This document shows, piece by piece, positions 1 through 64,000 of a DNA stretch of 64,000 bases. The translations under genes and the position numbers were made by a program. This stretch comes from a virus. Numbering within the stretch: position 1 is the first letter of the stretch; each line of letters opens with the position of its first letter. The notes under the pieces are model-generated. The model had not been told where the DNA came from. It searched no databases and was given only the letters and a program-made list of their open reading frames with translations. The stretch lies in the IMG/VR virus record IMGVR_UViG_3300005536_000001, one strand, 5' to 3'.

Positions 1-478
1 CCTCACCCTCGATGTTTGCACCGTCGCGCCACACATTGTCAGCACGACCCACCGTGACAGTGACATCATGCTGTCCGCCATGTGCAGTTTCCTTTTGCCA
101 CCGAATGAGCGGTGTGTCAACCCACTGGAGTGCTTCAGGCGAGAACTCACGGCCATCTCCCGTGGTGACGCCTTCCACCACAAGCGTACCACGCCACCGT
201 CGTGCAGCCTCAAATTCAGCCTGCGTCATCAGTGAACCATCACCAACACGGACATGACCATCAGGAATGATGCTCGAGTTGGCGAAAGCCATTTGCTGCG
301 CACTGTATCCACCGGACGATTCTGGCATGCCTTCTGCGGCAGCCATTTCGGCAATGTGCTCCTGCGCGGACGCCTCGGTGTCGTGGCACCCCATTACTTC
401 ATCGGTGTCGTCCTGCACGACTGCGAATGGCTCGCCATTCTCGCACTCAGTGCTGTTCTCAACAATGTGCCACGGCAC
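1..478 (-). CDS. capsid maturation (prohead) protease, N-terminal part; 3' end lies beyond window edge
   Basis: Open at window edge so absent from ORF track. GTG at 478 with GGAGG at 486-490. Translation VPWHIVEN...RWRGTLVVEGVTTGDGREFSPEALQWVDTPLIRWQKETAHGG fits actinophage prohead protease pattern. Position after portal/MuF. Confidence 0.65.
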   Translation of the reverse strand, partial: MPWHIVENSTECENGEPFAVVQDDTDEVMGCHDTEASAQEHIAEMAAAEGMPESSGGYSAQQMAFANSSIIPDGHVRVGDGSLMTQAEFEAARRWRGTLVVEGVTTGDGREFSPEALQWVDTPLIRWQKETAHGGQHDVTVTVGRADNVWRDGANIEGE

Positions 479-562
479 GGGTCCACCTCCTGATGATGAT
501 GTTAGTATATCAACGAGTGGTTACCATTCTGGATTCCACGTTACAGCGAGATCTTTAATTAC

Positions 563-1450
563 TCATTTACCTTTCTCGCCTTCATTCGGCCAGTGCCCCT
601 TTACTTCGTGATACCATTCCGATGTGACGCGTTTAGCCATTTCGTCAGGCATGAACTTCTTGAGGTGACCGTAGAGTGCAGTCCATGGATGCGGGTGGTC
701 AACCCACTTAGCAAGTCCTCTTGGGTCCTTCGTCCAGTAATCCTTAAGGTTGTTCTTATCACCGGACTTACCACCTGCTGCAGTGACCACCAAATCATCA
801 TGCAGCCTGATGTCAGTGATCTCGTGGCCAAACGCGATTCGCACTCGGTCAAACGTCACCGGACCAACACGCTCGCTGATTTCATCAAGCAAATCAGCGC
901 TTGAGTAGGCGATGCAAATATGAGGTTGCCATGGGGTGTGCTGTTCAGGCATATCAAAGCCTACGATGTTTGAAACGATCAATCCACGAGCGTGTGCAAG
1001 ATTCCACACGTAATTATCTTCTGCGTCTCCCACATTAAGAACCCATGCGGGTGACTTACCCTCTGGATTCCAATGTGCTGCACCAAATGCATTTCCACGA
1101 ATGACAGGCATACCCTCTGTGGCATGCACAACACCGTGAAGAATACGCAGCCGCTGCGCGATGTTGATTTCCTCATCGCCCAAATACCATAGCGTGAGAT
1201 GCAAATCCTCAGGTGGCTCTTCACCGTCCAGTGCAAGACGAGTGATGTCAGCATCAGTAGGAATGAGCGCAATCATTCCACCCGTGAATTTATCTTCGTT
1301 TGCGGCCGCCGTGACAGCATCAAGTGGTTCACCATTGAGCCACTTTGCAATTTGCTCGTCGGTGAAGCCCTGATCATCATTCTCAACAACATAGAACGAT
1401 TGCGCATCAGGGTCTTCAAGTGAAGTTGGCGGCTTTTCAGGTGTCGTCAC
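563..1450 (-). CDS. 2H phosphoesterase family protein (LigT / cyclic phosphodiesterase-like) with conserved head-protein C-terminal tail
   Basis: 295 aa ORF. GTG start overlaps MuF stop (GTGA). Two H-x-T/C-x motifs (DLHLTLWYLG, PHICIAYS) after a GGMIALIP strand, as in LigT-like enzymes. C-terminal LKDYWTKDPRGLAKW...GHWPNE tail. Confidence 0.6.
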   Translation of the reverse strand: MTTPEKPPTSLEDPDAQSFYVVENDDQGFTDEQIAKWLNGEPLDAVTAAANEDKFTGGMIALIPTDADITRLALDGEEPPEDLHLTLWYLGDEEINIAQRLRILHGVVHATEGMPVIRGNAFGAAHWNPEGKSPAWVLNVGDAEDNYVWNLAHARGLIVSNIVGFDMPEQHTPWQPHICIAYSSADLLDEISERVGPVTFDRVRIAFGHEITDIRLHDDLVVTAAGGKSGDKNNLKDYWTKDPRGLAKWVDHPHPWTALYGHLKKFMPDEMAKRVTSEWYHEVKGHWPNEGEKGK

Positions 1451-4400
1451 GGCGTGCCACTCCCTGGTACGATGCGAACCTTCATGACTCGCTGATTTGG
1501 CTCAGACCAGTGGGGTTCTACACTGATCACTTCAAACTCAGTGCCCGGCGCGAGAACGAATTCATTCTCATTCGGGTAGTGACTGATCGGCTGGACCCAC
1601 GCCATCTTGGATCCTGCTGGCGCTTCAATCTTGAGATGAACTTGTCCTGACCACGTACCCTCGACAATGCTCGTGCTAATGACACCATCATCACGAATTG
1701 TCTTACCAGCGAGAGCTTCAAGTTGCTCGTTTGAAGTAACACCAAACGTAGCCAAATTGGTCTTGCGATAGAGCTTGATGTTCTCAGTGCTCGGCTTCAT
1801 CGCTGCTTTAATCTGCTTGATCTTAGCGATTGTGGCCGGTGAGCATGCACCAGTTCCGCGCGCACACTTATTGATTTCAGTGTACGAGCCACCGGTGTAG
1901 TTCTTAAGTGCAGCCCGCTGTGCGGCAGTCCAGGGGGGTGGGCTAAGTAGATCCATCCTTTGCTGCATATTAGTCGCCGATGCCTTCGTAAGATTTTTTG
2001 CCGGCAAATTTGACTTTGGGATATTGACTGAAGACTTTGATGCAGCAGCTACGCTTGGTGTGACTGAGCCAACCGGCGCAGAGCCACCCTTCTCCTGCGC
2101 GTACTTCATTCCTGCCTTGGTGCTCAGGAACTTGTTCATCTTTGTGGCAAATGGATTATCAGTCTTCTTTAGAAGTGACTGATCCATGATGTCGAGTGCA
2201 TCGGCCATCGACAACGAAGAATCCTTCTTCGACACTTCAAGTGCAGCATCGTAAATCTTCTTCGTGTCAGTGTGCCATTTCACACCGTTACTGCCGAAAA
2301 TCGACTGGACATACGCCTTCTGAAAAGGTGTAAACGTCTTTGGTCCACTTGGAGCAGATGGAGCAGATGGAGCAGACACAGGATAATTTTCCGTGACTGA
2401 GTTGACATCAGTTTTCACTGACCACCAGTCTGCGGCAAAGCTATCTGCCATCTTAAACGCGCCGTCTTTATCACTCTCCTGGACGACGATCCAGTTACCT
2501 TTACCATCATTAGCACGTATCTTGAACTTTCCTCCTTCACGTGTAAGCTGATACGTGCCAAAAGCATTCATCGCAATTACAGAACCAGACGGATATGAAT
2601 CTTCAAACGTTGCCTGTGTAAGAGTGACCGGCTGGTCAAGCAACGCCTTGTTGCCCATATACACATGCTTTAGTTTATTAGCCGACTTAGTTGAAGTAGA
2701 TGAATTACCCGGTGTGTTTATGCTAGACGGACTAGCGTTTTCTGGCTCATGCCACTCAATAGAAAAGTTTTGCGCCATTGCGAGTGCACCATACTGATTG
2801 GCATTCTCGGTAACGAACCAAGTGCCACTTTTTTCATCAAGTTCAAGAATTTCATACTTACCATTATTACCCCAGGCAATTTTTGTCTTGCCGTCAGGTG
2901 TAATTGCAATTGTGCTGTTTGCTGGGTAATTTTGAAAGAAGAATTCCTGCGCTAGTGTAATAGGCCTGCCTGGTTCCACAGGCGCGTACTTATCAATCGT
3001 CTTAGATGGTGCCGTAGGCGTTGATTTTGGTGTACTTACATTTGGCGCGCCTGGTGCACTTGGTGCAGTTGCCTTTGATCCTGTCTCGACAGGCGCATGC
3101 CACTTAATGTTAAGCTTTGAGACTTCTTCGGCTTCTTTGCCATCAGTAAGCCACTGTGATCCGGTCCAAACTCCAAATTCTGCATTCCACTCTTGGACTG
3201 CAATCGTGTCATTCCAAGATCTCATGATACGCTTCGTACCATCTTCGTTAACTGCCAACACTGTCTTAGGCGGGAAGTTAACGTCCTTAAACATATCTTG
3301 TGTAATGTCGATCGGCTCGCCAGCAGTCATTGGCGATGTGCTCGGAACAGTCTTGGTCTTTTGTGTTGCTAGCTTAGGTGTGTACCACTCCTTGTTGAGC
3401 GACACAATGTCGCTGTACTCATCTCCCTTTTCAAACGATGTTAGAGGTCCCCAACCACCGACCTTCTTGTTCTTCTGAACTTCAAAGTACTTACCATTGA
3501 GTGAAACGACTCGATAGTTGCCGTCCTTTGTCACAGCAATTGTCGAATACTCTGGCACATCACCAGACAATGCATCTATGATCTTAAGAGGCTTATCTGC
3601 CTCAATCAACTCCTTTTCCATCGGAATGGGTGTTATCTTAGCGACAGCGTCAGACGCGACGCCAGTGTTTGATGCTACTGGCTTAGGTGTAGCCGCTGGA
3701 ACTAGTGACTTCTTATCACTCTTTGGTGTACCAACAGACACAGCGACAGGCTCATGCCAATAAGCATCCGCTTTATCGATCGCAGCCTGTGCATCACTCA
3801 TTGATGTTTCGTTATTCTTTACCCACTTATTTTTCGCGTCCATGTGGTGAAAAGAAATCTTATCACCATGCGCAGTAATCTTTTTGGTGCCGAACGTAGA
3901 AATGGCAATGACCGAATCGTCAGGAAACTCATGTGTATCAAGATACTGCTGATCAAGATTGATTTGCTTGCCTGGCTTGATATATTTGACATCGTTCGGC
4001 AAAGTCGTTGCTGCAGACTTAACGGACTTCACTGCTGGTGCAGGTGTCTTCCGTGTAGAAGGAAGTTCGGTGTCATCACCCTTGGCTACCGGCTCATGCC
4101 ACGCCGAGTCAAAGTCGTTAACTTCCTTGTAGGCTTTCGACTTAATGGCCGTCTTCTCGGTCTTCCATGACCCATCGGCCTGCTTCTTATCGAGATCGTA
4201 TGACTTGCCATTCCAGGTGACCTTCTTATCACCATTCTTATTGACAGCAATCGTCGTGCCATCAGCGTGCTTCTTGTGAATAAGCCCGTGCGTGATCTTA
4301 AGCGATGCGCCAGATGCTGTGTCAGTAGCGACTGGTGTCGGTGCGGCTGCTGGAGTAGGTGTAGTCTTCTTATCAGTGGTGACCTTCTTGTCACCATCAT

Positions 4401-5538
4401 CTGTCTTCTTGTCACCAGGCTTTTCCTGATCTGGCTCGTGCCAGTCAGAAGCAAAATCACTGATTTCCTTGTATGCCTTTGACTTGATGACCGTCTTCTT
4501 GGTCTGCCACAGACCATTGTCATCTTTCTCACGAAGGTGATACTTGTTGCCTTCCCACAGGATGTGCTTCTTGCCGTCCTTTGTGACAGCGATAATCGAG
4601 CCGTCAGCCTGCTTCTTATGCACAAGACCATGTGTAATCTTAAGAGACTTGCCAGCCTTAAGACCACGAAGACCCTTACGACCATGATCCTTCTGGTCGT
4701 GCCTACCGCGCAAGTGAAACGCAGTCGCTGCCGCTGCTAGTGGTTCACCGTCAATCATCAAGAACTCCTCATCGGGAATATCCCAACCTAGCGTGCAGCG
4801 ACAAGAAATGGTTTCTTGCGGCGGTCCGGTGGGGTCGTGAGGATACGACATAGCATACCCGCCGACGATGAACTTATCGTCGATGCCAACTTCTTCACCA
4901 TCGATGTGTTCATGCGAAGGACGTGTGCGACTGTCGGTCGTCGCAATCCATTCCTTCGTCGCATTAAGTCCGGTGGCCTTCATCTCAGCGTATGAACCGG
5001 CATTGCTCGCGCCAATCACCTCGGTACGCGCAATGACCTCAGCGCGCGGTGAAGCAAGTTCAGTCGTCTTCATGAGACGATGACGAATCTCAGTAATGCT
5101 TTCACCGGCTTGCATACCAATCAGCATCTGCTGACGTGCGACGTTCCACACGAGATCGCCAATGGAGACAAGTCGATTAATCGCACTCTCGAGAAACAAC
5201 TCAGCAAGACGACTAACAACCTTCGGCACAAGAAACGCAGCGGTGAGTGCAACTGGTTGAGACTGCTGTGGTTGTGTCTGAGTCACCCGAGCAGCCGCTC
5301 GAATCAACTTCCCGTAGGTGTCGTCAGCCGAGTCAACCCACGCGTTACGGAGGTGTTCAATCAGCGCGTCGTTGACAGCAGAGGTCCAGTGGGTTCGAAT
5401 GATCGCGAGATCATTGATGTCTCCCACCTTAGGCATAGTGATATTGACGATCCTAGCAATCGTGCGCCTAATATCAGCAGCGAATCGATCACCACGATCA
5501 TCAAGCTGATCAAGACTAGGACCCGAGACGTGTACCAT
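1447..5538 (-). CDS. MuF-like minor capsid protein fused to seven repeat domains and a C-terminal ADP-ribosyltransferase domain
   Basis: 1363 aa ORF, RBS GAGGAAGG. N-terminal SPP1 gp7/Mu F-like motifs (RTEVIGASNAGSY, TRPSHEHIDGE, ETISCRCTL). Seven ~75 aa repeats each ending W(H/Y/W)xP. C-terminus carries LYRKT, ISTSIV and NENEFVLAPG (R, S-T-S, E-x-E). Confidence 0.9.
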   Translation of the reverse strand: MVHVSGPSLDQLDDRGDRFAADIRRTIARIVNITMPKVGDINDLAIIRTHWTSAVNDALIEHLRNAWVDSADDTYGKLIRAAARVTQTQPQQSQPVALTAAFLVPKVVSRLAELFLESAINRLVSIGDLVWNVARQQMLIGMQAGESITEIRHRLMKTTELASPRAEVIARTEVIGASNAGSYAEMKATGLNATKEWIATTDSRTRPSHEHIDGEEVGIDDKFIVGGYAMSYPHDPTGPPQETISCRCTLGWDIPDEEFLMIDGEPLAAAATAFHLRGRHDQKDHGRKGLRGLKAGKSLKITHGLVHKKQADGSIIAVTKDGKKHILWEGNKYHLREKDDNGLWQTKKTVIKSKAYKEISDFASDWHEPDQEKPGDKKTDDGDKKVTTDKKTTPTPAAAPTPVATDTASGASLKITHGLIHKKHADGTTIAVNKNGDKKVTWNGKSYDLDKKQADGSWKTEKTAIKSKAYKEVNDFDSAWHEPVAKGDDTELPSTRKTPAPAVKSVKSAATTLPNDVKYIKPGKQINLDQQYLDTHEFPDDSVIAISTFGTKKITAHGDKISFHHMDAKNKWVKNNETSMSDAQAAIDKADAYWHEPVAVSVGTPKSDKKSLVPAATPKPVASNTGVASDAVAKITPIPMEKELIEADKPLKIIDALSGDVPEYSTIAVTKDGNYRVVSLNGKYFEVQKNKKVGGWGPLTSFEKGDEYSDIVSLNKEWYTPKLATQKTKTVPSTSPMTAGEPIDITQDMFKDVNFPPKTVLAVNEDGTKRIMRSWNDTIAVQEWNAEFGVWTGSQWLTDGKEAEEVSKLNIKWHAPVETGSKATAPSAPGAPNVSTPKSTPTAPSKTIDKYAPVEPGRPITLAQEFFFQNYPANSTIAITPDGKTKIAWGNNGKYEILELDEKSGTWFVTENANQYGALAMAQNFSIEWHEPENASPSSINTPGNSSTSTKSANKLKHVYMGNKALLDQPVTLTQATFEDSYPSGSVIAMNAFGTYQLTREGGKFKIRANDGKGNWIVVQESDKDGAFKMADSFAADWWSVKTDVNSVTENYPVSAPSAPSAPSGPKTFTPFQKAYVQSIFGSNGVKWHTDTKKIYDAALEVSKKDSSLSMADALDIMDQSLLKKTDNPFATKMNKFLSTKAGMKYAQEKGGSAPVGSVTPSVAAASKSSVNIPKSNLPAKNLTKASATNMQQRMDLLSPPPWTAAQRAALKNYTGGSYTEINKCARGTGACSPATIAKIKQIKAAMKPSTENIKLYRKTNLATFGVTSNEQLEALAGKTIRDDGVISTSIVEGTWSGQVHLKIEAPAGSKMAWVQPISHYPNENEFVLAPGTEFEVISVEPHWSEPNQRVMKVRIVPGSGTP
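2415..4650 (-). repeat. seven tandem in-frame domain repeats inside the MuF-ART gene
   Basis: Units such as LKITHGLVHKKQADGSIIAVTKDGKK...DWHEP, LKITHGLIHKKHADGTTIAVNKNGDKK...AWHEP and five more diverged copies. Copies are separated by P/T/S/A-rich linkers. Confidence 0.8.
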
Positions 5539-7417
5539 TGATTACCTTCCTCGGATTCGCGACAAGTCGTGTATCGTCGTGATTGATGAGTCGCTGCCCG
5601 ATGGACAACTCGCCGCGATCAGTGAGGAAGCACTCGTAATCACCCTTTGTGCCAGGGCGGAATCGCACGCCTTCATAACTGGCATGCGTGAACGGGCAGG
5701 AGAATTGCTTCTCCATGCAGATGAGTGGATGCTTAAGCCGCCAGCTGTCAATCGTGAATTCCATCACGTGACGCATACCAGCTTGCATGATTGCGAACGC
5801 GCGATTCTCAGACGAGAGTGATTCGAATGGTACAGGACTTGGAATCAACGAACCAGCGGGCTTAGGCAACACGCTTTCAATTGCAATACGCTCAAGCTCA
5901 GCAGCCAATGCGGCAGGCGCAGGTGGTTCATCGTTTCCAGTGTTCGGTGGCCCATCGTTTGATGCACCACTATCGCCATCAGACTCAGCGCCAGTCACCA
6001 CTGGACCTTCGGTGGAAACAGCCGCCTGATTCGCCGGCTCTTCAAGTTTGATGCCAGTGAGTTCCTGCAATGCCTGAATGGCAAGAGTCGGGTTTGTTGC
6101 CAGCTTCTTAAGGATCATGTTGGCAAGCTCGGTGTCGTCAGGCGCATCATCCTCGTCAAAACCAGTTTCACGACGAAGAGCAGTGCCCGACAACTCGAAG
6201 CGGTCGTACACATCCTTGGCATTGTCCGACTTGTCTGGCCGCACCATCAATTCAGATGCGTCATACCAAACAACCCAGTCCTCGTAATCTTCGATGCCAG
6301 CAGCACGCATACGCGGGTGCAAGTATCCGGTAGTGAGACCATGAGTAATGATCTCAACATCAGGTGTGATGTAGGTACGAATGGCACCTTCTTCAAGCTG
6401 CCACAATCCCCAGTGATTGACATCACCTGCCTGGAAGAGCAGGTCGGCTGGGACGTTAATCTGTGAAGCCAAACGATTCCGAGCTGAGTCACGCTTTGCG
6501 ATGATGTTATCATCCATCTTAAGCGTGAAGTCAATGTGCTTTACCTTCTCCACGTACTCAGCAGGCACGCGAATTGGAAGCGGGATCAGCGATGATGCTG
6601 AGCCAGGATTCTTGATGGCTTCAGCAGCAGTCTCAATCCATTCACGAATGAACGGGTCAGGCTCATTCATAAATTCAGGACGCACAGGAAAAGTAATCTC
6701 ATCGGGGAAAATGATGAGACCGGCTGACGCAAGACGTGATAGGTACTGTGCCTGAATGTGTCGGTTGACCAACTCAAGTTCACGCATCGCGCTACGCGCG
6801 GAGTACGCGGACGAGTATGGTAGATAATGAAGCCGCTTGTGCGGACGCCAAATACGTGTCACGTATGATGTGGCAACAGGAAGCGTACGCCAAATGACAT
6901 CGGATTCCGTCGATTCATCAGAGATGACTTCATACTCGCGTCCACGACGTCGAATTTCGTCACTCGAGATGACACGCCACTTCTGCCGGTTACCCGTTGT
7001 CTCACCAACAAGCCAGCCCTCAGCGGGCACATCAAGGTACACAGAGAGCGAACCGAGCATTTCGGTCTGTCCGGCGGTGCCACGACAAAGTTCATTCACA
7101 AAGTCAGCCGCTGGACCTACATCGACAATCTCAGGCTCATCTGAACCGGGCTTCAACCTTGCAGCACGAAGCCGCACGCGAGAGATCATGTATGAACGCC
7201 ACGTCACGGAGATGTTGAATTCACCGAGCGTGTCGTAGTAATCCCACAGCTCACGCTGCCAACCATCATACTTTGGCGTTATGCGCGTGCGACCCCGTGC
7301 GATTGTGTTGACCGTCTGAGCAGCGGCGGTCAAAACACGTTCATCACGCGATGGCACAACGAGACGGGTGTCAACTGCCGCATGCTTGCTCTTCTTACGG
7401 CGATCCCACCATACCAT
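5516..7417 (-). CDS. portal protein
   Basis: 633 aa ORF lying between terminase and MuF. N-terminal KYDGWQRELWDYYDTLGEF pattern typical of actinophage portals. Size and synteny fit. Confidence 0.8.
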   Translation of the reverse strand: MVWWDRRKKSKHAAVDTRLVVPSRDERVLTAAAQTVNTIARGRTRITPKYDGWQRELWDYYDTLGEFNISVTWRSYMISRVRLRAARLKPGSDEPEIVDVGPAADFVNELCRGTAGQTEMLGSLSVYLDVPAEGWLVGETTGNRQKWRVISSDEIRRRGREYEVISDESTESDVIWRTLPVATSYVTRIWRPHKRLHYLPYSSAYSARSAMRELELVNRHIQAQYLSRLASAGLIIFPDEITFPVRPEFMNEPDPFIREWIETAAEAIKNPGSASSLIPLPIRVPAEYVEKVKHIDFTLKMDDNIIAKRDSARNRLASQINVPADLLFQAGDVNHWGLWQLEEGAIRTYITPDVEIITHGLTTGYLHPRMRAAGIEDYEDWVVWYDASELMVRPDKSDNAKDVYDRFELSGTALRRETGFDEDDAPDDTELANMILKKLATNPTLAIQALQELTGIKLEEPANQAAVSTEGPVVTGAESDGDSGASNDGPPNTGNDEPPAPAALAAELERIAIESVLPKPAGSLIPSPVPFESLSSENRAFAIMQAGMRHVMEFTIDSWRLKHPLICMEKQFSCPFTHASYEGVRFRPGTKGDYECFLTDRGELSIGQRLINHDDTRLVANPRKVINGTRLGS

Positions 7418-7430
7418 CGCTTTACATCCC

Positions 7431-7769
7431 CTATCGAGTCAAGAATTCCTCAAGGTGCGAGATCAAACTTGCACCTGCCGCGATCGCGAGCCAGACGAGT
7501 AGTGGCGCCGGAACACCGATGGTCAATGCGGTCAAGCTCGTTACAACGGCCGAAGTCCAGACTGGCATGCACCACATGCAGGTCCAGAGGTAGGCAAGCC
7601 AGTAAGGTACCTTCGTCTCTCGTCGAGTGCGATCATTAGCCTGTGGTGTGTATGGATCGGTCAGCTTCTTACGAAGCCAAAGCAGCGGTGGGAAATCATC
7701 TTCCGTGAGAAGCTTTGCGGTGCGGTATGTGACCAAAGTCATCAGCACCAAGAGTACCTCGTTTGACAT
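7431..7769 (-). CDS. membrane protein, DUF1360-like
   Basis: ORF track 7431..7802 trimmed to the ATG at 7769 (RBS AGGGGTG, avoids overlap). Hydrophobic segments and a CMWCMPVW motif. Confidence 0.55.
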   Translation of the reverse strand: MSNEVLLVLMTLVTYRTAKLLTEDDFPPLLWLRKKLTDPYTPQANDRTRRETKVPYWLAYLWTCMWCMPVWTSAVVTSLTALTIGVPAPLLVWLAIAAGASLISHLEEFLTR

Positions 7770-7779
7770 TGTCACACCC

Positions 7780-8046
7780 CTACTTTGCGATGATCGGTGC
7801 AAATGTACCGATCAGTGATACAACCGATGCGATAAGTGTGAGGTAGAGCAACCAACTTCGATCGGCAGTCTTATCCATCTTCGTTTCTACCTGCGTAAGA
7901 CGGTGATTGAACAACGCCATTTGCGGCTCCTGTGCCCGCATGTACGCATCCATCTTACCGTCAAGAATCATCAGAATGTCGTATATTTCTTTTACACCAA
8001 TCTCAACTGAGCCCGAAGCCACTTCGTCACCTCTCTCGGATTCCAT
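7780..8046 (-). CDS. hypothetical protein with C-terminal transmembrane segment
   Basis: ORF track 7780..8094 trimmed to the ATG at 8046, just after the terminase stop. C-terminal WLLYLTLIASVVSLIGTFAPII helix. Confidence 0.45.
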   Translation of the reverse strand: MESERGDEVASGSVEIGVKEIYDILMILDGKMDAYMRAQEPQMALFNHRLTQVETKMDKTADRSWLLYLTLIASVVSLIGTFAPIIAK

Positions 8047-8062
8047 TAACGTATCATAACAG

Positions 8063-9424
8063 CTATCCGATCGAGCGGGACATGGAACCTCCACCTGCGA
8101 ATGAACCCATACCGCGAGGACGCGTGGCTACGATCTTGTTATGCCAAGCAGTCCACACCATAGCGTCAAGTCGGTCGGGTGAGTAATCGAGCTCAGGAGT
8201 CCAGGTGCACAACTGATCCTCAAGCTCTGGGAAAGTACCAACGTGATGCCACTGACCACGAGTGGAAAGTGCTGCAACAGGCTCGGCACGAACACGCTTA
8301 CCACGTGTTGCCACGACCATTTTCACGGGAATGGTGATACCCATTGAAAGCGCCGCGTCTCGGATTGTGACAACGGCCATTTCACCACCGTAGTTCGTCT
8401 CGACAACGATGTCGTCTGCTTCCCAGTCAATCGCCGCCTGGACTGCCCGACGACCCCATCCGGCAGGGCCGAGACGACACGTCATATCGGAAAGAACGAA
8501 ACCTTCAAAGCGCTTTTGCTTACGCTCCTTGACGATCTCATCGATGATGAACTTACCCGCGACGACGATACCTTGCTCACCAGCACCACCCGATGGGTCA
8601 ACACCGACCGTGACGCGTACAAGCTCAGGAGCTTCCTTAACACGGAAGTGATCGATGTCATCGCGTCGCCACAACGCGTTTTCATCCTGATCCATGACTT
8701 CGGCGTACAGTTCCTGTCGACCAATTTGCGTGCCTTCATAGTCCGCAAAAAGTTCGTCTCGAACGTGCTGCTCAAGGTAGGGATTATCGTGAGTCGTTGC
8801 GTGCGTGACAATGACGTTGTGCGGCGTGTTCTTAACAAGCTTCTTGATGAGCAACTTTGGCTTAGGCGTCGTACTCGCGATCCAGCGAGGTGTCTTACCG
8901 GTACGAAGACCAAACCGCATCTGCTCATAGCATTTGTCGAGATGACGCCAAGCCGCGAGTTCTTCAGCCCATACTAGGCATGTGTTACCGCCTGCGCGTA
9001 GACGTTCGATATCATCAGGCGTGGAAGCCCCGAATAGCTTCGCTTGCGAGCCGTTACTCCACTTGATAACAGTGCCGCCTAGACCTCCCGCAATACGAGA
9101 GGTCGGGTCGTTCGGTCCAATCCCCGCCGGCCCCGCGAAACACGCCTGGACAGCGTCTCCAAGCGTCGGACCAATGATACCAATCCAGTGAGGTGTGCTG
9201 CCGGGTAGACACGGCGGGCCCTTCACATGATCGATCACGTATTGCGCACACGTGCGGGTTTTTCCAGAACCACGACCCGCGTTCAAAAGCCAGCCATACC
9301 AGTTTCCAGCTGGTGGAATCTGGTGAGGGCGGGGGTTCCAACCCGGCGGGCGCTCGAGATAACTCATCAAAGCGCGTGCAGAAGCGCCAGCGACTTCGCT
9401 GCGCGTCATTCCACCGGCGGTCAT
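8063..9424 (-). CDS. terminase large subunit
   Basis: 453 aa. Walker A NAGRGSGKT. Nuclease-domain VGVDPSGG. Located upstream of the portal gene. Confidence 0.9.
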   Translation of the reverse strand: MTAGGMTRSEVAGASARALMSYLERPPGWNPRPHQIPPAGNWYGWLLNAGRGSGKTRTCAQYVIDHVKGPPCLPGSTPHWIGIIGPTLGDAVQACFAGPAGIGPNDPTSRIAGGLGGTVIKWSNGSQAKLFGASTPDDIERLRAGGNTCLVWAEELAAWRHLDKCYEQMRFGLRTGKTPRWIASTTPKPKLLIKKLVKNTPHNVIVTHATTHDNPYLEQHVRDELFADYEGTQIGRQELYAEVMDQDENALWRRDDIDHFRVKEAPELVRVTVGVDPSGGAGEQGIVVAGKFIIDEIVKERKQKRFEGFVLSDMTCRLGPAGWGRRAVQAAIDWEADDIVVETNYGGEMAVVTIRDAALSMGITIPVKMVVATRGKRVRAEPVAALSTRGQWHHVGTFPELEDQLCTWTPELDYSPDRLDAMVWTAWHNKIVATRPRGMGSFAGGGSMSRSIG

Positions 9425-9467
9425 TGCGCTATCTTAGCAACAGTGACGTTGCCTTACACGAACGAGA

Positions 9468-9501
9468 GGCTGCGCAGCCACGAGAAAATGACTGCGCAGC
9501 C
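9468..9501 (-). terminator. hairpin after amidase gene (GGCTGCGCAG / CTGCGCAGCC, 10 bp)
   Basis: Two copies of the self-complementary CTGCGCAG motif 14 nt apart. Lies between the amidase stop (9507) and the terminase start (9424). Confidence 0.4.
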
Positions 9502-9506
9502 AGGTG

Positions 9507-10454
9507 CTACAGCGGCTGAGCCGACGGCTTGAGGATCATGTCGAGTCGAGCCAGCGACTTGTCAAGCATTTCCTGCACGTCGGCCTTCGTGACATTCCCG
9601 CCAGTGCCGGAACCCATCTTGTCGAGCTTGCCCGAAATGGCGGAGAGAACACTTTGCATTGCGGCGAAACTGTCCGTCATCGCCTTGAGCTCGGCGGCAT
9701 CACGCGCCTTGGCCTCAGCGGCAGCCTGCCACGTGGCGTCGAACAGGGTCTCGCGCTCGCCGTCAGCCGGGTTCACCGGCGCGTCAGCCGTGATGGACAG
9801 GAACGCGTTGATGCGCTCGACGTTGTGCGCAACGTTGGCGAGCAGAGCCGCTTCGTCAGGGGTCATGTCGTTCTCCTCATTGTTGTATCCGTACCGAATG
9901 AGTCGTGCGATGTCGAGTGCGCCAGGGTCCCAGTGCGAGTCAGGCGCGGGCAGGTGCTGATGCCCAAGCCAACCAGAGAAGTCACGAAGCTGCGCAGGCG
10001 TGATGCGAAGCGGCGAATTCGGTGATGCGATCGTGACACCATCAGTGTCATCAAGCCACTGCTTCTCGATGCTCTCAGGCGGCACACCGAATGCATCGGC
10101 AATCGGCCCAATGACGTCGGCTGCGATGTTGCGGTACGCGATGTCGGGCCAGTTGCGCGTGTCGTGCGCGAAGCCAACCAGCTCAATCTGGACCATGAAG
10201 TCGTCGTCATTGCCGTCCATCGCGGAGTACGATGCAAGGTCCAGTGGGATGTGCTGCTTAGCTTCCCTTGTCCGCCAGTCGTAAATGCCGTGAGGCGGAT
10301 AAGGTGCGTATGCATTAACCGCACCTGCGATGGACGTACCCTCGGTCGTGTGCAGGCAGCACTTGGGATTTTCCACAAATTGGTAAAGCTTGCCGCGTAC
10401 ATCACCACCGAGTGGATTCTTCGCCCACCCGGGCAACCACTGTGATTTGACCAT
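9507..10454 (-). CDS. N-acetylmuramoyl-L-alanine amidase (endolysin component)
   Basis: 315 aa. Amidase_2/PGRP-like motifs CLHTTEGTS and GHQHLPAPDSHWDPG. C-terminal coiled-coil-like region. Confidence 0.75.
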   Translation of the reverse strand: MVKSQWLPGWAKNPLGGDVRGKLYQFVENPKCCLHTTEGTSIAGAVNAYAPYPPHGIYDWRTREAKQHIPLDLASYSAMDGNDDDFMVQIELVGFAHDTRNWPDIAYRNIAADVIGPIADAFGVPPESIEKQWLDDTDGVTIASPNSPLRITPAQLRDFSGWLGHQHLPAPDSHWDPGALDIARLIRYGYNNEENDMTPDEAALLANVAHNVERINAFLSITADAPVNPADGERETLFDATWQAAAEAKARDAAELKAMTDSFAAMQSVLSAISGKLDKMGSGTGGNVTKADVQEMLDKSLARLDMILKPSAQPL

Positions 10455-10462
10455 AATTCCCC

Positions 10463-11155
10463 TTACGCTGCCATCTGAACGGTGATGTCATCGAGTGTGA
10501 CACCGGCCATCAATTGATTGCGGTCGAACCTCGATACCTGTGAGCCAGGCATCGTGACACCAGGAATGATTTCCTCCAAGTCAAACTGGTGAATGGCGGT
10601 GCGTCCGTTAAACGTAAAGCTAGTCTTACCTGCAAATTCGTCAGGTGACTGGCCCTTCGGAGTGGCCCACTTTGCCGTGTGCCCAACCCAGAAACGAACA
10701 CGCGAATCGAGATTATCATCGACGCGTACTTTGTCACGAAGAAAGCTACCCGAACCATAGAGCATCAACGGGACTTCTGAGTGTAGCATGTACGTGGCAA
10801 TGAAGTCACGAGTCCACGCTGCCCAATCAACCTTAGCACTTCCGGCGATGTCATCAGTCGGCTCGATGTCAACAGCCGGAAAGAGATTACCAGGAAGCAT
10901 GAGGCCAAGTGCATCAATGACACTGAGCATGTCAATCGCTTCAGCATACGGTGAACGCTTCACAGCATCAACCCGATAGTACCCACCAGTAACTCGAGTA
11001 CGACTTGCGTTGATAGCATTCGTTCGTGCCATTTTATCGACACAGCCACTTCGCCAGTCCATCGCACCGATGTAGGCGAATTCGACCCAGTCAGGCATCG
11101 CTTCCCAGTTCAGATATCCCTGATAACGTGAGACGTCGATTCCACGAGTCACCAC
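10463..11155 (-). CDS. glycoside hydrolase family 25 muramidase (endolysin component)
   Basis: 230 aa. N-terminal GIDVSRYQG and EFAYIGAM motifs typical of GH25 lysozymes. Confidence 0.8.
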   Translation of the reverse strand: MVTRGIDVSRYQGYLNWEAMPDWVEFAYIGAMDWRSGCVDKMARTNAINASRTRVTGGYYRVDAVKRSPYAEAIDMLSVIDALGLMLPGNLFPAVDIEPTDDIAGSAKVDWAAWTRDFIATYMLHSEVPLMLYGSGSFLRDKVRVDDNLDSRVRFWVGHTAKWATPKGQSPDEFAGKTSFTFNGRTAIHQFDLEEIIPGVTMPGSQVSRFDRNQLMAGVTLDDITVQMAA

Positions 11156-11163
11156 TGGACCTC

Positions 11164-12378
11164 CTACTTACGACCGGGCGTGACAAGCGTGATGTGCGAA
11201 GCCGCAGGAATGTAACCAAACGGGTCAATCACGACGCTACCGCTCGGGAACGTGATGTTGGCGTATTCAGGGTGCTTCGTCGCGATGAAGAAAATGCGTG
11301 CTGTGAAAGACGAGGTGGACATGTACGGGTCCTTGCCCTCAACGATGAAGTCAGTGTGCAAGAACTTGATGCCTGCACCTGCGAGAAGATCAGCGAGTAG
11401 CATCGCGGGAGAACCTGCGGTGGAATTGACGCATGGCTTGTATGTCATACCAAAGATGGTGATTGGTAGTCCAGTGAGGCGCTGCCACTTTACGATGAGA
11501 CTTGCCTGCCACGACGCATGCGCCTGCCGCGCTGAGACGAGATACCCCATCAAGTCGACCGACATGTTGTGCTTGACTGCGAGTGCTGACATGGCAATGT
11601 TGTCACGCGGATGGCACGCTCCGCCATCACCCATTCCAGCGGTGAGATACTTCGTCGAGATGATGCGGTCAGTACCATAGCCGAGGGCGGTCGTCACCTC
11701 ATCGACGTCAGCGCCAGTGTTGTCGCACATTTCCGCCATCGTGTTGGCGAACACAATCTTCATAGTGATGAAGGTGTTGTAGGCCACCTTCGTGAGCTCT
11801 GCCGACGCGATCGAGACCACGCAAGGCGGCGAAGAATGCATGCCCTCATAGAGATCGAGGACCCGCTGTTCGTCACCCGGAGTGTCCACGCCGAGCAACA
11901 CGAATTCCGGGTTGGTGAAGTCATCGATCACGGTGCCCATGGCGATGAAGAACGGGTGATATACAAGTCGAGTGTGCACATTGAGTAGCGGACGAATGTC
12001 TCGATCAACCGTGCCAGGCAGCACAGTGGAGACGATGACAATCGTGATGTTCTTGCCCAGATCACTCGCTGTCTTGGCAATTGCACGCACCGCGTTGATG
12101 AGATAGCCATACTCGAAATCTTCAGGCTCGAAGTCATCATCCATCGCGGTTTCACCGCCAAAGTCAGCGGCATGCGGCGTCTGGACAGCGACGTACACGA
12201 CATCATCAGTGTGCTTGACAACATCATCGAGGGAATTAGTTCGTGACACAAACTTTCCCTCTTCAGTCGCGCCACCGTTGATGTCGTAACCGAGAACATC
12301 ATGCCCACCATACACGTTCAAGGCCCATGCGCACGGTAGCCCCAACTTACCAAGTCCCACCCAGCTGACCGCACTCAC
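11164..12378 (-). CDS. nucleotide-sugar dehydrogenase (UDP-glucose/GDP-mannose dehydrogenase family)
   Basis: 404 aa. Rossmann motif VGLGKLGLPCA. Catalytic-Cys motif GGACHPRDN. Confidence 0.75.
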   Translation of the reverse strand: MSAVSWVGLGKLGLPCAWALNVYGGHDVLGYDINGGATEEGKFVSRTNSLDDVVKHTDDVVYVAVQTPHAADFGGETAMDDDFEPEDFEYGYLINAVRAIAKTASDLGKNITIVIVSTVLPGTVDRDIRPLLNVHTRLVYHPFFIAMGTVIDDFTNPEFVLLGVDTPGDEQRVLDLYEGMHSSPPCVVSIASAELTKVAYNTFITMKIVFANTMAEMCDNTGADVDEVTTALGYGTDRIISTKYLTAGMGDGGACHPRDNIAMSALAVKHNMSVDLMGYLVSARQAHASWQASLIVKWQRLTGLPITIFGMTYKPCVNSTAGSPAMLLADLLAGAGIKFLHTDFIVEGKDPYMSTSSFTARIFFIATKHPEYANITFPSGSVVIDPFGYIPAASHITLVTPGRK

Positions 12379-12980
12379 GAGTTAGTCCTCCTCTTGTACA
12401 ACCCCTTGAACGGCGTTCCATCAACGGTAGACTCTACTGCCACCAGCGAGAGCTGGGGGTACTGAAACACCATCTTCGCAGGGGTCAGAGTATCCTGCAA
12501 GTGACGCTGATGGATGTTCCCGTCTTCCTCACCCTGAGGATAATCATAGGGAACGATCACGTAGTATTCAGTGCACACACGCTCAAAATCAAGCAGCATC
12601 TGCTGTGCGCGCTCGAGATCCAAGTGCTCAAGCACATCGCCAAAAATGACCACATCCCAGTGCGTGCCATCGGGGAATTGCGTGACAACATACGCGGCAT
12701 CACCGATGTACACAGTGTCATACAATTCATGAAGCCTATGTTCTTCGATGTATGGCTCGAAAATCTCGATGGCATCCATCTGTGGGTAATCGGCAAGAAG
12801 CACTCGATACTTACCCTGCCCAGCGCCAACGTCAAGGATGCGAATGTCCAGTGGGTCGTATTGACTCACCTGTCGTCGAACCTGCGCACCCGCCCAATCA
12901 TACGTACTCAGCCAGTTGTTCCGGTATGCATGCGCCATCGCATCCGAAAGATGTTCATTCACAGCTGCTCCACCAGCCAC
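12375..12980 (-). CDS. class I SAM-dependent methyltransferase
   Basis: 201 aa. Motif I ILDVGAGQGKY. Later VIFGDVLEHL. Confidence 0.7.
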   Translation of the reverse strand: MAGGAAVNEHLSDAMAHAYRNNWLSTYDWAGAQVRRQVSQYDPLDIRILDVGAGQGKYRVLLADYPQMDAIEIFEPYIEEHRLHELYDTVYIGDAAYVVTQFPDGTHWDVVIFGDVLEHLDLERAQQMLLDFERVCTEYYVIVPYDYPQGEEDGNIHQRHLQDTLTPAKMVFQYPQLSLVAVESTVDGTPFKGLYKRRTNS

Positions 12981-13933
12981 TTCACAGTCTGCTCAAGACC
13001 ATCATCAAATGAATGGGTTGGACTCCAGTCTTGATTTGGAATAAGCTCTGCGTACTTCGGATCCCAACCCGGTCGTGCATCTTCACCGCGCTGCTTAATG
13101 GTGTATGGTGCTTTACCCATCATATCACCGATGCGATTAACGAGCGACATATTATCCACGTACTCTTGCCCCTGAAGCACGATACGCTCTGGGAACTGAA
13201 ACAAATCACTCGTGTGTTCAGCATCTTCACGAAGAAGCCCGATGATGTGTTCGGTAACATTCTTCACATAGGTGTAATGCCGACCACCAGGGAAATCCGC
13301 GTAGTAATGCACGGGAATTCGAGTACCCTCGTTGATCCAGCGCACAACCTTGGGGATGAAGGCCAGCTCAGACTGCCTCTGGCCAAACATATTGGCGCTA
13401 TTGACAATCGCTACCGGAATTCGGAACGTACGCCTGTACGAGTGACAGATGTCCTCCTGAGACGCCTTAGAGGCGGCATACGGACTGCTTGGCTGGTGAT
13501 CTGCTGGGGCGCAGGGGGACGTCCGTCCGTACACCTCGTCCGTTGACATGTGAATGAATCGACGCGGTCCCGTTTCACGCGCCAATTCAAGCATGTTGAG
13601 CATCAACTGGACATTGTTGCTAATGAAGCCAACAGGGTCTTTAATGCTTGCCTCGACCTGACTCATCGACGCGATGTTCACGATGTAGTCAATGTCACCG
13701 ATAAAATCAAACTGCTGATTGCGAAATGGCACCGAGAGATCATGTGTCATGTGCGAAACACCACGACCAGCCTGTCGCAAATCGGACATAGCCTGCATCG
13801 TTGACCGGACATTCCCGTTATGCCAGGCCTTGAGGGAATCAATGCAGACGACATCCCAGTCAGTCTTCTGCAACACCGTCTCGAGGACATGACTCCCCAC
13901 GAATCCAGCAGTGCCTGTGATAAGTACTCTCAC
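12959..13933 (-). CDS. NAD-dependent sugar epimerase/dehydratase (SDR family)
   Basis: 324 aa. MRVLITGTAGFVGSHV glycine-rich loop. YAASKAS (YxxxK) catalytic motif. Confidence 0.85.
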   Translation of the reverse strand: MRVLITGTAGFVGSHVLETVLQKTDWDVVCIDSLKAWHNGNVRSTMQAMSDLRQAGRGVSHMTHDLSVPFRNQQFDFIGDIDYIVNIASMSQVEASIKDPVGFISNNVQLMLNMLELARETGPRRFIHMSTDEVYGRTSPCAPADHQPSSPYAASKASQEDICHSYRRTFRIPVAIVNSANMFGQRQSELAFIPKVVRWINEGTRIPVHYYADFPGGRHYTYVKNVTEHIIGLLREDAEHTSDLFQFPERIVLQGQEYVDNMSLVNRIGDMMGKAPYTIKQRGEDARPGWDPKYAELIPNQDWSPTHSFDDGLEQTVKWLVEQL

Positions 13934-14586
13934 GTGGAACTCCCCGGGTGATATGAGAAGTAAGGGCTATTGACGACAACACGCGTGTGCTGCTTCGCAG
14001 ACACAGGCACAGATCCCGGCTGCCATGTGCTGTCACCACTGGACGAGTAATATTCGTACATGATGCGATCGATGTAGTGTTCGGTGATGGCGAGACCACG
14101 CATCTGATCACACCACGCAACATCCTCAGGCGGCACAGTCTTTCGGAAATCAGCCTGCTTGGCAAGCTGCAACCTCACTGGATTGAGGTGACTCACATCG
14201 CGATAGTAGCCCTCATGATCATCCCACCAGTGATCAAACTGCAAGCTGTGGTATGTCGGCTTAAGTGGATTCCCGTCGATGTACGTCTGCATCCGCCAGC
14301 CAATGTAATCAACACCGTCAAGTCGGCTCACGATTTCGTCGACGAAATAGTGCGGCACGATGTCGTCATCATCGATGAACGAAACGTACTCACCATCAGC
14401 ACGCTCGATAAGCGATTGCCGAATGTGCGACAGCGAGTGCTCACCATTGTTCCACAACGCTGTGACGATGACATCACCATCGTACTTATCAACCTGTGGC
14501 ATGAGGATATCGATAAGGCGCTTAAACCGATCACCTCGCTGTCCAAGAGTCGCAATCAGGATGTTCCACTTAGGCGACACACGCAC
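13930..14586 (-). CDS. glycosyltransferase (GT-A fold, DxD)
   Basis: 218 aa. WNILIATLGQR N-terminus and VSFIDDDD motif. 4-nt overlap with the downstream gene. Confidence 0.7.
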   Translation of the reverse strand: MRVSPKWNILIATLGQRGDRFKRLIDILMPQVDKYDGDVIVTALWNNGEHSLSHIRQSLIERADGEYVSFIDDDDIVPHYFVDEIVSRLDGVDYIGWRMQTYIDGNPLKPTYHSLQFDHWWDDHEGYYRDVSHLNPVRLQLAKQADFRKTVPPEDVAWCDQMRGLAITEHYIDRIMYEYYSSSGDSTWQPGSVPVSAKQHTRVVVNSPYFSYHPGSST

Positions 14587-14588
14587 TC

Positions 14589-15278
14589 CTAGGCAGTGAA
14601 CGCAGCGATAGCTGCTCGTAGCTTGTTGGCATCCTCGAGACGCTCATGCGCCTTGGAATTGTAAATCGCCTGGACGTTATCCTGCTGATGACGGGCGAGC
14701 CGCTCGTTGTGCGTCGTGTCCCATGGCCCCTTGTTCACAACAGGATGCATGTGCTCGGTGTAGACGTGGTGCAGGTAGGTTCGCCGGCCAATCGTATCAG
14801 CGACTTCAGTGTTCCATGAGTCGTTGTAGTCGGAGCTGAAGTATGGTGGAACCAGGTAGCCTAGTGTGTCAGTCCAGCGGCGATGATAAAAGCCGTGCGT
14901 GGCGAGGTTCGCATCTTGATAGCCATCACGGCCATGGACGAGCACGATCTTGTCGGGAATGCGTGCGAACGCGTCAAGCACGTGTGAGTCCCAGCCTTCC
15001 GATCGGAAGATGATGTCGTCACCACAATGCATGAAGATATCGCTATCCTCATTCGCCTGCATCCAGCAGGCGTTCCACATCTCCGAGAGGATGATGCGCG
15101 GACCAACGACAGCCTTGACGTCAAGACGCTCAGCCATCTCGTAAGATGCCATGTCGTCTTCATCGATGTAGAAGACGAACTCCAGGTCGTCCGGCATTGT
15201 CGCTGTCTTGCGTGCCGAGGTAACCATACGCTGCATGCTGTCGGGACGACCACGCGTGGGGCAAAGAATGCTGATCAT
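14589..15278 (-). CDS. glycosyltransferase-like protein
   Basis: 229 aa. ISILCPTRGRP N-terminus and FVFYIDEDD acidic motif. Confidence 0.6.
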   Translation of the reverse strand: MISILCPTRGRPDSMQRMVTSARKTATMPDDLEFVFYIDEDDMASYEMAERLDVKAVVGPRIILSEMWNACWMQANEDSDIFMHCGDDIIFRSEGWDSHVLDAFARIPDKIVLVHGRDGYQDANLATHGFYHRRWTDTLGYLVPPYFSSDYNDSWNTEVADTIGRRTYLHHVYTEHMHPVVNKGPWDTTHNERLARHQQDNVQAIYNSKAHERLEDANKLRAAIAAFTA

Positions 15279-15297
15279 GTCTTCTCCTTGATGCGAA

Positions 15298-15332
15298 AGT
15301 GCCCGGTCCAGCGGGTTGCTGAACCGGGCACT
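15298..15332 (-). terminator. strong hairpin inside glycosylation operon (possible attenuator or processing site)
   Basis: AGTGCCCGGTCCAGC-GGGTT-GCTGAACCGGGCACT: 14 bp stem with one mismatch. On the minus strand it is followed by UUUCGC and then the RBS AAGGAGAAG of the next gene. Confidence 0.5.
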
Positions 15333-15341
15333 CAGATGAAC

Positions 15342-15974
15342 TTACTTCCAGGCCCTGCCGCTAGTGTGGTTCCCGTGCCAGACCCAGCGCCACGTACGCC
15401 TAGGCGCGTGTACGAACTTCGCGCCTTCACGCAACATCTTCTGCCAGCAGCCCCAGTCCTCGTTGGTTTCGTTCGGCCACTCCTCGGTGCCAGGCTGCGG
15501 GAAGCCACCAACCTTCTCGAGCATTGAGCGCTTCACGAGAACCGTGATGGGAATGAAGTTGCCCTCGGTCATGATGTACCGAGCAGCATCATCACCGAAT
15601 GGAACACCGAGGGGCGAGACGTACTTCCCGTTGTGGAGAACCGAGAGCGGGTCCGGTCCTTCCCACAAGTCAAACCATGGGTACACCAGGTCGGCACCCG
15701 TTGCCTCAGCGGTCTGGAGCAGGAACTCGAGATGATTGGGGTAGATGACATCATCGTCATCGACGAAGGCGATCCAGTCGGTGTCAGGATGCGAGAGCTG
15801 CCACGCCATGTTGCGATTCTTCGCCGCGCCAAGACCTTCGGTGTCGACACGAACGATGATCTCGTCGGCTTGACGTATTTGTGTTTGCACTGACCGAACG
15901 GCACGCTCGAGCATCTCCTCCCGACTAGGAATCGTGGGAATACAAACGGCGATCGTTGCTGCCATGAGTCTCAC
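15342..15974 (-). CDS. glycosyltransferase family 2
   Basis: 210 aa. IAVCIPTIPSR N-terminus. WIAFVDDDDVIYPNHL DxD motif. Confidence 0.8.
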   Translation of the reverse strand: MRLMAATIAVCIPTIPSREEMLERAVRSVQTQIRQADEIIVRVDTEGLGAAKNRNMAWQLSHPDTDWIAFVDDDDVIYPNHLEFLLQTAEATGADLVYPWFDLWEGPDPLSVLHNGKYVSPLGVPFGDDAARYIMTEGNFIPITVLVKRSMLEKVGGFPQPGTEEWPNETNEDWGCWQKMLREGAKFVHAPRRTWRWVWHGNHTSGRAWK

Positions 15975-16162
15975 TTCTCAGGGTCTCGATTGGGAATACC
16001 GAACACAGCACCCAGAGTGACGACGAATGCACCGGCTGCGGTCAACCAATCCGTGAGGTCAATCACCTGATCCTGACTCCCCATCACGAGCGCCGAAATA
16101 AGCGCACCAGCCGCAGCAATCCATGCCTTGGTCGACTCCGGGGAGAACAAAGTCTTGAGCAT
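15971..16162 (-). CDS. two-TM membrane protein (possible holin)
   Basis: ORF track 15971..16252 trimmed to the ATG at 16162, which follows AGGAGG. Helices AWIAAAGALISALVMG and WLTAAGAFVVTLGAVFGI. 4-nt overlap with the next gene. Confidence 0.45.
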   Translation of the reverse strand: MLKTLFSPESTKAWIAAAGALISALVMGSQDQVIDLTDWLTAAGAFVVTLGAVFGIPNRDPEK

Positions 16163-16196
16163 TTCCTGACCTCCTAGACCTTCGACCGACTGGCCG

Positions 16197-16415
16197 TCAG
16201 CCGTCGCTAGATGTCGCTGTCGCCTCTGTCTGGCTGCTAACAGCTTCCCCACTAGGGAAATTACCAGCTACCACCTCGAGTCCGCTAGGGAGGTGACAGC
16301 GACACCTGCACGTCATGTCATTAGGCAGTGGAAACAGACCACAGCGATCGTGCGCACCCTTCGCAGTGCTGTTGCAGAAGCCGGAAACGTACGTGCTAGC
16401 TTTCTTGACCTTCAC
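16197..16415 (-). CDS. Cys-rich hypothetical protein (C..C.C.CH motif)
   Basis: Part of ORF 16197..16514. GTG at 16415 follows GAAAGGTGG. Sequence GFCNSTAKGAHDRCG...CRCRCH. Start is uncertain. Confidence 0.35.
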   Translation of the reverse strand: MKVKKASTYVSGFCNSTAKGAHDRCGLFPLPNDMTCRCRCHLPSGLEVVAGNFPSGEAVSSQTEATATSSDG

Positions 16416-16659
16416 CGTACACCACCTTTCCATCTTCGTCGGTGGCCTGATGCGTGTCCCACTCGCCACTGAGCTCAAGACTGTATGTTTGGCCCCAACC
16501 ACCACACCGAGCACAGATGCCGGGTGTGTCGATCAAGCCACTCTCGACGAGATCAGCGACTGCACTGTGCACACCCTCTTCATCGATCGTTTTCTGTGGA
16601 ATTTCCACTTCCACAGACGCACTTGCGGTTGTGGTGAAGTACACCGTGAATTTAGGCAC
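16396..16659 (-). CDS. hypothetical protein
   Basis: 87 aa ORF, co-oriented. Overlaps the upstream gene by 8 nt. Confidence 0.55.
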   Translation of the reverse strand: MPKFTVYFTTTASASVEVEIPQKTIDEEGVHSAVADLVESGLIDTPGICARCGGWGQTYSLELSGEWDTHQATDEDGKVVYGEGQES

Positions 16660-17020
16660 GTGCCCGTCCCTTCCACTTCATCTTGAAACCGGCAACCCAG
16701 TCACCGCGAAAAGTGAACACTCGCTCGGCACCGTCGATCTCAACCGAAATGGTGTGCCATGGAATATTGCCATCCACTTCAGGATCTTCCACCGTCACGA
16801 GCCAGATCTTAAAGCTCCTCAAAGCATCTTCATAGTCGACGCCCTTCCACGGCAATGGAATGTCATTGATTCCGGCGACCGAGAACACAACATCAAACCA
16901 CAGCTCGGGCTCACCATCATGCGTTGTGACCTGCTGCATTCGACGGGCTTCCAATTCGTTCTTGTACGCACGATGCTCTGCGATCTCAGCGTCCATCCAA
17001 CCCACCGGACTTCTCCTCAC
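16652..17020 (-). CDS. hypothetical protein
   Basis: 122 aa ORF (GTG at 17020; alternative ATG at 16996). Confidence 0.55.
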   Translation of the reverse strand: MRRSPVGWMDAEIAEHRAYKNELEARRMQQVTTHDGEPELWFDVVFSVAGINDIPLPWKGVDYEDALRSFKIWLVTVEDPEVDGNIPWHTISVEIDGAERVFTFRGDWVAGFKMKWKGRARA

Positions 17021-17102
17021 TTGCTTTCCCTATGTTCCTGACGTTTCCTGCTTTCCTAAGTATATCCAACACATACTACACGTGATGTCTAAAGTGTATG
17101 TA

Positions 17103-17186
17103 TCACGTGTACATCCAGAGGATTCCGGTAATCACGAAAATGAGCAACGAAGTGATGGCAATGATTACCCGGAATGCGAGCGACAT
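17103..17186 (-). CDS. 27 aa single-pass membrane micro-protein
   Basis: MSLAFRVIIAITSLLIFVITGILWMYT. The ATG is 1 nt after the upstream stop (TAAAATG). Below the ORF-track size cutoff. Confidence 0.3.
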   Translation of the reverse strand: MSLAFRVIIAITSLLIFVITGILWMYT

Positions 17187-17187
17187 T

Positions 17188-17592
17188 TTAGCTCGACGTG
17201 TCCTCAGCTTTAGGAGTGGGCAGGATGGTGTAGTCACGTACATCATCGGGCAAACCGATAAACGCACTCTTCAACGAGATGAACGACGTGGACTCAGCTG
17301 GTGCCTTAACTGGCGCACCTTGCGGCCTAACATTATGATGCTCGAGAACGACAACGGTGTCGAGTGGGGTGACATATTCACCAACGAGAAGATCATGGAA
17401 GATGTCCTCATCGGTGACAGGCTCAAGACGCTCAGCCTTGTCACGATCTGGAAAGTGCAGGTCCAGCAGGTCGCCGATGAACGTAGGCGGAATGCTGTCA
17501 GGCGTGTGCACGTTGAATCCGCCTTCCCAGCATTCTGCTTCAGTCATCAACGCGTTAAAGATCAACGGCTGTTCCAATTTGAGTTTTGGCAC
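17188..17592 (-). CDS. hypothetical protein
   Basis: ORF track 17188..17610 begins at a TTG that overlaps a TATAAT box. GTG at 17592 follows AGGAGA and is the more likely start. Confidence 0.55.
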   Translation of the reverse strand: MPKLKLEQPLIFNALMTEAECWEGGFNVHTPDSIPPTFIGDLLDLHFPDRDKAERLEPVTDEDIFHDLLVGEYVTPLDTVVVLEHHNVRPQGAPVKAPAESTSFISLKSAFIGLPDDVRDYTILPTPKAEDTSS

Positions 17593-17609
17593 AAGATCTC
17601 CTAAGATCA

Positions 17610-17637
17610 ATTATATCATAAAATGAGAGCGAGTCAC
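17610..17637 (-). promoter_or_regulatory. sigma-70-like promoter GTGACT-16-TATAAT
   Basis: Minus-strand read: -35 at 17632-17637, -10 at 17610-17615. Lies immediately upstream of the AGGAGA RBS. Confidence 0.5.
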
Positions 17638-17779
17638 AGGCTTGCCCGCCACCTATGACCCGCTCTCGGCAACATCGGTCGCGCAGGAACTCTCATGGCA
17701 GGAGATAAGTGATGTCCCCCGATCGAACCTTTACGTGCGGTACTCTTCGTGGTCCACGTTTTGACGCACCGATGTCAAG

Positions 17780-18211
17780 TCAGGTTTGGTCACCAAATTC
17801 AGTGACGCTATCAGGAATCCGAATCGCGCCGTTAGTCCAGGTGTTAGCGTAGCCCCACAGGTCGTGAAGCGAATTCGACGCGCAGAAAAACGTCGCTGCC
17901 TGCCATGACTCAAAACCAAGCAGCTCTTGCGCGATGTAGCGAATGACTTGCGTTGTGCCACTCGGTGTGATCGCATGAGTACCAAAACTTGTTACATCAT
18001 CGCTAGGGTGCCAAACAATCGAGTATCGGTCATCGAGTGCGACGGTCCAGCCGGCCGCGCAGTGCGCAGTCATACACGGGCGATTGCCACGCTGCGTGTG
18101 AATGGCCCACTCACGCTGATCATGCATCTCAGGATGCTCAGTGAGGTGCTCGAGCAACGCACGCAGTCGATCAACATCGATGACAGGCTCATGCACGACG
18201 TCGGTTTCCAT
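17780..18211 (-). CDS. hypothetical protein
   Basis: 143 aa ORF. Contains a CMTAHCAAGW motif. No function recognised. Confidence 0.6.
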   Translation of the reverse strand: METDVVHEPVIDVDRLRALLEHLTEHPEMHDQREWAIHTQRGNRPCMTAHCAAGWTVALDDRYSIVWHPSDDVTSFGTHAITPSGTTQVIRYIAQELLGFESWQAATFFCASNSLHDLWGYANTWTNGAIRIPDSVTEFGDQT

Positions 18212-18602
18212 CTGCTAGCCTCCTCTCTTGAAGCATGGGCTCGAGTCCGTACTTCACGCGAATCGGATTGAGCATGTCGATGTTCTTTTCGCACCAATTG
18301 CGAAAGCGCTCGTCCTCTTCCATCGAGTAAAAGATACCTCGTGTTCGGAGGTGCTGCTCGCAGTAAACTCCGTCGATCCCGCCGCCTTCACGCTTGAGCC
18401 CACGGAAGCGAAACTTACCCTTGTTCTTACAGCGGTACTTTTCTTTGAGCGTTTCAGCGAGGGGCCCAAATCTCGCCTTCATCGGCCGGTCACGATACCC
18501 GGTGCACTGCGCTCTGGGACGCTTGAGGATGAACACCCACGGAATGAGTCCGGTGAGCTCCAGCCGGTACTCCTTAAGTTGCTTCGCGGTGGGCATCCTC
18601 AC
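18189..18602 (-). CDS. hypothetical basic protein
   Basis: 137 aa ORF, co-oriented. 23-nt overlap with the next gene. Confidence 0.55.
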   Translation of the reverse strand: MRMPTAKQLKEYRLELTGLIPWVFILKRPRAQCTGYRDRPMKARFGPLAETLKEKYRCKNKGKFRFRGLKREGGGIDGVYCEQHLRTRGIFYSMEEDERFRNWCEKNIDMLNPIRVKYGLEPMLQERRLADGNRRRA

Positions 18603-18829
18603 TCCTCTCGTACGTACTTGTCGATGATCTCGGTAATCTCGGTGACTGCCCTCTCACGCCTCGCGGCAGCCCCTCGACGCCTCGCGATGTCCGCTGTGGT
18701 ATCCCATGTAGGCTTCGATGCCAGCAAACCCTGTGCAGCTCGGAGGACGAAGAAGGGACGAGCGAGCGCATCCATCAACCGGACGACTCGCTCGACCTCT
18801 TCATCCTCGTGGTCTACTGATGCCACCAC
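18599..18829 (-). CDS. hypothetical protein
   Basis: 76 aa ORF with GTG start. 4-nt overlap downstream. Confidence 0.5.
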   Translation of the reverse strand: MVASVDHEDEEVERVVRLMDALARPFFVLRAAQGLLASKPTWDTTADIARRRGAAARRERAVTEITEIIDKYVREE

Positions 18830-19161
18830 GGTGGTTCACCGTCGACAGCACACACGCGCTCACCCTCTGGACGCTGGTAGTGATTGTCGCGCAACCACTT
18901 CAGTTGATCGATGAGACGATCGACATCATCGAGTTCGATGTGCATCGACACCGAGATCGTCTCACTGCGAGGATCACCCGGGTGCTTCTTCATCACACCG
19001 TTCAACCACACGTGCGGTGAGTCGGCAGCAGATGATTCGTACACCGCGATGCGACCATCGTAGCTGACGCCGAGCGTCGGCATGTGCTTGAAACCGCGGT
19101 TGGTCAGCTCAGGTCGAAGGTGTTCGGGGTAATCCTCGAAGCCAGGAACGGGAACACTCAT
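18814..19161 (-). CDS. hypothetical protein
   Basis: ORF 18814..19182 trimmed to the ATG at 19161, which overlaps the upstream stop (ATGA). Confidence 0.55.
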   Translation of the reverse strand: MSVPVPGFEDYPEHLRPELTNRGFKHMPTLGVSYDGRIAVYESSAADSPHVWLNGVMKKHPGDPRSETISVSMHIELDDVDRLIDQLKWLRDNHYQRPEGERVCAVDGEPPWWHQ

Positions 19162-19490
19162 TCCGCCACCCACGTCTTCCACCTCATTGCCACCTCAACG
19201 GTGGCAAGTGCATCCGGGTCGTCAGACTCGATGAAGTCGAGCAGTTCGTCCCACGTCTTTTGGCCCATATTGACGCGGCCTGAGACAAACCACAGGTCAC
19301 TTTTGAAACCACGTCGAGCGACGTAGTTGTACGACTTGCCGTTGTCGCGGAACCTCTTCGTGAACCGAATCGTATCCGACCTCGGTTCGGCCGGGCGATT
19401 CTTGAGCTTGCCGACTTCCTCGGCCATCGCTCCTAACTGCTCCGACAGCACCGCCATCCGGATTTCAAGCCGTTCCCTACGTGATACCAT
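19158..19490 (-). CDS. hypothetical protein
   Basis: 110 aa ORF. RBS AGGAGAG-N4-ATG. Confidence 0.6.
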   Translation of the reverse strand: MVSRRERLEIRMAVLSEQLGAMAEEVGKLKNRPAEPRSDTIRFTKRFRDNGKSYNYVARRGFKSDLWFVSGRVNMGQKTWDELLDFIESDDPDALATVEVAMRWKTWVAE

Positions 19491-19550
19491 TGTGCTCTCC
19501 TCGCATCTTATTGTCGAGCGCGTGTATCGACCCTACTACGTGAACCTATC

Positions 19551-19988
19551 TCAGTGCCGACGAAGCAAGTCGCCGATTCGAGAAGCGTCACTGACCGTGA
19601 ATTCGGTATTGCGTTCTCCCGGCGGGGTCCAGCCGAGACCGGCGAGCAGTGGCCGTACGCCGCTCCACCACCCCATGTAGCGCTCTCCGAACTTCGCGAA
19701 GAAGTACTCGACCGAATACATCACGTATTCATTCTGAGGCTCAGGGATGACGAGGTTGAGGCCGGCCGAATTGACGAACAGGAACGTCATCCTCGGCACC
19801 GGCTCGACGGTCTGCTCAAGTGGTTGCATCTTCAACAGTGCAACGACGTATCGAGTGTAATCGCCCGGCGCCCAGTAGATCGCGCGTGGTGTGTTGTCCT
19901 CACCCGGCCCAACGTTGTACGCCAGCGTGATGGCGTCGATCGCATTGGCGGTTTTCTTGATCTCTCTCACTGGATCTTCATCCTCCAT
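19551..19988 (-). CDS. hypothetical protein
   Basis: ORF 19551..20078 trimmed to the ATG at 19988, which overlaps the upstream stop (ATGGAGGATGA). Confidence 0.55.
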   Translation of the reverse strand: MEDEDPVREIKKTANAIDAITLAYNVGPGEDNTPRAIYWAPGDYTRYVVALLKMQPLEQTVEPVPRMTFLFVNSAGLNLVIPEPQNEYVMYSVEYFFAKFGERYMGWWSGVRPLLAGLGWTPPGERNTEFTVSDASRIGDLLRRH

Positions 19989-20637
19989 TTCGTTTACGAA
20001 GATCTTCCAGCATCTCACGCTTCTCAGTCTCGATCTTCGTCTGATCGATCTTGAAGTGCTGAGCAAGCATGGTGGCAATGCTAACGCCGTAGGGCGCCCA
20101 ACCTGAACGCTTCACCTCAACGACGTTAGCGCCACCGCATGTCTGGCATGCTTCACCTCGACACGTGTCCATCATCGTGCCATCGCATGCCTCGATATCG
20201 ATCGTCTCGGTCCAGCGCATCAGGCGCACGCCTTGTGTCTCAAGACACTCAAGAAACTCGCCGATTGCCTGTGAAAGCGGTGCAATCTTAGCGAGCTTCT
20301 CGTGCTCGACATACACCTTATCATCTGGACCTGTCATGGTTTCATCCCTGGCTTTGCTCTCAGCACGTGTGCGCAAGCGCTGCTTCGCCGACATGATGCT
20401 GACCCACTTCACGCCAAGGCGCTCAGCAATCTCTTCACGGTCAACACCTGCCGTACGAAGAAGATCTGCCTCAGCGACAAGATCTTCCGCCTTCCATGTC
20501 TTACGCGGGAAGTCAGCGAGTGTACCATCGTTCAAATGTCGACTATGACACGTCGTGCATAGCCCACGACCCGCGTCAGTCATACCGGTGTCACCACCGA
20601 TTTTACGAGCGCATGAACGACACTTCTTTACACCCAT
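19978..20637 (-). CDS. putative zinc-ribbon / HTH DNA-binding protein
   Basis: 219 aa. N-terminal CRSC...CTTCH four-Cys cluster. HTH-like VDREEIAERLGVKWVSIMSAKQR. Second Cys cluster CRGEACQTCGG. Confidence 0.5.
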   Translation of the reverse strand: MGVKKCRSCARKIGGDTGMTDAGRGLCTTCHSRHLNDGTLADFPRKTWKAEDLVAEADLLRTAGVDREEIAERLGVKWVSIMSAKQRLRTRAESKARDETMTGPDDKVYVEHEKLAKIAPLSQAIGEFLECLETQGVRLMRWTETIDIEACDGTMMDTCRGEACQTCGGANVVEVKRSGWAPYGVSIATMLAQHFKIDQTKIETEKREMLEDLRKRNGG

Positions 20638-20654
20638 GCTCTCCTCGTTCCGAT

Positions 20655-20704
20655 GTCCTCATCAGCGTGAGACTTACTCACGGACGCCTCCCGGCGTTTC
20701 GGAC
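20655..20704 (-). ncRNA. type II hammerhead ribozyme, copy A (50 nt)
   Basis: Minus strand: GUCC-GAAAC-GCC-GGGA-GGC-GUC|CGUGAG-UAAGU-CUCACG-CUGAUGA-GGAC. All core nucleotides present. Predicted cleavage between 20683 and 20682. Confidence 0.85.
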
Positions 20705-20710
20705 TGTAAC

Positions 20711-20965
20711 CTACGGGTACTTCTTGCCGATCTCGTATTGCGTAGCGACAGCGAACGACACGCACTTCTTCTTGAACCGATCGGACGCCTTGGTGCGCTC
20801 GCCCTGATCGATCACAAGCAGCCACTCGGTCTTCGCACAGTTGAACACCTGCGGAACGCCCGAGCGCGCGTCATGCTTTTCGATCACGACGCCTGTCACC
20901 GCTTTTGCACAGCCGGCAAGAGCCATCGCGATGATGACAGCGGTGTACATAACTCGTAAGTGCAC
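20711..20965 (-). CDS. lipoprotein
   Basis: 84 aa. GTG start after AGGAGAG. Signal peptide with lipobox LAGC. C-terminus YEIGKKYP is paralogous to the next lipoprotein. Confidence 0.65.
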   Translation of the reverse strand: MHLRVMYTAVIIAMALAGCAKAVTGVVIEKHDARSGVPQVFNCAKTEWLLVIDQGERTKASDRFKKKCVSFAVATQYEIGKKYP

Positions 20966-21021
20966 TTACTCTCCTAGCTTGTCGAGCACGGATCGAGATG
21001 TCAGTGCAACTTCACGTGAAT

Positions 21022-21051
21022 GGGTCGCCGCCACGGATGTGACGGCGACCC
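21022..21051 (-). terminator. hairpin GGGTCGCCG / CGGCGACCC
   Basis: 9-11 bp GC-rich stem directly after the stop of 21058..21291. Confidence 0.5.
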
Positions 21052-21057
21052 ACTTCA

Positions 21058-21291
21058 TCAGCCCCTGTACACGTCACCGATCTTGTACTTGTCGTACGTT
21101 GCCTGGGTCACGCAGACGACCATCTCGCCTGCGTCGCCCGTCTTGGTGAACATGATGAACGGCGTGTCACCCGAGCAGAGCGCTTCGTTGACCGCGCCCT
21201 TCTTGTCAGTGACGTGCGTACGAGTACCCTCGCAGGCAGTGACGCTTGCCAGCGCGGCAATGACCGCGAGTCCAGTGAGGAAAACCTTCAC
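21058..21291 (-). CDS. lipoprotein
   Basis: 77 aa. Signal peptide MKVFLTGLAVIAALASVTAC (lipobox VTAC). C-terminus YKIGDVYRG. Confidence 0.65.
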   Translation of the reverse strand: MKVFLTGLAVIAALASVTACEGTRTHVTDKKGAVNEALCSGDTPFIMFTKTGDAGEMVVCVTQATYDKYKIGDVYRG

Positions 21292-21329
21292 CGAATACCA
21301 CTCCTTGTTTTGGTTTCGCTTACAAGGTA

Positions 21330-21358
21330 ATCTTATCAGGACCCAAGTCGTTATGCAA
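21330..21358 (-). promoter_or_regulatory. promoter TTGCAT-17-TAAGAT
   Basis: Minus-strand read. Member of the repeated early promoter family. Confidence 0.6.
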
Positions 21359-21366
21359 ACAACGCC

Positions 21367-21780
21367 TCAGTCCTCCGAGAAGACGACGTGGTCCATTCCT
21401 TCCCAGTTGTCCACGCCCGCGGCTTCCATGGCCGTCAGACGAGCGTCACGCCGGCGCCACTCCTTGACCTGTTCGGCGCTGACGTACACGCTGTCCCCGG
21501 TCGTGAGGCGCCTGTATGACTGCTCGACCAAGCGCAGCGTCAGCAGCTCTTCATCGTTGGCTAGTGTCCTCACACCCATGTCAGAGAGCGTGTTGGCCCT
21601 GCCGCCGGCAAGCCTCGTCAGCTGGTCGCTCGCCCACTCGGCGAGATCAATGGTCGCAGCCACGGCCTCACTCGGGTAGAAGCGATAGTTATCACAACCG
21701 CGTTCAATGGTGCGCTCCATCCGCACGCTCCCCTCTGCGTGGCCATTCGACTCCACGATCAGCGTGACCTTCACGGACAT
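21367..21780 (-). CDS. hypothetical protein
   Basis: 137 aa ORF. RBS GGGAGA. Confidence 0.6.
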   Translation of the reverse strand: MSVKVTLIVESNGHAEGSVRMERTIERGCDNYRFYPSEAVAATIDLAEWASDQLTRLAGGRANTLSDMGVRTLANDEELLTLRLVEQSYRRLTTGDSVYVSAEQVKEWRRRDARLTAMEAAGVDNWEGMDHVVFSED

Positions 21781-21791
21781 GATATCTCCCT

Positions 21792-21841
21792 GGACTCGTC
21801 AGGACACGCATCACGTGTCGACCCCTCCCGGGGTTTCGTCC
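21792..21841 (-). ncRNA. type II hammerhead ribozyme, copy B (50 nt)
   Basis: GGAC-GAAAC-CCC-GGGA-GGG-GUC|GACACG-UGAUG-CGUGUC-CUGACGA-GUCC. N7 is C, which the consensus allows. Cleavage between 21820 and 21819. Confidence 0.85.
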
Positions 21842-21843
21842 TT

Positions 21844-22185
21844 TCAGTCGAGGTAACCCATTGCTTGGAGCACATCGCCGATGCCAGGCTCTCGTTCGAC
21901 CTCAACGCCATCTTCTTCGATGATCGTGTTGTCCACCTGCGCACGTAGCTCACGAAGCTCTCGACTGAGCCTCGCACGCTCAGCACGCAGCTCGTAGATG
22001 TCCTCGATGAGTGCCGGCACGTCATCGAGCAAACGAATGAGATCGTTTGCCCGGTTCGATGCATCACGCGCGAGGATGTGTGGCACCGCGCGAAAGAGCA
22101 TGCGCCGCACTCGTGCTTCATCACTGAACTTCGAGACCACGCGCTCGTGTCGGGCGAGGATCTTTCTGATATGCGTGCCTTTCAC
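21844..22185 (-). CDS. hypothetical coiled-coil protein
   Basis: 113 aa. GTG start overlaps the upstream stop (GTGA). Confidence 0.6.
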   Translation of the reverse strand: MKGTHIRKILARHERVVSKFSDEARVRRMLFRAVPHILARDASNRANDLIRLLDDVPALIEDIYELRAERARLSRELRELRAQVDNTIIEEDGVEVEREPGIGDVLQAMGYLD

Positions 22186-22571
22186 TCGCCCTCCTCATTC
22201 TTCTCTTCCGCGGATCGCTCCACGTGGAACACGAGGCGTTGCGCAGCACCAGGCTGGCACACCGGGTCGTTGGCGAGGAAGTCGGCGAACTCATCCGGAC
22301 CGAAGACACCCGACATGAACGTGATGTCAGGCGACGTCTCATCGATCCAGTCGCCGTCATGGTGCATGAATGCACCATCACCAAGCCGATGCATTCCAGC
22401 GTGGTTGATTTTACCGGTCATCAGCCAGTAATGCGACCATCCATCACTGTACACCAGGTACGAGCCCGGCGGGACGAGGACCGCAGCGCCGTCGTTGCTC
22501 GTCGAAGTAGGGTCGAGGCTGTACGTGCGAGGAAAGAGCACATCGACCGTGCCGATCTGCGTAGTGCCCAT
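22182..22571 (-). CDS. hypothetical protein
   Basis: 129 aa. ATG overlaps the upstream stop (TAATG). Confidence 0.6.
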   Translation of the reverse strand: MGTTQIGTVDVLFPRTYSLDPTSTSNDGAAVLVPPGSYLVYSDGWSHYWLMTGKINHAGMHRLGDGAFMHHDGDWIDETSPDITFMSGVFGPDEFADFLANDPVCQPGAAQRLVFHVERSAEEKNEEGE

Positions 22572-23026
22572 TACTCGCCCCCGCCAATCAGCTCGACGAG
22601 CTGCGCGATGGCGTCGATTAGTTCATCACGACAACCGGACAATTCCTCGTCCGCTTCTTCCATCGCGTTTTCGGTGCGGGTGACCTCGCTGTCAAGCTCT
22701 TCGAATTCGTCACTCTCGCTATCACCGTCGAACTCTTCACGTGCTTCGTTCGCCGAGTCGAATTCGTCGGACGCGGTGTCAGCGCTTTCCACCGCCGTGG
22801 CAACATCATCGCACTTGCCACTCATCTCGTGGACGTACTCTGTGAGATCATCGATGAGCGCGCGCAACGGAACCACGATCTCAGTCTCGATCTCGGAGAC
22901 ACGCGCCTCAAGCGCTTCCCTCGTCTCGAATCCATCGCCCGTGGGCAAGTCCTTGCCCAAGCCCGTGGTCAGTTCCACACGCGCTTTCTTCAGGATTTCG
23001 ATGAAGGTTTCCGCAACATCGGTCAT
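22571..23026 (-). CDS. highly acidic hypothetical protein
   Basis: 151 aa, rich in D/E. Confidence 0.6.
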   Translation of the reverse strand: MTDVAETFIEILKKARVELTTGLGKDLPTGDGFETREALEARVSEIETEIVVPLRALIDDLTEYVHEMSGKCDDVATAVESADTASDEFDSANEAREEFDGDSESDEFEELDSEVTRTENAMEEADEELSGCRDELIDAIAQLVELIGGGE

Positions 23027-23044
23027 CAGTCTATCCTCACTCTT

Positions 23045-23094
23045 GGCCTCATCAGGCAGCGCGTCACGCTGCGACGTCTCCCGACGTTTCGGCC
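23045..23094 (-). ncRNA. type II hammerhead ribozyme, copy C (50 nt)
   Basis: GGCC-GAAAC-GUC-GGGA-GAC-GUC|GCAGCG-UGACG-CGCUGC-CUGAUGA-GGCC. Cleavage between 23073 and 23072. Confidence 0.85.
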
Positions 23095-23099
23095 TTCAG

Positions 23100-23183
23100 T
23101 TATCGACCACCACATCCCGCGTGACCGCAGCCACCGCAGAAACCGCCGTTACAGCATTCACAACCACATCCGCCATGAATCAT
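23100..23183 (-). CDS. 27 aa Cys/Gly-rich micro-protein
   Basis: MIHGGCGCECCNGGFCGGCGHAGCGGR. RBS AGGAGAG-N4-ATG. The stop lies 5 nt before hammerhead C. Below the ORF-track cutoff. Confidence 0.45.
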   Translation of the reverse strand: MIHGGCGCECCNGGFCGGCGHAGCGGR

Positions 23184-23199
23184 TGCGCTCTCCTAGTGC

Positions 23200-23682
23200 T
23201 CACTTGATCAGTTCAAACCAGACATCCACGGGCGAACCGACGAGGGTCCAGCGGGTGCTCAAGATGTGGCCGGGGCTGCACGCGCACATCGAGCAGCCGG
23301 CCTTCGACGAGAAGTGCATGGTTGGCGGGTCGATGCCAAGTCGGCCAAGCCCGTACGCGTGAAGGAGTGCGATCGGCTCGATGAGCGCCAACTTCACGTC
23401 CTTCAGCGCCTTCGCCTTGAGCGCTCGGTATGCCTTCATGTGCGCGTCGCGCTCGTCTTCGGTGAAGCCGTCACCGTCGCCCCACGCAGGCTTACACGCG
23501 TTCTCGTAGATCTTTTCTTCGAGATCAGGTGCGAACGTAGTGATGGCGCCATACACTCGGGTCAGCGAATTCCAGTGACGATCAGTGTCATGCACTCGCT
23601 TGACGATGATGGCTTTCCAGTCACCCTTGCTGATTTCGGTGCGTCGCGGGTCAACGGCCCGCACGTGCACGTCGTTCTTCAT
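23200..23682 (-). CDS. hypothetical protein
   Basis: 160 aa ORF. Confidence 0.6.
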   Translation of the reverse strand: MKNDVHVRAVDPRRTEISKGDWKAIIVKRVHDTDRHWNSLTRVYGAITTFAPDLEEKIYENACKPAWGDGDGFTEDERDAHMKAYRALKAKALKDVKLALIEPIALLHAYGLGRLGIDPPTMHFSSKAGCSMCACSPGHILSTRWTLVGSPVDVWFELIK

Positions 23683-23696
23683 GCTCTCCTCTTTCC

Positions 23697-23746
23697 GGCC
23701 TCATCAGTGCCAGCATCACTGGCAGACTCCTCACGGAGTTTCGGCC
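23697..23746 (-). ncRNA. type II hammerhead ribozyme, copy D (50 nt)
   Basis: GGCC-GAAAC-UCC-GUGA-GGA-GUC|UGCCAG-UGAUG-CUGGCA-CUGAUGA-GGCC. Cleavage between 23725 and 23724. Confidence 0.85.
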
Positions 23747-23752
23747 TTACAT

Positions 23753-23938
23753 TCAGCACCACTCACTGACCCAGCGTACTTCTTCACGCCTACGAATTGC
23801 GCGACGAATGAGACGCTTGCCACTCTTACCGGACCCCCCACGCGACTTGAAACCACGGTACTCGTAAAAGCCATCGCTAAGATGCGGGTTGTCGACGTGG
23901 AGCGTGCCACGATTGCGTTCGCTTGCCATCATCCCCAT
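23753..23938 (-). CDS. 61 aa basic hypothetical protein
   Basis: ORF 23753..24040 trimmed to the ATG at 23938, which follows GAGGAG. The N-terminal extension in the track runs through ribozyme E. Confidence 0.5.
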   Translation of the reverse strand: MGMMASERNRGTLHVDNPHLSDGFYEYRGFKSRGGSGKSGKRLIRRAIRRREEVRWVSEWC

Positions 23939-23954
23939 GATATTCTCCTCACGT

Positions 23955-24004
23955 GGGCTCATCAGCAGCGGCATCACCGCTGGACACCTCTCGGTGTTTC
24001 GCCC
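23955..24004 (-). ncRNA. type II hammerhead ribozyme, copy E (50 nt)
   Basis: GGGC-GAAAC-ACC-GAGA-GGU-GUC|CAGCGG-UGAUG-CCGCUG-CUGAUGA-GCCC. Cleavage between 23983 and 23982. Confidence 0.85.
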
Positions 24005-24014
24005 TGCACGACCA

Positions 24015-24290
24015 TCAAACCGTAATGCCCATCGACGCAAGCTCGGCCGCGTAACGCTTCGTGAGCTCCGTGTTGATCACCCGGCCGATTTCCCGGGCGC
24101 TCGTTCCACTCGTCGCCGCCAGCTGCTTGATCGCGGTGAACATACCCGCGACCTGCTCGTACATCTCTTCATCACGGCTCACAGTGTGAATCCCGAACTC
24201 GGTCGCCCGCTTGAGCGTGTCAGCCGGGATGTGGTCGAGAGCGGCGAACTGGGCAAGCGAACGAGCATCGGTGTGGGTCGTGATGTCCAT
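24015..24290 (-). CDS. hypothetical protein
   Basis: 91 aa ORF. RBS GGAGAAT. Confidence 0.6.
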   Translation of the reverse strand: MDITTHTDARSLAQFAALDHIPADTLKRATEFGIHTVSRDEEMYEQVAGMFTAIKQLAATSGTSAREIGRVINTELTKRYAAELASMGITV

Positions 24291-24331
24291 GATATTCTCC
24301 GTTTTCGTTTTGCTGTTTTGCTTGTAAGACT

Positions 24332-24360
24332 ACAGTAACAGGCTACTGTGACTAATGCAA
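24332..24360 (-). promoter_or_regulatory. promoter TTGCAT-17-TACTGT
   Basis: Minus-strand read, followed by the conserved AGTCTTA leader. Confidence 0.6.
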
Positions 24361-24430
24361 ACAAGCAAGTCCCACGACTTCAGACATCCCCAGACAGTCA
24401 CACCCGGTTGACCACCAGCAACTACAACCC

Positions 24431-24470
24431 CTGGACCGCTCGGGCTCCCGTAAGAGACTGAGCGGTCCAG
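24431..24470 (-). terminator. hairpin CTGGACCGCTC / GAGCGGTCCAG (11 bp)
   Basis: Directly after the stop of 24478..24666 and upstream of the promoter. Confidence 0.5.
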
Positions 24471-24477
24471 AGGGTAC

Positions 24478-24666
24478 TCAGCGCCACCCGCGGTTGCGGT
24501 AACGACAGTTCTCTTCAGCGTCTTCTCTTGACGTGAACGTGCGCTTCGTGAATGATGCTTGTTCGCCACGAAGATACTTCACGTACTCGCTACGCGCCAC
24601 AACGAGGAGCGCACTCGTGTAGTTTCCCTCGGCATCGGGCTCAAGAATCATCCACGGAGCGTTCAC
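24478..24666 (-). CDS. hypothetical protein
   Basis: 62 aa ORF. Confidence 0.5.
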   Translation of the reverse strand: MNAPWMILEPDAEGNYTSALLVVARSEYVKYLRGEQASFTKRTFTSREDAEENCRYRNRGWR

Positions 24667-24686
24667 GTTCGATCACCACCTATGCG

Positions 24687-24785
24687 TCACTTTTTCTTTG
24701 ATGTCCCGAGAGCGATGAGTGCGGCCACCACCAGCACGATGACAACGATCCCGCCCTTTTGCTCGTTTCCCCACTGGAACAGCAC
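24687..24785 (-). CDS. 32 aa single-pass membrane micro-protein (tentative)
   Basis: VLFQWGNEQKGGIVVIVLVVAALIALGTSKKK. GTG start with no clear RBS. Confidence 0.25.
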   Translation of the reverse strand: MLFQWGNEQKGGIVVIVLVVAALIALGTSKKK

Positions 24786-24796
24786 CTGGGATAAAA

Positions 24797-24991
24797 TCAC
24801 GAGTCGATCACCGCGCCACCCTCGCCCTCCCAGGCATCATGATTGACTTCATCGAACGTGTGAGCAATGAAATCATCCGACGTGGGGCCGTGCTGGTTTC
24901 GTCGCGCCGGCCGACGCAATCCCGCGGTGATGTCAGCGAGGTGATCCGGATGCGTGGGTGTGGAGAGATCGTACATGTGCTGATCGTTCAC
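24797..24991 (-). CDS. hypothetical protein
   Basis: 64 aa ORF. GTG overlaps the upstream stop (GTGA). Confidence 0.5.
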   Translation of the reverse strand: MNDQHMYDLSTPTHPDHLADITAGLRRPARRNQHGPTSDDFIAHTFDEVNHDAWEGEGGAVIDS

Positions 24992-25104
24992 GGCTTCCTC
25001 CGATTCCGAAGCCAGACAACACCTACGATCGTGAGACCGACAACAGCGAAGAACGCCACGTCAGGCCACGATGTGGGGTGATACTCGAAAGAACTCATTT
25101 CCAT
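24988..25104 (-). CDS. 38 aa single-pass membrane micro-protein
   Basis: MEMSSFEYHPTSWPDVAFFAVVGLTIVGVVWLRNRRKP. ATG overlaps the upstream stop. Confidence 0.4.
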   Translation of the reverse strand: MEMSSFEYHPTSWPDVAFFAVVGLTIVGVVWLRNRRKP

Positions 25105-25214
25105 CCGTTCTTGTCGAAAAGCTTGAAGATGACGACGATGACGACGATGATAATGACAACGCCAAGCCCTTGTGATGCCGGAGAGCTTTGGCTGTCTTCG
25201 ATGACCGTGTTCAT
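25095..25214 (-). CDS. 39 aa single-pass membrane micro-protein
   Basis: MNTVIEDSQSSPASQGLGVVIIIVVIVVIFKLFDKNGWK. ATGA overlap with the upstream stop. Confidence 0.4.
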   Translation of the reverse strand: MNTVIEDSQSSPASQGLGVVIIIVVIVVIFKLFDKNGWK

Positions 25215-25327
25215 TTCTTCTTCCCCACGAGAGCCGCAACGACGAGAAGCGCGGCGAGGATGAGCACGAAAGAACCGATCCCATTCAGTGCGGTCGGCTG
25301 TTGGCCCTGTGCGATGAATGCGATCAC
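25211..25327 (-). CDS. 38 aa single-pass membrane micro-protein
   Basis: VIAFIAQGQQPTALNGIGSFVLILAALLVVAALVGKKK. GTGA overlap with the upstream stop. Confidence 0.4.
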   Translation of the reverse strand: MIAFIAQGQQPTALNGIGSFVLILAALLVVAALVGKKK

Positions 25328-25689
25328 TTCTTCGAGCGCTCTCGCTTGCGTGCCCGGCGGTCGGCGGCGTTAACGACCTTCTGCGCGTAGTCGGCCAGCT
25401 CCTGGGCGCGCGTCTTCTTGACCTTGCGCTGCACCTTCACGGTGCGCGTGGCGACCTCGCCAAGCTCATCGGTGTTGACCGACGGGCCAAGTGGCCCGAA
25501 CATATTGTCCTGTGACGTGCCCGCAGTGATCGCAGTGCCGTGCACAGCCGGCTCGAACACCGCCGTGCCGATCGCGACGTACCGCGCGTCGCACTTGCTG
25601 CCGTCACCACGGTGACGAATCACGGGCTTCTTCTCGATGTCACGAACGACAACCACACGTCGCTCGTGCGTGCACTTCAGGTGAGCCAT
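25324..25689 (-). CDS. hypothetical protein with basic C-terminus
   Basis: ORF 25324..25815 trimmed to the ATG at 25689, which follows AAGGAGAG. Confidence 0.55.
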   Translation of the reverse strand: MAHLKCTHERRVVVVRDIEKKPVIRHRGDGSKCDARYVAIGTAVFEPAVHGTAITAGTSQDNMFGPLGPSVNTDELGEVATRTVKVQRKVKKTRAQELADYAQKVVNAADRRARKRERSKK

Positions 25690-25705
25690 GATCTCTCCTT
25701 GTTTC

Positions 25706-26068
25706 CTAGGCCGCGAGCAGGATGATCGCAGCAGCGCGGTGGTAGCAGTTGCGGGACTTGAGTCCGGCGGGGCAGTTGCACGCCGCCGGGTGCGTGAGGT
25801 ATTCAGCAGTGCCATCGGTCGAAACCGAACGGAACACGTTCGGGCGAACCTTCACGATCGCCGCGTCCTCGATCAGGTCCAGGGCCGACTGGACCTGGGC
25901 CGGCTTGAAGTCACTCAAGTCGACGGTCTTCGCTGCCTTGTTGACCTTCGTCTGGCAGGCCGCGCCGCGACCACGCTTGACGGACTTGACGGAGCGAAGC
26001 ATCCGCCCACACTCGAGGCACGGGATCGGAGTGGGGGCCGTGATCGGGGCGGTCGTGGTCGCGTTCAT
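25706..26068 (-). CDS. SWIM zinc-finger protein with N-terminal CxxC...GxGxxC domain
   Basis: 120 aa. CNCPAGLKSRNCYH (CxCxnCxH SWIM motif). N-terminal CLECGRMLRSVKSVKRGRGAAC. Confidence 0.6.
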   Translation of the reverse strand: MNATTTAPITAPTPIPCLECGRMLRSVKSVKRGRGAACQTKVNKAAKTVDLSDFKPAQVQSALDLIEDAAIVKVRPNVFRSVSTDGTAEYLTHPAACNCPAGLKSRNCYHRAAAIILLAA

Positions 26069-26074
26069 AATCTT

Positions 26075-26102
26075 ATCCTAACAGGCGACGGGACTTATGC
26101 AA
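26075..26102 (-). promoter_or_regulatory. promoter TTGCAT-16-TAGGAT; predicted leaderless transcript
   Basis: The -10 box ends 6 nt before the ATG at 26068 and no RBS is possible. Confidence 0.55.
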
Positions 26103-26108
26103 ACAGGC

Positions 26109-26405
26109 TCACGATCCAAAGCGAATGAGGTCTGGATACTGCTCATGGTCAAACGCAACGATGAAGTCAGTGATGGAGCTGCCAAGACCGTACGTGCGTA
26201 GTGCGACGGGCATAGGCGAGAGATCATTGAGCGTGTAGGCACCTACTTGGACGGACACATCCGTCTCAGCACCCACGTAGTTCGCGATGGGACAGTCGGT
26301 CGTGATGTGTCGTCGACCCCTGATGCCTTTCTCGGCGAGCAAGTCGTGAATGCCATCTGCATTGAGTGCGTTGAGCGAATTGATGACTTCTTGAATGGTG
26401 CGCAT
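26109..26405 (-). CDS. hypothetical protein
   Basis: 98 aa ORF. Confidence 0.6.
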   Translation of the reverse strand: MRTIQEVINSLNALNADGIHDLLAEKGIRGRRHITTDCPIANYVGAETDVSVQVGAYTLNDLSPMPVALRTYGLGSSITDFIVAFDHEQYPDLIRFGS

Positions 26406-26406
26406 A

Positions 26407-26679
26407 TTAACCCAATTTCTTACGCTCGATTACATCAAGTGCGCGAGCAACGTTAAAGCTACACGAAAGACAACGCGAGTTGCCACGCTGATTCGCATGA
26501 CCATGATCGGTATTGAAGACGGTCCTCAGCACAGGTGAGACGCGGTGCTCAGGTTCGAGCTCAAGAACGAGATGCGCACGCCTACTACATGTACGACACG
26601 CCAACTTCTGCGCCCTCGTCACCGCATCATGCGAGACGCACAATGCAATGACGAGGTCTTCATGCGTGATGTCAGCCAT
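26407..26679 (-). CDS. hypothetical Cys-containing protein
   Basis: ORF 26407..26754 trimmed to the ATG at 26679, which overlaps the upstream stop (ATGGCTGA). Confidence 0.5.
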   Translation of the reverse strand: MADITHEDLVIALCVSHDAVTRAQKLACRTCSRRAHLVLELEPEHRVSPVLRTVFNTDHGHANQRGNSRCLSCSFNVARALDVIERKKLG

Positions 26680-26950
26680 TACCCGCACCAAAGAACGGTT
26701 CACCGGTGTCGCCCATCTTCTTGGGCAAGTTCCACCAAGAACCACGATCACCAAACTTGTGTGCCTTCATCATGTCGTTGTCATCAGCATACTTCCGAAG
26801 AGCGTCGAGAGTCCACCACGTGTGGCTATCCTCGCAATGAATGCACCCGCCCTCCAAACAGACGACGTCCGGATTCGGATAGCACATCATCACCTGATCA
26901 AACTCTTGCATGACAACGACCGGTGCTTCTTTCCAGTCCATATGATTCAT
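26672..26950 (-). CDS. hypothetical protein
   Basis: 92 aa ORF. 4-nt overlap upstream. Confidence 0.55.
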   Translation of the reverse strand: MNHMDWKEAPVVVMQEFDQVMMCYPNPDVVCLEGGCIHCEDSHTWWTLDALRKYADDNDMMKAHKFGDRGSWWNLPKKMGDTGEPFFGAGNG

Positions 26951-27207
26951 GACCGTGGCACCCTCGACTTCACCGGGTCAACGCTCTCGATGTCTTCCAC
27001 AAGAGCAAGGTGCTTGCCCACGCGCTCAACGAGTGCATCGAGCTCGTCCGACTTGAGCGTCAGTGCCGTCAGCTCGGTGACGGTGCGCTTTGGCTCCCTG
27101 ATCTTCGAGTTGCCGACTCCACCGTAAGTCTCGATCAACTTGTGATCAACACGCTCAACGACGATGCGAGCAACGTAGTGTGATGATTCTTCAATCTGCT
27201 GAGACAC
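26947..27207 (-). CDS. hypothetical protein
   Basis: 86 aa ORF. Confidence 0.55.
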   Translation of the reverse strand: MSQQIEESSHYVARIVVERVDHKLIETYGGVGNSKIREPKRTVTELTALTLKSDELDALVERVGKHLALVEDIESVDPVKSRVPRS

Positions 27208-27215
27208 TTTTCTCC

Positions 27216-27482
27216 TTAGACATGCGCGTGTTCTTTGTCCAATGAGACAACTGACGAATTAATGCCTCCTCCGATGTGCGGTGTTTCCTCCTTCGCACTC
27301 GTCAATTTCATGTGGTGCGTGTTAAGCGTGTCGAATAGTTTCCACAACGCAACGGGAAACAACCCAATCTTCACCATGATGGATGCCGATGCGATTCCCA
27401 AGCAGGTCCAGAGGAACGTCATCAACAGACCCGTCACAAGTGAACTATGTCGACGCTGCCAGCGGCACAGTCGTGTCAGCAC
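27216..27482 (-). CDS. membrane protein
   Basis: 88 aa. GTG follows GGGGG. Arg-rich N-terminus followed by hydrophobic helices. Confidence 0.45.
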   Translation of the reverse strand: MLTRLCRWQRRHSSLVTGLLMTFLWTCLGIASASIMVKIGLFPVALWKLFDTLNTHHMKLTSAKEETPHIGGGINSSVVSLDKEHAHV

Positions 27483-27502
27483 GAAACCCCCAGGAAATCA
27501 GT

Positions 27503-27724
27503 TCACGGTGGGAAGTCAGGAGCGGCGTCGTTGCCTACCTCACGTTCCTTCTTCACAGCGAGACGCATCGCGCCAACGATGATGCCGTTGAACGCAGCCG
27601 TAAGAATCATGACTTCCTCAGCGGTCGTCAAGTCGTGCTTCTTCAGCCACGTCCCAAGCGCAACATCGAGCGCGCGACGTGCCTCATTCACGATTTTAGC
27701 ACGCGGATGCATCTCGTTTGTCAT
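27503..27724 (-). CDS. hypothetical protein
   Basis: ORF 27503..27967 trimmed to the ATG at 27724, which follows GAGGAGAG. Confidence 0.5.
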   Translation of the reverse strand: MTNEMHPRAKIVNEARRALDVALGTWLKKHDLTTAEEVMILTAAFNGIIVGAMRLAVKKEREVGNDAAPDFPP

Positions 27725-27770
27725 GCGACTATCTCTCCTCAGATCCTGTCGTACACGTCCGTCACGTCCG

Positions 27771-28001
27771 TCACGTCGAACGAGAAAACTTCCATTCCTT
27801 CGGCCATCCTGCCTGCACTGCGATGATCTGCAAAGCGCGAATGTCGTGCGGCTCGACCCTGCGGCACATGCCAACAGCGATCTCGCTGGTGCTATGCACG
27901 CAACCATGCTCGCTGTCAACACCTGACTCGTAGTCAAGAATCTCGTTGACGAGCTCGTCGTTGACATTCTCTTGCGCGTGAAGCCATTCCATGAAATTCA
28001 T
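27771..28001 (-). CDS. hypothetical protein
   Basis: ORF 27771..28106 trimmed to the ATG at 28001 (ATGA overlap). Confidence 0.5.
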   Translation of the reverse strand: MNFMEWLHAQENVNDELVNEILDYESGVDSEHGCVHSTSEIAVGMCRRVEPHDIRALQIIAVQAGWPKEWKFSRST

Positions 28002-28234
28002 GCGACCCTCCCTGGGATAACTCCGCCACCACGCGCGACGTGACGGTCTAGTCGTGCAACCACCGTCGCACGGTCTCCTACCGTCCGCAACATGCGCTCG
28101 TGACAAGCCGTCTTCAGCTGTTCATCTGTCATCAGGTGAAACCAGTCGCGTGCCATCACCTGCTTTCGAAAGAGACACAGCAGCTCCTTCGCCTGCTCGG
28201 CGTCAAGCGCTATGATCTCCGGGAGATTGTCCAT
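27998..28234 (-). CDS. hypothetical protein
   Basis: 78 aa ORF. Confidence 0.55.
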   Translation of the reverse strand: MDNLPEIIALDAEQAKELLCLFRKQVMARDWFHLMTDEQLKTACHERMLRTVGDRATVVARLDRHVARGGGVIPGRVA

Positions 28235-28235
28235 A

Positions 28236-28379
28236 TCACATTCCCATCATGTAAGCGAAGAGCGGGCCAAGCGGCTTGACGACACCGAGAACAACACCGG
28301 CGAATGCGGATGTGATGATGGCGTTGACGACGGTCACAGGCCGAATCGGCTGGACGACGTGCGAACGATGGCGGCTCAT
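28236..28379 (-). CDS. 47 aa membrane micro-protein
   Basis: MSRHRSHVVQPIRPVTVVNAIITSAFAGVVLGVVKPLGPLFAYMMGM. RBS AGGAGAG-N4-ATG. First gene after the promoter. Confidence 0.45.
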   Translation of the reverse strand: MSRHRSHVVQPIRPVTVVNAIITSAFAGVVLGVVKPLGPLFAYMMGM

Positions 28380-28417
28380 GATGCTCTCCTATTAATCTTC
28401 ACGGGTTGGTAATGAAG

Positions 28418-28446
28418 ACTTTACCACATCACCTCACAAGTAGCAA
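28418..28446 (-). promoter_or_regulatory. promoter TTGCTA-17-TAAAGT
   Basis: Minus-strand read. Confidence 0.5.
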
Positions 28447-28459
28447 CTAATCACGGGTA

Positions 28460-28747
28460 TCATTCACCGTCCAACTGGGCCCGAACTTCGGGCAGGTTCC
28501 ACAGCTCCTCATATGTCGTGCACTCTGGGTGAAACTCCATCGCCGTTCTAAGATGCTTGTTCACCACACCGGACGCGTAGTCAAGTGCACGCGCAATACT
28601 TGCCTGTGTTTCACCGGCACGAAGACGCCGAAGGATAACGATCTGGTGAAAGGTGAGAGCGTTGCCGCGCGCCTGTTTCGCGATGGCCCTGGGATTATGC
28701 CATGGCTGTGGCTGACGAAGACCGTTGTACTCTCTCCGCCTATTCAC
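28460..28747 (-). CDS. LuxR/GerE-type HTH DNA-binding protein
   Basis: 95 aa. LTFHQIVILRRLRAGETQASIARALDYASGVVNKHL. Confidence 0.6.
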   Translation of the reverse strand: MNRRREYNGLRQPQPWHNPRAIAKQARGNALTFHQIVILRRLRAGETQASIARALDYASGVVNKHLRTAMEFHPECTTYEELWNLPEVRAQLDGE

Positions 28748-29052
28748 TGCTCCAGCAATTCCTGCACGCGAGGAAGGTCCAGGAGTTCCTCACGCGTTTC
28801 AACGTCAAACCGCGCCATCGCACGTACGATGTGCGTGTAGACCGTCTGCCTTGACATGCTAAGCGCTGCGCCTATCGCGCCCGTCTTTTCACCTGTGGCA
28901 ACACGGCGAAGAATGACGGTCTCGATGAGTGTGAGTTCGTCAGTCGGTGTCGCTGGTTTTGGATTGTGCCTGGGTCCGCTCCAACTTTGTGGTCGAGCGG
29001 CAGGTGCATGAAGTGCATCACGCTCGGTGCTCGTCAGTTTGCGCACCATCAA
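28744..29052 (-). CDS. LuxR/GerE-type HTH DNA-binding protein (paralog)
   Basis: 102 aa. LTLIETVILRRVATGEKTGAIGAALSMSRQTVYTHI. Confidence 0.6.
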   Translation of the reverse strand: MMVRKLTSTERDALHAPAARPQSWSGPRHNPKPATPTDELTLIETVILRRVATGEKTGAIGAALSMSRQTVYTHIVRAMARFDVETREELLDLPRVQELLEQ

Positions 29053-29420
29053 CCTTCACCCCACTGGGCAGCCACTTCACCAAGAAGCGTGTAGAGATCG
29101 TCTCCCGCCTCAACGAAAGTGATGAACTTACCTTCGGGCGAATCGTCAGTCTCCAACTCAAGCGTGAGGTAACCGTCGTGATCGGCAATCTTCGCTCGCT
29201 TACACATCTCAGCGAAGAGAGGGGCCGCGGCTTCCGCCTGCTCAAAGTAATTCGTCACCTTGATCGGCTCAGGCGATGCCTTGATCATTACCGTCGTGGC
29301 ATTAACGTCAGCTTTCGAGTACACAACGCACTCTGATGTAGCGTCAGCACCTGGCAATTCACGCATCGCTGCTGCCGCTTGGATGAAGAAGTTGACGCCT
29401 GTATGCTTTTCGTCAGCCAC
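29049..29420 (-). CDS. hypothetical protein
   Basis: ORF 29049..29459 trimmed to the GTG at 29420, which overlaps the upstream stop. Confidence 0.5.
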   Translation of the reverse strand: MADEKHTGVNFFIQAAAAMRELPGADATSECVVYSKADVNATTVMIKASPEPIKVTNYFEQAEAAAPLFAEMCKRAKIADHDGYLTLELETDDSPEGKFITFVEAGDDLYTLLGEVAAQWGEG

Positions 29421-29805
29421 GTCCCTGCCTCGCTCGCTTCTTAGTGGTTGACAATGCAACCTTCTTGACGGAAATCATCTTCCGCTCAGACACTCGCCAG
29501 TGTCCACCCGCGTTCTCCACGCAGGAACAACCGAAGGTACCGTAGCCGGACTGCGTAGAGCGGCCGCAGCGGCAGTACAGCCAGGTGCAGTTGCCCTTCT
29601 CGCAATCAACTGCGATGTCGATGCTCGCGTCGTCAGCAGTACCGCAACACTCGCGCGGTGGGAGGACGTAATCATCGGGAATGAGCGTCGCGAACAGGTC
29701 ATCGATCGCATCATCCTCTTCCTGCTTGCTGTCGAATTCGCGAGCAGGAGGTTGCTCACGCCACTTCATGTTGTCACCAAGCTCGATTTCAAACTCGTCA
29801 GTCAT
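29413..29805 (-). CDS. Cys-rich hypothetical protein
   Basis: 130 aa ORF containing 10 Cys. Confidence 0.55.
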   Translation of the reverse strand: MTDEFEIELGDNMKWREQPPAREFDSKQEEDDAIDDLFATLIPDDYVLPPRECCGTADDASIDIAVDCEKGNCTWLYCRCGRSTQSGYGTFGCSCVENAGGHWRVSERKMISVKKVALSTTKKRARQGRG

Positions 29806-30269
29806 GATCCTCCGCTCGTTCCAGCACTTGCGCCGGCCTTCACGCCAAACCCGCCGCGCGAAATCGTGCTCGTCTTGCCACCCGTGGCAGGCACCTTCGT
29901 CCCTACCGTCTTGCCTGTGTCAGCGACCCTATACGTACGAACATACCCGGCGGGATTTCCTACGGGCATCTTCTGCCCCACCGCGGGAATATCACCACGG
30001 TACGTGCGCGTGTCAAAGATCATGTAGTGGTAACCACCAGCGAAGATGACACCGCCGTCATCGCCGTAATCGCCGCACTGTGAATCGTCGACGCGTGTGA
30101 AGCCATCTGGACTCGTGCACACCGCGAGTGCGTCAGCTTCATCGCCAGCAACTTCACCTGTGGCAACAGCGATGATGCCTATGACGACCGCAAGTGCGCC
30201 TAGTCCTAGGACAGAAACCGCCGCAGCTTCGCCAACGCTTAAGCCAGGGCTACGCCCATAGTATCCCAT
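29802..30269 (-). CDS. membrane-anchored hypothetical protein
   Basis: 155 aa. N-terminal TM helix AAAVSVLGLGALAVVIGIIAVA. Confidence 0.55.
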   Translation of the reverse strand: MGYYGRSPGLSVGEAAAVSVLGLGALAVVIGIIAVATGEVAGDEADALAVCTSPDGFTRVDDSQCGDYGDDGGVIFAGGYHYMIFDTRTYRGDIPAVGQKMPVGNPAGYVRTYRVADTGKTVGTKVPATGGKTSTISRGGFGVKAGASAGTSGGS

Positions 30270-30273
30270 CCTA

Positions 30274-30507
30274 CTATCCTACTTCCTGTGAATCTGCGTG
30301 AATGAGGGGACGTCCCTCAGCGTCGTATGCGCAGGGTCCAGTGGAGCCGCACTGAACGCATGATGAGCCCGTGAGTGAAAGCTTTTCAACGATCTCGTCT
30401 TCGGGCTCGATCATCGGCCCTTCAAACTCAAGCGAAACGTCAAGCACCTCATCCCAAAACTTTTCGTCACTCAACGCAGCTCGGCGATCATGATCGGGGC
30501 AAATCAC
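30274..30507 (-). CDS. hypothetical protein
   Basis: 77 aa. GTG follows GGGAGG. Confidence 0.5.
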   Translation of the reverse strand: MICPDHDRRAALSDEKFWDEVLDVSLEFEGPMIEPEDEIVEKLSLTGSSCVQCGSTGPCAYDAEGRPLIHADSQEVG

Positions 30508-30676
30508 GTGTTGCCTCCCACTGCTCCTGCGCGTCGGTGACGATTCTCGGCGGAATCTCGGCGTCCCGCATGGTCGTGTTCAAGCCAAGGTCAATCTTGA
30601 TTCGCTGCACCTCCAGGTCGGCTAGTCGAACTGCCAACCATCTCCAAACCGGCTTCAGTCTCCCCTGAGCGGGCAT
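30488..30676 (-). CDS. hypothetical protein
   Basis: 62 aa. RBS GAGAGGAGG. Confidence 0.5.
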   Translation of the reverse strand: MPAQGRLKPVWRWLAVRLADLEVQRIKIDLGLNTTMRDAEIPPRIVTDAQEQWEATRDLPRS

Positions 30677-30702
30677 CTGAGACCTCCTCTCAACCGCCTA
30701 AG

Positions 30703-30740
30703 GCCCCGGCCGAAGCAGTTGCCGCTACTTCGGGCGAGGC
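30703..30740 (-). terminator. imperfect GC-rich hairpin (11 of 13 bp)
   Basis: GCCCCGGCCGAAG / CTTCGGGCGAGGC. Lies after the stop at 30765. Confidence 0.35.
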
Positions 30741-30764
30741 GATCAGGAGGAGGTGCTGGGGTAC

Positions 30765-30905
30765 CTAGCTGCCGACGCGAACACCGATAAGGTTACCGAC
30801 GCCGGTGAAGTACGCTTCGAGCAGTGCGAAGTGTCCGGGAATCGCGATCTCGATCAAGAAGAGCCCGCCCACGACGCAGCAGACGATGAAAAGAACCCTC
30901 TTCAC
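30765..30905 (-). CDS. 46 aa membrane micro-protein
   Basis: VKRVLFIVCCVVGGLFLIEIAIPGHFALLEAYFTGVGNLIGVRVGS. GTG follows GAGG. Confidence 0.35.
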   Translation of the reverse strand: MKRVLFIVCCVVGGLFLIEIAIPGHFALLEAYFTGVGNLIGVRVGS

Positions 30906-30915
30906 AGCGCGTACC

Positions 30916-31317
30916 TCACTTATCTTTGAAGAAGTCGGTGACAGTTTGCCCGTCGATGGAGCCTGCCTGAATCAGCGGGCCGTTCACCTCGCCGTTGACG
31001 ACGTTGTGCACGCCCCCCTGGACATGCTCACGCTTCACCGGCGCCGGGCTGGGCTTGATCGCGAAGTCCAGTGGGAGAGTGCTTGCCACCACCTTGTGCT
31101 CACCCGCGGCGAACCACACAGTGAAGCCACCCGGGCGAACCTGATCGCGTAACGTACACGTCGCCTTACGCTGGTTCGATCCTGCAGTGGGGTGCTCGAT
31201 GTGATGGATGCGTACCCACGCACGACCATGCTTCACAAGCATGCCCGCAGCAAGCTCACGCTGCTGGACCTTGACCTTTCGTTCGAACACGCTCTCCTCG
31301 ATTCCTAGGGGTCTCAT
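30916..31317 (-). CDS. hypothetical protein (start uncertain)
   Basis: ORF 30916..31347. The ATG at 31317 lies inside the ribozyme-like CCGAUGA box. Alternative in-frame GTG at 31290 follows GAGGAGAG. Confidence 0.5.
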   Translation of the reverse strand: MRPLGIEESVFERKVKVQQRELAAGMLVKHGRAWVRIHHIEHPTAGSNQRKATCTLRDQVRPGGFTVWFAAGEHKVVASTLPLDFAIKPSPAPVKREHVQGGVHNVVNGEVNGPLIQAGSIDGQTVTDFFKDK

Positions 31318-31364
31318 CGGGCCGGTCTCTTTCCCGGCGACGCCCACGTGCAGGCGTTTCGACC
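31310..31364 (-). ncRNA. hammerhead-like element, copy F (core variant CCGAUGA)
   Basis: GGUC-GAAAC-GCC-(8 nt)-GGC-GUC|GCCGG-(8 nt)-CCGGC-CCGAUGA-GACC. Same architecture as the other copies but with U4 changed to C. Possibly a weak or decayed copy. Confidence 0.4.
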
Positions 31365-31428
31365 AGTTAACGAGTATCCTACCACGTGCATTTCATTCGG
31401 TGAGGAAGGCGACATCGGCCGCCCTCAC

Positions 31429-31662
31429 TCATCGACTGAAACGAAAGTCACCGTGCTCGTGGGAGATCATGAACGCCTCATGCTTGTCGAGATCGACTCC
31501 ACGCATCGATGCGGTCGCGTACGCGCACTCGATGATGATCTCTGCCATCTCTTCAGTCTCGGTCCACTCGCATTCGTACGCGACCGGGAGCGTGATGAGC
31601 GTGTCGATGTCGTTCTGGCGAACGAACGAAACAATGAAGTGGGTAACGGGTGCCTGCGGCAT
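31429..31662 (-). CDS. hypothetical protein (family with 31758 and 32035 genes)
   Basis: 77 aa. RBS AGGAGAG-N4-ATG. Confidence 0.55.
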   Translation of the reverse strand: MPQAPVTHFIVSFVRQNDIDTLITLPVAYECEWTETEEMAEIIIECAYATASMRGVDLDKHEAFMISHEHGDFRFSR

Positions 31663-31704
31663 GATGCTCTCCTGGGTTCCTGTGGTGTTCGTGTTGATAT
31701 GTTT

Positions 31705-31733
31705 ATTGTATCACACTAAATGATGGGGTGCAA
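31705..31733 (-). promoter_or_regulatory. promoter TTGCAC-17-TACAAT
   Basis: Minus-strand read. The -35 box is embedded in the terminator hairpin. Confidence 0.6.
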
Positions 31734-31748
31734 CAGGCACACCCCATC
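31722..31748 (-). terminator. hairpin GATGGGGTG / CACCCCATC (9 bp)
   Basis: Directly after the stop of 31758..31976. Confidence 0.5.
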
Positions 31749-31757
31749 ATCGTGAAA

Positions 31758-31976
31758 TCACGCGAACTGCTTGATGGGCAGGCCGCCAAACTTGATCTCC
31801 ACGAGCGTGTAATCGCGCATATCAAGTTCTGCACCATTGATGAAGTCGTCTGCTTCGCTCATGATGGTAGTCGCATCCAACATGACGGCCAAAGGAACAT
31901 CATCCGAGTCGATGTCAACCGTGATGCGTACCGCGAAAAGGAAGTCGTGACGCCAAACGAGCGTGTACGTGTTCAT
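31758..31976 (-). CDS. hypothetical protein
   Basis: 72 aa. RBS AGGAGAG-N4-ATG. Confidence 0.55.
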   Translation of the reverse strand: MNTYTLVWRHDFLFAVRITVDIDSDDVPLAVMLDATTIMSEADDFINGAELDMRDYTLVEIKFGGLPIKQFA

Positions 31977-32013
31977 CGTGCTCTCCTAACGATCAAGTCG
32001 TTGTGTTAAGACT

Positions 32014-32043
32014 ATTGTATCAGGAAAGCGTGATCTAGTCGAA
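32014..32043 (-). promoter_or_regulatory. promoter TTCGAC-18-TACAAT
   Basis: Minus-strand read. The -35 box overlaps the stop of the upstream gene. Confidence 0.45.
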
Positions 32044-32262
32044 CGAAATGATGACCATCCCGCCGTATGCGATGCTCTTGAGCGTGTAGTCACTCAGGTC
32101 AATATTCATGTCGGCGGCACGGTCGTACGCGTACGCGACGAACGCAGTAAACCCGTCGTCGATGTCCCACGGCATCTTCTCGAAGTCGACCTTCATCACC
32201 AATGAGAAGATGTTGCTGTAGTCGTTCTCAAACACGAGAACGTACGGGGACGTGTTCTTCAT
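32035..32262 (-). CDS. hypothetical protein
   Basis: ORF 32035..32274 (TTG) trimmed to the ATG at 32262, which follows GGAGG and overlaps the upstream stop (TGATG). Confidence 0.55.
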   Translation of the reverse strand: MKNTSPYVLVFENDYSNIFSLVMKVDFEKMPWDIDDGFTAFVAYAYDRAADMNIDLSDYTLKSIAYGGMVIISFD

Positions 32263-32492
32263 CAGAACCTCCAAATCGTCTTTCCATTGCGCGTGATGCA
32301 GTACGCCGAGTACCCGTCAAGCTTGATCTCTGGCTGGTTCGCCGCGACGAGCGCACGCGCGAAGTCAACGATCGCGTTGGCGTGCTCGTCGATGTCGGCC
32401 GGATTCGCCGGGTGGTCAGTCGGCACAAGCGTTTCGAACGCCGGGTTGGTGTCCTTGCGGAACGTGACGTTGTATCGGTACGTGGTGGGCAT
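32262..32492 (-). CDS. hypothetical protein
   Basis: 76 aa. RBS AGGAGAG-N4-ATG. Confidence 0.55.
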   Translation of the reverse strand: MPTTYRYNVTFRKDTNPAFETLVPTDHPANPADIDEHANAIVDFARALVAANQPEIKLDGYSAYCITRNGKTIWRF

Positions 32493-32536
32493 GTTGCTCT
32501 CCTAGGTCACGTGCGAAAGTCCTTCTACTCCCACAA

Positions 32537-32562
32537 GCCGCCACGCACGAATGCGTGACGGC
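32537..32562 (-). terminator. hairpin GCCGCCACGCA-CGAA-TGCGTGACGGC
   Basis: 11 bp with one mismatch and a tetraloop. Lies after the stop of 32582..32821. Confidence 0.45.
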
Positions 32563-32581
32563 GAGGGGAGCGTGTTGTGTG

Positions 32582-32821
32582 CTAGGCCGACGTGATGCGC
32601 GAGATCACTTCGTTCGCGTCACCCGTGTCGAGAGCGTAACGGTTGGCCACGATGACGAGGTCCTCCCGCGTGCCGGTGAACTTGATCTCGGGCCAACCAC
32701 CGGCCGCGTGAACGCCCGTGAAGTCGGCCGTCACATCAGTCTCGTGCACCAGCGCGTCAACCGCGTCGGTCACCTCTTCCTCGGGCCCGAAGCAAACGTC
32801 CAGGGTGAGTGCCTGCATCAT
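32582..32821 (-). CDS. hypothetical protein
   Basis: 79 aa. RBS AGGAGAG. Confidence 0.55.
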   Translation of the reverse strand: MMQALTLDVCFGPEEEVTDAVDALVHETDVTADFTGVHAAGGWPEIKFTGTREDLVIVANRYALDTGDANEVISRITSA

Positions 32822-32856
32822 GCTCTCCTTGTGCTCGTGATTTCGGTACTAAGACT

Positions 32857-32884
32857 ACAGTACTAGGCGACGTGATCAATGCAA
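32857..32884 (-). promoter_or_regulatory. promoter TTGCAT-16-TACTGT
   Basis: Minus-strand read, with the conserved AGTCTTAG leader. Confidence 0.6.
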
Positions 32885-32889
32885 ACGTG

Positions 32890-33075
32890 TCAGAAACTAC
32901 GTGATGTGCAGCGATCGTCGGCTGCCGAGCACGCCCAACACGGATCATCTTCCTCGCACCGCGTATCGACCTCGTTAGGCGTAACGATGTTCGACGTAGG
33001 TGTGGGAGTTTTCACTGGACGTTCGCACGCGCTCAACGCAAGTGCAAGTGCAATGATAACGAAAGCCTTGCGCAT
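32890..33075 (-). CDS. small lipoprotein
   Basis: 61 aa. MRKAFVIIALALALSAC (lipobox LSAC). Four further Cys residues. Confidence 0.6.
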   Translation of the reverse strand: MRKAFVIIALALALSACERPVKTPTPTSNIVTPNEVDTRCEEDDPCWACSAADDRCTSRSF

Positions 33076-33236
33076 CAGTGCGCTTTCTCCAAGTTCTTGA
33101 TTCGCTCAGCGATAACGAGTTCTGACTCTCGTCGTGCGAATTCAGCGAGCACACCCTCAAATGTGAAGTCACCCGCTGTCTGCTTCTCGTAGATCTCACG
33201 CAGCTTCGCAGCGTACTCAGTGATCAACTCGTCCAT
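33075..33236 (-). CDS. 53 aa hypothetical protein
   Basis: MDELITEYAAKLREIYEK... TGATG overlaps at both ends. Below the ORF-track cutoff. Confidence 0.45.
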   Translation of the reverse strand: MDELITEYAAKLREIYEKQTAGDFTFEGVLAEFARRESELVIAERIKNLEKAH

Positions 33237-33661
33237 CACTTGACCGCCTTCTTATTCGCTCGTATGGCCTTCTTCACGCAGTCGCCAGCCAACTCAACCA
33301 TCAGCTGCGCCGGACTCGCATACCCGTGGCACTCCGAGATCTCGGCGTCAAGCTGCATCAACACACGCTCGATTGCGGCGAGTCGAACGGCAATGTCATC
33401 AATCGTGCGTCGCCTCACTTCATCTGGGTCAGCCGGCGGCTTCATATCGATGATGGCGTCAACAACACCACGCTCGTGTTGGAGAAGCAGGACTGCCTCA
33501 TCCCAATCGTCAGTCTGAAGCAACACCGTGAACGTGATATGGATATCCTCAATCATACGATTGCGCAAGCGCTTGGGCTTTTCATCCGGTGCGAGCTGCT
33601 CGCTTGAATTGACCACACCTACGTAACCATCACTACGCTTATACACAAAGTACGCCATCAC
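33236..33661 (-). CDS. hypothetical protein
   Basis: 141 aa. RBS AGGAGAG-N4-ATG. Confidence 0.6.
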   Translation of the reverse strand: MMAYFVYKRSDGYVGVVNSSEQLAPDEKPKRLRNRMIEDIHITFTVLLQTDDWDEAVLLLQHERGVVDAIIDMKPPADPDEVRRRTIDDIAVRLAAIERVLMQLDAEISECHGYASPAQLMVELAGDCVKKAIRANKKAVK

Positions 33662-33735
33662 GCTCTCCTAAGTTCCGCAAGTTCGGGGACCCGGGCCCGT
33701 GGCGGTCCAGAGGGGACACCGGGTCGCTCAAGACA

Positions 33736-33764
33736 ATCATACCACACACGTGTCTGGTTGTCTA
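33736..33764 (-). promoter_or_regulatory. promoter TAGACA-17-TATGAT
   Basis: Minus-strand read. Followed by a GC-rich structured leader (GACCCGG...CCGGGUC). Confidence 0.5.
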
Positions 33765-33917
33765 GGTTAGCTGCACATACACCGTGCCGCCACCGGGCAT
33801 ACGCTTGAAGAAGCGTGCTGGGTTGTTGTACCATGATGCAGAGCGAGTCTCAGGCGTATGCACTGGGTGCTCACCACGAACATCGCACGTTGCGTCGTTG
33901 CACTGGTCTTCCATCAT
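33762..33917 (-). CDS. 51 aa hypothetical protein (tentative)
   Basis: MMEDQCNDATCDVRGEHPVH... The ATG is 6 nt after the upstream stop (TAAGGATGCATG). Confidence 0.3.
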   Translation of the reverse strand: MMEDQCNDATCDVRGEHPVHTPETRSASWYNNPARFFKRMPGGGTVYVQLT

Positions 33918-33923
33918 GCATCC

Positions 33924-34526
33924 TTACTCTCGTTGAAGAATGACACGTCCGAAGTAGATGTCACCCTGCTCAAGAATCTTGAACCCGTGATCGAGCAGGT
34001 AAGGCACAGCAGCACCACACTTGCCATTCCACCCGGGTCCGGTGGTGGGGTCAAGTACTGACGGCAGCACCCACGTGTCATCACATGCGACGATGCCACC
34101 TGGGATGACCCACGGCTCGACAAGCTTCGCAATGGTGAGGTGCGATGCACGACTTGCTTCACGCGAATATGCCTGCCCACGCGCGAGATACTCTCGCTCC
34201 TGGGCGTCCCACATGCCCTCGGTTGCGTGCTCGTAGGGCCAGTCATGGCCGTCAAGCCACGCAAAACCGATGGGCAAATCCCAGTGTTCAAGCACGTGCT
34301 CAGCACCACCAAGATATGCTGTCACGTTAGGAATCTGTCTCGCACGCTCCACCTGTGTCGGCTCCACGTCGATGACATGAACCGGTGGACCCACCCGTGA
34401 GAGAAACGTCGTGGAGCCGTCTCCCACCGAATCACGCTCGGCGCCGACCTCAAGAATGACGCTACTCGTCCCGTAATCCGTCTCGTACGAGACGTCAGTC
34501 GCTCGCTGATACCCGTTTGTTCCCAC
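33924..34526 (-). CDS. putative class I SAM-dependent methyltransferase
   Basis: 200 aa. VILEVGAERDSVGDGST (motif I-like), VHVIDVEP, GGIVACDD. GTG start. Confidence 0.45.
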   Translation of the reverse strand: MGTNGYQRATDVSYETDYGTSSVILEVGAERDSVGDGSTTFLSRVGPPVHVIDVEPTQVERARQIPNVTAYLGGAEHVLEHWDLPIGFAWLDGHDWPYEHATEGMWDAQEREYLARGQAYSREASRASHLTIAKLVEPWVIPGGIVACDDTWVLPSVLDPTTGPGWNGKCGAAVPYLLDHGFKILEQGDIYFGRVILQRE

Positions 34527-34533
34527 GCGGTCG

Positions 34534-34542
34534 ACTATATCA
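34534..34542 (-). promoter_or_regulatory. extended -10 promoter TGATATAGT; predicted leaderless transcript
   Basis: The -10 box ends 7 nt before the GTG at 34526. No -35 box and no RBS. Confidence 0.4.
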
Positions 34543-34543
34543 C

Positions 34544-34579
34544 AAAGGCCCCGGCCCTCCGAGAAGGAGGACCGAGGCC
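34544..34579 (-). terminator. intrinsic terminator (14 bp GC-rich stem plus U tract)
   Basis: Minus strand: GGCCUCGGUCCUCC-UUCUC-GGAGGGCCGGGGCC followed by UUUGUG. Confidence 0.7.
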
Positions 34580-34593
34580 TTCGTGCGTGTCAG

Positions 34594-34908
34594 TTAACAG
34601 CCGCAGCCGGTGTTCTTCGTCTTACCGCAGCGGTAACAGAACTTGTCTTGGGGATCGGGCATGGTGCTCTCCTTGTTTCCGTTGATCTCGTCGTCCATCT
34701 CACCGATCATCTTCGCGAGTACGGCGTGACGGCGAACCTGCACCATCATCAACTTCGTCACCGCAGAGATGAGGTGCGTGGTGCGAACCTCGACCGTGTC
34801 AATCTCGACACCGTCAAGATCGAACACCCGAATCGTCGATGTGCCCGTGATGTCACTCGGGTCGAAATCAATTCGACATAAGTGATGTCGAACACTGGCC
34901 ACAATCAT
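34594..34908 (-). CDS. hypothetical protein with C-terminal CxxC...CGC tail
   Basis: ORF 34594..34926. The track ATG is the AUG of the CUGAUGA box. ATG at 34908 or GTG at 34902 follows GGAGAGG. An internal AAGGAGAGCACCATG precedes the last 22 codons. Confidence 0.55.
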   Translation of the reverse strand: MIVASVRHHLCRIDFDPSDITGTSTIRVFDLDGVEIDTVEVRTTHLISAVTKLMMVQVRRHAVLAKMIGEMDDEINGNKESTMPDPQDKFCYRCGKTKNTGCGC

Positions 34909-34918
34909 CCTCTCCATC

Positions 34919-34980
34919 GGACTCATCAGCGTGCGCTTTACGCACGGACTACATCACCTCACGGTGGTGTAGTTTCGTCC
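34919..34980 (-). ncRNA. type II hammerhead ribozyme, copy G (62 nt)
   Basis: GGAC-GAAAC-UACACCACC-GUGA-GGUGAUGUA-GUC|CGUGCG-UAAAG-CGCACG-CUGAUGA-GUCC. Cleavage between 34947 and 34946. The 5' end abuts a TAG stop. Confidence 0.85.
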
Positions 34981-35156
34981 TAGTAATCTTCATCAATGAC
35001 GGTGATGAGCACCCTACCTGCATCTCCACCCGCTGATGCGATCACTGACTTAAGAACGTTAACCGCATCATTCCCATCAACACCCCACGCAGAAATCTCA
35101 TGCTGCGTGTTATCCTCACGCACAACCAGAAGAACATACTTCGTCGTAGGCATCAT
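34980..35156 (-). CDS. 58 aa hypothetical protein (cassette paralog 1)
   Basis: MMPTTKYVLLVVREDNTQHEISAWGVDGNDAVNVLKSVIASAGGDAGRVLITVIDEDY. RBS AGGAGAG. Bracketed by ribozymes H and G. Confidence 0.5.
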   Translation of the reverse strand: MMPTTKYVLLVVREDNTQHEISAWGVDGNDAVNVLKSVIASAGGDAGRVLITVIDEDY

Positions 35157-35171
35157 GCTCTCCTAACACCT

Positions 35172-35233
35172 GGACTCATCAGCGCGGCAGTAAGCCGCGG
35201 ACCACGTCATCTCCCGATGATGTAGTTTCGTCC
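35172..35233 (-). ncRNA. type II hammerhead ribozyme, copy H (62 nt)
   Basis: GGAC-GAAAC-UACAUCAUC-GGGA-GAUGACGUG-GUC|CGCGGC-UUACU-GCCGCG-CUGAUGA-GUCC. Cleavage between 35200 and 35199. Confidence 0.85.
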
Positions 35234-35406
35234 TAGTAGAGCGCGGCGGTGATCGACTTCACTGCCTCGTTGTTACCGTCAACTGCCTTGATGAAGTGTC
35301 GCACAGTGTCGATGGCGTCATCCTCACTCTCCGCGAAAACGAAAAACTCGTGACTGGCACCGAACGCACCGGTGACAATATTCACCATGTACTTACGATT
35401 CATCAT
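35233..35406 (-). CDS. 57 aa hypothetical protein (cassette paralog 2)
   Basis: MMNRKYMVNIVTGAFGASHEFFVFAESEDDAIDTVRHFIKAVDGNNEAVKSITAALY. RBS AGGAGAG. Bracketed by ribozymes I and H. Confidence 0.5.
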   Translation of the reverse strand: MMNRKYMVNIVTGAFGASHEFFVFAESEDDAIDTVRHFIKAVDGNNEAVKSITAALY

Positions 35407-35423
35407 GCTCTCCTAAACTCTCT

Positions 35424-35486
35424 GGACTCATCAGCATGGCAGCGAGCCATGGACCTGCGTCACCTCCCGGCAATGCGGTTTCGTCC
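35424..35486 (-). ncRNA. type II hammerhead ribozyme, copy I (63 nt)
   Basis: GGAC-GAAAC-CGCAUUGCC-GGGA-GGUGACGCAG-GUC|CAUGGC-UCGCU-GCCAUG-CUGAUGA-GUCC. Cleavage between 35452 and 35451. Confidence 0.8.
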
Positions 35487-35659
35487 TAGCCGTCGATGTC
35501 GACCATCACGTCGTACACGTTCCTGGTGTCGCCACCGAAGGCCTTGGCCATACGCGTCACGACGGCGACCGCAGCTTCCCGGCTCTCAGCGCGCGTGAAC
35601 ACCTCGATTGGCTCGTCGTGCTGGGTAACGAAGATGTGGAGTACGTAGCGCTCGCTCAT
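35486..35659 (-). CDS. 57 aa hypothetical protein (cassette paralog 3)
   Basis: ORF 35486..35722 trimmed to the ATG at 35659, which follows AAGGAGAG. Sequence MSERYVLHIFVTQHDEPIEVFTRAESREAAVAVVTRMAKAFGGDTRNVYDVMVDIDG. Confidence 0.55.
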   Translation of the reverse strand: MSERYVLHIFVTQHDEPIEVFTRAESREAAVAVVTRMAKAFGGDTRNVYDVMVDIDG

Positions 35660-35708
35660 GATTCTCTCCTTGTGTCCTGCACCCGGGCTGTTTTCCGGTG
35701 CTAAGACT

Positions 35709-35738
35709 ACAGTATCAAGCAATCATACGTATGTACAA
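35709..35738 (-). promoter_or_regulatory. promoter TTGTAC-18-TACTGT
   Basis: Minus-strand read, with the conserved AGTCTTAGCACCG leader. Confidence 0.55.
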
Positions 35739-35759
35739 CACAACTTGTGTGAACTTACG

Positions 35760-35933
35760 TCACTTGCCCGGCCTGAGCACCTCCGCCAACACCAGGGCGT
35801 AGAACTGCTCGGACCCCGGTTCGACGCTCGCGTGGATGTCTGAGACAGCCTGTTCGGCCCACGCAGCGAGGTTGGCTCGCAGACCAAGAGGATCATCACC
35901 GATCCAGAGAAGCAACTGGTCACGACTTGACAT
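35760..35933 (-). CDS. 57 aa hypothetical protein (LLxW(I/V)GDD...FYALVLE family)
   Basis: ORF 35760..35963 trimmed to the ATG at 35933. Paralog of 35920..36117. Confidence 0.5.
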   Translation of the reverse strand: MSSRDQLLLWIGDDPLGLRANLAAWAEQAVSDIHASVEPGSEQFYALVLAEVLRPGK

Positions 35934-36117
35934 CTTCGCCACTATCATCACCCCCAAGCACACGCTCGAGAACGAGTGCGTAAAAGCCCTCGCTTCGGTA
36001 CGGCACCGTGCACGTGTCCATGATGAAAATCATCGCGCCGTAAGCAATGTGCTTACGCGAGGTGTCATCACCTACCCAGGCGAGAAGTCGCTCCCGATTT
36101 TTCAGCTTCTCCATCAT
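35920..36117 (-). CDS. hypothetical protein (LLAWVGDD...FYALVLE family)
   Basis: 65 aa ORF. ATG overlaps the upstream stop. Confidence 0.55.
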   Translation of the reverse strand: MMEKLKNRERLLAWVGDDTSRKHIAYGAMIFIMDTCTVPYRSEGFYALVLERVLGGDDSGEDVKS

Positions 36118-36200
36118 CGCCTCCGTGCGCGTCGTACGAGTGCGATCATGATACCCACACTCGAGCCAACGAGTAGCACTGTCCAGAGGATGTTACCCAT
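36114..36200 (-). CDS. 28 aa single-pass membrane micro-protein
   Basis: MGNILWTVLLVGSSVGIMIALVRRARRR. Stop overlaps the next start (ATGATG). Confidence 0.35.
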   Translation of the reverse strand: MGNILWTVLLVGSSVGIMIALVRRARRR

Positions 36201-36208
36201 CAGCCCCG

Positions 36209-36439
36209 TCACCGTTGCCACTTCCCGTGTGTAACACCCTGGTCCAGTGCAACGACAAGAGACCGAATGATGCTGGGCTCATCTGCCTCAGACACCCTCG
36301 GAGCTAGCTTCCGTCCGGCGGTAACAATACCCGTCAGAAAGTCGCGCGACGCCGCGTCGGGCGCAATCAGAAGCGCTGAGCGCAGTAGAAGGTTGGTCGC
36401 AACGCGGAGCGATTCCTTCGGAGCAGGCTTGTTGACCAT
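36209..36439 (-). CDS. hypothetical protein
   Basis: ORF 36209..36466 trimmed to the ATG at 36439, which follows GGGAGAA. The track extension runs into ribozyme J. Confidence 0.55.
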   Translation of the reverse strand: MVNKPAPKESLRVATNLLLRSALLIAPDAASRDFLTGIVTAGRKLAPRVSEADEPSIIRSLVVALDQGVTHGKWQR

Positions 36440-36452
36440 ACGTTCTCCCTCT

Positions 36453-36514
36453 GGACTCGTCAGCACGGGCCTTACCCGTGGACGCGAACGCTTCCCAGCG
36501 TGCGCGTTTCGTCC
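36453..36514 (-). ncRNA. type II hammerhead ribozyme, copy J (62 nt)
   Basis: GGAC-GAAAC-GCGCACGC-UGGGAA-GCGUUCGC-GUC|CACGGG-UAAGG-CCCGUG-CUGACGA-GUCC. Cleavage between 36481 and 36480. Confidence 0.85.
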
Positions 36515-36527
36515 TTAGCCTAGGCTA

Positions 36528-36668
36528 CTAGTACCAGCCCTGCCCTGAGCAGGTGTTGCACTCGTCGCCATCGGGGCTGACGCCCGAGCCACCGCAGTCA
36601 GGACACTTCTTCTTCGGACTGTGTAGTCCCAGTGCCACAGGCAGGGTCAGCACGTTCTCAGGAATCAT
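36528..36668 (-). CDS. 46 aa DnaJ-type zinc-finger micro-protein
   Basis: MIPENVLTLPVALGLHSPKKKCPDCGGSGVSPDGDECNTCSGQGWY (CxxCxGxG twice). RBS GAGGAGAG. Bracketed by ribozymes K and J. Confidence 0.5.
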   Translation of the reverse strand: MIPENVLTLPVALGLHSPKKKCPDCGGSGVSPDGDECNTCSGQGWY

Positions 36669-36685
36669 CTTGCTCTCCTCACATC

Positions 36686-36745
36686 GGACTCATCAGTGCG
36701 GGCTTCACCCGCAGACCCGCTGCCTCACGACTGTGGGTTTCGTCC
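36686..36745 (-). ncRNA. type II hammerhead ribozyme, copy K (60 nt)
   Basis: GGAC-GAAAC-CCACAGUC-GUGA-GGCAGCGG-GUC|UGCGGG-UGAAG-CCCGCA-CUGAUGA-GUCC. Stem III is imperfect. Cleavage between 36714 and 36713. Confidence 0.75.
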
Positions 36746-36755
36746 TGGGCGGTGA

Positions 36756-37013
36756 TCAGCTCGGCTCGACGACCGTGCCGTCGGGGCAAGTGACGGACGT
36801 GAAGTCGTGCAGTGCGATGAAGTCGTATTCACCGCGTGCGCGATCTTCTAGCGCGGTCAAGCACTCCTGCACGTACTCGTACTCGCCAAGCGAAGAGTCC
36901 TCAGTGAGAATGAGCATCTCCGGGACGATGTTTGAATCGACGACAATCGTGGCCGTCTCGGTCGCACAATCGTCGTGCTCGCGCGTGAACGTGACCTTAT
37001 ATGCGTGCATCAT
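36756..37013 (-). CDS. hypothetical protein
   Basis: 85 aa. RBS AGGAGAG. Confidence 0.55.
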   Translation of the reverse strand: MMHAYKVTFTREHDDCATETATIVVDSNIVPEMLILTEDSSLGEYEYVQECLTALEDRARGEYDFIALHDFTSVTCPDGTVVEPS

Positions 37014-37052
37014 GCTCTCCTAAGTTCCTAGGGCATTCGTGGTGCTAAGATA

Positions 37053-37081
37053 AATATATCACAACACGCACTCGGTGTAAA
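37053..37081 (-). promoter_or_regulatory. promoter TTTACA-17-TATATT
   Basis: Minus-strand read. Confidence 0.6.
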
Positions 37082-37095
37082 CAAGCAATATGAGT

Positions 37096-37129
37096 GCCCG
37101 TGCGCCGATCTGTGAGCGCACGCACGGGC
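37096..37129 (-). terminator. GC-rich hairpin GCCCGTGCGC / GCGCACG(CAC)GGGC
   Basis: Lies after the stop of 37141..37407 and immediately upstream of the promoter. Confidence 0.45.
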
Positions 37130-37140
37130 TGCCACGCGAG

Positions 37141-37407
37141 TCAGGCGGCGATCTTCTCCGCCGTGGTGCGGCCCTTGCGAAGAACGATCGGCTTGACACC
37201 GTCGGCCGGGAGACGGACGAGGCGCGTCGGCCGGTCGGCGAGCGACTCGATCGCGACACCAGTCGCGATGAACTTGGCGTCACCCGTGCGGTTGAACGCG
37301 ATGAACTTGTCCATCACGTTCGAGAGGTGGCCGGCGGTCGCCTTCGCGCTCTCCATGATGGTGATGTACTTGCGGTTGACGAAAACCTGGACGGCGTACT
37401 TGGCCAT
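37141..37407 (-). CDS. hypothetical protein
   Basis: 88 aa. RBS AGGAGAG-N4-ATG. Confidence 0.55.
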   Translation of the reverse strand: MAKYAVQVFVNRKYITIMESAKATAGHLSNVMDKFIAFNRTGDAKFIATGVAIESLADRPTRLVRLPADGVKPIVLRKGRTTAEKIAA

Positions 37408-37457
37408 GATGCTCTCCTAAGATCTATTGTGCGTGACGTGAAACGATGTGGTGAAGA

Positions 37458-37724
37458 TCAGGGGGCGGTGATGTACTCGATGCCGTCCCACTGGGCGTCG
37501 ACCTTCAGGCGGTACGTGTCGAACACCTCGCCGTCGATGATCAAGTCCCAGCCCTTGCCGAACGAGCTCTTCGAAACCCTCATCTCACGACGGCTGTCGA
37601 CCTGGACCCGGCTCGTGGTGCCGACCCCGATCAGCGCGTACGACGTGCTGTCGACGCCCACCCAGATGAAATCGCCGGCGCCGGTCTTCTTGGGAACGAA
37701 GCGGGTCGTGGTGGCGATCGCCAT
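37458..37724 (-). CDS. hypothetical protein
   Basis: 88 aa. RBS AAGGAGAG. Confidence 0.55.
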   Translation of the reverse strand: MAIATTTRFVPKKTGAGDFIWVGVDSTSYALIGVGTTSRVQVDSRREMRVSKSSFGKGWDLIIDGEVFDTYRLKVDAQWDGIEYITAP

Positions 37725-37766
37725 GAGTCTCTCCTTGGATCCGGGGTGGTTCGTGGTGATATGATA

Positions 37767-37795
37767 AATCTAACAGGATCCTGCACTCGTGTAAA
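37767..37795 (-). promoter_or_regulatory. promoter TTTACA-17-TAGATT
   Basis: Minus-strand read. Confidence 0.6.
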
Positions 37796-37807
37796 CAGGC
37801 AACGTGA

Positions 37808-38107
37808 TTAATCGTCGAAACGTACTTCGATGATGAACGAATTGCGTGCCTGAGCGCGGTGAAAACCAGCGTACGCGTCTGTGTCCGCGCGTGCAATCTG
37901 CTCGTTACGAGCATCCACCGCGTTGGTCCAGCAGACGTCGGCGAACACCTTCGCTGCTTCCCGTGAATTGGTGGGGAACGTGACATCAACTCGTCGTGCG
38001 ATGCCGAACTGCTGGGTGCGAGTGACCTTCCACCCGCCCTCGATCGTCTGCATGATCGCGATCTTCACAGTCGTTCCGGGGACCGTGACGGAAGTGTTCT
38101 CCTTCAT
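37808..38107 (-). CDS. hypothetical protein
   Basis: 99 aa ORF. Confidence 0.55.
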   Translation of the reverse strand: MKENTSVTVPGTTVKIAIMQTIEGGWKVTRTQQFGIARRVDVTFPTNSREAAKVFADVCWTNAVDARNEQIARADTDAYAGFHRAQARNSFIIEVRFDD

Positions 38108-38147
38108 GTGAGGCTCCAGGGTCTGTGTAGTTGTTGTGCGTAAACTA

Positions 38148-38176
38148 ATCGTATCACACGCGTGTGACTATGTAAA
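38148..38176 (-). promoter_or_regulatory. promoter TTTACA-17-TACGAT
   Basis: Minus-strand read. Confidence 0.6.
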
Positions 38177-38190
38177 CCACCACGTGTGAT

Positions 38191-38391
38191 TTATGCAACG
38201 AGCTTCTCACCGTTGCGGAATTCGGCGATCACGTCGAGCCCGGACTCGTCCATCACCCTGATGAGGCGGCCCGTGAAGGTGCTCTGCGACAGCTCACGCG
38301 CCCGGTCCTCGGCACTCTCGACGCAAAAGCCCTCACCGATGAGCGAACCCATGAGCGTAACGTCATAGCGAATCGCGGTCTTCGTGGGCAT
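38191..38391 (-). CDS. hypothetical protein
   Basis: 66 aa ORF. Confidence 0.5.
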   Translation of the reverse strand: MPTKTAIRYDVTLMGSLIGEGFCVESAEDRARELSQSTFTGRLIRVMDESGLDVIAEFRNGEKLVA

Positions 38392-38430
38392 GTCGTCTCC
38401 CGTGTTCGTGGTGGTTTCCTGCTAGTGACT

Positions 38431-38459
38431 ACTTTATCACGACACCACGTGAATGTAAA
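38431..38459 (-). promoter_or_regulatory. promoter TTTACA-17-TAAAGT
   Basis: Minus-strand read. Confidence 0.6.
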
Positions 38460-38465
38460 CAAGCA

Positions 38466-38497
38466 AAAGTGGGAGACCCCGTAGGATCTCCCACTTT
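38466..38497 (-). terminator. intrinsic terminator AAAGTGGGAGA / TCTCCCACTTT plus U tract
   Basis: 11 bp stem. On the minus strand it is followed by UUUUGCUUG. Confidence 0.7.
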
Positions 38498-38506
38498 CAC
38501 CCGCTC

Positions 38507-38677
38507 CTAGCGATCACGACACAGCGCGTCGAGCACCAGTCGCAGGTCAGAGGCGCGCAACTCCTTGTGGTTCGCCTTGTGGAGCACCTCTTGGTCCACC
38601 CCACCCAACGTCTTGAATTCGTCGAGCCAGGCGCGCACTCGCGTCACCGCATCGCTGACCTTGTCATCGTGTTCCAT
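38507..38677 (-). CDS. 56 aa hypothetical protein
   Basis: MEHDDKVSDAVTRVRAWLDEFKTLGG... RBS AGGAGAG-N4-ATG. Below the ORF-track cutoff. Confidence 0.45.
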   Translation of the reverse strand: MEHDDKVSDAVTRVRAWLDEFKTLGGVDQEVLHKANHKELRASDLRLVLDALCRDR

Positions 38678-38712
38678 GTTGCTCTCCTAAAGTCTTTTAC
38701 GGTGTTAAGACT

Positions 38713-38740
38713 ACAATACTAGGCAATCACACTAATGCAA
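38713..38740 (-). promoter_or_regulatory. promoter TTGCAT-16-TATTGT
   Basis: Minus-strand read, with AGTCTTAACACCG leader. Confidence 0.6.
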
Positions 38741-38746
38741 ACCAGC

Positions 38747-39058
38747 TCAGACACGGGCGGCGAACGTGACGTACATGTCAATCATCGTGGTGACGGCCTT
38801 CGCCTTGCTCGTTTGGACGAAGTTGCTCCGTGCGCAGGTGCGCGTCACGTTGGCAGCCACACGGGCAGCGTTCGTCATCTCCCAGCTCCAGCCCTTCTTG
38901 ACCGTCTGACCCACGCGAATCATGCCAGACATCTTGTACGTGGTGGTCGTGTCCTTGCGGACGGTGCCGATCACGGTCTTGTCCATGGTGACGGTCCAGA
39001 GGGTCTCGCCATCGTAGTCGACCTTGTCGGACTTCGTAACCGTGATCGTGGCAGCCAT
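38747..39058 (-). CDS. hypothetical protein
   Basis: 103 aa. RBS AGGAGAG-N4-ATG. Confidence 0.55.
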   Translation of the reverse strand: MAATITVTKSDKVDYDGETLWTVTMDKTVIGTVRKDTTTTYKMSGMIRVGQTVKKGWSWEMTNAARVAANVTRTCARSNFVQTSKAKAVTTMIDMYVTFAARV

Positions 39059-39095
39059 CGTGCTCTCCTAAGTTCTGGTTTTCGGTGCTAAGACA

Positions 39096-39123
39096 AATCT
39101 ATCACGTCTTCACACTAATGCAA
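39096..39123 (-). promoter_or_regulatory. promoter TTGCAT-16-TAGATT
   Basis: Minus-strand read, with GTCTTAGCACCGAAA leader. Confidence 0.6.
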
Positions 39124-39131
39124 ACAAGAAA

Positions 39132-39157
39132 GTGGGAGAAACTTTCGTCTCTCCCAC
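39132..39157 (-). terminator. intrinsic terminator GTGGGAGA / TCTCCCAC plus U-rich tail
   Basis: 8 bp stem followed on the minus strand by UUUCUUGUUUG. Confidence 0.6.
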
Positions 39158-39172
39158 CGTCTCGCTTACTCG

Positions 39173-39421
39173 TTACTTCTGCGCGTCGTTCTCACGTTGA
39201 CGCGCAAGCGCTTTACGCAAGTTCAACGCGATGATGGAGCCGTACGCGATCGCCGAGACGAGAAAGCCGTACTGCTTCGTCACGATCGCGTAGATGAACC
39301 ACAGGATCTGCGCAGCCGCACCAACGACCCAACCCGCAATCGTGGCGCGGCCTCCTCGTCCCGCGAGATACAGACCGGTGACACCGACGACCATCAAGCC
39401 CCACGACCATAACTGATGCAC
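39173..39421 (-). CDS. three-TM membrane protein
   Basis: 82 aa with GTG start. WGLMVVGVTGLYLAG, IAGWVVGAAAQILWFIYAIV, GFLVSAIAYGSIIAL. Confidence 0.55.
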   Translation of the reverse strand: MHQLWSWGLMVVGVTGLYLAGRGGRATIAGWVVGAAAQILWFIYAIVTKQYGFLVSAIAYGSIIALNLRKALARQRENDAQK

Positions 39422-39456
39422 GTGCTCTCCTTATTCCTACGAGTGGTGCAAGACTA

Positions 39457-39485
39457 ACTCTATCATAAGTCATATTACTGTGCAA
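39457..39485 (-). promoter_or_regulatory. promoter TTGCAC-17-TAGAGT
   Basis: Minus-strand read. Confidence 0.55.
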
Positions 39486-39486
39486 A

Positions 39487-40842
39487 CTATCGCTTGCACA
39501 TATTCGGCTGGACCTTCGTGGAGAACGCCTTGCGGATGATTGGGTCTAGTGAGGTGAACAGCCGTCGCTGGTCGTCGTTATCCTGAGTGTCCCACGTCCA
39601 CCCAAGTGCTCCCTTCGCTCCAGCGCCAACACCACATGATGCCGCCCTCGCACTTCGCATCCCGTTACCCGCTGCTATCGGGTCATTCGCGTACACGTCG
39701 CGGAACGCACCAAGCTCGCCGATGAACCACGGCTTGTTCGTGATGAGATGCGCCTCCGCTGAGCGAAGATCACTCGCCACGTCATACGTACCAGCACGTG
39801 GGTACAGGTGGATATCCACCACGTCGACCGCACCGTACATCGCTGCGATAAGACCGCGTGCCGGGTAACGGTAGTCCAGTGAGACATCACATGCTGTGCT
39901 ACAGCTCGTCATCAACCCGCTTGGGCCGTCTCCCTTACCCACAGCCTGATGGCCATAGAACCCCATCATCAGCTTCCCGTTTGGGTCTCCCTCAAGCAAG
40001 CCTGCCTTCGCCTCAAGCGTGTATCGCACCAGCGTGGCGTCGGCTGCCTGCTGCCGCTCACTTGGGATGCTCATATCGTACGTTCCACCATCAGACGGTG
40101 TGATGGTTCCGCTTGACATGCTCCACGGAAGCTTGTTCGTGGGGTAGTAGGCCTCATTCTCAGCCTCGTATGCGATGATCACGCTGCTGTTCTCCTGCCC
40201 AATGCGTGAAAGCAGGCCCGTGCTGAACTGCTTCAGGTACTCTCGCTTCGCTGCAACGTATCCCGTGTCCATGAAGAGAGCGTTACGTCCCTCGATGTTC
40301 GGCGTCCTTGGCGTCACGCTGCAGGTGCCATTTCCCTGGACGATCCTGAAGTAGAAGCAGTTCTGTGGGAACCTGTACGTCACGGGAATGACGTAAATCT
40401 TGTTCGCAATCGCTCGCTTGACGAAGTCCGCGACATTGTCCATATATGCGGGGTCGTATGAACGCTCGTCCTCAGTGCCCCGGTCAATACCATGAAGGTC
40501 ACCCACCTGCGAATCAAGGGGGCGACCTTCGTCGATGAAGATTCGTACGACGTTGTTACCGTCTGCTACCTGGGCCTTCAGCATCGTCTCCATCGCGTTG
40601 CCGTCGTACTGCCCAGGCTCGAAGTGCGAAAGATACCACACGCCTCCACTGTCGTGCAATCGTAGGTAGTTCGTGCCGCGCAGAATGAATGCGGCTCCGG
40701 TGCTGCTCTTGGTGAAGCCAGTGCTCGAGAAACTGATTCGTGGGAGCGGGGTCACGGCGGGTGCCGCTTCCGCCAGTGGCTGAACGCAAGCGCCCAGTGC
40801 GAGACATGCGAACAGTGCGCTCGCTGTCCGTGTGATCTTCAT
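39487..40842 (-). CDS. secreted lipoprotein, GH5-like glycoside hydrolase
   Basis: ORF 39487..40854 trimmed to the ATG at 40842, which follows GGAGAA. Signal peptide MKITRTASALFACLALGAC (lipobox). TIM-barrel hydrolase-like motifs VVRIFIDEG and IIAYEAENEAYY. Confidence 0.6.
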   Translation of the reverse strand: MKITRTASALFACLALGACVQPLAEAAPAVTPLPRISFSSTGFTKSSTGAAFILRGTNYLRLHDSGGVWYLSHFEPGQYDGNAMETMLKAQVADGNNVVRIFIDEGRPLDSQVGDLHGIDRGTEDERSYDPAYMDNVADFVKRAIANKIYVIPVTYRFPQNCFYFRIVQGNGTCSVTPRTPNIEGRNALFMDTGYVAAKREYLKQFSTGLLSRIGQENSSVIIAYEAENEAYYPTNKLPWSMSSGTITPSDGGTYDMSIPSERQQAADATLVRYTLEAKAGLLEGDPNGKLMMGFYGHQAVGKGDGPSGLMTSCSTACDVSLDYRYPARGLIAAMYGAVDVVDIHLYPRAGTYDVASDLRSAEAHLITNKPWFIGELGAFRDVYANDPIAAGNGMRSARAASCGVGAGAKGALGWTWDTQDNDDQRRLFTSLDPIIRKAFSTKVQPNMCKR

Positions 40843-41001
40843 GCTGTTCTCCATTGCCTATGACATGTGTATTGTGATACCGACGGTAACACATCCCATC
40901 ATTCTCAGCAACAAGAGGCATGCGTGCACCGGCCTTGGGTCCAGTGTGACACTCGCACCAGCAATCCTGTGGACACAGGTACCAGCACGGCTGGGTGCAC
41001 T

Positions 41002-41313
41002 TCAATGGCGCCACGGAACCCATCCTGACTTCACGTTGATGTCGTACTCGCGGTTCCTTCGTGCGTGCAACCGAAATGTCAAGCCGACACGCGTGAATGT
41101 GACATCCCATCCTTCAAGGCGAAGCTTCTTCGCGAACGTGCGAATGAATATGTACACCGCGATGCGGTCAGTGACAGCTGCGAGAACGATGTACGCGATA
41201 AGCCAACTGAGAATCTCCATCACTGCGTCACCTCGCATATCGGCCACGTACATGTCTTTGTCAGACACGGCAGCGGGCCAATAAGCGTTGACCACTGCGA
41301 CTTCTCTGGGCAT
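41002..41313 (-). CDS. membrane protein (start uncertain)
   Basis: 103 aa ORF. TM helix ILSWLIAYIVLAAVTDRIAVYIFI. Confidence 0.45.
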   Translation of the reverse strand: MPREVAVVNAYWPAAVSDKDMYVADMRGDAVMEILSWLIAYIVLAAVTDRIAVYIFIRTFAKKLRLEGWDVTFTRVGLTFRLHARRNREYDINVKSGWVPWRH

Positions 41314-41493
41314 TTCTTACAGGTGCAGGTGTCACACCCTGGATGACGCTCGCAAGGTCCGGGCGCGTCGACGTCGTCATCATCTATGTCGGGCATCGGA
41401 CTACACATCATGCATCAACCATTCACACGACGTCGGCAAATCGGACAATGCCAAATCTGCCACCACTTCAACCTAATCTGACACCAGCTACAC

Positions 41494-41850
41494 TTACGTA
41501 CTCGCATCGTTCTTCCCCATCCTGTTGCGCAACACCTTCAGTCGCGCGAAGTACTGCGGCGCGAGCGTCGGGTACTCGCCGATTTGCTCAAGCAACCACT
41601 CCTCATACTCTTCATCGCTCCAATCCTCGAGCTCCTGCGCGAAGCGATCGTAGTACTGCGATTCATCCACGCAATTCCAGCCTCGAGTGTGCAAGAACGC
41701 GGCAAACCTCTTCACATCGTCTCGAATGAGATCATCGACGAATTCGGTGATCGACTCCTCGCCCGCTGCTGGACCCGAGAACTCTTTCATCACCTTGTCG
41801 ACAATTTCCACCATCGAGTCAAAGATGACGGTGCCGTCGTCGCAACCCAC
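41494..41850 (-). CDS. acidic hypothetical protein
   Basis: 118 aa. GTG overlaps the upstream stop. Confidence 0.55.
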   Translation of the reverse strand: MGCDDGTVIFDSMVEIVDKVMKEFSGPAAGEESITEFVDDLIRDDVKRFAAFLHTRGWNCVDESQYYDRFAQELEDWSDEEYEEWLLEQIGEYPTLAPQYFARLKVLRNRMGKNDAST

Positions 41851-42047
41851 TATTCTGTCTCCTCATTCGTAAACGTGGGATGAATCTCCGGATTCAGCTC
41901 CACGTGCCTCACCATTGCATCATAGAGCTCATCCTCGATGGGAATGATCGAGAGGCTCATGTCATCACCGAGCACGACATCCGCGGGCACAGCGATCTTT
42001 GCCCCGCAATCGGGACACTGATGTCGTAGGACAACTCTGTTGCTCAT
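41850..42047 (-). CDS. hypothetical protein with CPDC motif
   Basis: ORF 41850..42089 trimmed to the ATG at 42047 (ATGA overlap). Confidence 0.5.
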   Translation of the reverse strand: MSNRVVLRHQCPDCGAKIAVPADVVLGDDMSLSIIPIEDELYDAMVRHVELNPEIHPTFTNEETE

Positions 42048-42202
42048 CGCGTTCGCCTGATCCCACAGCTCTCGCACTGCTGCATGCAAAGACCATAGTC
42101 ATTGACACGCTCCCAGGGTGTCCACGTGTAATGTCTACACCAGTACCCAACAGTCAGCCTAAATCTCAATCGCTTGAAGAACTCAAGCCCGAAGATGACC
42201 AT
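42044..42202 (-). CDS. 52 aa hypothetical protein
   Basis: MVIFGLEFFKRLRFRLTVGYWCRHYTWTPWERVNDYGLCMQQCESCGIRRTR. Coupled to neighbours at both ends (TGATG, ATGA). Confidence 0.4.
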   Translation of the reverse strand: MVIFGLEFFKRLRFRLTVGYWCRHYTWTPWERVNDYGLCMQQCESCGIRRTR

Positions 42203-42378
42203 CAGAACTCCCCGCTATGAGTCTTCTCTACAGTGACCTGCACTCCACGCACCGCGGGATCGCGAAGCAGCTTGCGAAGATCGGTCACCATAGTGCGGCC
42301 GTCATCGAGAGTGATCCGGCTTGGGTTCTTACCCTTCACCCCGGGCCAATACTGCACATCAAACGTAATGGGCTTCAT
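42202..42378 (-). CDS. hypothetical protein
   Basis: ORF 42202..42393 trimmed to the ATG at 42378 (ATGA overlap). Confidence 0.5.
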   Translation of the reverse strand: MKPITFDVQYWPGVKGKNPSRITLDDGRTMVTDLRKLLRDPAVRGVQVTVEKTHSGEF

Positions 42379-42470
42379 CGTCGCTGACTCCATAGCACGA
42401 GAGCGATGATGATTACGGACAAGCAGCCCGACAGCAGCACTGCAGTGCCAATGATCTCGAGTGTATTCAT
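42375..42470 (-). CDS. 31 aa single-pass membrane micro-protein
   Basis: MNTLEIIGTAVLLSGCLSVIIIALVLWSQRR. ATGA overlaps at both ends. Confidence 0.4.
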   Translation of the reverse strand: MNTLEIIGTAVLLSGCLSVIIIALVLWSQRR

Positions 42471-42562
42471 CGCCACATGTCCTTAAGATAGTGTCGAATG
42501 ATCAGCAACGTGGCGAGTACACCCACCATAATGCCGATGATCAATACAGCGGTCCAGTGCAT
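42467..42562 (-). CDS. 31 aa single-pass membrane micro-protein
   Basis: MHWTAVLIIGIMVGVLATLLIIRHYLKDMWR. RBS GGGAGATAGG. Confidence 0.4.
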   Translation of the reverse strand: MHWTAVLIIGIMVGVLATLLIIRHYLKDMWR

Positions 42563-42737
42563 GCGCCTATCTCCCATCGTGTTTAGTACATCCACAGCTC
42601 TGCTCCACAGCGTGAGCATCGAAAGCCAGCAGGAAAATCGAATGGATGAGTGATCATCTCTGACATACTATGTGCAGTGATCATCAAGCAGAAGAACTGA
42701 CGAAGTCGCTTCACTTTGGCAACACTATTTCCCTTCA

Positions 42738-42926
42738 TCAATACCCGTTGGTGCCCGTTGCCATTTCAAGTGCAGTCAGCCGACCCCTAATTTCGTCGAG
42801 TGCGCACGAACTAAGCGGTTGCAAAGACGTTGGCCTGATGCCCAACGTAAACTCAATGTTCTCCAGTCGGGCAGCGAACTGCTCCACCCGCTCCGTCAGC
42901 ATGTCGATCTTATCTTCCATGTCCAT
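42738..42926 (-). CDS. hypothetical coiled-coil protein
   Basis: 62 aa ORF. Confidence 0.5.
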   Translation of the reverse strand: MDMEDKIDMLTERVEQFAARLENIEFTLGIRPTSLQPLSSCALDEIRGRLTALEMATGTNGY

Positions 42927-42948
42927 TGCCTGATCCTATCAGGTCTTC

Positions 42949-43635
42949 CTACGGACGAGGATCGTCGTTAATATCCTGCATCTGGTTCGGTGCGATGACG
43001 CGCAAGTGCCCAAGAATTTGCTTTGCCATCTCGCAGATCTCCACATCAGCGTGCTCGCTAAAGCGCATGTGAATCACGTGTCGCCATGCACGAATGTTTC
43101 CCGTGACGACGATGCGCGTCTCGTGTCCGCCTGGGAGCACGGCCCTAGCCGCTTGCCTCGCCTGCTTACGCTTGTAGCCTTCTTTCATCATCGTGTCAAC
43201 GATCTCATCATAAAAAATCTTCGCGTCCTGATGGAAGTGATCGATCTTCTCCACGAGTCCAGAGAGTGACGCATCTCCCATGATGTCTGGTGGAATGATC
43301 ATCTTGCCATACGACTCATCGACGTACCGTTGCGACTGGACAGAAAACGAAAGATGCCTGTGGCGGGTCAGCTCGACGAGCAGATTTCGGCTCACCTCTG
43401 TGAGACGGAACGTCGCACTCGAGTGTTCCATGATCGACGTGTGATCAATCTCAAGGATGTGCTTGAGGTAATCCTCATTGTCCGACGTCTTCGGATTAGG
43501 CCGGTGAAAAGACTGGTAGCATTCGCGGCCACCGAGCTCCGCGAGGTGATCGGCCGCTGCCGTTCCACGCTGATACTCCAAGACCTCAAGTGCAGTAGGC
43601 GTGATGGCCGTGAACGCGAGCAGGTCAACCTTCAT
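42949..43635 (-). CDS. thyX: FAD-dependent thymidylate synthase ThyX
   Basis: 228 aa. ThyX signature RHRHLSFSVQSQRY. Confidence 0.9.
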   Translation of the reverse strand: MKVDLLAFTAITPTALEVLEYQRGTAAADHLAELGGRECYQSFHRPNPKTSDNEDYLKHILEIDHTSIMEHSSATFRLTEVSRNLLVELTRHRHLSFSVQSQRYVDESYGKMIIPPDIMGDASLSGLVEKIDHFHQDAKIFYDEIVDTMMKEGYKRKQARQAARAVLPGGHETRIVVTGNIRAWRHVIHMRFSEHADVEICEMAKQILGHLRVIAPNQMQDINDDPRP

Positions 43636-43772
43636 ACTCGGTACTCCTCTTCATCTTGCTCAACATAACAGCGGCAGTTATCACCGTCAGGTTCTTGACA
43701 CCAGCCACACGGCGTAATGACTTCCTCATCCTCATCATGATTCCCGATGGACCAGTGCAATTCACGCGGCAT
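43632..43772 (-). CDS. 46 aa acidic Cys-containing micro-protein
   Basis: MPRELHWSIGNHDEDEEVITPCGWCQEPDGDNCRCYVEQDEEEYRV. RBS AAGGAGGGGA. ATGA overlap with thyX. Confidence 0.45.
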   Translation of the reverse strand: MPRELHWSIGNHDEDEEVITPCGWCQEPDGDNCRCYVEQDEEEYRV

Positions 43773-43774
43773 AT

Positions 43775-44059
43775 CTACGTCCCCTCCTTAAGCGTCCGCA
43801 CCTCACGCTCGAGATTATGAATCTTCGTGTAGGCACGGTCCAGTCGCTCGACGAGTTTGTCAATGCGCTTATCGCGCACCACATCTTCACGATCTCGCGC
43901 TTGACGGTACTCTTGCAGTGTGTCAATGCGGCGATTGAGAATTACGTTCATCTCATCGTGTGCAATCACATATTCCTGTAGCGCAGCAAGATGCCTATCA
44001 TGCTCAGCAAGGAGCCTGTCAATTACCCTAACAGTCGGTTCTCCTAGTGAGCCACTCAT
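43775..44059 (-). CDS. hypothetical coiled-coil protein
   Basis: 94 aa ORF. Confidence 0.55.
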   Translation of the reverse strand: MSGSLGEPTVRVIDRLLAEHDRHLAALQEYVIAHDEMNVILNRRIDTLQEYRQARDREDVVRDKRIDKLVERLDRAYTKIHNLEREVRTLKEGT

Positions 44060-44202
44060 ACAGTCTTACCCTTCTTCCACCGAACGCAGTATGCGTGACG
44101 CCCAAGTACGACTGCCAACACCTGGGCATGTCGGTCAAGATGGCATCTCAATCCCGCATCAGCAACGACGTACCTATACACACTCCATCGTCCCAAGCTC
44201 AT
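44056..44202 (-). CDS. 48 aa basic hypothetical protein
   Basis: MSLGRWSVYRYVVADAGLRCHLDRHAQVLAVVLGRHAYCVRWKKGKTV. ATGA overlaps at both ends. Confidence 0.4.
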   Translation of the reverse strand: MSLGRWSVYRYVVADAGLRCHLDRHAQVLAVVLGRHAYCVRWKKGKTV

Positions 44203-44507
44203 GTGCCATCCTTACCACAGAACGTACACGTCAAGATCGTGCCATCGGCATTCCACTCGCAGATGCTCTTTACGAACTTACGTGGAACGGTGTCCTCATC
44301 CTCGGGAATCTCGACCTGATGCGTGCACTTTGCGATGATGTGCGCGCATTGAGGATCATCGCAGATGTACAGCTCGAGCGGTCCTAGGTATTTCATCGTC
44401 GCAGACGGGTGCAACCCTTCACACATCTGCACCGACCTGATGACATCGGCCATCGCGTGCTTCATGTCATCGCCTAGCTCGGCAACGGCGTCATCTTCTT
44501 TTGTCAT
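44199..44507 (-). CDS. Cys-rich hypothetical protein
   Basis: 102 aa ORF. Confidence 0.55.
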   Translation of the reverse strand: MTKEDDAVAELGDDMKHAMADVIRSVQMCEGLHPSATMKYLGPLELYICDDPQCAHIIAKCTHQVEIPEDEDTVPRKFVKSICEWNADGTILTCTFCGKDGT

Positions 44508-44929
44508 CGCTTACCTCTCTTCTTAAATGGCTTCGGCCTAGGTCCAGTGGGTGGTGCCTGACGCTTCACACCTTCACCTACCCCATCAATGAATCCCGTG
44601 ATGATGTTTCTTCCGGATGTTATCCAACCGTCCTCTTGCACCTCAACCTTCTCATCTCCCACCATCACATATCTCTTCGCACCTCCATCTCCACCCAGTA
44701 GTTCTCCTCGCTGCTCTAGGATCCGAATTACGTCTCTTCCCAGCGAGACGACTAGCGGCGCGTCTTCACGAATGCGTTGTGTCGCCCGGCACTCCTCAAT
44801 GAGTATACCCAATGCCGTGACGATGCCTACGCCGTATCCCATCGGCATCTCATACGTGGCTCCAACGCCCGGCGCGTCCGTGTCAAGCAGCTCCATCGGA
44901 ATGTCCAGTGAGTCAGCGAGTCGCTGCAT
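44504..44929 (-). CDS. hypothetical protein with basic C-terminus
   Basis: ORF 44504..45016. The ATG at 44929 follows TAAGG and is preferred; alternative ATG at 44953. Confidence 0.5.
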   Translation of the reverse strand: MQRLADSLDIPMELLDTDAPGVGATYEMPMGYGVGIVTALGILIEECRATQRIREDAPLVVSLGRDVIRILEQRGELLGGDGGAKRYVMVGDEKVEVQEDGWITSGRNIITGFIDGVGEGVKRQAPPTGPRPKPFKKRGKR

Positions 44930-44936
44930 GACAACC

Positions 44937-45608
44937 TTATTGCCTGGCTCCATCTCCGTCGTCCTCCCCCTCAGACCTCCCCGGATCGCCCCTGTCCGCA
45001 ACCCCAGGGTCGACAACCCCCGGCGGACTCCAGGTGCCCTGGACCTCTACTGGGGTACCAGACGGGGCCTCTAGTACTAGCAGCTGCCGATGCGCCTCCT
45101 CGAAAGCCAACACCCTCACCGCAGGGTCCAGTGAAAGCTTGTCAAGCACTCGCCCGATGACCTCCGCCACCAGCTGTCCCTCCAACTCGACATTTCGTAC
45201 GAGCCTCTCAGCAACACCCGCGTCGATCGCTGCCTTCGAGACTTTAGCCAGATGCGTCCTCTCGTCTCGGCTTTCCTTCAGCCAGATCCTGACTTCAGCC
45301 GCGCTCTCCTCACCATCATTCCTTCGTGTTGCCTCACGAAGTTGCTCATCAACCCATGCCACTCGCCCGGCGCTCAACCTGACCGTCTTGATCAGTGCTT
45401 CCCATGGCGAGACATTCAGTTCCCGTGCGACGTCCAACGCCATCTCCCACGCTCGATGTTCCTTAGCCTGTCCGTGAATGCGACACGGCCCAAAACCTTT
45501 GTGCTTCGTACCTTCACCGGCTGGCATCCTGCACTCACCGACTCCGCCGCGCTTCGGCTTACGACAGCGTATGACCGCGTTGCGAGCCATCTTACCAGCG
45601 CTAATCAT
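44937..45608 (-). CDS. putative zinc-ribbon DNA-binding protein
   Basis: ORF 44937..45647 trimmed to the ATG at 45608 (ATGA overlap). RCRKPKRGGVGECRMPAGEGTKHKGFGPCRIHG Cys cluster followed by a helical region. Confidence 0.5.
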   Translation of the reverse strand: MISAGKMARNAVIRCRKPKRGGVGECRMPAGEGTKHKGFGPCRIHGQAKEHRAWEMALDVARELNVSPWEALIKTVRLSAGRVAWVDEQLREATRRNDGEESAAEVRIWLKESRDERTHLAKVSKAAIDAGVAERLVRNVELEGQLVAEVIGRVLDKLSLDPAVRVLAFEEAHRQLLVLEAPSGTPVEVQGTWSPPGVVDPGVADRGDPGRSEGEDDGDGARQ

Positions 45609-45949
45609 TCTTGTGAAGACTTCACGCCGCGTGGCAAGAATTCCCACTGTGCATGTTCTCGGTAGCCATCAGCGACAACCTGAATTTCAGGAACCCAATT
45701 TGATGCAGTCGTACTGTCCCAAAATGAAAGAATAGCTATCGTGTCAAGCTTCTTATCATTCTTACGTACAAAGAATGGACCACCCGTCTCAAGTTCTGTG
45801 TCAACACCTTCATACAAGCTATACGTAATGAGAGCGATAAGTTTTTCCGGGTGCGCAACTCCCTTAATCCACGCGACGACATTTGGGACTGGAATCGCCG
45901 AGTCGATGAACCAGTGACAATCAGTGAGATAATCAATGTTCTTACTCAT
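45605..45949 (-). CDS. hypothetical protein (AT-richer gene)
   Basis: 114 aa ORF. First gene after the iteron region. Confidence 0.55.
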   Translation of the reverse strand: MSKNIDYLTDCHWFIDSAIPVPNVVAWIKGVAHPEKLIALITYSLYEGVDTELETGGPFFVRKNDKKLDTIAILSFWDSTTASNWVPEIQVVADGYREHAQWEFLPRGVKSSQE

Positions 45950-46201
45950 GTCCTCAACCTTATCCTATGAGTCTCTCACGGTATTTGCTCAAAAGCAGCC
46001 CTAAACAGCTCTTCGGAGATCAACAAAACTACTACTCTCCAACTGCCATTGTTGATCTCTAACATTAATCCGTTACACCAGTTACAGCAACTCTCCGGTA
46101 GTTCCAAATACGGACGGTAGAGCAGCTATCGCGTAGTCCGTTTGTATTAATCATGTTAGTCTTACCCCCTCGACCGAGCGTATACGGTCAACTGGAGAAT
46201 T

Positions 46202-46228
46202 TGCTGTAACTGCTGTAACTGCTGTAAC
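46202..46228. repeat. three tandem TGCTGTAAC 9-mers
   Basis: Perfect direct repeats in the 470-nt non-coding gap. Confidence 0.9.
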
Positions 46229-46305
46229 GAAGTATAAAAATTATCCTAAAACCCGACTTCAAAGATTCGTATGAGTTTCATTAGTAGGTAACAATACCTA
46301 ATAGT

Positions 46306-46404
46306 CCTGCTGTTACCTACATTCGGCCTGCTGTTACCTACCCGACATCTTGCTGTTACCGCAACAGCTGCTGTTACCGCAGTTGTTACCGCAACTGTTA
46401 CCGC
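46306..46404. repeat. six direct TGTTACC-core iterons (putative replication origin)
   Basis: CCTGCTGTTACCTAC x2, TGCTGTTACCGC x2, TGTTACCGC x2. An inverted GGTAACA lies at 46287-46293. AT-rich flank. Adjacent to the primase/helicase gene. Confidence 0.6.
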
Positions 46405-46419
46405 AAGAAACTCAGTGAT

Positions 46420-48783
46420 TCACGACCTCAAACTGTTCAACCATGACGTAGTTCCATTGGCGAACTTAATGCCTCGATAACCCCGACCCTTCTCCCCATT
46501 AATCGAAATCGCACCTGGCGGCCGCTCAATGCCATGTCCAACAAGTGCCTTACCCAAGACAGCAGCGTTGAACTTATCAACACCGCGCAAGCCATGTTCC
46601 ACAGCCCATCGTTCGTACGCAGCATAAAGATCTTTATTAAAGAGCGCGTCCCCGCTATTGCCCGTCCTAATCAATACATCATCGATGAATTGCCCAACGT
46701 AGTCCTCTTCATCACGATAAGATTGCACATCTGCCTTGATGCTGTCCGGAATTCCGAGTCCGCCAAGCTCGCGGTAACCCTGCAATCCTTCCAGTGCCCA
46801 GCGTAGGATGCCCGACGCTTCCTCCGAGTACAACAAATCTCCATAGCCAGCAATCGCCTTACCAGGCGCAATCTTTCCATGACAGACAACCCGATGCATT
46901 CGATTCCAGACACCATCACTGGGATCCCGAATCGTAGGCTGCCCATTTCCGGCAATCCACAATTTGAACTGCGCGTCGAACTCATAGAAGTTTTTGTTCA
47001 TCTTCCGGGCTTTGACACGCTTTGACCCGGTCAACGCCTTCAGTCGCTCGACGTTAAGCGCCTTACCCTGTCGTGTCTCATCGATGAAGACCAGCCGTGC
47101 TCCTTGGAGATCCGCCAGGATCGTCGGGTGCTGCTCATCACCACCGGTCAACAATGCAGTGGTGGCGGTCTTCGCGTAACTTCCCATCACCATCATAAGC
47201 GGCTCAACGAATGCATTTTTACCGTTACTTCCCGTTCCCTCCATGAAGAAGAACGATCGCGCGCCGACATTACCGGTGAGCGAATATCCAGCAGCACGCT
47301 GCAGGTACGCCATCAGAATGGGATCACCATTACAGACAAAATGTACGTGAGACAACCACCGCTCGAACGGTGCATCCTCGACGTAATCCACTTCAGCCAA
47401 GTGACTACACAGCTCATCTCTCCTTGACTCGCGCAACTTCCCAGTGAGCAAATCCAGTGTGCCGTTGCGTACCACCAGGATATTGGGGTCGCTATCCATA
47501 TCAGTCGTGTTGATAACCAAGCTAGGCTCGGACTCTGCGCCCGCGATCATTGCTTTACGACGAGCTAGACTTTCCGAGTCTCTTGCCCAGTTGAGCCAGC
47601 GGGTGCGGTCATCTCCCTCCGCAGCGATAGCATCAGCACGAATGGCATCGACGACATTCTTAGTGAGTTCCATGACACGGTTCGTGTCGTCGGGACACCA
47701 GCGAACGTCATCCCAGACATACCACTGATCTTCACGCACCGCGTACCTGATGCGATCTCCAAGCAACTGCACCATCCGCATGGAGTTACCCATGTCAGTG
47801 GCGAGTGCTTCACGTGGTGGCAGCTCGTTAACTTCAGTGAGCGCCTGTCCACCAGCGAGTCGCTGTGCGTACGCAAGAGCCCCTGGACCCAAACCCTGCA
47901 TCATTCCACTACTCAAGCCAGGCGAGTAGGTGCGCCGAACCCGATCCACCATCTCGATGATGTCACTCGCGGTCCAGGGTTGCTCACCCGGAACGTTCTC
48001 CATGCGCTGAAGAAGCAGCATCCCAACGCTGATCATCTCGACGCGTCGGAAGTTCCTTGCACGCATAGAGCACATATAGTCGAACAACCGCGCGTTCTGC
48101 TCACCCGGCGGCAGACCGTGCTCGAACATCGCATCGACATTGATGACCTGACCGTCTTGCCCGGTAAGCGGTGAATCATCACCACTGTGATCTTCACCGC
48201 TGCCAGACGTCCGAGGACCACTACCTGCTTGCAGCCCCGCGACCCACTCATCAGGCAGCGCAGGGAACTCCCCCAGTCCGGGGATGTCATCCAAGACCGT
48301 GTTATCCGGCGCGAGCCACTTGTACGTCTCATTGATGTCAGGATGCACAGACGGCCACACCATGGCAAACCGGTGTCCGAAGCGGATGATCTCGACGTTC
48401 GATCCGGTGCCAAGATCCGACTTCCAGTTCAAGCCAGGCGGAACCCGGAAGAACCTGATGCCCGAGCCATCGGTTCTCGCACTGGACCTGGGTGAAAGCG
48501 GCAATACACAATCCAGCTGTGATTCCCACCACTCGATGGTCTCGAGACCCTTACGCCCGTCATATGCATCGACATCGATACCAATGATGTCATCAGGCAT
48601 ACGCAGACCGATGTTATCAGTGCCCCGGACATTCACCCAGTCATCAATGACGGCATCAGTAGGCCATGCACCGTTATACCCGGTGTACCCAGTCGGTGCC
48701 ATTCGTTTACCCACAATAGGCAGCACACCCTGCCAACCAGCATTGCGGTAAAGCTCCGCGGCCTCCCCATACGGCCCCGTCAT
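46420..48783 (-). CDS. bifunctional DNA primase-polymerase / D5-type helicase
   Basis: 787 aa. N-terminal prim-pol motifs (IGLRMPDDIIGIDVDAYDG). C-terminal Walker A MEGTGSNGKN. Confidence 0.85.
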   Translation of the reverse strand: MTGPYGEAAELYRNAGWQGVLPIVGKRMAPTGYTGYNGAWPTDAVIDDWVNVRGTDNIGLRMPDDIIGIDVDAYDGRKGLETIEWWESQLDCVLPLSPRSSARTDGSGIRFFRVPPGLNWKSDLGTGSNVEIIRFGHRFAMVWPSVHPDINETYKWLAPDNTVLDDIPGLGEFPALPDEWVAGLQAGSGPRTSGSGEDHSGDDSPLTGQDGQVINVDAMFEHGLPPGEQNARLFDYMCSMRARNFRRVEMISVGMLLLQRMENVPGEQPWTASDIIEMVDRVRRTYSPGLSSGMMQGLGPGALAYAQRLAGGQALTEVNELPPREALATDMGNSMRMVQLLGDRIRYAVREDQWYVWDDVRWCPDDTNRVMELTKNVVDAIRADAIAAEGDDRTRWLNWARDSESLARRKAMIAGAESEPSLVINTTDMDSDPNILVVRNGTLDLLTGKLRESRRDELCSHLAEVDYVEDAPFERWLSHVHFVCNGDPILMAYLQRAAGYSLTGNVGARSFFFMEGTGSNGKNAFVEPLMMVMGSYAKTATTALLTGGDEQHPTILADLQGARLVFIDETRQGKALNVERLKALTGSKRVKARKMNKNFYEFDAQFKLWIAGNGQPTIRDPSDGVWNRMHRVVCHGKIAPGKAIAGYGDLLYSEEASGILRWALEGLQGYRELGGLGIPDSIKADVQSYRDEEDYVGQFIDDVLIRTGNSGDALFNKDLYAAYERWAVEHGLRGVDKFNAAVLGKALVGHGIERPPGAISINGEKGRGYRGIKFANGTTSWLNSLRS

Positions 48784-48870
48784 CCCTGACCCTCACCGTG
48801 AAGTCGGCGCGTGATACTATCTGCCACGGGTATCTCACCTTTCGGAGGGGTGTCGAGCCTGAGCACAACG

Positions 48871-48938
48871 GTGCCAAGAGCGCGTTCTTTGTTTCGTCCA
48901 ATCCCACTGGACTTGTGCATCGAGCGTGCTCTTGGCAC
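48871..48938. promoter_or_regulatory. 14 bp inverted repeat in the divergent control region
   Basis: GTGCCAAGAGCGCG (48871-48884) and CGTGCTCTTGGCAC (48925-48938), 13 of 14 complementary. Lies between the minus and plus transcription units. Confidence 0.4.
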
Positions 48939-49047
48939 TGCTCGCATCGGGCAGTTTCATCGAAGAGTAGACCTCAAATCTACAACCTCGCTGCCCGCTG
49001 TCTTGATCAGAGAGTACACTTAGGACCTAGGAAAGCAGCCCCTTATT

Positions 49048-49401
49048 ATGGACAAAAACTACCGTCATCAGATGATCCAGATCGCAGCACTCATCGTCAT
49101 TCTTCTCGCAGGCGTAGGTGTCATCCTATCCCTCACCGCATGCACGCCTACGAAGACAGACACCAATCGTTCTTATACCGCGAAAGAACGAGCGTACTTG
49201 TCCGATGTTCAACCAGTTCTCGGTGCTGACGCGGACACTGATCTTGAAGAAAGTTCAGTCATCGCAATCGGCAAGTTGACGTGTCAGCAGCGTGAAGCAG
49301 GTATCTCAACTGAGAGCATCATCGCGGGTCTCACTTCCTCCTGGACAGAACTAGGCGCACGCGTGATGGTCAACGCAGCAGACAAGTATTTCTGCAAGTA
49401 A
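49048..49401 (+). CDS. lipoprotein (DUF732-like)
   Basis: 117 aa. Signal peptide with lipobox LTAC. Two conserved Cys in the mature part. Confidence 0.65.
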   Translation: MDKNYRHQMIQIAALIVILLAGVGVILSLTACTPTKTDTNRSYTAKERAYLSDVQPVLGADADTDLEESSVIAIGKLTCQQREAGISTESIIAGLTSSWTELGARVMVNAADKYFCK

Positions 49402-49493
49402 CACATCATCTCACCGCTGGACACCCGCTTGTTAGAGTTGCCATCGACCGACCCCGCACGACCCCCCGACCGTGCTCCCCCGGGTCGGTCACG

Positions 49494-49534
49494 CTGGCCG
49501 GGTACGTGATTCCAAGATCACAACGCCCGGCCAG
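49494..49534 (+). terminator. long hairpin CTGGCCGGG...CCCGGCCAG with inner GTGAT/ATCAC
   Basis: Lies downstream of the lipoprotein gene and before the next RBS. Confidence 0.45.
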
Positions 49535-49589
49535 CAACCAGCTTATGCTGTACTGCACCACACATAGGAAACTAGGAGAGGACGACACG

Positions 49590-50102
49590 ATGTCAAGCGT
49601 GCTCAACGATCATATGAAGCTTCCCCACGTCCGCAGCGTCGGCCACCGCACCACCTGGACCCTGCCGGTAAGTCGTAGTGAACCGATCGTGATCAACGCC
49701 CGGTTCATCGGCATCGGCTCATCCGCACGGACTCGACACCACAACCATCTGGACGATGCTGAGTTCGCGCAGCCTAAGCACCACTGCAACGCGTGCCGGT
49801 GGTTCGAGACCCGCATCTTTCGCCTCGTGGCATCCGCTGAGGAAGACGGCGAACTCGTGGGATCCAACTACCTACTCCATCACTCGGGTGTCTCGATCGT
49901 GCCTGGGGAAGTAGTGCACTACCGTTACGAAGCGGTTCGCTCACCTCATGAAGTCATCGAGGCGTTCACCATCCGTAAGACTGGGCCATCCGGTGACGCA
50001 CAGCCTCCCTTTCTCACACGCCCGGCGGCACGTGCACTTGCACAGGCCGCTGGGTTCGACACCGACCTCGAGCGTGCCTACACTCAGCGAGCGACGGCAT
50101 GA
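49590..50102 (+). CDS. hypothetical protein
   Basis: ORF 49506..50102 trimmed to the ATG at 49590, which follows AGGAGAGG. Confidence 0.55.
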   Translation: MSSVLNDHMKLPHVRSVGHRTTWTLPVSRSEPIVINARFIGIGSSARTRHHNHLDDAEFAQPKHHCNACRWFETRIFRLVASAEEDGELVGSNYLLHHSGVSIVPGEVVHYRYEAVRSPHEVIEAFTIRKTGPSGDAQPPFLTRPAARALAQAAGFDTDLERAYTQRATA

Positions 50103-50578
50103 ACGAGAAGCTTCCACCGGGTGAGTATGATGTTTCATATGAAGACCTTAAGAAACTAGGTGGCGTTCACACGATCCCCAAGCGTCCCTACGTCAGAAAA
50201 CTTCGACGTGATGACGGTTATTGGACATCTAGTGAGTGGCTCATGTATATGCTTTATCCGTGGATCCTTTCGGATGAGCGCGGTGGCACCGATATTTCTG
50301 CGTTTCGTACGTGGGAAGACGCATACGCGAAAGCGTATGACATGGTCACTGCGATACCAAAGCCAATTGACTTCGCTCGCCTGCGTCAACGATTTACCAC
50401 TGACGCGATGTACCGACTTTTTGGTGCGCATGGCCTCGTAATGCCTAATGAAAGCAAACCCACTGTTCGTTGTGATTGTGGTCATGTCATGATCGTGCAT
50501 GACTACACTTCAGATGGTCTCTACCGCGCTGGTTGCGCAGTGTGCGACTGTAAGAAAACACGCAGTTATACTCAATAG
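50099..50578 (+). CDS. hypothetical protein with C-terminal Cys cluster
   Basis: 159 aa. ATGA overlap. CDCGH...CAVCDC. Confidence 0.55.
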   Translation: MNEKLPPGEYDVSYEDLKKLGGVHTIPKRPYVRKLRRDDGYWTSSEWLMYMLYPWILSDERGGTDISAFRTWEDAYAKAYDMVTAIPKPIDFARLRQRFTTDAMYRLFGAHGLVMPNESKPTVRCDCGHVMIVHDYTSDGLYRAGCAVCDCKKTRSYTQ

Positions 50579-50611
50579 CAAGTTGTTAAACGAATCTAGG
50601 AGAGCACACCA

Positions 50612-51790
50612 GTGGAACAGATCAACGATAAGCTCGTCAACTTCGCGTCCATTCTCGAAGACCAGACACGCAAGCAGGCCGAGCAGACTTCAACGATGCC
50701 GTTCATCCACCCACACGTTACGCTCATGCCCGACGCGCATCTCGGCCGTGGAAGTACCGTCGGCTCCGTGATTCCGACGCTCGGTGCCATCATGCCAGCA
50801 GCGGTCGGCGTGGATATCGGGTGTGGAATGATCGCAGTGCGCACGCAGTTCACCAAGCATGACTTCACGGAATCCGAGAAGTCTCTCACGGCGCTTCGGG
50901 AGCTGATCGAAGCAACCATCCCGACGTCGGCCGGCAAGTACAACACGGAACTCACGAACACCGCCAAGTTGCGCATTGACATCCTCAAGAGGAAGGCTCT
51001 CGAGTCCGCCGAGTTCAACCCGAGCGACTACTCGCACAACTGGGAACTCCAGCTTGGCACTTTGGGTGGCGGCAACCACTTCATCGAGATCACCATCGAC
51101 GAAATGGATCGCGTGTGGCTCTTTCTCCACTCGGGCTCACGCGGTGTTGGCAACAAGATCGCGCAGCGACACATCAAGATCGCGGCGCAGCAGTGCGAGA
51201 AGCGATGGATCAGCCTTCCGAACCCGGACCTCGCGTACCTCGTCGAGGGTGAGCCCGAGTTCTGGCGCTACATCCGCGAGATGCGGTGGGCTCAGGAGTT
51301 CGCATGGATGAACCGCGAAGAGATGATGGATCGTCTCATGCTGTGTGTTGAGGAGTGGAGTGGTGAATCGATCGAGGTGCAGGACACGGTGAACTGTCAC
51401 CATAACTACACCATGTCCGAAAAGCACTTCGGCAAGCAGGTGTGGCTGTCTCGCAAGGGTGCCATTGATGCGTCACTTGGTACCATGGGTCTCATCCCAG
51501 GTTCGATGGGAACGGCATCGTACGTGGTCGAGGGCAAGGGCAATCACGTCTCGCTCAACTCTTCACCACACGGCGCGGGACGCAACTTCTCGCGTAAGGA
51601 GGCACGGAAGATGTTTACGCATGACGATCTTCGTGAAGCGATGAAGGGCATCGAGTATCGTGACTCCGCGGCGTTCGTGGACGAGATCCCCGGCGCGTAC
51701 AAGGACATCGACGTCGTGATGGCCGATTCCACCGATCTCGTCACCGTCAAGCACACGCTTCATCAGATTCTCAATGTGAAGGGCGACTAA
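50612..51790 (+). CDS. rtcB: RNA ligase RtcB (3'-phosphate/2',3'-cyclic phosphate to 5'-OH)
   Basis: 392 aa. GTG follows AGGAGAG. Motifs DAHLGRGSTVGSV, GVDIGCGM, GGGNHFIE, HSGSRGVGN, CHHNY, GSMGTASYVV, SSPHGAGR. Confidence 0.9.
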   Translation: MEQINDKLVNFASILEDQTRKQAEQTSTMPFIHPHVTLMPDAHLGRGSTVGSVIPTLGAIMPAAVGVDIGCGMIAVRTQFTKHDFTESEKSLTALRELIEATIPTSAGKYNTELTNTAKLRIDILKRKALESAEFNPSDYSHNWELQLGTLGGGNHFIEITIDEMDRVWLFLHSGSRGVGNKIAQRHIKIAAQQCEKRWISLPNPDLAYLVEGEPEFWRYIREMRWAQEFAWMNREEMMDRLMLCVEEWSGESIEVQDTVNCHHNYTMSEKHFGKQVWLSRKGAIDASLGTMGLIPGSMGTASYVVEGKGNHVSLNSSPHGAGRNFSRKEARKMFTHDDLREAMKGIEYRDSAAFVDEIPGAYKDIDVVMADSTDLVTVKHTLHQILNVKGD

Positions 51791-51791
51791 C

Positions 51792-51986
51792 GTGTCCGCG
51801 CTCAACCAGACATCACTCTGGGTGATCTTTATCATCCTGACTCTCTTCGCACTCGCGTCAGCTCTTCTCTCGGTGTCGGCACTAACTCAACTGAAGAGCA
51901 CAAAGTCGGTGCTCATTCCAATCGCCGTATTCCTCATCTCGCTGTGCGGTATCATCTTGGTAAACTTAGTGACATCGCCCAACTAA
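51792..51986 (+). CDS. two-TM membrane protein
   Basis: 64 aa. The GTG is 1 nt after the rtcB stop. Confidence 0.5.
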   Translation: MSALNQTSLWVIFIILTLFALASALLSVSALTQLKSTKSVLIPIAVFLISLCGIILVNLVTSPN

Positions 51987-52030
51987 TCCCGATACCTGAT
52001 TTCTAGCCTGCGGAACTGAGGAGAGATACA

Positions 52031-52348
52031 GTGTACGAGGTAGAGATTCAGAACGGACTCGATCTGCTCGACGAGAAGCTTGGCCGTGATGTTTGGCTCT
52101 CCCGAATCGACCCGGCTCGAATTCGCATGTTGAATCCTTGGGGTTGCGTCGCAGCGCAGGCAACGGGCGTAGGTTATGACGGTGCGCTGACTGTGCTTGA
52201 GATCGCGTACTTGACTGATGCTGTGAAGTACGGATTCGAGCTCCAGCACAATCACCTCACAACTCCCATCGTCACGATCCAGGCAAACTGGAAAACACTC
52301 GAGCGTGAGTGGCAGGACACCATTGCTGCCATGAAGTTCCCCGACTAG
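52031..52348 (+). CDS. hypothetical protein
   Basis: 105 aa. GTG follows GAGGAGAG. Confidence 0.55.
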   Translation: MYEVEIQNGLDLLDEKLGRDVWLSRIDPARIRMLNPWGCVAAQATGVGYDGALTVLEIAYLTDAVKYGFELQHNHLTTPIVTIQANWKTLEREWQDTIAAMKFPD

Positions 52349-52364
52349 AAGGGCAACACCAAGC

Positions 52365-53354
52365 ATGCGTAAGTTCATCGCGGCCGGCGTCGTCGGCGTT
52401 CTCTCGCTCGTGCCGGTGATTCTGTGCTCACCATCGGCCAAGTCGCAGGTCACCGACTCGGTACCGAGTGGCGTGTGTAAGATCGACGGTATGTGGAAGT
52501 TCACCGAATCACGTGCGCACTCCCCGGTGCGAGTCCAGGACTTCGTGCCTGACGGTCTCATACTTGACATCACAGGACCGCGTGCGCAACAAGATCCGAC
52601 GACAGTCTCCCCAGCAGGCGGGAAGGTTGCCGGCTATGTGGCCGTCACGCCAACTCTGCTCGCTGATGTTGATATCGCCTCACTGGACTTCGTGCAGTCG
52701 GTCGGCTCAGCAAAGCCGGGCTACCAGCTCGTCGTTGACCGCACGCCTTCCGATCCCGATGATGGCTACGATGGCATTCTCGTCGGTGAACCCAGTGCGT
52801 ATGGCGATATCTGGTGGGCATCAAAGCCATCACGATGGGTTGGTGGTCCGGAGAACATCACCGTACCGACGAACACGGACGTGGACGGGACGCTCGCTGA
52901 TTTCGCCGGGTTTGACCCGGATGCTAAAGTTGTCGCTGTCGGCTTCTCGCTTGGCACCTTGGGTGTCGGCACCGAAGCACGTGGTGTTCTCAAGACGTTG
53001 ACGTTCAATGACAGTGTCTGGAACTTCAGCCTGTGCACTCCAACTGAAACGACTACGACGACTTCACCGACCAGCACGACAACGACCACCTCTACAACCT
53101 CCTCTACCACCGCCACGACAACTACCCCACTGACAACTACCAGTACTACGTCTATGACGTCTGTCGAGAGTTCTACGTCGGCTACAACGTCGACTACGCA
53201 GCCCGCGGTAGTTCCGGTTGGCTCTACCTCTGGACTTGCGAACACGGGAACATCAGAAATTGGCACGTACCTGGGAATCGCAGGATTCCTGATCGCACTC
53301 GGACTTGGTTCGTTCGTTTGGCTGCGTGTCCAGCTCAGGCGCGAACAAGTTTAA
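52365..53354 (+). CDS. cell-wall-anchored surface protein (LAxTG sortase signal)
   Basis: 329 aa. N-terminal signal peptide. Thr/Ser-rich stalk. C-terminal LANTG followed by a hydrophobic helix and an RVQLRREQV tail. Confidence 0.75.
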   Translation: MRKFIAAGVVGVLSLVPVILCSPSAKSQVTDSVPSGVCKIDGMWKFTESRAHSPVRVQDFVPDGLILDITGPRAQQDPTTVSPAGGKVAGYVAVTPTLLADVDIASLDFVQSVGSAKPGYQLVVDRTPSDPDDGYDGILVGEPSAYGDIWWASKPSRWVGGPENITVPTNTDVDGTLADFAGFDPDAKVVAVGFSLGTLGVGTEARGVLKTLTFNDSVWNFSLCTPTETTTTTSPTSTTTTTSTTSSTTATTTTPLTTTSTTSMTSVESSTSATTSTTQPAVVPVGSTSGLANTGTSEIGTYLGIAGFLIALGLGSFVWLRVQLRREQV

Positions 53355-53515
53355 GTCACACAGAATTCGGCATAGCTTAATCACCAGTGATCACGGCCAA
53401 TGTCCCGTGAGAGCGAAAAAGCCTGTGGCCTGACGGACACAGAGATCCAGTGAGTGGTCAACCTGGTGTCGTCTCCATTAACATCAACCTCAAAGTGATC
53501 ACAGGATAGGAAGTC

Positions 53516-54253
53516 ATGTCTCGTCGTCTCATCTCGGTCGTCATGCTTCAGCGCACGCTCAAGGCGCGAGTCAGCACGGTCGTGAACGAAGCATACAAGA
53601 ACGTGCAGAAGGCGCCACTCTTCGCGGGTATCGCGCGTGAGTACACTCCCAAGGCAGAAGAGGGCCAGAAGCTTCCGTCTGAGGCACTTCAGGTCCAGCT
53701 GGTGGCCTCTTCGCTGATCAGTGCCATTGCGACTGATCTCGGTCAGCTGTGGGACCTGACCGCAACGCGTGACGCGGGTAACCAGGTTGCCAAGGGCAAC
53801 GTTGTTGTGCGTGGCCGTGTCATCCTGAACGACGTCTCGAGCAGCAACCTCCTCTTCCTGGAGAAGCAGCTCATCGATGTTCGTACGTTCATCACCGCGT
53901 GCCCCGTGCTCGACACGGCCAAGGAGTGGACGACCGACGAGATCACTGGCATCAGTCGCACCCGGCCGGTCGAAACGACCCGTTCGGAGAAGATCGAGGA
54001 AACGGTCGTCGTGGTGCCGCCCAACGAGCGTCACCCGGCACAGACTCGTGATCGCGTGCGTGACCAGATCGTCGGCACGTGGGCCACGACTCACCTCTCT
54101 GGTGCACTCACGGCGCTCCAGCAGCACAAGCTGATCAATCGCGTGAACGAGCTCATCGACGCGGTGAAGATCGCGCGTGAGGAAGCCAACCTCGTCACCG
54201 TCGAGGACGTGAAGGTCGGCGACGCTCTCTTCGGCTTTCTGCTCGAAGAGTAG
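53516..54253 (+). CDS. hypothetical protein
   Basis: 245 aa ORF lying directly upstream of the tRNA-like cluster. Confidence 0.6.
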   Translation: MSRRLISVVMLQRTLKARVSTVVNEAYKNVQKAPLFAGIAREYTPKAEEGQKLPSEALQVQLVASSLISAIATDLGQLWDLTATRDAGNQVAKGNVVVRGRVILNDVSSSNLLFLEKQLIDVRTFITACPVLDTAKEWTTDEITGISRTRPVETTRSEKIEETVVVVPPNERHPAQTRDRVRDQIVGTWATTHLSGALTALQQHKLINRVNELIDAVKIAREEANLVTVEDVKVGDALFGFLLEE

Positions 54254-54345
54254 CGGGTTTGATAGAGTTTCCTAGTCGACAAACTGCTTGAAAATCTTCG
54301 GACTTCAATCGGTGTTCGTCAGGGGAATGTTCGGGCTGTAAGGTT

Positions 54346-54433
54346 TACACGGGAGCTCACTCGGTTCAGAGCATCCTGGCTGACTGTGGTGGTGAAGCCA
54401 GGAAGGTTGCGGGTTCAAATCCCGTCCGTGTAG
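54346..54433 (+). tRNA. tRNA-like gene with expanded anticodon arm (anticodon not assignable)
   Basis: Acceptor TACACGG/CCGTGTA. D arm GCTC-ACTCGGTTCA-GAGC. T arm GCGGG-TTCAAAT-CCCGT. The anticodon position holds an 8 bp stem (TCCTGGCT/AGCCAGGA) with a 14 nt loop. Confidence 0.45.
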
Positions 54434-54468
54434 CGCGGTACCAACCTCAATCTCATGAAGTGCAAAAA

Positions 54469-54544
54469 CCCAGGACATAGTGCAGGTTCGAACCCTGCCT
54501 CCGGCACTCAAGTCGGAGTAGCCCAAACTGGCAGAGGCGCTGGG
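54469..54544 (+). ncRNA. permuted tRNA-like module 1 (3' half, loop, 5' half)
   Basis: Order along the strand: CCCAG, T arm GCAGG-TTCGAAC-CCTGC, CTCCGGC, loop ACTCAA, GTCGGAG, TA, D arm GCC-CAAACTGGCAGA-GGC, CTGGG. The acceptor and anticodon stems pair across the permutation. Confidence 0.55.
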
Positions 54545-54636
54545 CACGACCTTATCAGCTTCAAGAGTCATCCTGTCGTACCACAACCTCAGCTTAAGCT
54601 TGTGCGATCCCGGATCAATCGGGTGCGACCTAATCA

Positions 54637-54707
54637 GCTCAAGACCCGGGTTCAAATCCCGGGGCAGCCTCTGCGTGGCTGCCTGGTGTTAGCGGTAACA
54701 CGTGAGC
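54637..54707 (+). ncRNA. permuted tRNA-like module 2 (3' half, loop, 5' half)
   Basis: Order along the strand: GCTCA, AGAC, T arm CCGGG-TTCAAAT-CCCGG, GGCAGCC, loop TCTGCGT, GGCTGCC, TG, D arm GTGT-TAGCGGTA-ACAC, G, TGAGC. All four helices are perfect. Confidence 0.6.
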
Positions 54708-54765
54708 GAATTAAACCTGAGTTGCATCCTTAAACGTCGCCGGGTTCGTAATCACAGGCAACAAC

Positions 54766-54837
54766 CGACACGTAGCTCACTTGGCAGAGCAACAGACTAT
54801 TAATCTGTATGAACCGGTTCGAATCCGGTCGTGACAA
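54766..54837 (+). tRNA. tRNA with anticodon loop CTATTAA (anticodon ATT)
   Basis: 72 nt cloverleaf. D arm GCTC-ACTTGGCA-GAGC. Anticodon stem ACAGA/TCTGT. T arm ACCGG-TTCGAAT-CCGGT. Acceptor CGACACG/CGTGACA has C1-A72 and A3-A70 mismatches. Confidence 0.55.
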
Positions 54838-54846
54838 CACTTCTAT

Positions 54847-54882
54847 GGGGGCCGGGCCAGGGTAGGCTCGGTCCCCTCTTTT
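54847..54882 (+). terminator. intrinsic terminator after tRNA cluster
   Basis: GGGGCCGGGCC-AGGGTA-GGCTCGGTCCCC followed by TCTTTT. Confidence 0.65.
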
Positions 54883-54914
54883 AATTCCCACCCGGGATTT
54901 AAATAGGAGAGCGC

Positions 54915-55235
54915 ATGGGAGCTATGATCAGCGAACCCTCTGGACCCCGTGAGCCTGCGGTCAGTGTAGTCAACCTGCCGCCAGTGATCCGAGAACCGGC
55001 CCCAGAACCTCCTCTGCCACTCGAACGACAGGTCGGGGGTAACCACTACCGGGGCTTGGCGATTCAGCCAATCGAGTACATCCTGGCGAACTCACTGGAC
55101 TTCTGCCAAGGTAACGTGATCAAGCTCGTCACTCGGTACCGCGATAAGGGCGGTATCGAGGATCTCAACAAGGCTATCCACTACATCGAATTCATGAAAG
55201 CACAGGCAAATGACGAAGATGCCTCAACCCTCTGA
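54915..55235 (+). CDS. DUF3310-like protein
   Basis: 106 aa. QVGGNHY, IQPIEYI, GNVIKLVTRY, EDLNKAIHYIEF. RBS AGGAGAG. Confidence 0.6.
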   Translation: MGAMISEPSGPREPAVSVVNLPPVIREPAPEPPLPLERQVGGNHYRGLAIQPIEYILANSLDFCQGNVIKLVTRYRDKGGIEDLNKAIHYIEFMKAQANDEDASTL

Positions 55236-55449
55236 TGCGCCTAAGCCCGGCTTCATCCGGGTAAAATACGAGTTGGTGTACACGAGCGATGTTCCACTCA
55301 GTGCTTACCCTGATATGTCAGTGGAAGAAGCCGTCAAGTTCGAACTTGAAAGTGATGTTGAGACAATCATCGAAGCCATCACTGGTTCAGATGGCGCTGA
55401 AGATGATAGACTCATCGTAAGGTGTAATGCAGAGTACATCACCGAGTAA
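55210..55449 (+). CDS. hypothetical protein
   Basis: 79 aa ORF. Overlaps the upstream gene by 26 nt. Confidence 0.5.
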   Translation: MTKMPQPSDAPKPGFIRVKYELVYTSDVPLSAYPDMSVEEAVKFELESDVETIIEAITGSDGAEDDRLIVRCNAEYITE

Positions 55450-55467
55450 CGATCAAAGGAAAGTAAG

Positions 55468-56433
55468 ATGCTCATCATATTGGAAGGGCCGGATTGTAGC
55501 GGAAAATCAACTCTTGCGAGCAAACTAGCGTGTGAACTCGAGAAGCGATTTCCCGATAACACCGTGACTCTTCTCCACAAGGGTCCACCGGAAGTACACC
55601 CACTTGACGAATATGAAACACCCCTGCTGGACTATCGTCCACAGCGAGGTCATCACATCATCTGTGATCGTTGGCATTGGGGTGAAAGTGTTTATCCCAC
55701 AGTGTTGAACCGTCCAACGCTCATGGATGACGGTGTTCGTCTTCACATCGAGATGTTTTTGCGTTCACGCGGTGCCATCGTTGTACACGTGTCGGCCAGC
55801 GACCGTGTACTTGATCAGTGTATCTCTCGTCGCGGTGATGATCTCATCGAGGCAGGTAAGGGACATCAGCTCAACGAATTGTATGAAATCGTTGCGCAAT
55901 CAAGTCTTCTGCCTATCGTCAACGTGGATGGTCGGCACGTGATTGATGACACGATCCAAGCAATCATTCACCGTGCAGGTATCGAGTCGACAGCGGCCGT
56001 GAAGCTAAATCCATTCACGACGTACATCGGACCGCCGTCACCGCGCATGCTTCTTATCGGCGATGTGCGACACCATGTCGATCCTGATGCTTCTGCATCT
56101 GATCCTCGGCCTGCATTCATGCCATATCAGTCAACCTCTGGGCATTTCCTCACTAATGTACTTGCGCGACACGCTGACATTCGCGAACTTCGCACGATGG
56201 GTATTGTCAACGCATGCGATGTGGATGACATCGATCTTCTGCGTCATATGCTCGATAGGCCTACATCGGTTGCTCTTGGACGCAAAGCATTCAAAGCTGC
56301 GCACTGGGCTGACTGGCCGGTGTCACACCCACAATTCATTCGTCGTTTCAAGCACAGCACAGGTTCGACATACGTGAACGATATTCTTGGTCGCGGTCGG
56401 ACAGATTTTTATGATCGTGTTGAAAGGCTCTGA
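55468..56433 (+). CDS. thymidylate-kinase-like dNMP kinase fused to a uracil-DNA-glycosylase-superfamily-like domain
   Basis: 321 aa. N-terminal ILEGPDCSGKST P-loop and CDRWHWGESVY (Tmk-like DR motif). C-terminal LLIGDVRH, FMPYQSTSGHFL, GIVNAC, VALGRKA, VSHPQF, in the order of UDG-superfamily motifs. Confidence 0.6.
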   Translation: MLIILEGPDCSGKSTLASKLACELEKRFPDNTVTLLHKGPPEVHPLDEYETPLLDYRPQRGHHIICDRWHWGESVYPTVLNRPTLMDDGVRLHIEMFLRSRGAIVVHVSASDRVLDQCISRRGDDLIEAGKGHQLNELYEIVAQSSLLPIVNVDGRHVIDDTIQAIIHRAGIESTAAVKLNPFTTYIGPPSPRMLLIGDVRHHVDPDASASDPRPAFMPYQSTSGHFLTNVLARHADIRELRTMGIVNACDVDDIDLLRHMLDRPTSVALGRKAFKAAHWADWPVSHPQFIRRFKHSTGSTYVNDILGRGRTDFYDRVERL

Positions 56434-57302
56434 TGGAACTGAAGCTGAACGACCTGCGCGGCGATTACGTCAAGTTGGTCAATTACATCATCAATAAGGG
56501 TGAAAGCGTTTCAGCACGTGGAATTCCAACACGTGAACTCACTGCAGTGACGTTGATTGTTCCCAACACCCTTGAGCCGCTACTTCCAGTCGGTGTTGGC
56601 CGTGGTGTGAACTTGAAGCTTGCGGCGCTTGAGGCGCTCCAACTCATCTCTGGAACTCCACGCTCCGACCTAGTCAGGGTAGCTGCTCCAACGTTCGAAA
56701 GTGTCCTGGTGGATGCTACGGACCCTGATTACGGTGCCTACGGACCTCGCGTGGTGCAGCAACTCGCGGACTGCATCGAACTTCTCAAGGAGGATCCGTC
56801 CAGTAGGCAAGCCATCGCAGTCATCTGGACCAAAGCTGACCTACGGCACATCGGTGACAAGCCATGCACCGTGTTCTTTCAGTTCCTCATCCGTGAAAGC
56901 GGTCACGGCTTCCCAGCTCTCGAAATGCACACGCATATGCGCAGCCAGGACGTGTGGTTGGGCGTACCGTACGACTTCTTCATGTTCACCCAACTTCAGC
57001 ACACCATCGCATACGAACTGCACATGCCGGTGGGCAGGTACGTGCATCACACGACGAGTCTGCACATCTACGAGCGTGACATCGAAGCAGCGGGTAAGTT
57101 GCACATGCCAACTGATTTCACGTTCATCGATTTGCCGCTCGGCGTATGCTCAGCGAGTCGTGATGCATCCTCACTGGACGTCGCAGCGTATCTCCTCGAG
57201 GGCAACACCACGCAGGAGGAAGATGAAGCCAACCCGTGGTACACCAAACAACTCGACCTGATCGAAGCACTTCTTCCCAATGAAAACGTGGTGTCAGCGT
57301 GA
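56433..57302 (+). CDS. ThyA-family pyrimidine C5 transferase, Asp variant (candidate dCMP hydroxymethylase/methylase)
   Basis: 289 aa. Catalytic KPCTVFFQF. RSQDVWLGVPYDFFMF aligns to the ThyA motif RSCDVFLGLPFNIASY, with Asn replaced by Asp. Start overlaps the upstream stop. Confidence 0.65.
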   Translation: MELKLNDLRGDYVKLVNYIINKGESVSARGIPTRELTAVTLIVPNTLEPLLPVGVGRGVNLKLAALEALQLISGTPRSDLVRVAAPTFESVLVDATDPDYGAYGPRVVQQLADCIELLKEDPSSRQAIAVIWTKADLRHIGDKPCTVFFQFLIRESGHGFPALEMHTHMRSQDVWLGVPYDFFMFTQLQHTIAYELHMPVGRYVHHTTSLHIYERDIEAAGKLHMPTDFTFIDLPLGVCSASRDASSLDVAAYLLEGNTTQEEDEANPWYTKQLDLIEALLPNENVVSA

Positions 57303-57991
57303 GTGACGAAGATAACATCAACGAACAGCGCATCTATGAAGATGATACACAAACGAAGCCAATCGGTTTCGTGTGGCAAGTCAACGTGATATTGCCAAGT
57401 GGTGCAAAAGAAAAGCACTACGCATGGAGTTCGGTGCAAGGATACAAGTCTCCATTCTTCTGCACAACCCGCACAGCTGCCATCGCAGCACTTCGTGAAC
57501 ATTCCAAGTTGCCTGTGAAAAAGACCCGTCCCTCGATGGACCAGACACTTATGCAAATGGCAAAGCTGATGGCAGATCGTGCCACCTGTTCGCGTGCCCA
57601 AGTCGGTGCTGTCATTGTCATTGAGACGAGGCCAGTGTCCAGTGGATACAACGGCACAGCGACCGGACTTCCACATTGCAATCACGCATGCGACTGCACA
57701 AAGCTTCCGACGAACCCTGACCCCAAGCACCATTGGGCTGACTGCAACTCAAGGCAACCTTGCCGATTCAGCGTGCACGCTGAAGCTAATGCCATCGCAT
57801 TCGCCGCGAAAAACGGCGTGTCAACTAATGGTGCTACGTTGTACACGACCATGGCTCCCTGTCTCGAGTGCGCCAAGCTGATCGTGAACGCGGGCATTGT
57901 TCGTGTCGTTGCGGCATCGCAATACCGTGATGATAGCGGTACACGCTTGCTTCATCAGCTCGGTGTGGAAGTACGCGCAGAACTTCTCTAG
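57299..57991 (+). CDS. dCMP deaminase family protein with ~80 aa N-terminal extension
   Basis: 230 aa. HAEANAI and PCLECAKLI zinc motifs. Cys/His-rich insert. GTGA overlap with the upstream gene. Confidence 0.8.
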   Translation: MSDEDNINEQRIYEDDTQTKPIGFVWQVNVILPSGAKEKHYAWSSVQGYKSPFFCTTRTAAIAALREHSKLPVKKTRPSMDQTLMQMAKLMADRATCSRAQVGAVIVIETRPVSSGYNGTATGLPHCNHACDCTKLPTNPDPKHHWADCNSRQPCRFSVHAEANAIAFAAKNGVSTNGATLYTTMAPCLECAKLIVNAGIVRVVAASQYRDDSGTRLLHQLGVEVRAELL

Positions 57992-58013
57992 TGTTAGGAA
58001 CATAGGAACTTAG

Positions 58014-58127
58014 ATGGAAATCATAATCGTTCTTGCGGCAATTGCGTTTTTCTATGGTCTTGGGCGTAGGCATGGTCGTCGTGCTGTGCAGCGTCAGGCA
58101 CGTGTGTTTCTTGACTGGTTGAAATAG
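58014..58127 (+). CDS. 37 aa single-pass membrane micro-protein
   Basis: MEIIIVLAAIAFFYGLGRRHGRRAVQRQARVFLDWLK. Weak RBS AGGAA. Confidence 0.35.
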   Translation: MEIIIVLAAIAFFYGLGRRHGRRAVQRQARVFLDWLK

Positions 58128-58136
58128 GAGCAAGCG

Positions 58137-59933
58137 TTGAGTCTTGATGAAGTCAAGGGCATTCATCTGATCGATAACATCGAGACCGCGTGGGAGTGTC
58201 AAAGATGGATGTCGACATGCGATGAAATTGCAGTCGACACCGAGGGCACCGGTTTGAACACACGTATCGATAAGGTACGTCTTCTCCAGTTCGGTGATCG
58301 ACAGACCGCGTATTGCATTCCCATCGACTTCCCCGGCTGGGGAGCATTCGGCGCAGACATGCTCAAGCGCTTTCAAGGAACGTACGTTGCGCACAACCTG
58401 ACGTATGATGCCGACATGATCCGTGGCACTCTTGGATACTCACTCCCAGAGTCCAGGTGTCATGACACTCGACTTATGTCGCACGTGCTCGAATCAACCG
58501 GCTCCACAGCACTCAAGACTCTTACTCGTCGTCTGGTCGATAGGCGCGCAGGCAACTTCCAGCATCAACTGGACGATGCGATGAAGGCAGGTGGCTGGAA
58601 CTGGGCCACCGTGCCGATCGATCTTGAAGCCTATTGGATGTATGGTGGGCTTGACACCATCCTCACCATGCAGCTCAAGGACGAGCTCTATCCACGGGTG
58701 ATGGCTGAGGCACCTAAGTCATACGAACTTGAACTTGCGGTGTCATGGGTCGCTCGACGCATGGAGAACAAAGGCGTCGTTGTCGATCGTGAGTACACGC
58801 AAAAGTTGATGGATGAACTCGATGCATATGTGAAGTCGGCCGAGAAGTGGTGTCATGACGTTCACGGCATCTCACCGGGTGCCAATGCAAAGGTCATCGA
58901 AAAGCTTCAGTCATTCGGAGTCGAGTTCACCAAGATGACCGGTGGTGGTCAATACTCACTAGACAAGGAGGTTCTCGAGAGCATTGACCACCCGCTAGCA
59001 GCAACTGTTCTCAACCGCCGGCGTGCGCAGAAGATGGTGTCGACCTACCTGGCAAACTATCTTACGATGTCGGAGTGGGATGGCAAGATCCATCCATCGA
59101 TCAACACCGTGGGTGGCACCGATAAGAACCCATTCGAGCCTGGTGGTGGCTCTGGTGTTCGCACGGGTCGCATGTCGATGAGTGACCCTAATCTACAAAA
59201 TGTCCCAATCAGGACTAAGTTCGGGCGAAAAATTCGCAACTGCTTCACTGCATCAATTGATCACCGGTGGGCCAAGGCCGACTTTGGGCAGATCGAAATG
59301 CGGGTCATGGCGCATATGTCCCAAGACCCGGGGATGATTGCTGCGTTTATGACGCCCGGTGACTTCTTCGTTAACATGGGTGTGCAACTTTTTCACGAGC
59401 CGAGTTTCACAAAGGCAGATCCTCGTAGGCAGCTGCTTAAGAACGGTGGCTATGCGAAGATCTATGGCGCAGGCATCCCGAAATTTGCTAAGACCGCAGG
59501 TGTGCCTGAAGATGAAGCCGGACAATTCATGCGGGACTTTGACAAAATGTACAGTCGAGTCCCCGAATGGATTAAGGAAGTTGAGAGTGAAGGCCGTGCC
59601 AATCTCAACTTGACCGGTGAAGCATTCGTGCGTTCACCACTCACTGGACGCAAGCACACTGCTGATGCAGGTAAGCTGTACACCTTGGTTAACTATGAAA
59701 TCCAGGGAACGGCAGGTGAGATTCTTAAGATGAAGATCGTGGAAGCTGATGCCGCCGGACTTGGGCCATACATGACAATTCCCGTGCACGACGAGATCGA
59801 CTTTGACATTCCTAATGATGATTTCGATGACGTCATGCACACCATTGAACTCGTCATGAATGATGATAAACTTCTCACAGTTCCCATTACCTCATCGATT
59901 GGCGTCGGGCAGCGTTGGGGAGAGGTAGAATAG
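58137..59933 (+). CDS. DNA polymerase I (family A) with 3'-5' exonuclease domain
   Basis: 598 aa with TTG start. Exo motif IAVDTEGTGL. Pol motifs ADFGQIEMRVMAH, RQLLKNGGYAKIYG, VHDEIDF. Confidence 0.9.
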   Translation: MSLDEVKGIHLIDNIETAWECQRWMSTCDEIAVDTEGTGLNTRIDKVRLLQFGDRQTAYCIPIDFPGWGAFGADMLKRFQGTYVAHNLTYDADMIRGTLGYSLPESRCHDTRLMSHVLESTGSTALKTLTRRLVDRRAGNFQHQLDDAMKAGGWNWATVPIDLEAYWMYGGLDTILTMQLKDELYPRVMAEAPKSYELELAVSWVARRMENKGVVVDREYTQKLMDELDAYVKSAEKWCHDVHGISPGANAKVIEKLQSFGVEFTKMTGGGQYSLDKEVLESIDHPLAATVLNRRRAQKMVSTYLANYLTMSEWDGKIHPSINTVGGTDKNPFEPGGGSGVRTGRMSMSDPNLQNVPIRTKFGRKIRNCFTASIDHRWAKADFGQIEMRVMAHMSQDPGMIAAFMTPGDFFVNMGVQLFHEPSFTKADPRRQLLKNGGYAKIYGAGIPKFAKTAGVPEDEAGQFMRDFDKMYSRVPEWIKEVESEGRANLNLTGEAFVRSPLTGRKHTADAGKLYTLVNYEIQGTAGEILKMKIVEADAAGLGPYMTIPVHDEIDFDIPNDDFDDVMHTIELVMNDDKLLTVPITSSIGVGQRWGEVE

Positions 59934-59935
59934 CA

Positions 59936-60439
59936 ATGACAATCATCAAACCTCTCGGCCTCATCATTGGTGTCGATCCGGGTACAAGCATGGGCATTCT
60001 TGCGCTTAAACTCCACAACACATACGCAGAACGCATACACTTCCTCCAGACTGACGTTTCGACGGCAGTAAACTGGCTGGAAGAGACACTCTACGCCATC
60101 AACAAGGGTCCAGAGGGTGTACTAATCGCTTGCGAGCGGTACACAGTAACTCCGGAGACCGGAAAGCGAACTCAGCAGCCAACCGCTCTCCAAGCGATTG
60201 GAAGCGTCAAAATTTTCGCTGAGCGGTTTAATGCCCGTCTCGTTATGCAGCCGCCTGCTGATGCAAAGAAGCTTGCGACAAATGAAATGCTCAAACGACT
60301 GGACTTCTACACCACGCCAAAGGAAGTCAACCTACCCGATGCAAACGACGTAAATGACGCAGGACGTCATGCGACACTTGCTCTCGCTCGCTTCAAAGCA
60401 TCCATCTTTGATGCAATGCTTGCCAATTCGGGTGTCTGA
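59936..60439 (+). CDS. RuvC-like Holliday junction resolvase
   Basis: ORF 59915..60439 trimmed to the ATG at 59936, which follows GGGGAGAGG. GLIIGVDPGTSMG and DANDVNDAGRHA motifs. Confidence 0.7.
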   Translation: MTIIKPLGLIIGVDPGTSMGILALKLHNTYAERIHFLQTDVSTAVNWLEETLYAINKGPEGVLIACERYTVTPETGKRTQQPTALQAIGSVKIFAERFNARLVMQPPADAKKLATNEMLKRLDFYTTPKEVNLPDANDVNDAGRHATLALARFKASIFDAMLANSGV

Positions 60440-60498
60440 CCGTCGTGTAATTGCTTGATAGATTCTCCTTAACACGGAATATCGGAAAGGACTATGAC

Positions 60499-60681
60499 AT
60501 GTCTGTCTCAGAAATGGTCACTGCCTGGATAGTTAGCTTGATTGCAGCATTCCTAGCGAATGCCATCGACAAGAAGTCGATCAACACATACTTCAATCGA
60601 ATTCACACCGGAGCCGACATCGAGTGGGCTGTGAGTCTTCGAGAATCAACAGGACGTCACGCACTTCGCGTCGTACGCTAG
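60499..60681 (+). CDS. small membrane protein
   Basis: ORF 60451..60681 trimmed to the ATG at 60499, which follows GGAAAGGA. TM helix VTAWIVSLIAAFLANAI. Confidence 0.45.
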   Translation: MSVSEMVTAWIVSLIAAFLANAIDKKSINTYFNRIHTGADIEWAVSLRESTGRHALRVVR

Positions 60682-60691
60682 GAGAACGTGA

Positions 60692-62620
60692 GTGCCGCTA
60701 GGTGACATTGGTGTTGACGAAAAAGGTAAGCAAGTAATTACCGTCACCACCGAGTGGAATGAAAAAGAATTGATCAAGAAAATCTCTGGTTGTCGGTGGC
60801 TCCCCATCAAGAAAATTTGGTGTGTTCCACCCACCTGGGCTTCTCTTGTGACACTTCGTGGTGTGTTCAAGGAGACGTTTACACTCACCCCAGCACTCAT
60901 CGACTGGGCCTGGGACATCCGTAGAAAGCGTATTGATCCGGCACTTGAGGTTCGTAACTTGCTTGAGTGGCCAGCGATCCCAGGCCTCGATGAGCACCTC
61001 TATCATTATCAAAGGGCTGGCGTCGAGTTCATGCGACGAGCGGGCTCTGGACTGCTTGGCGATGATATGGGTACAGGCAAAAGTCTTCAAACGCTAGCTC
61101 TTAATCTAGCGCATGAACACGAACGTAAAAATGCACTGCCTGCGCTTATCATTTGTCCTAACTCGGTAAAGCGACACTGGGTACGCGAAGTCAGCAAATG
61201 GATGCCCACAGCACACGTGTACAATGTTGAGGGCACCGCGGCGAAGAAGCGCGCGATCCTCAATGAAGCCAAGCAAAACCCGCATTGCATCGTGCTCATG
61301 AACATCGAGTCGGTGCGTTCGTTCACGCGTCTTGCCCCGTTCGGCTCAGTAAAGTTGAAGAAGTGTCGTACATGCGACCCAAAATTTGGTGACGTTAAGC
61401 TGACGACAGCACGGTGTGAAGTACACAAGAAGGAACTCAACGACTTCAACTTTGTCACTGTCACACTTGATGAAGCACATCGTGTGAAAGAACCGAAGTC
61501 TTTGCAAACACGTGCCATTTGGCATGTTATGCATCAGCCAGGTGTTGAGTATCGCTGGGCTCTTACTGGGACACCCGTTGCAAACCATCCGGGTGATCTC
61601 TGGTCCATCATGCACGCGGTGGCACCGGAAGATTTTCCAACTAAGTCCCAATTCGTGGAACGTTACTGCCTGGCTGCGTGGAACGCGTTCGGGAAACTCG
61701 ACATCATCGGCATCAATCCCGACACGCGTGAAGAGCTTTTCAAGCTCCTAGATCCTCGTTTTCGGCGAATGATTAAGGCTATCGTTCTCCCACAACTTCC
61801 ACCTAAGGTACGGCAGACACGGTACGTTGATATGGCTGCATCACAGTCGAAAATGTACGGTGAACTCAAGAGCCGCCTCATTACTCGAACACCTGATGGC
61901 GATCTCTTCATCGCACCATCACATCTTGAGGCATCACTTCGCTTGATGCAGGTCGCGTCATCGTCTGTGAAGATGGTAAAGCGTGACCCGGATGACATCA
62001 CGCAGTGGGATGTCATGCTCGCGGAACCGTCTCCCAAACTCGATGCATTCGAAGAAGTGCTTGAGGAGAAGGGCATCCTCTCACCGTCATACGACGGACC
62101 GCCTGTCATCGTCGCTGCTGAGTTCAAGCAACTGATTAACCTCGCAACGAAGCGTCTTGATAAGCTCGGTGTGCGGTACGCACTCATCACTGGTGATGTA
62201 TCACCACTTGAGCGAGAGCGTTCACTGGACGCGCTTCGTAAGAGACAGGTCAAGGTGCTTCTCTTCACGAATGCCGCAGGTGGTGTTGGTCTTGATATGA
62301 CCGCTGCTGACACACTCATCAACTTGCAGCGCTCGTGGTCTCTCGTGGCGGAGGTCCAGAAGGAAAGCCGCAACCACCGCATTGGCTCCGAAATTCACGA
62401 CTCGATTACGATCATCGACATTGTGATGAAGGACACGCTCGAGGAAGACCAGATTACAAAGCTTCACGAGAAGTTCAATCGACTTGATGAAATCACTCGT
62501 GATCGCGCGGCTCTACTTGCAGCGAACCCGCACGCCGACACATCTATCATCGATGCGCAAGAAGCGCTTGTCTTGAACACCCCGTTGGCGTCCATTCCGT
62601 ACGTCGGCGTCGACGAGTAG
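60692..62620 (+). CDS. SNF2-family helicase
   Basis: 642 aa. GTG follows GGAGAA. DDMGTGKSLQ, TLDEAHRVK, TGTPVANHPGDLWS, NAAGGVGLDMT, QKESRNHRIGS. Confidence 0.9.
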   Translation: MPLGDIGVDEKGKQVITVTTEWNEKELIKKISGCRWLPIKKIWCVPPTWASLVTLRGVFKETFTLTPALIDWAWDIRRKRIDPALEVRNLLEWPAIPGLDEHLYHYQRAGVEFMRRAGSGLLGDDMGTGKSLQTLALNLAHEHERKNALPALIICPNSVKRHWVREVSKWMPTAHVYNVEGTAAKKRAILNEAKQNPHCIVLMNIESVRSFTRLAPFGSVKLKKCRTCDPKFGDVKLTTARCEVHKKELNDFNFVTVTLDEAHRVKEPKSLQTRAIWHVMHQPGVEYRWALTGTPVANHPGDLWSIMHAVAPEDFPTKSQFVERYCLAAWNAFGKLDIIGINPDTREELFKLLDPRFRRMIKAIVLPQLPPKVRQTRYVDMAASQSKMYGELKSRLITRTPDGDLFIAPSHLEASLRLMQVASSSVKMVKRDPDDITQWDVMLAEPSPKLDAFEEVLEEKGILSPSYDGPPVIVAAEFKQLINLATKRLDKLGVRYALITGDVSPLERERSLDALRKRQVKVLLFTNAAGGVGLDMTAADTLINLQRSWSLVAEVQKESRNHRIGSEIHDSITIIDIVMKDTLEEDQITKLHEKFNRLDEITRDRAALLAANPHADTSIIDAQEALVLNTPLASIPYVGVDE

Positions 62621-62632
62621 GAGACACCACCC

Positions 62633-64000
62633 TTGTATGCAGCAGATGAACTCACTGGTGCACTCGTTCTTCAGGTGCGTACTCAACACAAGGTGTCACG
62701 TGCGAAGTTCAGCACTCTTGCTGGACTGACAGGAAAAAGTACAGCGCATCTCTACAACATCGAGACGAAAGACTCGTGGAAGCCAGGCGATCGTGATCGA
62801 GTTGCGCGTGCGCTCAATGACATCGTAGCGAACGGTCCGGCTGCAAAAGCACCACTTAAGACAACGGTGCCAAAGCCGCCGCCACCCCCTTCGGGCCCTA
62901 TCATGTTGTCCTCCCTGGACCTCCCTGACGACACCGAAGATACCCTGGCACAGGTATTGCCGGCTGAAGAAGGCGCACAGCTCTATCACTATGCTCTGCC
63001 CATTATTGACCCGTATCCAGAAGCCCAGGACGGTGTCTACCGAATCTCGAACTCCGAACTCCAGACATACAAGCGGTGTAAGCGTAAGTGGTGGCTTGGC
63101 TGGTACCGCGAACTCACGCTGAAGACCGAATCTTACACCGGAGTGCGCTCTACTGGCACACGCATTCACCGTGCATTGGCAGCGTGGTATGTTCCCGAAG
63201 GTGAGCAGCGAGTCGATCCACGTGATGCACTTGAACGTGTGATCGTCGAAGACTGGACGTCCATCAGGAACCTCGCCGCAGAGCGCGATGCCACCGATGA
63301 ACGTCTTGCTGAGTTCGCCACCGAGTTTTCAGCGAGTTGCAACCTCGAACGTGCAATGGTGGAGGGATACGTCCAGTGGCTTGAAGAGACTGGTGCTGAC
63401 TCAGATCTTCGCATCATCGCGTCAGAAACTCCACTCGTTGCGGACATCACCGTTCCAATGCGTGACACGAGTGATGAGCGCGAAGTGCAGCTGATCGGTC
63501 TTCTTGACACTCGTGCGTATCGTGTCACCGACGGTGTTCGCGTGTTCATCGACCATAAGACTGTGGGATCTCTGACCGCTCCCATTCTCACGCTTCCGCA
63601 AAACGAACAGATGCTCCACTATCACATCTTGGAAATGCTGGCATCAAAGGAAGGTGAAGAGCATTGTGATGGTGCTCTTTACAACATGCTTCGCCGTGTA
63701 AAGCGAAGTGCTAAAGCTAAGCCACCGTTCTACGATCGCATCGAGGTGAGGCACAACCCGTACGAACTCGAGTCCTATCGTCGTCGCTTGCTCGCAACAA
63801 CACGTGAGGTGCTTGAAACAATCGACGCCTTGGACCGCGGGCAACACCATCTCGATATTGTGTACCCGACGCCCAATGGCGATTGTTCTTGGTCGTGTGA
63901 TTTCTCGGCCATCTGCAATATGTTCGATGATGGATCCAGTGGAGCAAATGATATGCTTGATGCGCTCTACAAGAAGAACAACCCGCGTGATCGTTACGAT
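62633..64000 (+). CDS. Cas4/RecB-family PD-(D/E)xK exonuclease with N-terminal HTH-like region; 3' end beyond window
   Basis: Open to the window end so absent from the ORF track. TTG at 62633 follows GGAGA. ISNSELQTYKRCKRKWWLGWY, IDHKT, and a C-terminal CSWSCDFSAIC iron-sulfur-type Cys cluster. Confidence 0.7.
   Translation, partial: MYAADELTGALVLQVRTQHKVSRAKFSTLAGLTGKSTAHLYNIETKDSWKPGDRDRVARALNDIVANGPAAKAPLKTTVPKPPPPPSGPIMLSSLDLPDDTEDTLAQVLPAEEGAQLYHYALPIIDPYPEAQDGVYRISNSELQTYKRCKRKWWLGWYRELTLKTESYTGVRSTGTRIHRALAAWYVPEGEQRVDPRDALERVIVEDWTSIRNLAAERDATDERLAEFATEFSASCNLERAMVEGYVQWLEETGADSDLRIIASETPLVADITVPMRDTSDEREVQLIGLLDTRAYRVTDGVRVFIDHKTVGSLTAPILTLPQNEQMLHYHILEMLASKEGEEHCDGALYNMLRRVKRSAKAKPPFYDRIEVRHNPYELESYRRRLLATTREVLETIDALDRGQHHLDIVYPTPNGDCSWSCDFSAICNMFDDGSSGANDMLDALYKKNNPRDRYD

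Follow-up and report, generated by a model that had tools for sequence, protein, structure and literature searches.

A gene module of actinobacteriophages that probably forms the nucleotide-pool part of a T-even-like pathway for replacing cytosine

One of the main ways in which phages withstand restriction enzymes and CRISPR is the hypermodification of their DNA, and the hydroxymethylcytosine pathway of the T-even phages has been studied essentially in phages of Gram-negative hosts. T4 has a thymidylate synthase (TS) superfamily enzyme with Asp at the positions of N177 and L143 of E. coli ThyA and with D169 kept (gp42), a dNMP kinase (gp1), a dCMP deaminase (cd) that feeds a separate, ThyA-type dTMP synthase (td), a dCTPase (gp56), and alpha- and beta-glucosyltransferases, which use UDP-glucose of the host. 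The cytosine-glycosylation clusters of phages RB69, DLP3 and RL38J1 (Lee et al., NAR 2026, PMC13326640) contain a TS homolog with N177D and L143D/E, near which a YorR/Tmk-like "nucleotide kinase" and a glycosyltransferase are found, as well as a SIS-only arabinose-5-phosphate isomerase, an AfhE-like bifunctional nucleotidyltransferase-kinase and a dCTPase. The 5-hmdU phages (SPO1 gp29, M6 gp58), with their 5-HMUDK/aGPT-Pplase system of thymidine hypermodification, have a dCMP deaminase and a P-loop kinase in addition to a TS-superfamily hydroxymethylase that has Asp at L143.

The substrates and products of these TS homologs follow a few active-site positions. Enzymes with Asp at the N177 position act on cytosine substrates and those with Asn on uracil substrates, the SPO1 dUMP hydroxymethylase having Asn there, and a Ser at the S167 position is linked to deoxyribose (PMC5175136). 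According to the more recent work, N177D means dCMP preference, L143D/E, at a position thought to exclude water, correlates with a hydroxymethyl and not a methyl product, and D169N is the mark of 5-hydroxy-dCMP (5hodCMP) synthases, being found in all tested ones (PMC13326640). What is said of L143 and D169 reflects correlations among a small number of tested enzymes, most of them from phages of Gram-negative hosts, and a hydroxylase that keeps D169, or a methylase with L143D, may exist.

The locus described here occupies positions 55468-57991 of IMGVR_UViG_3300005536_000001, a soil phage of actinobacteria, of which a stretch of 64,000 nt (the window) was analysed. The open reading frame listing of the window gives three translationally coupled genes on the + strand (Table 1), and they agree exactly with the original prediction of a Tmk-like kinase fusion, a ThyA-family enzyme and a dCMP deaminase encoded by overlapping genes upstream of DNA polymerase I. 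The first two genes overlap as TGATG, with the stop at 56431-56433 and the start at 56433, and the last two as GTGA, with the start at 57299 and the stop at 57300-57302. The block of kinase, TS-like enzyme, deaminase and PolA is conserved down to about 38% identity, and Gordonia phage Phendrix and the metagenome-assembled genome DSL-LC01 have this core as well. PolA is always located 3' of the three-gene module, an adjacency that is kept in 17 IMG/VR loci, DSL-LC01 and Phendrix.

Table 1. Features of the module and associated genes in the window.
Feature	Coordinates	Strand	Size and basis
Kinase/UDG-fold fusion	55468..56433	+	321 aa; RBS-like AAAGGAAAG upstream
Kinase domain	55468..55983	+	About residues 1-172; 2axp and PHROG 761 matches
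UDG-superfamily fold domain	55993..56430	+	Residues 176-321; AF2 and Foldseek
TS-superfamily enzyme, predicted 5-hydroxymethyl-dCMP synthase (dCMP hydroxymethylase)	56433..57302	+	289 aa; PF00303
dCMP deaminase	57299..57991	+	230 aa; PF00383
Family A DNA polymerase with 3'-5' exonuclease (PolA)	58137..59933	+	PF00476, PF01612
ThyX, flavin-dependent thymidylate synthase	42949..43635	-	PF02511, TIGR02170

The TS-like protein belongs to the TS superfamily, as it matches PF00303 (E 2.8e-25, 89 bits, cutoff 24.3) over residues 12-222, up to profile position 220 of 266, and has the catalytic Cys and Glu together with the residues that bind the phosphate and the 3'-OH. Aligned by HMMER with solved TS structures and by MAFFT with E. 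coli ThyA, its motif RSQDVWLGVPYDFFMF (residues 170-185) pairs with ThyA R166-SCDVFLGLPFN177-IASY, so that Asp181 occupies the position of Asn177. Cys145 takes the place of the catalytic Cys146. The other equivalent residues are E67 (E58 in ThyA), R29 (R21), R125 (R126), R170 (R166), S171 (S167), H211 (H207), Y213 (Y209), D142 (L143) and D173 (D169), and the position of R127 is taken by Gln126. C145, E67, R29, R125, R170, H211 and Y213 are invariant within the family (23 metagenomic homologs, 46-83% identity), and the signature D142/D173/D181 is invariant both in these homologs and in about 27 further loci (28-99% identity). With Asp181 present in all of these roughly 50 homologs, the replacement of the uracil-reading Asn, to which the original prediction had drawn attention, is a fixed trait of the family and not the result of chance or a sequencing error.

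The same alignment reproduced the published residues of three control enzymes: D145/C148/D179 in T4 gp42, L143E/D169N/N177D in RB69 gp48 and the retained N177 in the dUMP hydroxymethylase M6 gp58. D145 and D171 of gp42 correspond to D142 and D173 of the TS-like protein, which has, in the manner of gp42, Asp at N177, an acidic residue at L143 and Asp at 169. Its S171, at the position where MilA has Ala176, is of the kind that prefers deoxyribose. Judged by this signature, D142 favours a hydroxymethyl over a methyl product and D173 argues against a 5-hydroxy product. The C-terminal extension (about residues 224-289) is specific to the family and carries an invariant NPWY motif. A literature search found no report on the enzyme or the virion nucleosides of any relative.

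Other members of the superfamily fit these residues less well. A canonical ThyA, converting dUMP to dTMP, would have N177, L143, W80 and W83, which are Asp181, Asp142, a gap and Val in the TS-like protein, as well as the C-terminal closure segment, which is missing and replaced by the unrelated extension; all scores against the NCBIfam thymidylate-synthase equivalogs are far under their cutoffs. A 5-hydroxy-dCMP synthase of the RB69 gp48 type needs Asn at D169, where the TS-like protein has D173, and a dUMP hydroxymethylase of the SPO1 gp29 or M6 gp58 type keeps Asn177, where it has Asp. The BLAST E-value against RB69 gp48 is 7e-19, that against T4 gp42 5e-6 at about 25% identity.

The first protein of the module is indeed a fusion, and the partner of the kinase, which had earlier been left unnamed, is a domain with a uracil-DNA glycosylase (UDG) fold according to Foldseek. 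The AF2 model of the full 321-aa protein (pLDDT 91, pTM 0.90) matches YorR (2axp/3kb2) and thymidylate kinases with a Foldseek prob of 1.0. The kinase domain matches PDB entry 2axp (YorR) over residues 2-152 (E 1.1e-7; Foldseek TMt 0.78) and the "thymidylate kinase" family PHROG 761 (1.2e-13), and Pfam Tmk, although below threshold for this kinase, matches several of its homologs. It has the P-loop NMP-kinase fold with a Walker A motif (GPDCSGKST), a DR[YHW] motif (DRW, D67-R68-W69) and an Arg-rich lid (RRGDD), all conserved in homologs, where G7, D9, K13, D67 and R68 are invariant. We therefore refer to it as a predicted YorR/Tmk-like P-loop deoxynucleotide monophosphate kinase. A relationship to the SP10, PhiW-14 and M6 gp54 (5-HMUDK) kinases was not found: BLASTP against M6 gp54 gave E 3.0, and hhalign a probability of 48% over 49 columns outside the P-loop.

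The kinase-UDG-fold architecture is kept in 364 homologs. A profile search of 1.84 billion representatives returned 1210 matches, and nearly all of the best 150 of them have the UDG-fold domain at about residues 175-320 of proteins of 300-360 aa. The AF2 model of this domain (pLDDT 85) has the UDG alpha/beta fold, and its best 30 PDB matches in Foldseek are all family 4 UDG, UdgX or MUG, with E 6.1e-5, prob 1.0 and TMq 0.58 for 1l9g, and prob 1.0 and TMq 0.52-0.59 for 1ui0, UdgX and 4zby. Its matches in a viral library include UDG domains fused to phage PolA and COG1573 UDGs that stand alone. PDB sequence and profile searches returned no UDG match.

The consensus of family 4 UDGs consists of motif A GE[A/G]PG, motif B HPS and four Cys that coordinate a 4Fe-4S cluster. 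The conserved motifs of the UDG-fold domain are GD[V/R]R, PAF.P..TSGH, N.CD.DD and HPQ..RRF. A pairing by eye sets GD.R against motif A, the Phe of PAF against the stacking Phe, Asn against Asn and HPQ against motif B, the first three of these being reproduced by a single, statistically insignificant alignment and motif B being paired by inspection. Despite the common fold, the domain does not conform to the family 4 motifs, as it has GDVR, HPQ and a single conserved Cys (C250) in place of the Fe-S cysteines. It is also about 45 residues shorter, carries an extra invariant acidic cluster (N-A-C-D-V-D-D), lacks significant sequence similarity to solved UDGs and is fused to a nucleotide kinase, whereas the known domains stand alone or are fused to PolA. 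The most likely role of the domain would be to bind, or to cut out, a flipped-out pyrimidine (uracil or 5-hmU) of the phage DNA.

The deaminase is of the ComEB/T4 cd type (PF00383, E 2.7e-25; PHROG 174 dCMP deaminase, 4.6e-53; TIGR02571 ComEB, 1.4e-27), and in its translation the zinc motifs HAE (VHAEANA) and PCxxC (PCLEC) are intact. Its N-terminal extension of 75 residues is poorly conserved and matches near-identical contigs only. ThyX, as had been predicted, is a bona fide member of its family (PF02511, E 8.8e-47; TIGR02170, E 2.9e-46 and 157.7 bits, cutoff 87.9), with the RHRxxS motif present as RHRHLS (TRHRHLSFSVQSQRY) and 50-53% identity to mycobacteriophage ThyX, and is the predicted route of the phage from dUMP to dTMP. 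Since the cytosine-specifying Asp is found in a genome that already has this ThyX, the ThyA homolog can hardly be a second thymidylate synthase, in line with what had been proposed. PolA (PF00476, E 6.3e-69; PF01612, E 3.8e-12) is the polymerase that would have to incorporate a modified dNTP.

Just beyond the end of the window, the parent contig encodes a glycosyltransferase, an NTP_transferase, a KpsF/GutQ-type SIS isomerase, a dUTPase_2 protein and a C5 methylase, so that the module and the sugar genes form two blocks about 8 kb apart. The NTP_transferase (502 aa) has a C-terminal HGDLNFNN kinase motif and resembles the AfhE nucleotidyltransferase-kinase; its C-terminus matches RB69 gp52 (E 6e-5), and the SIS protein is 27% identical to the arabinose-5-phosphate isomerase RB69 gp55 (E 4e-13). 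An AfhF-like (HAD) phosphatase was not found near the sugar genes. The glycosyltransferase shows no detectable similarity to any characterised DNA glycosyltransferase and could glycosylate virion proteins instead of DNA, as some mycobacteriophage glycosyltransferases do. The gene of the dUTPase/dCTPase family lies about 13 kb downstream of the module on the same contig, and its product may be a dUTPase alone. The C5 cytosine DNA methylase beside the sugar genes is conserved and, with its PPC motif, catalytically plausible; as full replacement of cytosine would leave it without a substrate, it suggests that the replacement is partial or that the methylase has another role. One gene run of an unrelated 66-kb contig (L028) contains a MazG-like NTPase, a C5 methylase, a TS with the D/D/D signature, a Tmk-like kinase, a glycosyltransferase (48% identical to that of the window phage), an NTP transferase (37%), a polymerase and ThyX. 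ThyX is also present in a further contig, L023.

A comparison with the known systems shows both close parallels and clear departures. The window phage shares with T4 the gp42-type active site, a dNMP kinase, a dCMP deaminase beside a separate dTMP synthase, and an all-alpha NTP pyrophosphatase and a glycosyltransferase on the same genome. However, its TS-like protein has a different C-terminal extension, its dTMP comes from ThyX and not from a td-like enzyme, its kinase is YorR/Tmk-like with a fused UDG fold and not gp1-like, its polymerase is of family A whereas that of T4 is of family B, its host is an actinobacterium, and its sugar cassette points to a pentose (arabinose-like) donor. The components of the RB69, DLP3 and RL38J1 clusters listed above have counterparts here, but the window enzyme has Asp at 169 where all tested 5hodCMP synthases have Asn, the glycosyltransferase is unrelated in sequence, the HAD phosphatase was not seen, and the genes that form one cluster in those phages are divided between two blocks. 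The 5-hmdU phages differ in the Asn177 of their enzymes (PMC5175136), in a kinase to which that of the window has no specific similarity (M6 5-HMUDK) and in a DNA-glycosylase-like partner with a helix-hairpin-helix fold instead of a UDG fold.

Taken together, the sequence comparisons make it probable that the module constitutes the nucleotide-pool part of a pre-replicative 5hm-dCTP pathway of the T-even kind in an actinobacteriophage, and cytosine in the phage DNA is most likely replaced by 5-hydroxymethylcytosine as a means of escaping host restriction. The active-site signature suggests that the ThyA-like enzyme would use methylene-tetrahydrofolate to convert dCMP to 5-hydroxymethyl-dCMP, which the kinase domain would phosphorylate to the diphosphate, probably along with dTMP. 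Host NDP kinase would then yield hm-dCTP for incorporation by the adjacent PolA. By analogy with T4 cd and td, the deaminase would divert part of the dCMP pool to dUMP and ThyX would turn this into dTMP, while the dimeric-dUTPase/dCTPase-family enzyme would clear dCTP and/or dUTP. Glycosylation of the DNA probably follows replication: the conserved neighbourhood and its homology to the arabinosylation cassette of RB69 and DLP3 suggest that the glycosyltransferase decorates the hydroxymethyl group with a sugar, for whose activation the AfhE-like nucleotidyltransferase-kinase and the arabinose-5-phosphate isomerase are the candidates.

It is unlikely that the deaminase acts on the product of the ThyA-like enzyme, turning 5hm-dCMP into 5hm-dUMP, so that the DNA carries 5-hydroxymethyluracil or a derivative of it. 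The GTGA overlap of the two genes, whose adjacency is kept throughout the clade, speaks for such a coupling, and T-even dCMP deaminases accept hm-dCMP in vitro. In PW916, a TS homolog with Asp at N177 adjoins a dCMP deaminase and is annotated as dUMP hydroxymethyltransferase, but by similarity only. On the other hand, the retention of ThyX, here as in L023 and L028, implies a demand for dTMP and for dUMP as the substrate of ThyX. Hypermodification genes of the 5-hmdU type were not found: the kinase does not resemble the 5-HMUDK used for comparison (M6 gp54), and the annotated genes include no aGPT-Pplase. Moreover, the verified 5hmU phages use an Asn-type enzyme directly on dUMP (M6 gp58; SPO1, PMC5175136). 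The earlier suggestion of a modified dCMP being deaminated to a modified dUMP is thus not supported, and a simpler role for the deaminase would be that of T4 cd, the supply of dUMP for dTMP synthesis.

A dCMP methyltransferase like that reported for Xanthomonas phage XP12, making 5-methyl-dCMP and leading to 5-methylcytosine in DNA, is similarly improbable. Replacing N177 by Asp in a true TS reportedly yields a dCMP methylase (Liu and Santi's L. casei N229D), and the folate-binding D169 is retained here; yet Trp80 and Trp83 are both missing, the closure segment has been swapped for the extension, the conserved glycosyltransferase and sugar-activation cassette requires a hydroxyl acceptor, a separate C5 DNA methylase would be redundant, and the L143 position is Asp142, as in all hydroxymethylases compared (PMC13326640). 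Of the 5-hydroxymethyl- or 5-methyl-pyrimidine pathway first envisaged, the hydroxymethyl branch is the more probable, with hm-dCMP favoured, and the methyl branch is disfavoured by the same L143D. We consider it quite unlikely that the protein is a flavin-dependent 5-hydroxy-dCMP synthase like RB69 gp48 and the DNA contains arabinosylated 5-hydroxycytosine as in RB69 and DLP3. The arabinose-5-phosphate isomerase and the AfhE-like enzyme do resemble the cassette of these phages, and the TS-like protein is nearer to gp48 than to gp42 by BLAST, but it is without the D169N exchange that every tested 5hodCMP synthase has, D173 being invariant in the whole clade. Finally, ordinary nucleotide salvage with a redundant or degenerate TS and canonical DNA would agree with the databases and published annotations, which call these proteins thymidylate synthase and thymidylate kinase. 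This is very improbable, as the uracil-reading Asn177 is replaced in every member, dTMP synthesis is already covered by ThyX, and the strong conservation of all catalytic residues argues against decay of the gene.

Returning to the hydroxymethylcytosine pathway, it is a rather speculative possibility that this widespread clade of uncultured actinobacteriophages replaces cytosine with a pentosylated (arabinosyl-type) 5-hydroxymethylcytosine and that the obligate kinase-UDG-fold fusion is a novel type of enzyme, whose UDG-like domain flips bases and links a nucleotide kinase to the recognition of modified or damaged pyrimidines in DNA. The fusion may serve in the repair or editing of deaminated hmC or in the phosphorylation of the hydroxymethyl group in DNA. 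Arabinosyl-type 5-hydroxymethylcytosine was once claimed for RB69 but later shown to be wrong there (PMC13390438), so that the literature found holds no confirmed natural example.

The clade with the module comprises hundreds of metagenomic contigs, DSL-LC01 and cultured Gordonia phages with the core genes, such as Phendrix and GodonK. If the proposed pathway is true, 5hmC-type DNA is produced in a large clade of actinobacteriophages from soil and freshwater, and by a different set of enzymes: ThyX, a YorR-like kinase that carries a UDG fold, a polymerase of family A and the products of the clade's own sugar-activation genes. In actinobacteria, modification-dependent (type IV) restriction enzymes are widespread, and such phages would explain why. 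The pathway would also provide new enzymes for the production of modified DNA, and the genomes of the clade would likely be under-recovered or mis-called by modification-sensitive sequencing chemistries. Furthermore, the triad of positions 143, 169 and 177 offers a quick and testable way of sorting phage "thymidylate synthase" annotations by product.

The original prediction had placed three overlapping genes, for a kinase fusion, a ThyA-family (TS-like) enzyme and a dCMP deaminase, upstream of a DNA polymerase. This arrangement was confirmed, and all four genes are co-directional. The junctions read TGATG (kinase to TS-like) and GTGA (TS-like to deaminase), and these overlapping stop and start codons indicate that the three genes are translationally coupled. 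The predicted separate ThyX was borne out as well: the Pfam, TIGRFAM and motif evidence all agree, which makes this sequence-based assignment unambiguous.

Features of the module, its surroundings and the downstream genes (window positions; downstream genes in their order on the parent contig)
Feature	Position	Strand	Remarks
ThyX	42949-43635	-	PF02511 E 8.8e-47; TIGR02170 above curated cutoff; RHRxxS motif
Prim-Pol/D5-type primase-helicase	46420-48783	-	near module
RtcB RNA ligase	50612-51790	+	near module
329-aa protein	52365-53354	+	signal-peptide-like N-terminus; long Thr/Ser-rich linker
DUF7873 protein	53516-54253	+	E 1.9e-77; near module
tRNA-like match	54355-54425	+	sub-threshold, 23 bits
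tRNA	54766-54838	+	ARAGORN tRNA-Asn, unusual anticodon ATT; Rfam tRNA 57.7 bits
DUF3310 protein	54915-55235	+	106 aa; directly upstream of module
Kinase fusion	55468-56433	+	ORF, 321 aa
TS-like (ThyA-like) protein	56433-57302	+	ORF, 289 aa; PF00303 thymidylate synthase E 2.8e-25
dCMP deaminase	57299-57991	+	ORF, 230 aa; PF00383 E 2.7e-25
Deaminase N-terminal extension	57299-57523	+	75 residues
37-codon ORF MEIIIVLAAIAFFYGLGRRHGRRAVQRQARVFLDWLK	58015-58128	+	between deaminase and PolA
Family A DNA polymerase (PolA)	58137-59933	+	ORF; follows module
SNF2 helicase	1st downstream		begins inside window
PD-(D/E)XK nuclease	2nd downstream
RecA-like AAA_24 protein	3rd downstream
DUF669 single-strand-binding protein	4th downstream
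Glycosyltransferase	5th downstream		434 aa; class backed by a weak Pfam Glyco_trans_1_2 match only
502-aa protein	6th downstream		N-terminal sugar-phosphate nucleotidyltransferase; C-terminal APH-like kinase, HGDLNFNN motif
Arabinose-5-phosphate isomerase	7th downstream		KpsF/GutQ type, SIS only, 197 aa
Dimeric-dUTPase-family protein (dUTPase_2)	8th downstream		198 aa; also matches dCTP pyrophosphatase 1
C5 cytosine DNA methylase	9th downstream		411 aa; PPC and ESV motifs
Five-gene run, glycosyltransferase to C5 methylase	~66213-71448		15522-20757 on parent contig L008; conserved

The predicted replacement of the uracil-reading Asn of ThyA by Asp stands as written. Both in HMMER alignments against solved structures and in a MAFFT alignment including E. 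coli ThyA, the motif RSQDVWLGVPYDFFMF pairs with ThyA RSCDVFLGLPFNIASY, and Asp181 of the TS-like protein occupies the Asn177 position. E. coli numbering was mapped onto the protein with T4 gp42, RB69 gp48, Pseudomonas phage M6 gp58 and E. coli ThyA, all from public records, as controls. In this mapping T4 gp42 has E60, D145, C148, D171 and D179, RB69 gp48 has L143E, D169N and N177D, and M6 gp58, a hydroxymethylase from a 5-hmdU phage, retains N177 and has L143D; all three phage enzymes agree with the residues in the literature. The TS-like protein has R29 (E. coli R21), E67 (E58), Y103 (Y94), R125 (R126), C145 (C146), R170 (R166), S171 (S167), H211 (H207) and Y213 (Y209), and at the discriminating sites D142 (L143), D173 (D169) and D181 (N177). 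According to Lee et al. (NAR 2026, PMC13326640), N177D gives a preference for dCMP, acidic side chains at L143 correlate with hydroxymethyl instead of methyl products, and D169N is the mark of flavin-dependent 5-hydroxy-dCMP (5hodCMP) synthases. In the MilA structure paper (PMC5175136), Asp at the N177 site is common to the cytosine-using MilA, BcmA and T4 CH, Asn is found there in TS and SPO1 dUMP hydroxymethylase, and Ser at the S167 position accompanies deoxyribose substrates. Hence, the TS-like protein carries the complete signature of a T4-type 5hm-dCMP synthase, which it is predicted to be. The signature shows no variation in 23 metagenomic homologs (46-83% identity) or in 27 more loci with identities as low as 28%. 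The C-terminal ~65 residues do not resemble TS: the Pfam match stops at profile position 220 of 266, and the region bears an NPWY motif specific to this family.

These residues are not those of ThyA, of a dUMP hydroxymethylase or of a 5hodCMP synthase. An ordinary, redundant thymidylate synthase, which had already been thought unlikely, is essentially excluded. One competitor is a 5hodCMP synthase, as the downstream sugar cassette is of the arabinose type and the BLAST score of the TS-like protein is closer to RB69 gp48; D169 is retained, however, and this reading is disfavoured. A 5-hydroxymethyl and a 5-methyl pathway had been proposed side by side. The T4-type signature favours the former. 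L143D, the lost TS closure elements and the presence of the sugar genes all speak against the latter, in which the enzyme would act as a dCMP methylase. Also disfavoured is the suggestion that the deaminase converts a modified dCMP into a modified dUMP: ThyX is present, no 5-hmdU hypermodification genes were found among the annotated genes, and real 5hmU phages employ Asn-type enzymes.

We also looked for Asp at position 177 in a verified dUMP hydroxymethylase, and M6 gp58 has Asn. A gene of Pseudoxanthomonas phage PW916 (OL960029; L010, 3280-4098), annotated as a 'deoxyuridylate hydroxymethyltransferase', encodes Asp at both the N177 and L143 positions. The name is most likely a similarity-based annotation, and the residues make dCMP a more likely substrate than dUMP; the same conclusion may apply to a related match in Stenotrophomonas phage AXL3.

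The first gene of the module gave a weak Pfam P-loop match, a PHROG 'thymidylate kinase' match (1.2e-13) and a match to YorR in the PDB (2axp, E 1.1e-7). Its product has 364 homologs of 300-350 aa that share both halves; based on 30 of these, an AlphaFold2 model reached a pLDDT of 91 and a pTM of 0.90. The N-terminal half matches the fold of YorR and thymidylate kinases and retains Walker A, a DRW motif and an RRGDD lid. As a candidate identity, a 5-HMUDK-type DNA kinase was rejected at the sequence level, where the protein does not specifically resemble the M6 5-hmdU DNA kinase. Because the kinase domain dominated the fold search with the whole protein, residues 176-321 were modelled alone (pLDDT 85). 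The resulting structure matches almost only uracil-DNA glycosylases (UDGs; best E 6e-5, probability 1.0, TMq ~0.58), namely family 4 (Thermotoga, Thermus), UdgX, Sulfolobus UDG and MUG, and, in a viral structure library, phage PolA-fused UDG domains and stand-alone COG1573 UDGs. Judging by this model, the C-terminal half is a UDG-fold domain. When PDB sequences were searched with a sequence profile of the domain, only spurious matches came back, such as a de novo TIM barrel, and an hhalign comparison with an approximate T. thermophilus UDG sequence was insignificant (E 0.2); the UDG assignment therefore depends solely on the comparison of folds. Read by eye, the putative family 4 positions hold GD.R (motif A), PAF (stacking Phe), N248 (Asn) and HPQ (motif B), of which only the first three recur in an alignment, a single and insignificant one; we take the family 4 consensus to be GE[A/G]PG for motif A and HPS for motif B. 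The domain has no Fe-S cysteines and has an extra invariant acidic cluster, NACDVDD. Among 1.84 billion representative proteins, a search with a profile returned 1210 matches to it, and in nearly all of the best 150 the domain lies at ~175-320 of a 300-360 aa protein, so the fusion is essentially obligate. The domain would most simply be a uracil- or hmU-recognising repair module placed beside nucleotide-supply enzymes, but its role may also be a less usual one. We found no published description of such a fusion in the paper library searched.

The downstream gene order recurs in relatives of 57-115 kb. The SIS isomerase shares 27% identity with RB69 gp55 (E 4e-13); the 502-aa protein matches RB69 gp52 in its C-terminal part (E 6e-5). 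Both RB69 proteins belong to the UDP-arabinose cassette of RB69 and DLP3 (arabinose-5-P isomerase and the bifunctional kinase/pyrophosphorylase AfhE), which the five-gene run resembles. The surroundings of the sugar genes yielded no AfhF-like phosphatase. An unrelated 66-kb viral contig, IMGVR_UViG_3300014205_000022 (L028), contains at 7384-17422 an uninterrupted run of a MazG/PRA-PH (MazG-like) NTPase, an HNH protein, a C5 methylase, a TS homolog with Asp at all three discriminating sites, a Tmk-like kinase (200 aa, no UDG domain), a 153-aa protein, a glycosyltransferase (48% identical), a nucleotidyltransferase (37% identical), a DNA polymerase and ThyX. This single run provides a functional link between the sugar genes and the TS-like gene. 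The hydroxymethylcytosine reading carries two caveats. The glycosyltransferase has no detectable similarity to known DNA glycosyltransferases; PHROG, NCBIfam and PDB sequences gave no match to it, nor did cultured phages yield a homolog. The C5 methylase beside the sugar genes is conserved and apparently functional, and its presence would be puzzling if cytosine were fully replaced.

The window belongs to a 95-kb phage contig from a soil metagenome. In a megablast search with 55000-60000 as query, none of 50,697 phage genomes matched, and relatives are detectable at the protein level only. The four-gene block from kinase-UDG to PolA is conserved in 17 IMG/VR loci (38-99% identity) and in the metagenome-assembled Actinomycetia phage DSL-LC01; it is also conserved in the cultured Gordonia phage Phendrix, but there the UDG-like half is not detectable. 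The Gordonia phage GodonK is a further cultured relative with the Tmk, TS (Asp at all three discriminating sites), deaminase and PolA genes. The deaminase extension is conserved in near-identical contigs only, and in L039, a 60%-identical relative, a 150-aa deaminase is followed by a separate 86-aa gene. The MEIIIVLAAIAFFYGLGRRHGRRAVQRQARVFLDWLK ORF, with a single hydrophobic helix and a basic tail, was called as a gene by the metagenome pipeline in one assembly. The DUF7873 and DUF3310 genes are separated by 660 nt, within which the tRNA lies. PHROG families with the DUF3310 domain are often annotated 'nucleotide kinase', a label that apparently stems from fusion to kinases elsewhere.

Three features point to an actinobacterial host: close relatives carry WhiB and Lsr2 genes, the ThyX is closest to that of mycobacteriophages, and the window encodes an LAxTG-type anchored protein. 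In this 329-aa protein, a C-terminal LANTG motif precedes a hydrophobic stretch and a basic tail; the protein looks like a phage-encoded sortase-anchored cell-wall protein, which fits such a host. LAxTG is the motif of class E sortases of actinobacteria. A literature search on hydroxymethylcytosine or dCMP hydroxymethylase in actinobacteriophages, and on GodonK or Phendrix DNA modification, returned nothing relevant.

From the gene content, folds, residues and conservation observed here we infer every catalytic step of the following pathway. The dCTPase/dUTPase-family enzyme and host turnover would supply dCMP, which the TS-like enzyme would hydroxymethylate. The kinase domain would then form hm-dCDP, host NDK would convert it to hm-dCTP, and PolA would incorporate the latter. 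The deaminase would divert part of the dCMP to dUMP, from which ThyX would make dTMP. Finally, the glycosyltransferase would attach a sugar to hmC in DNA; this sugar would plausibly be arabinose, and phage-encoded enzymes would activate it.

The three-gene module and its context would thus function as in the T-even scheme, and the system is similar to the glycosyl-hydroxycytosine clusters of RB69, DLP3 and RL38J1. It differs in its host phylum, in the use of ThyX and PolA, in the type of kinase and its fusion to a UDG fold, and in having both a hydroxymethylase signature and a sugar cassette of the arabinose type. As the report of arabinosyl-5hmC in RB69 has since been corrected to arabinosyl-5-hydroxycytosine, a genuine example of arabinosyl-5hmC, if true, would be new.
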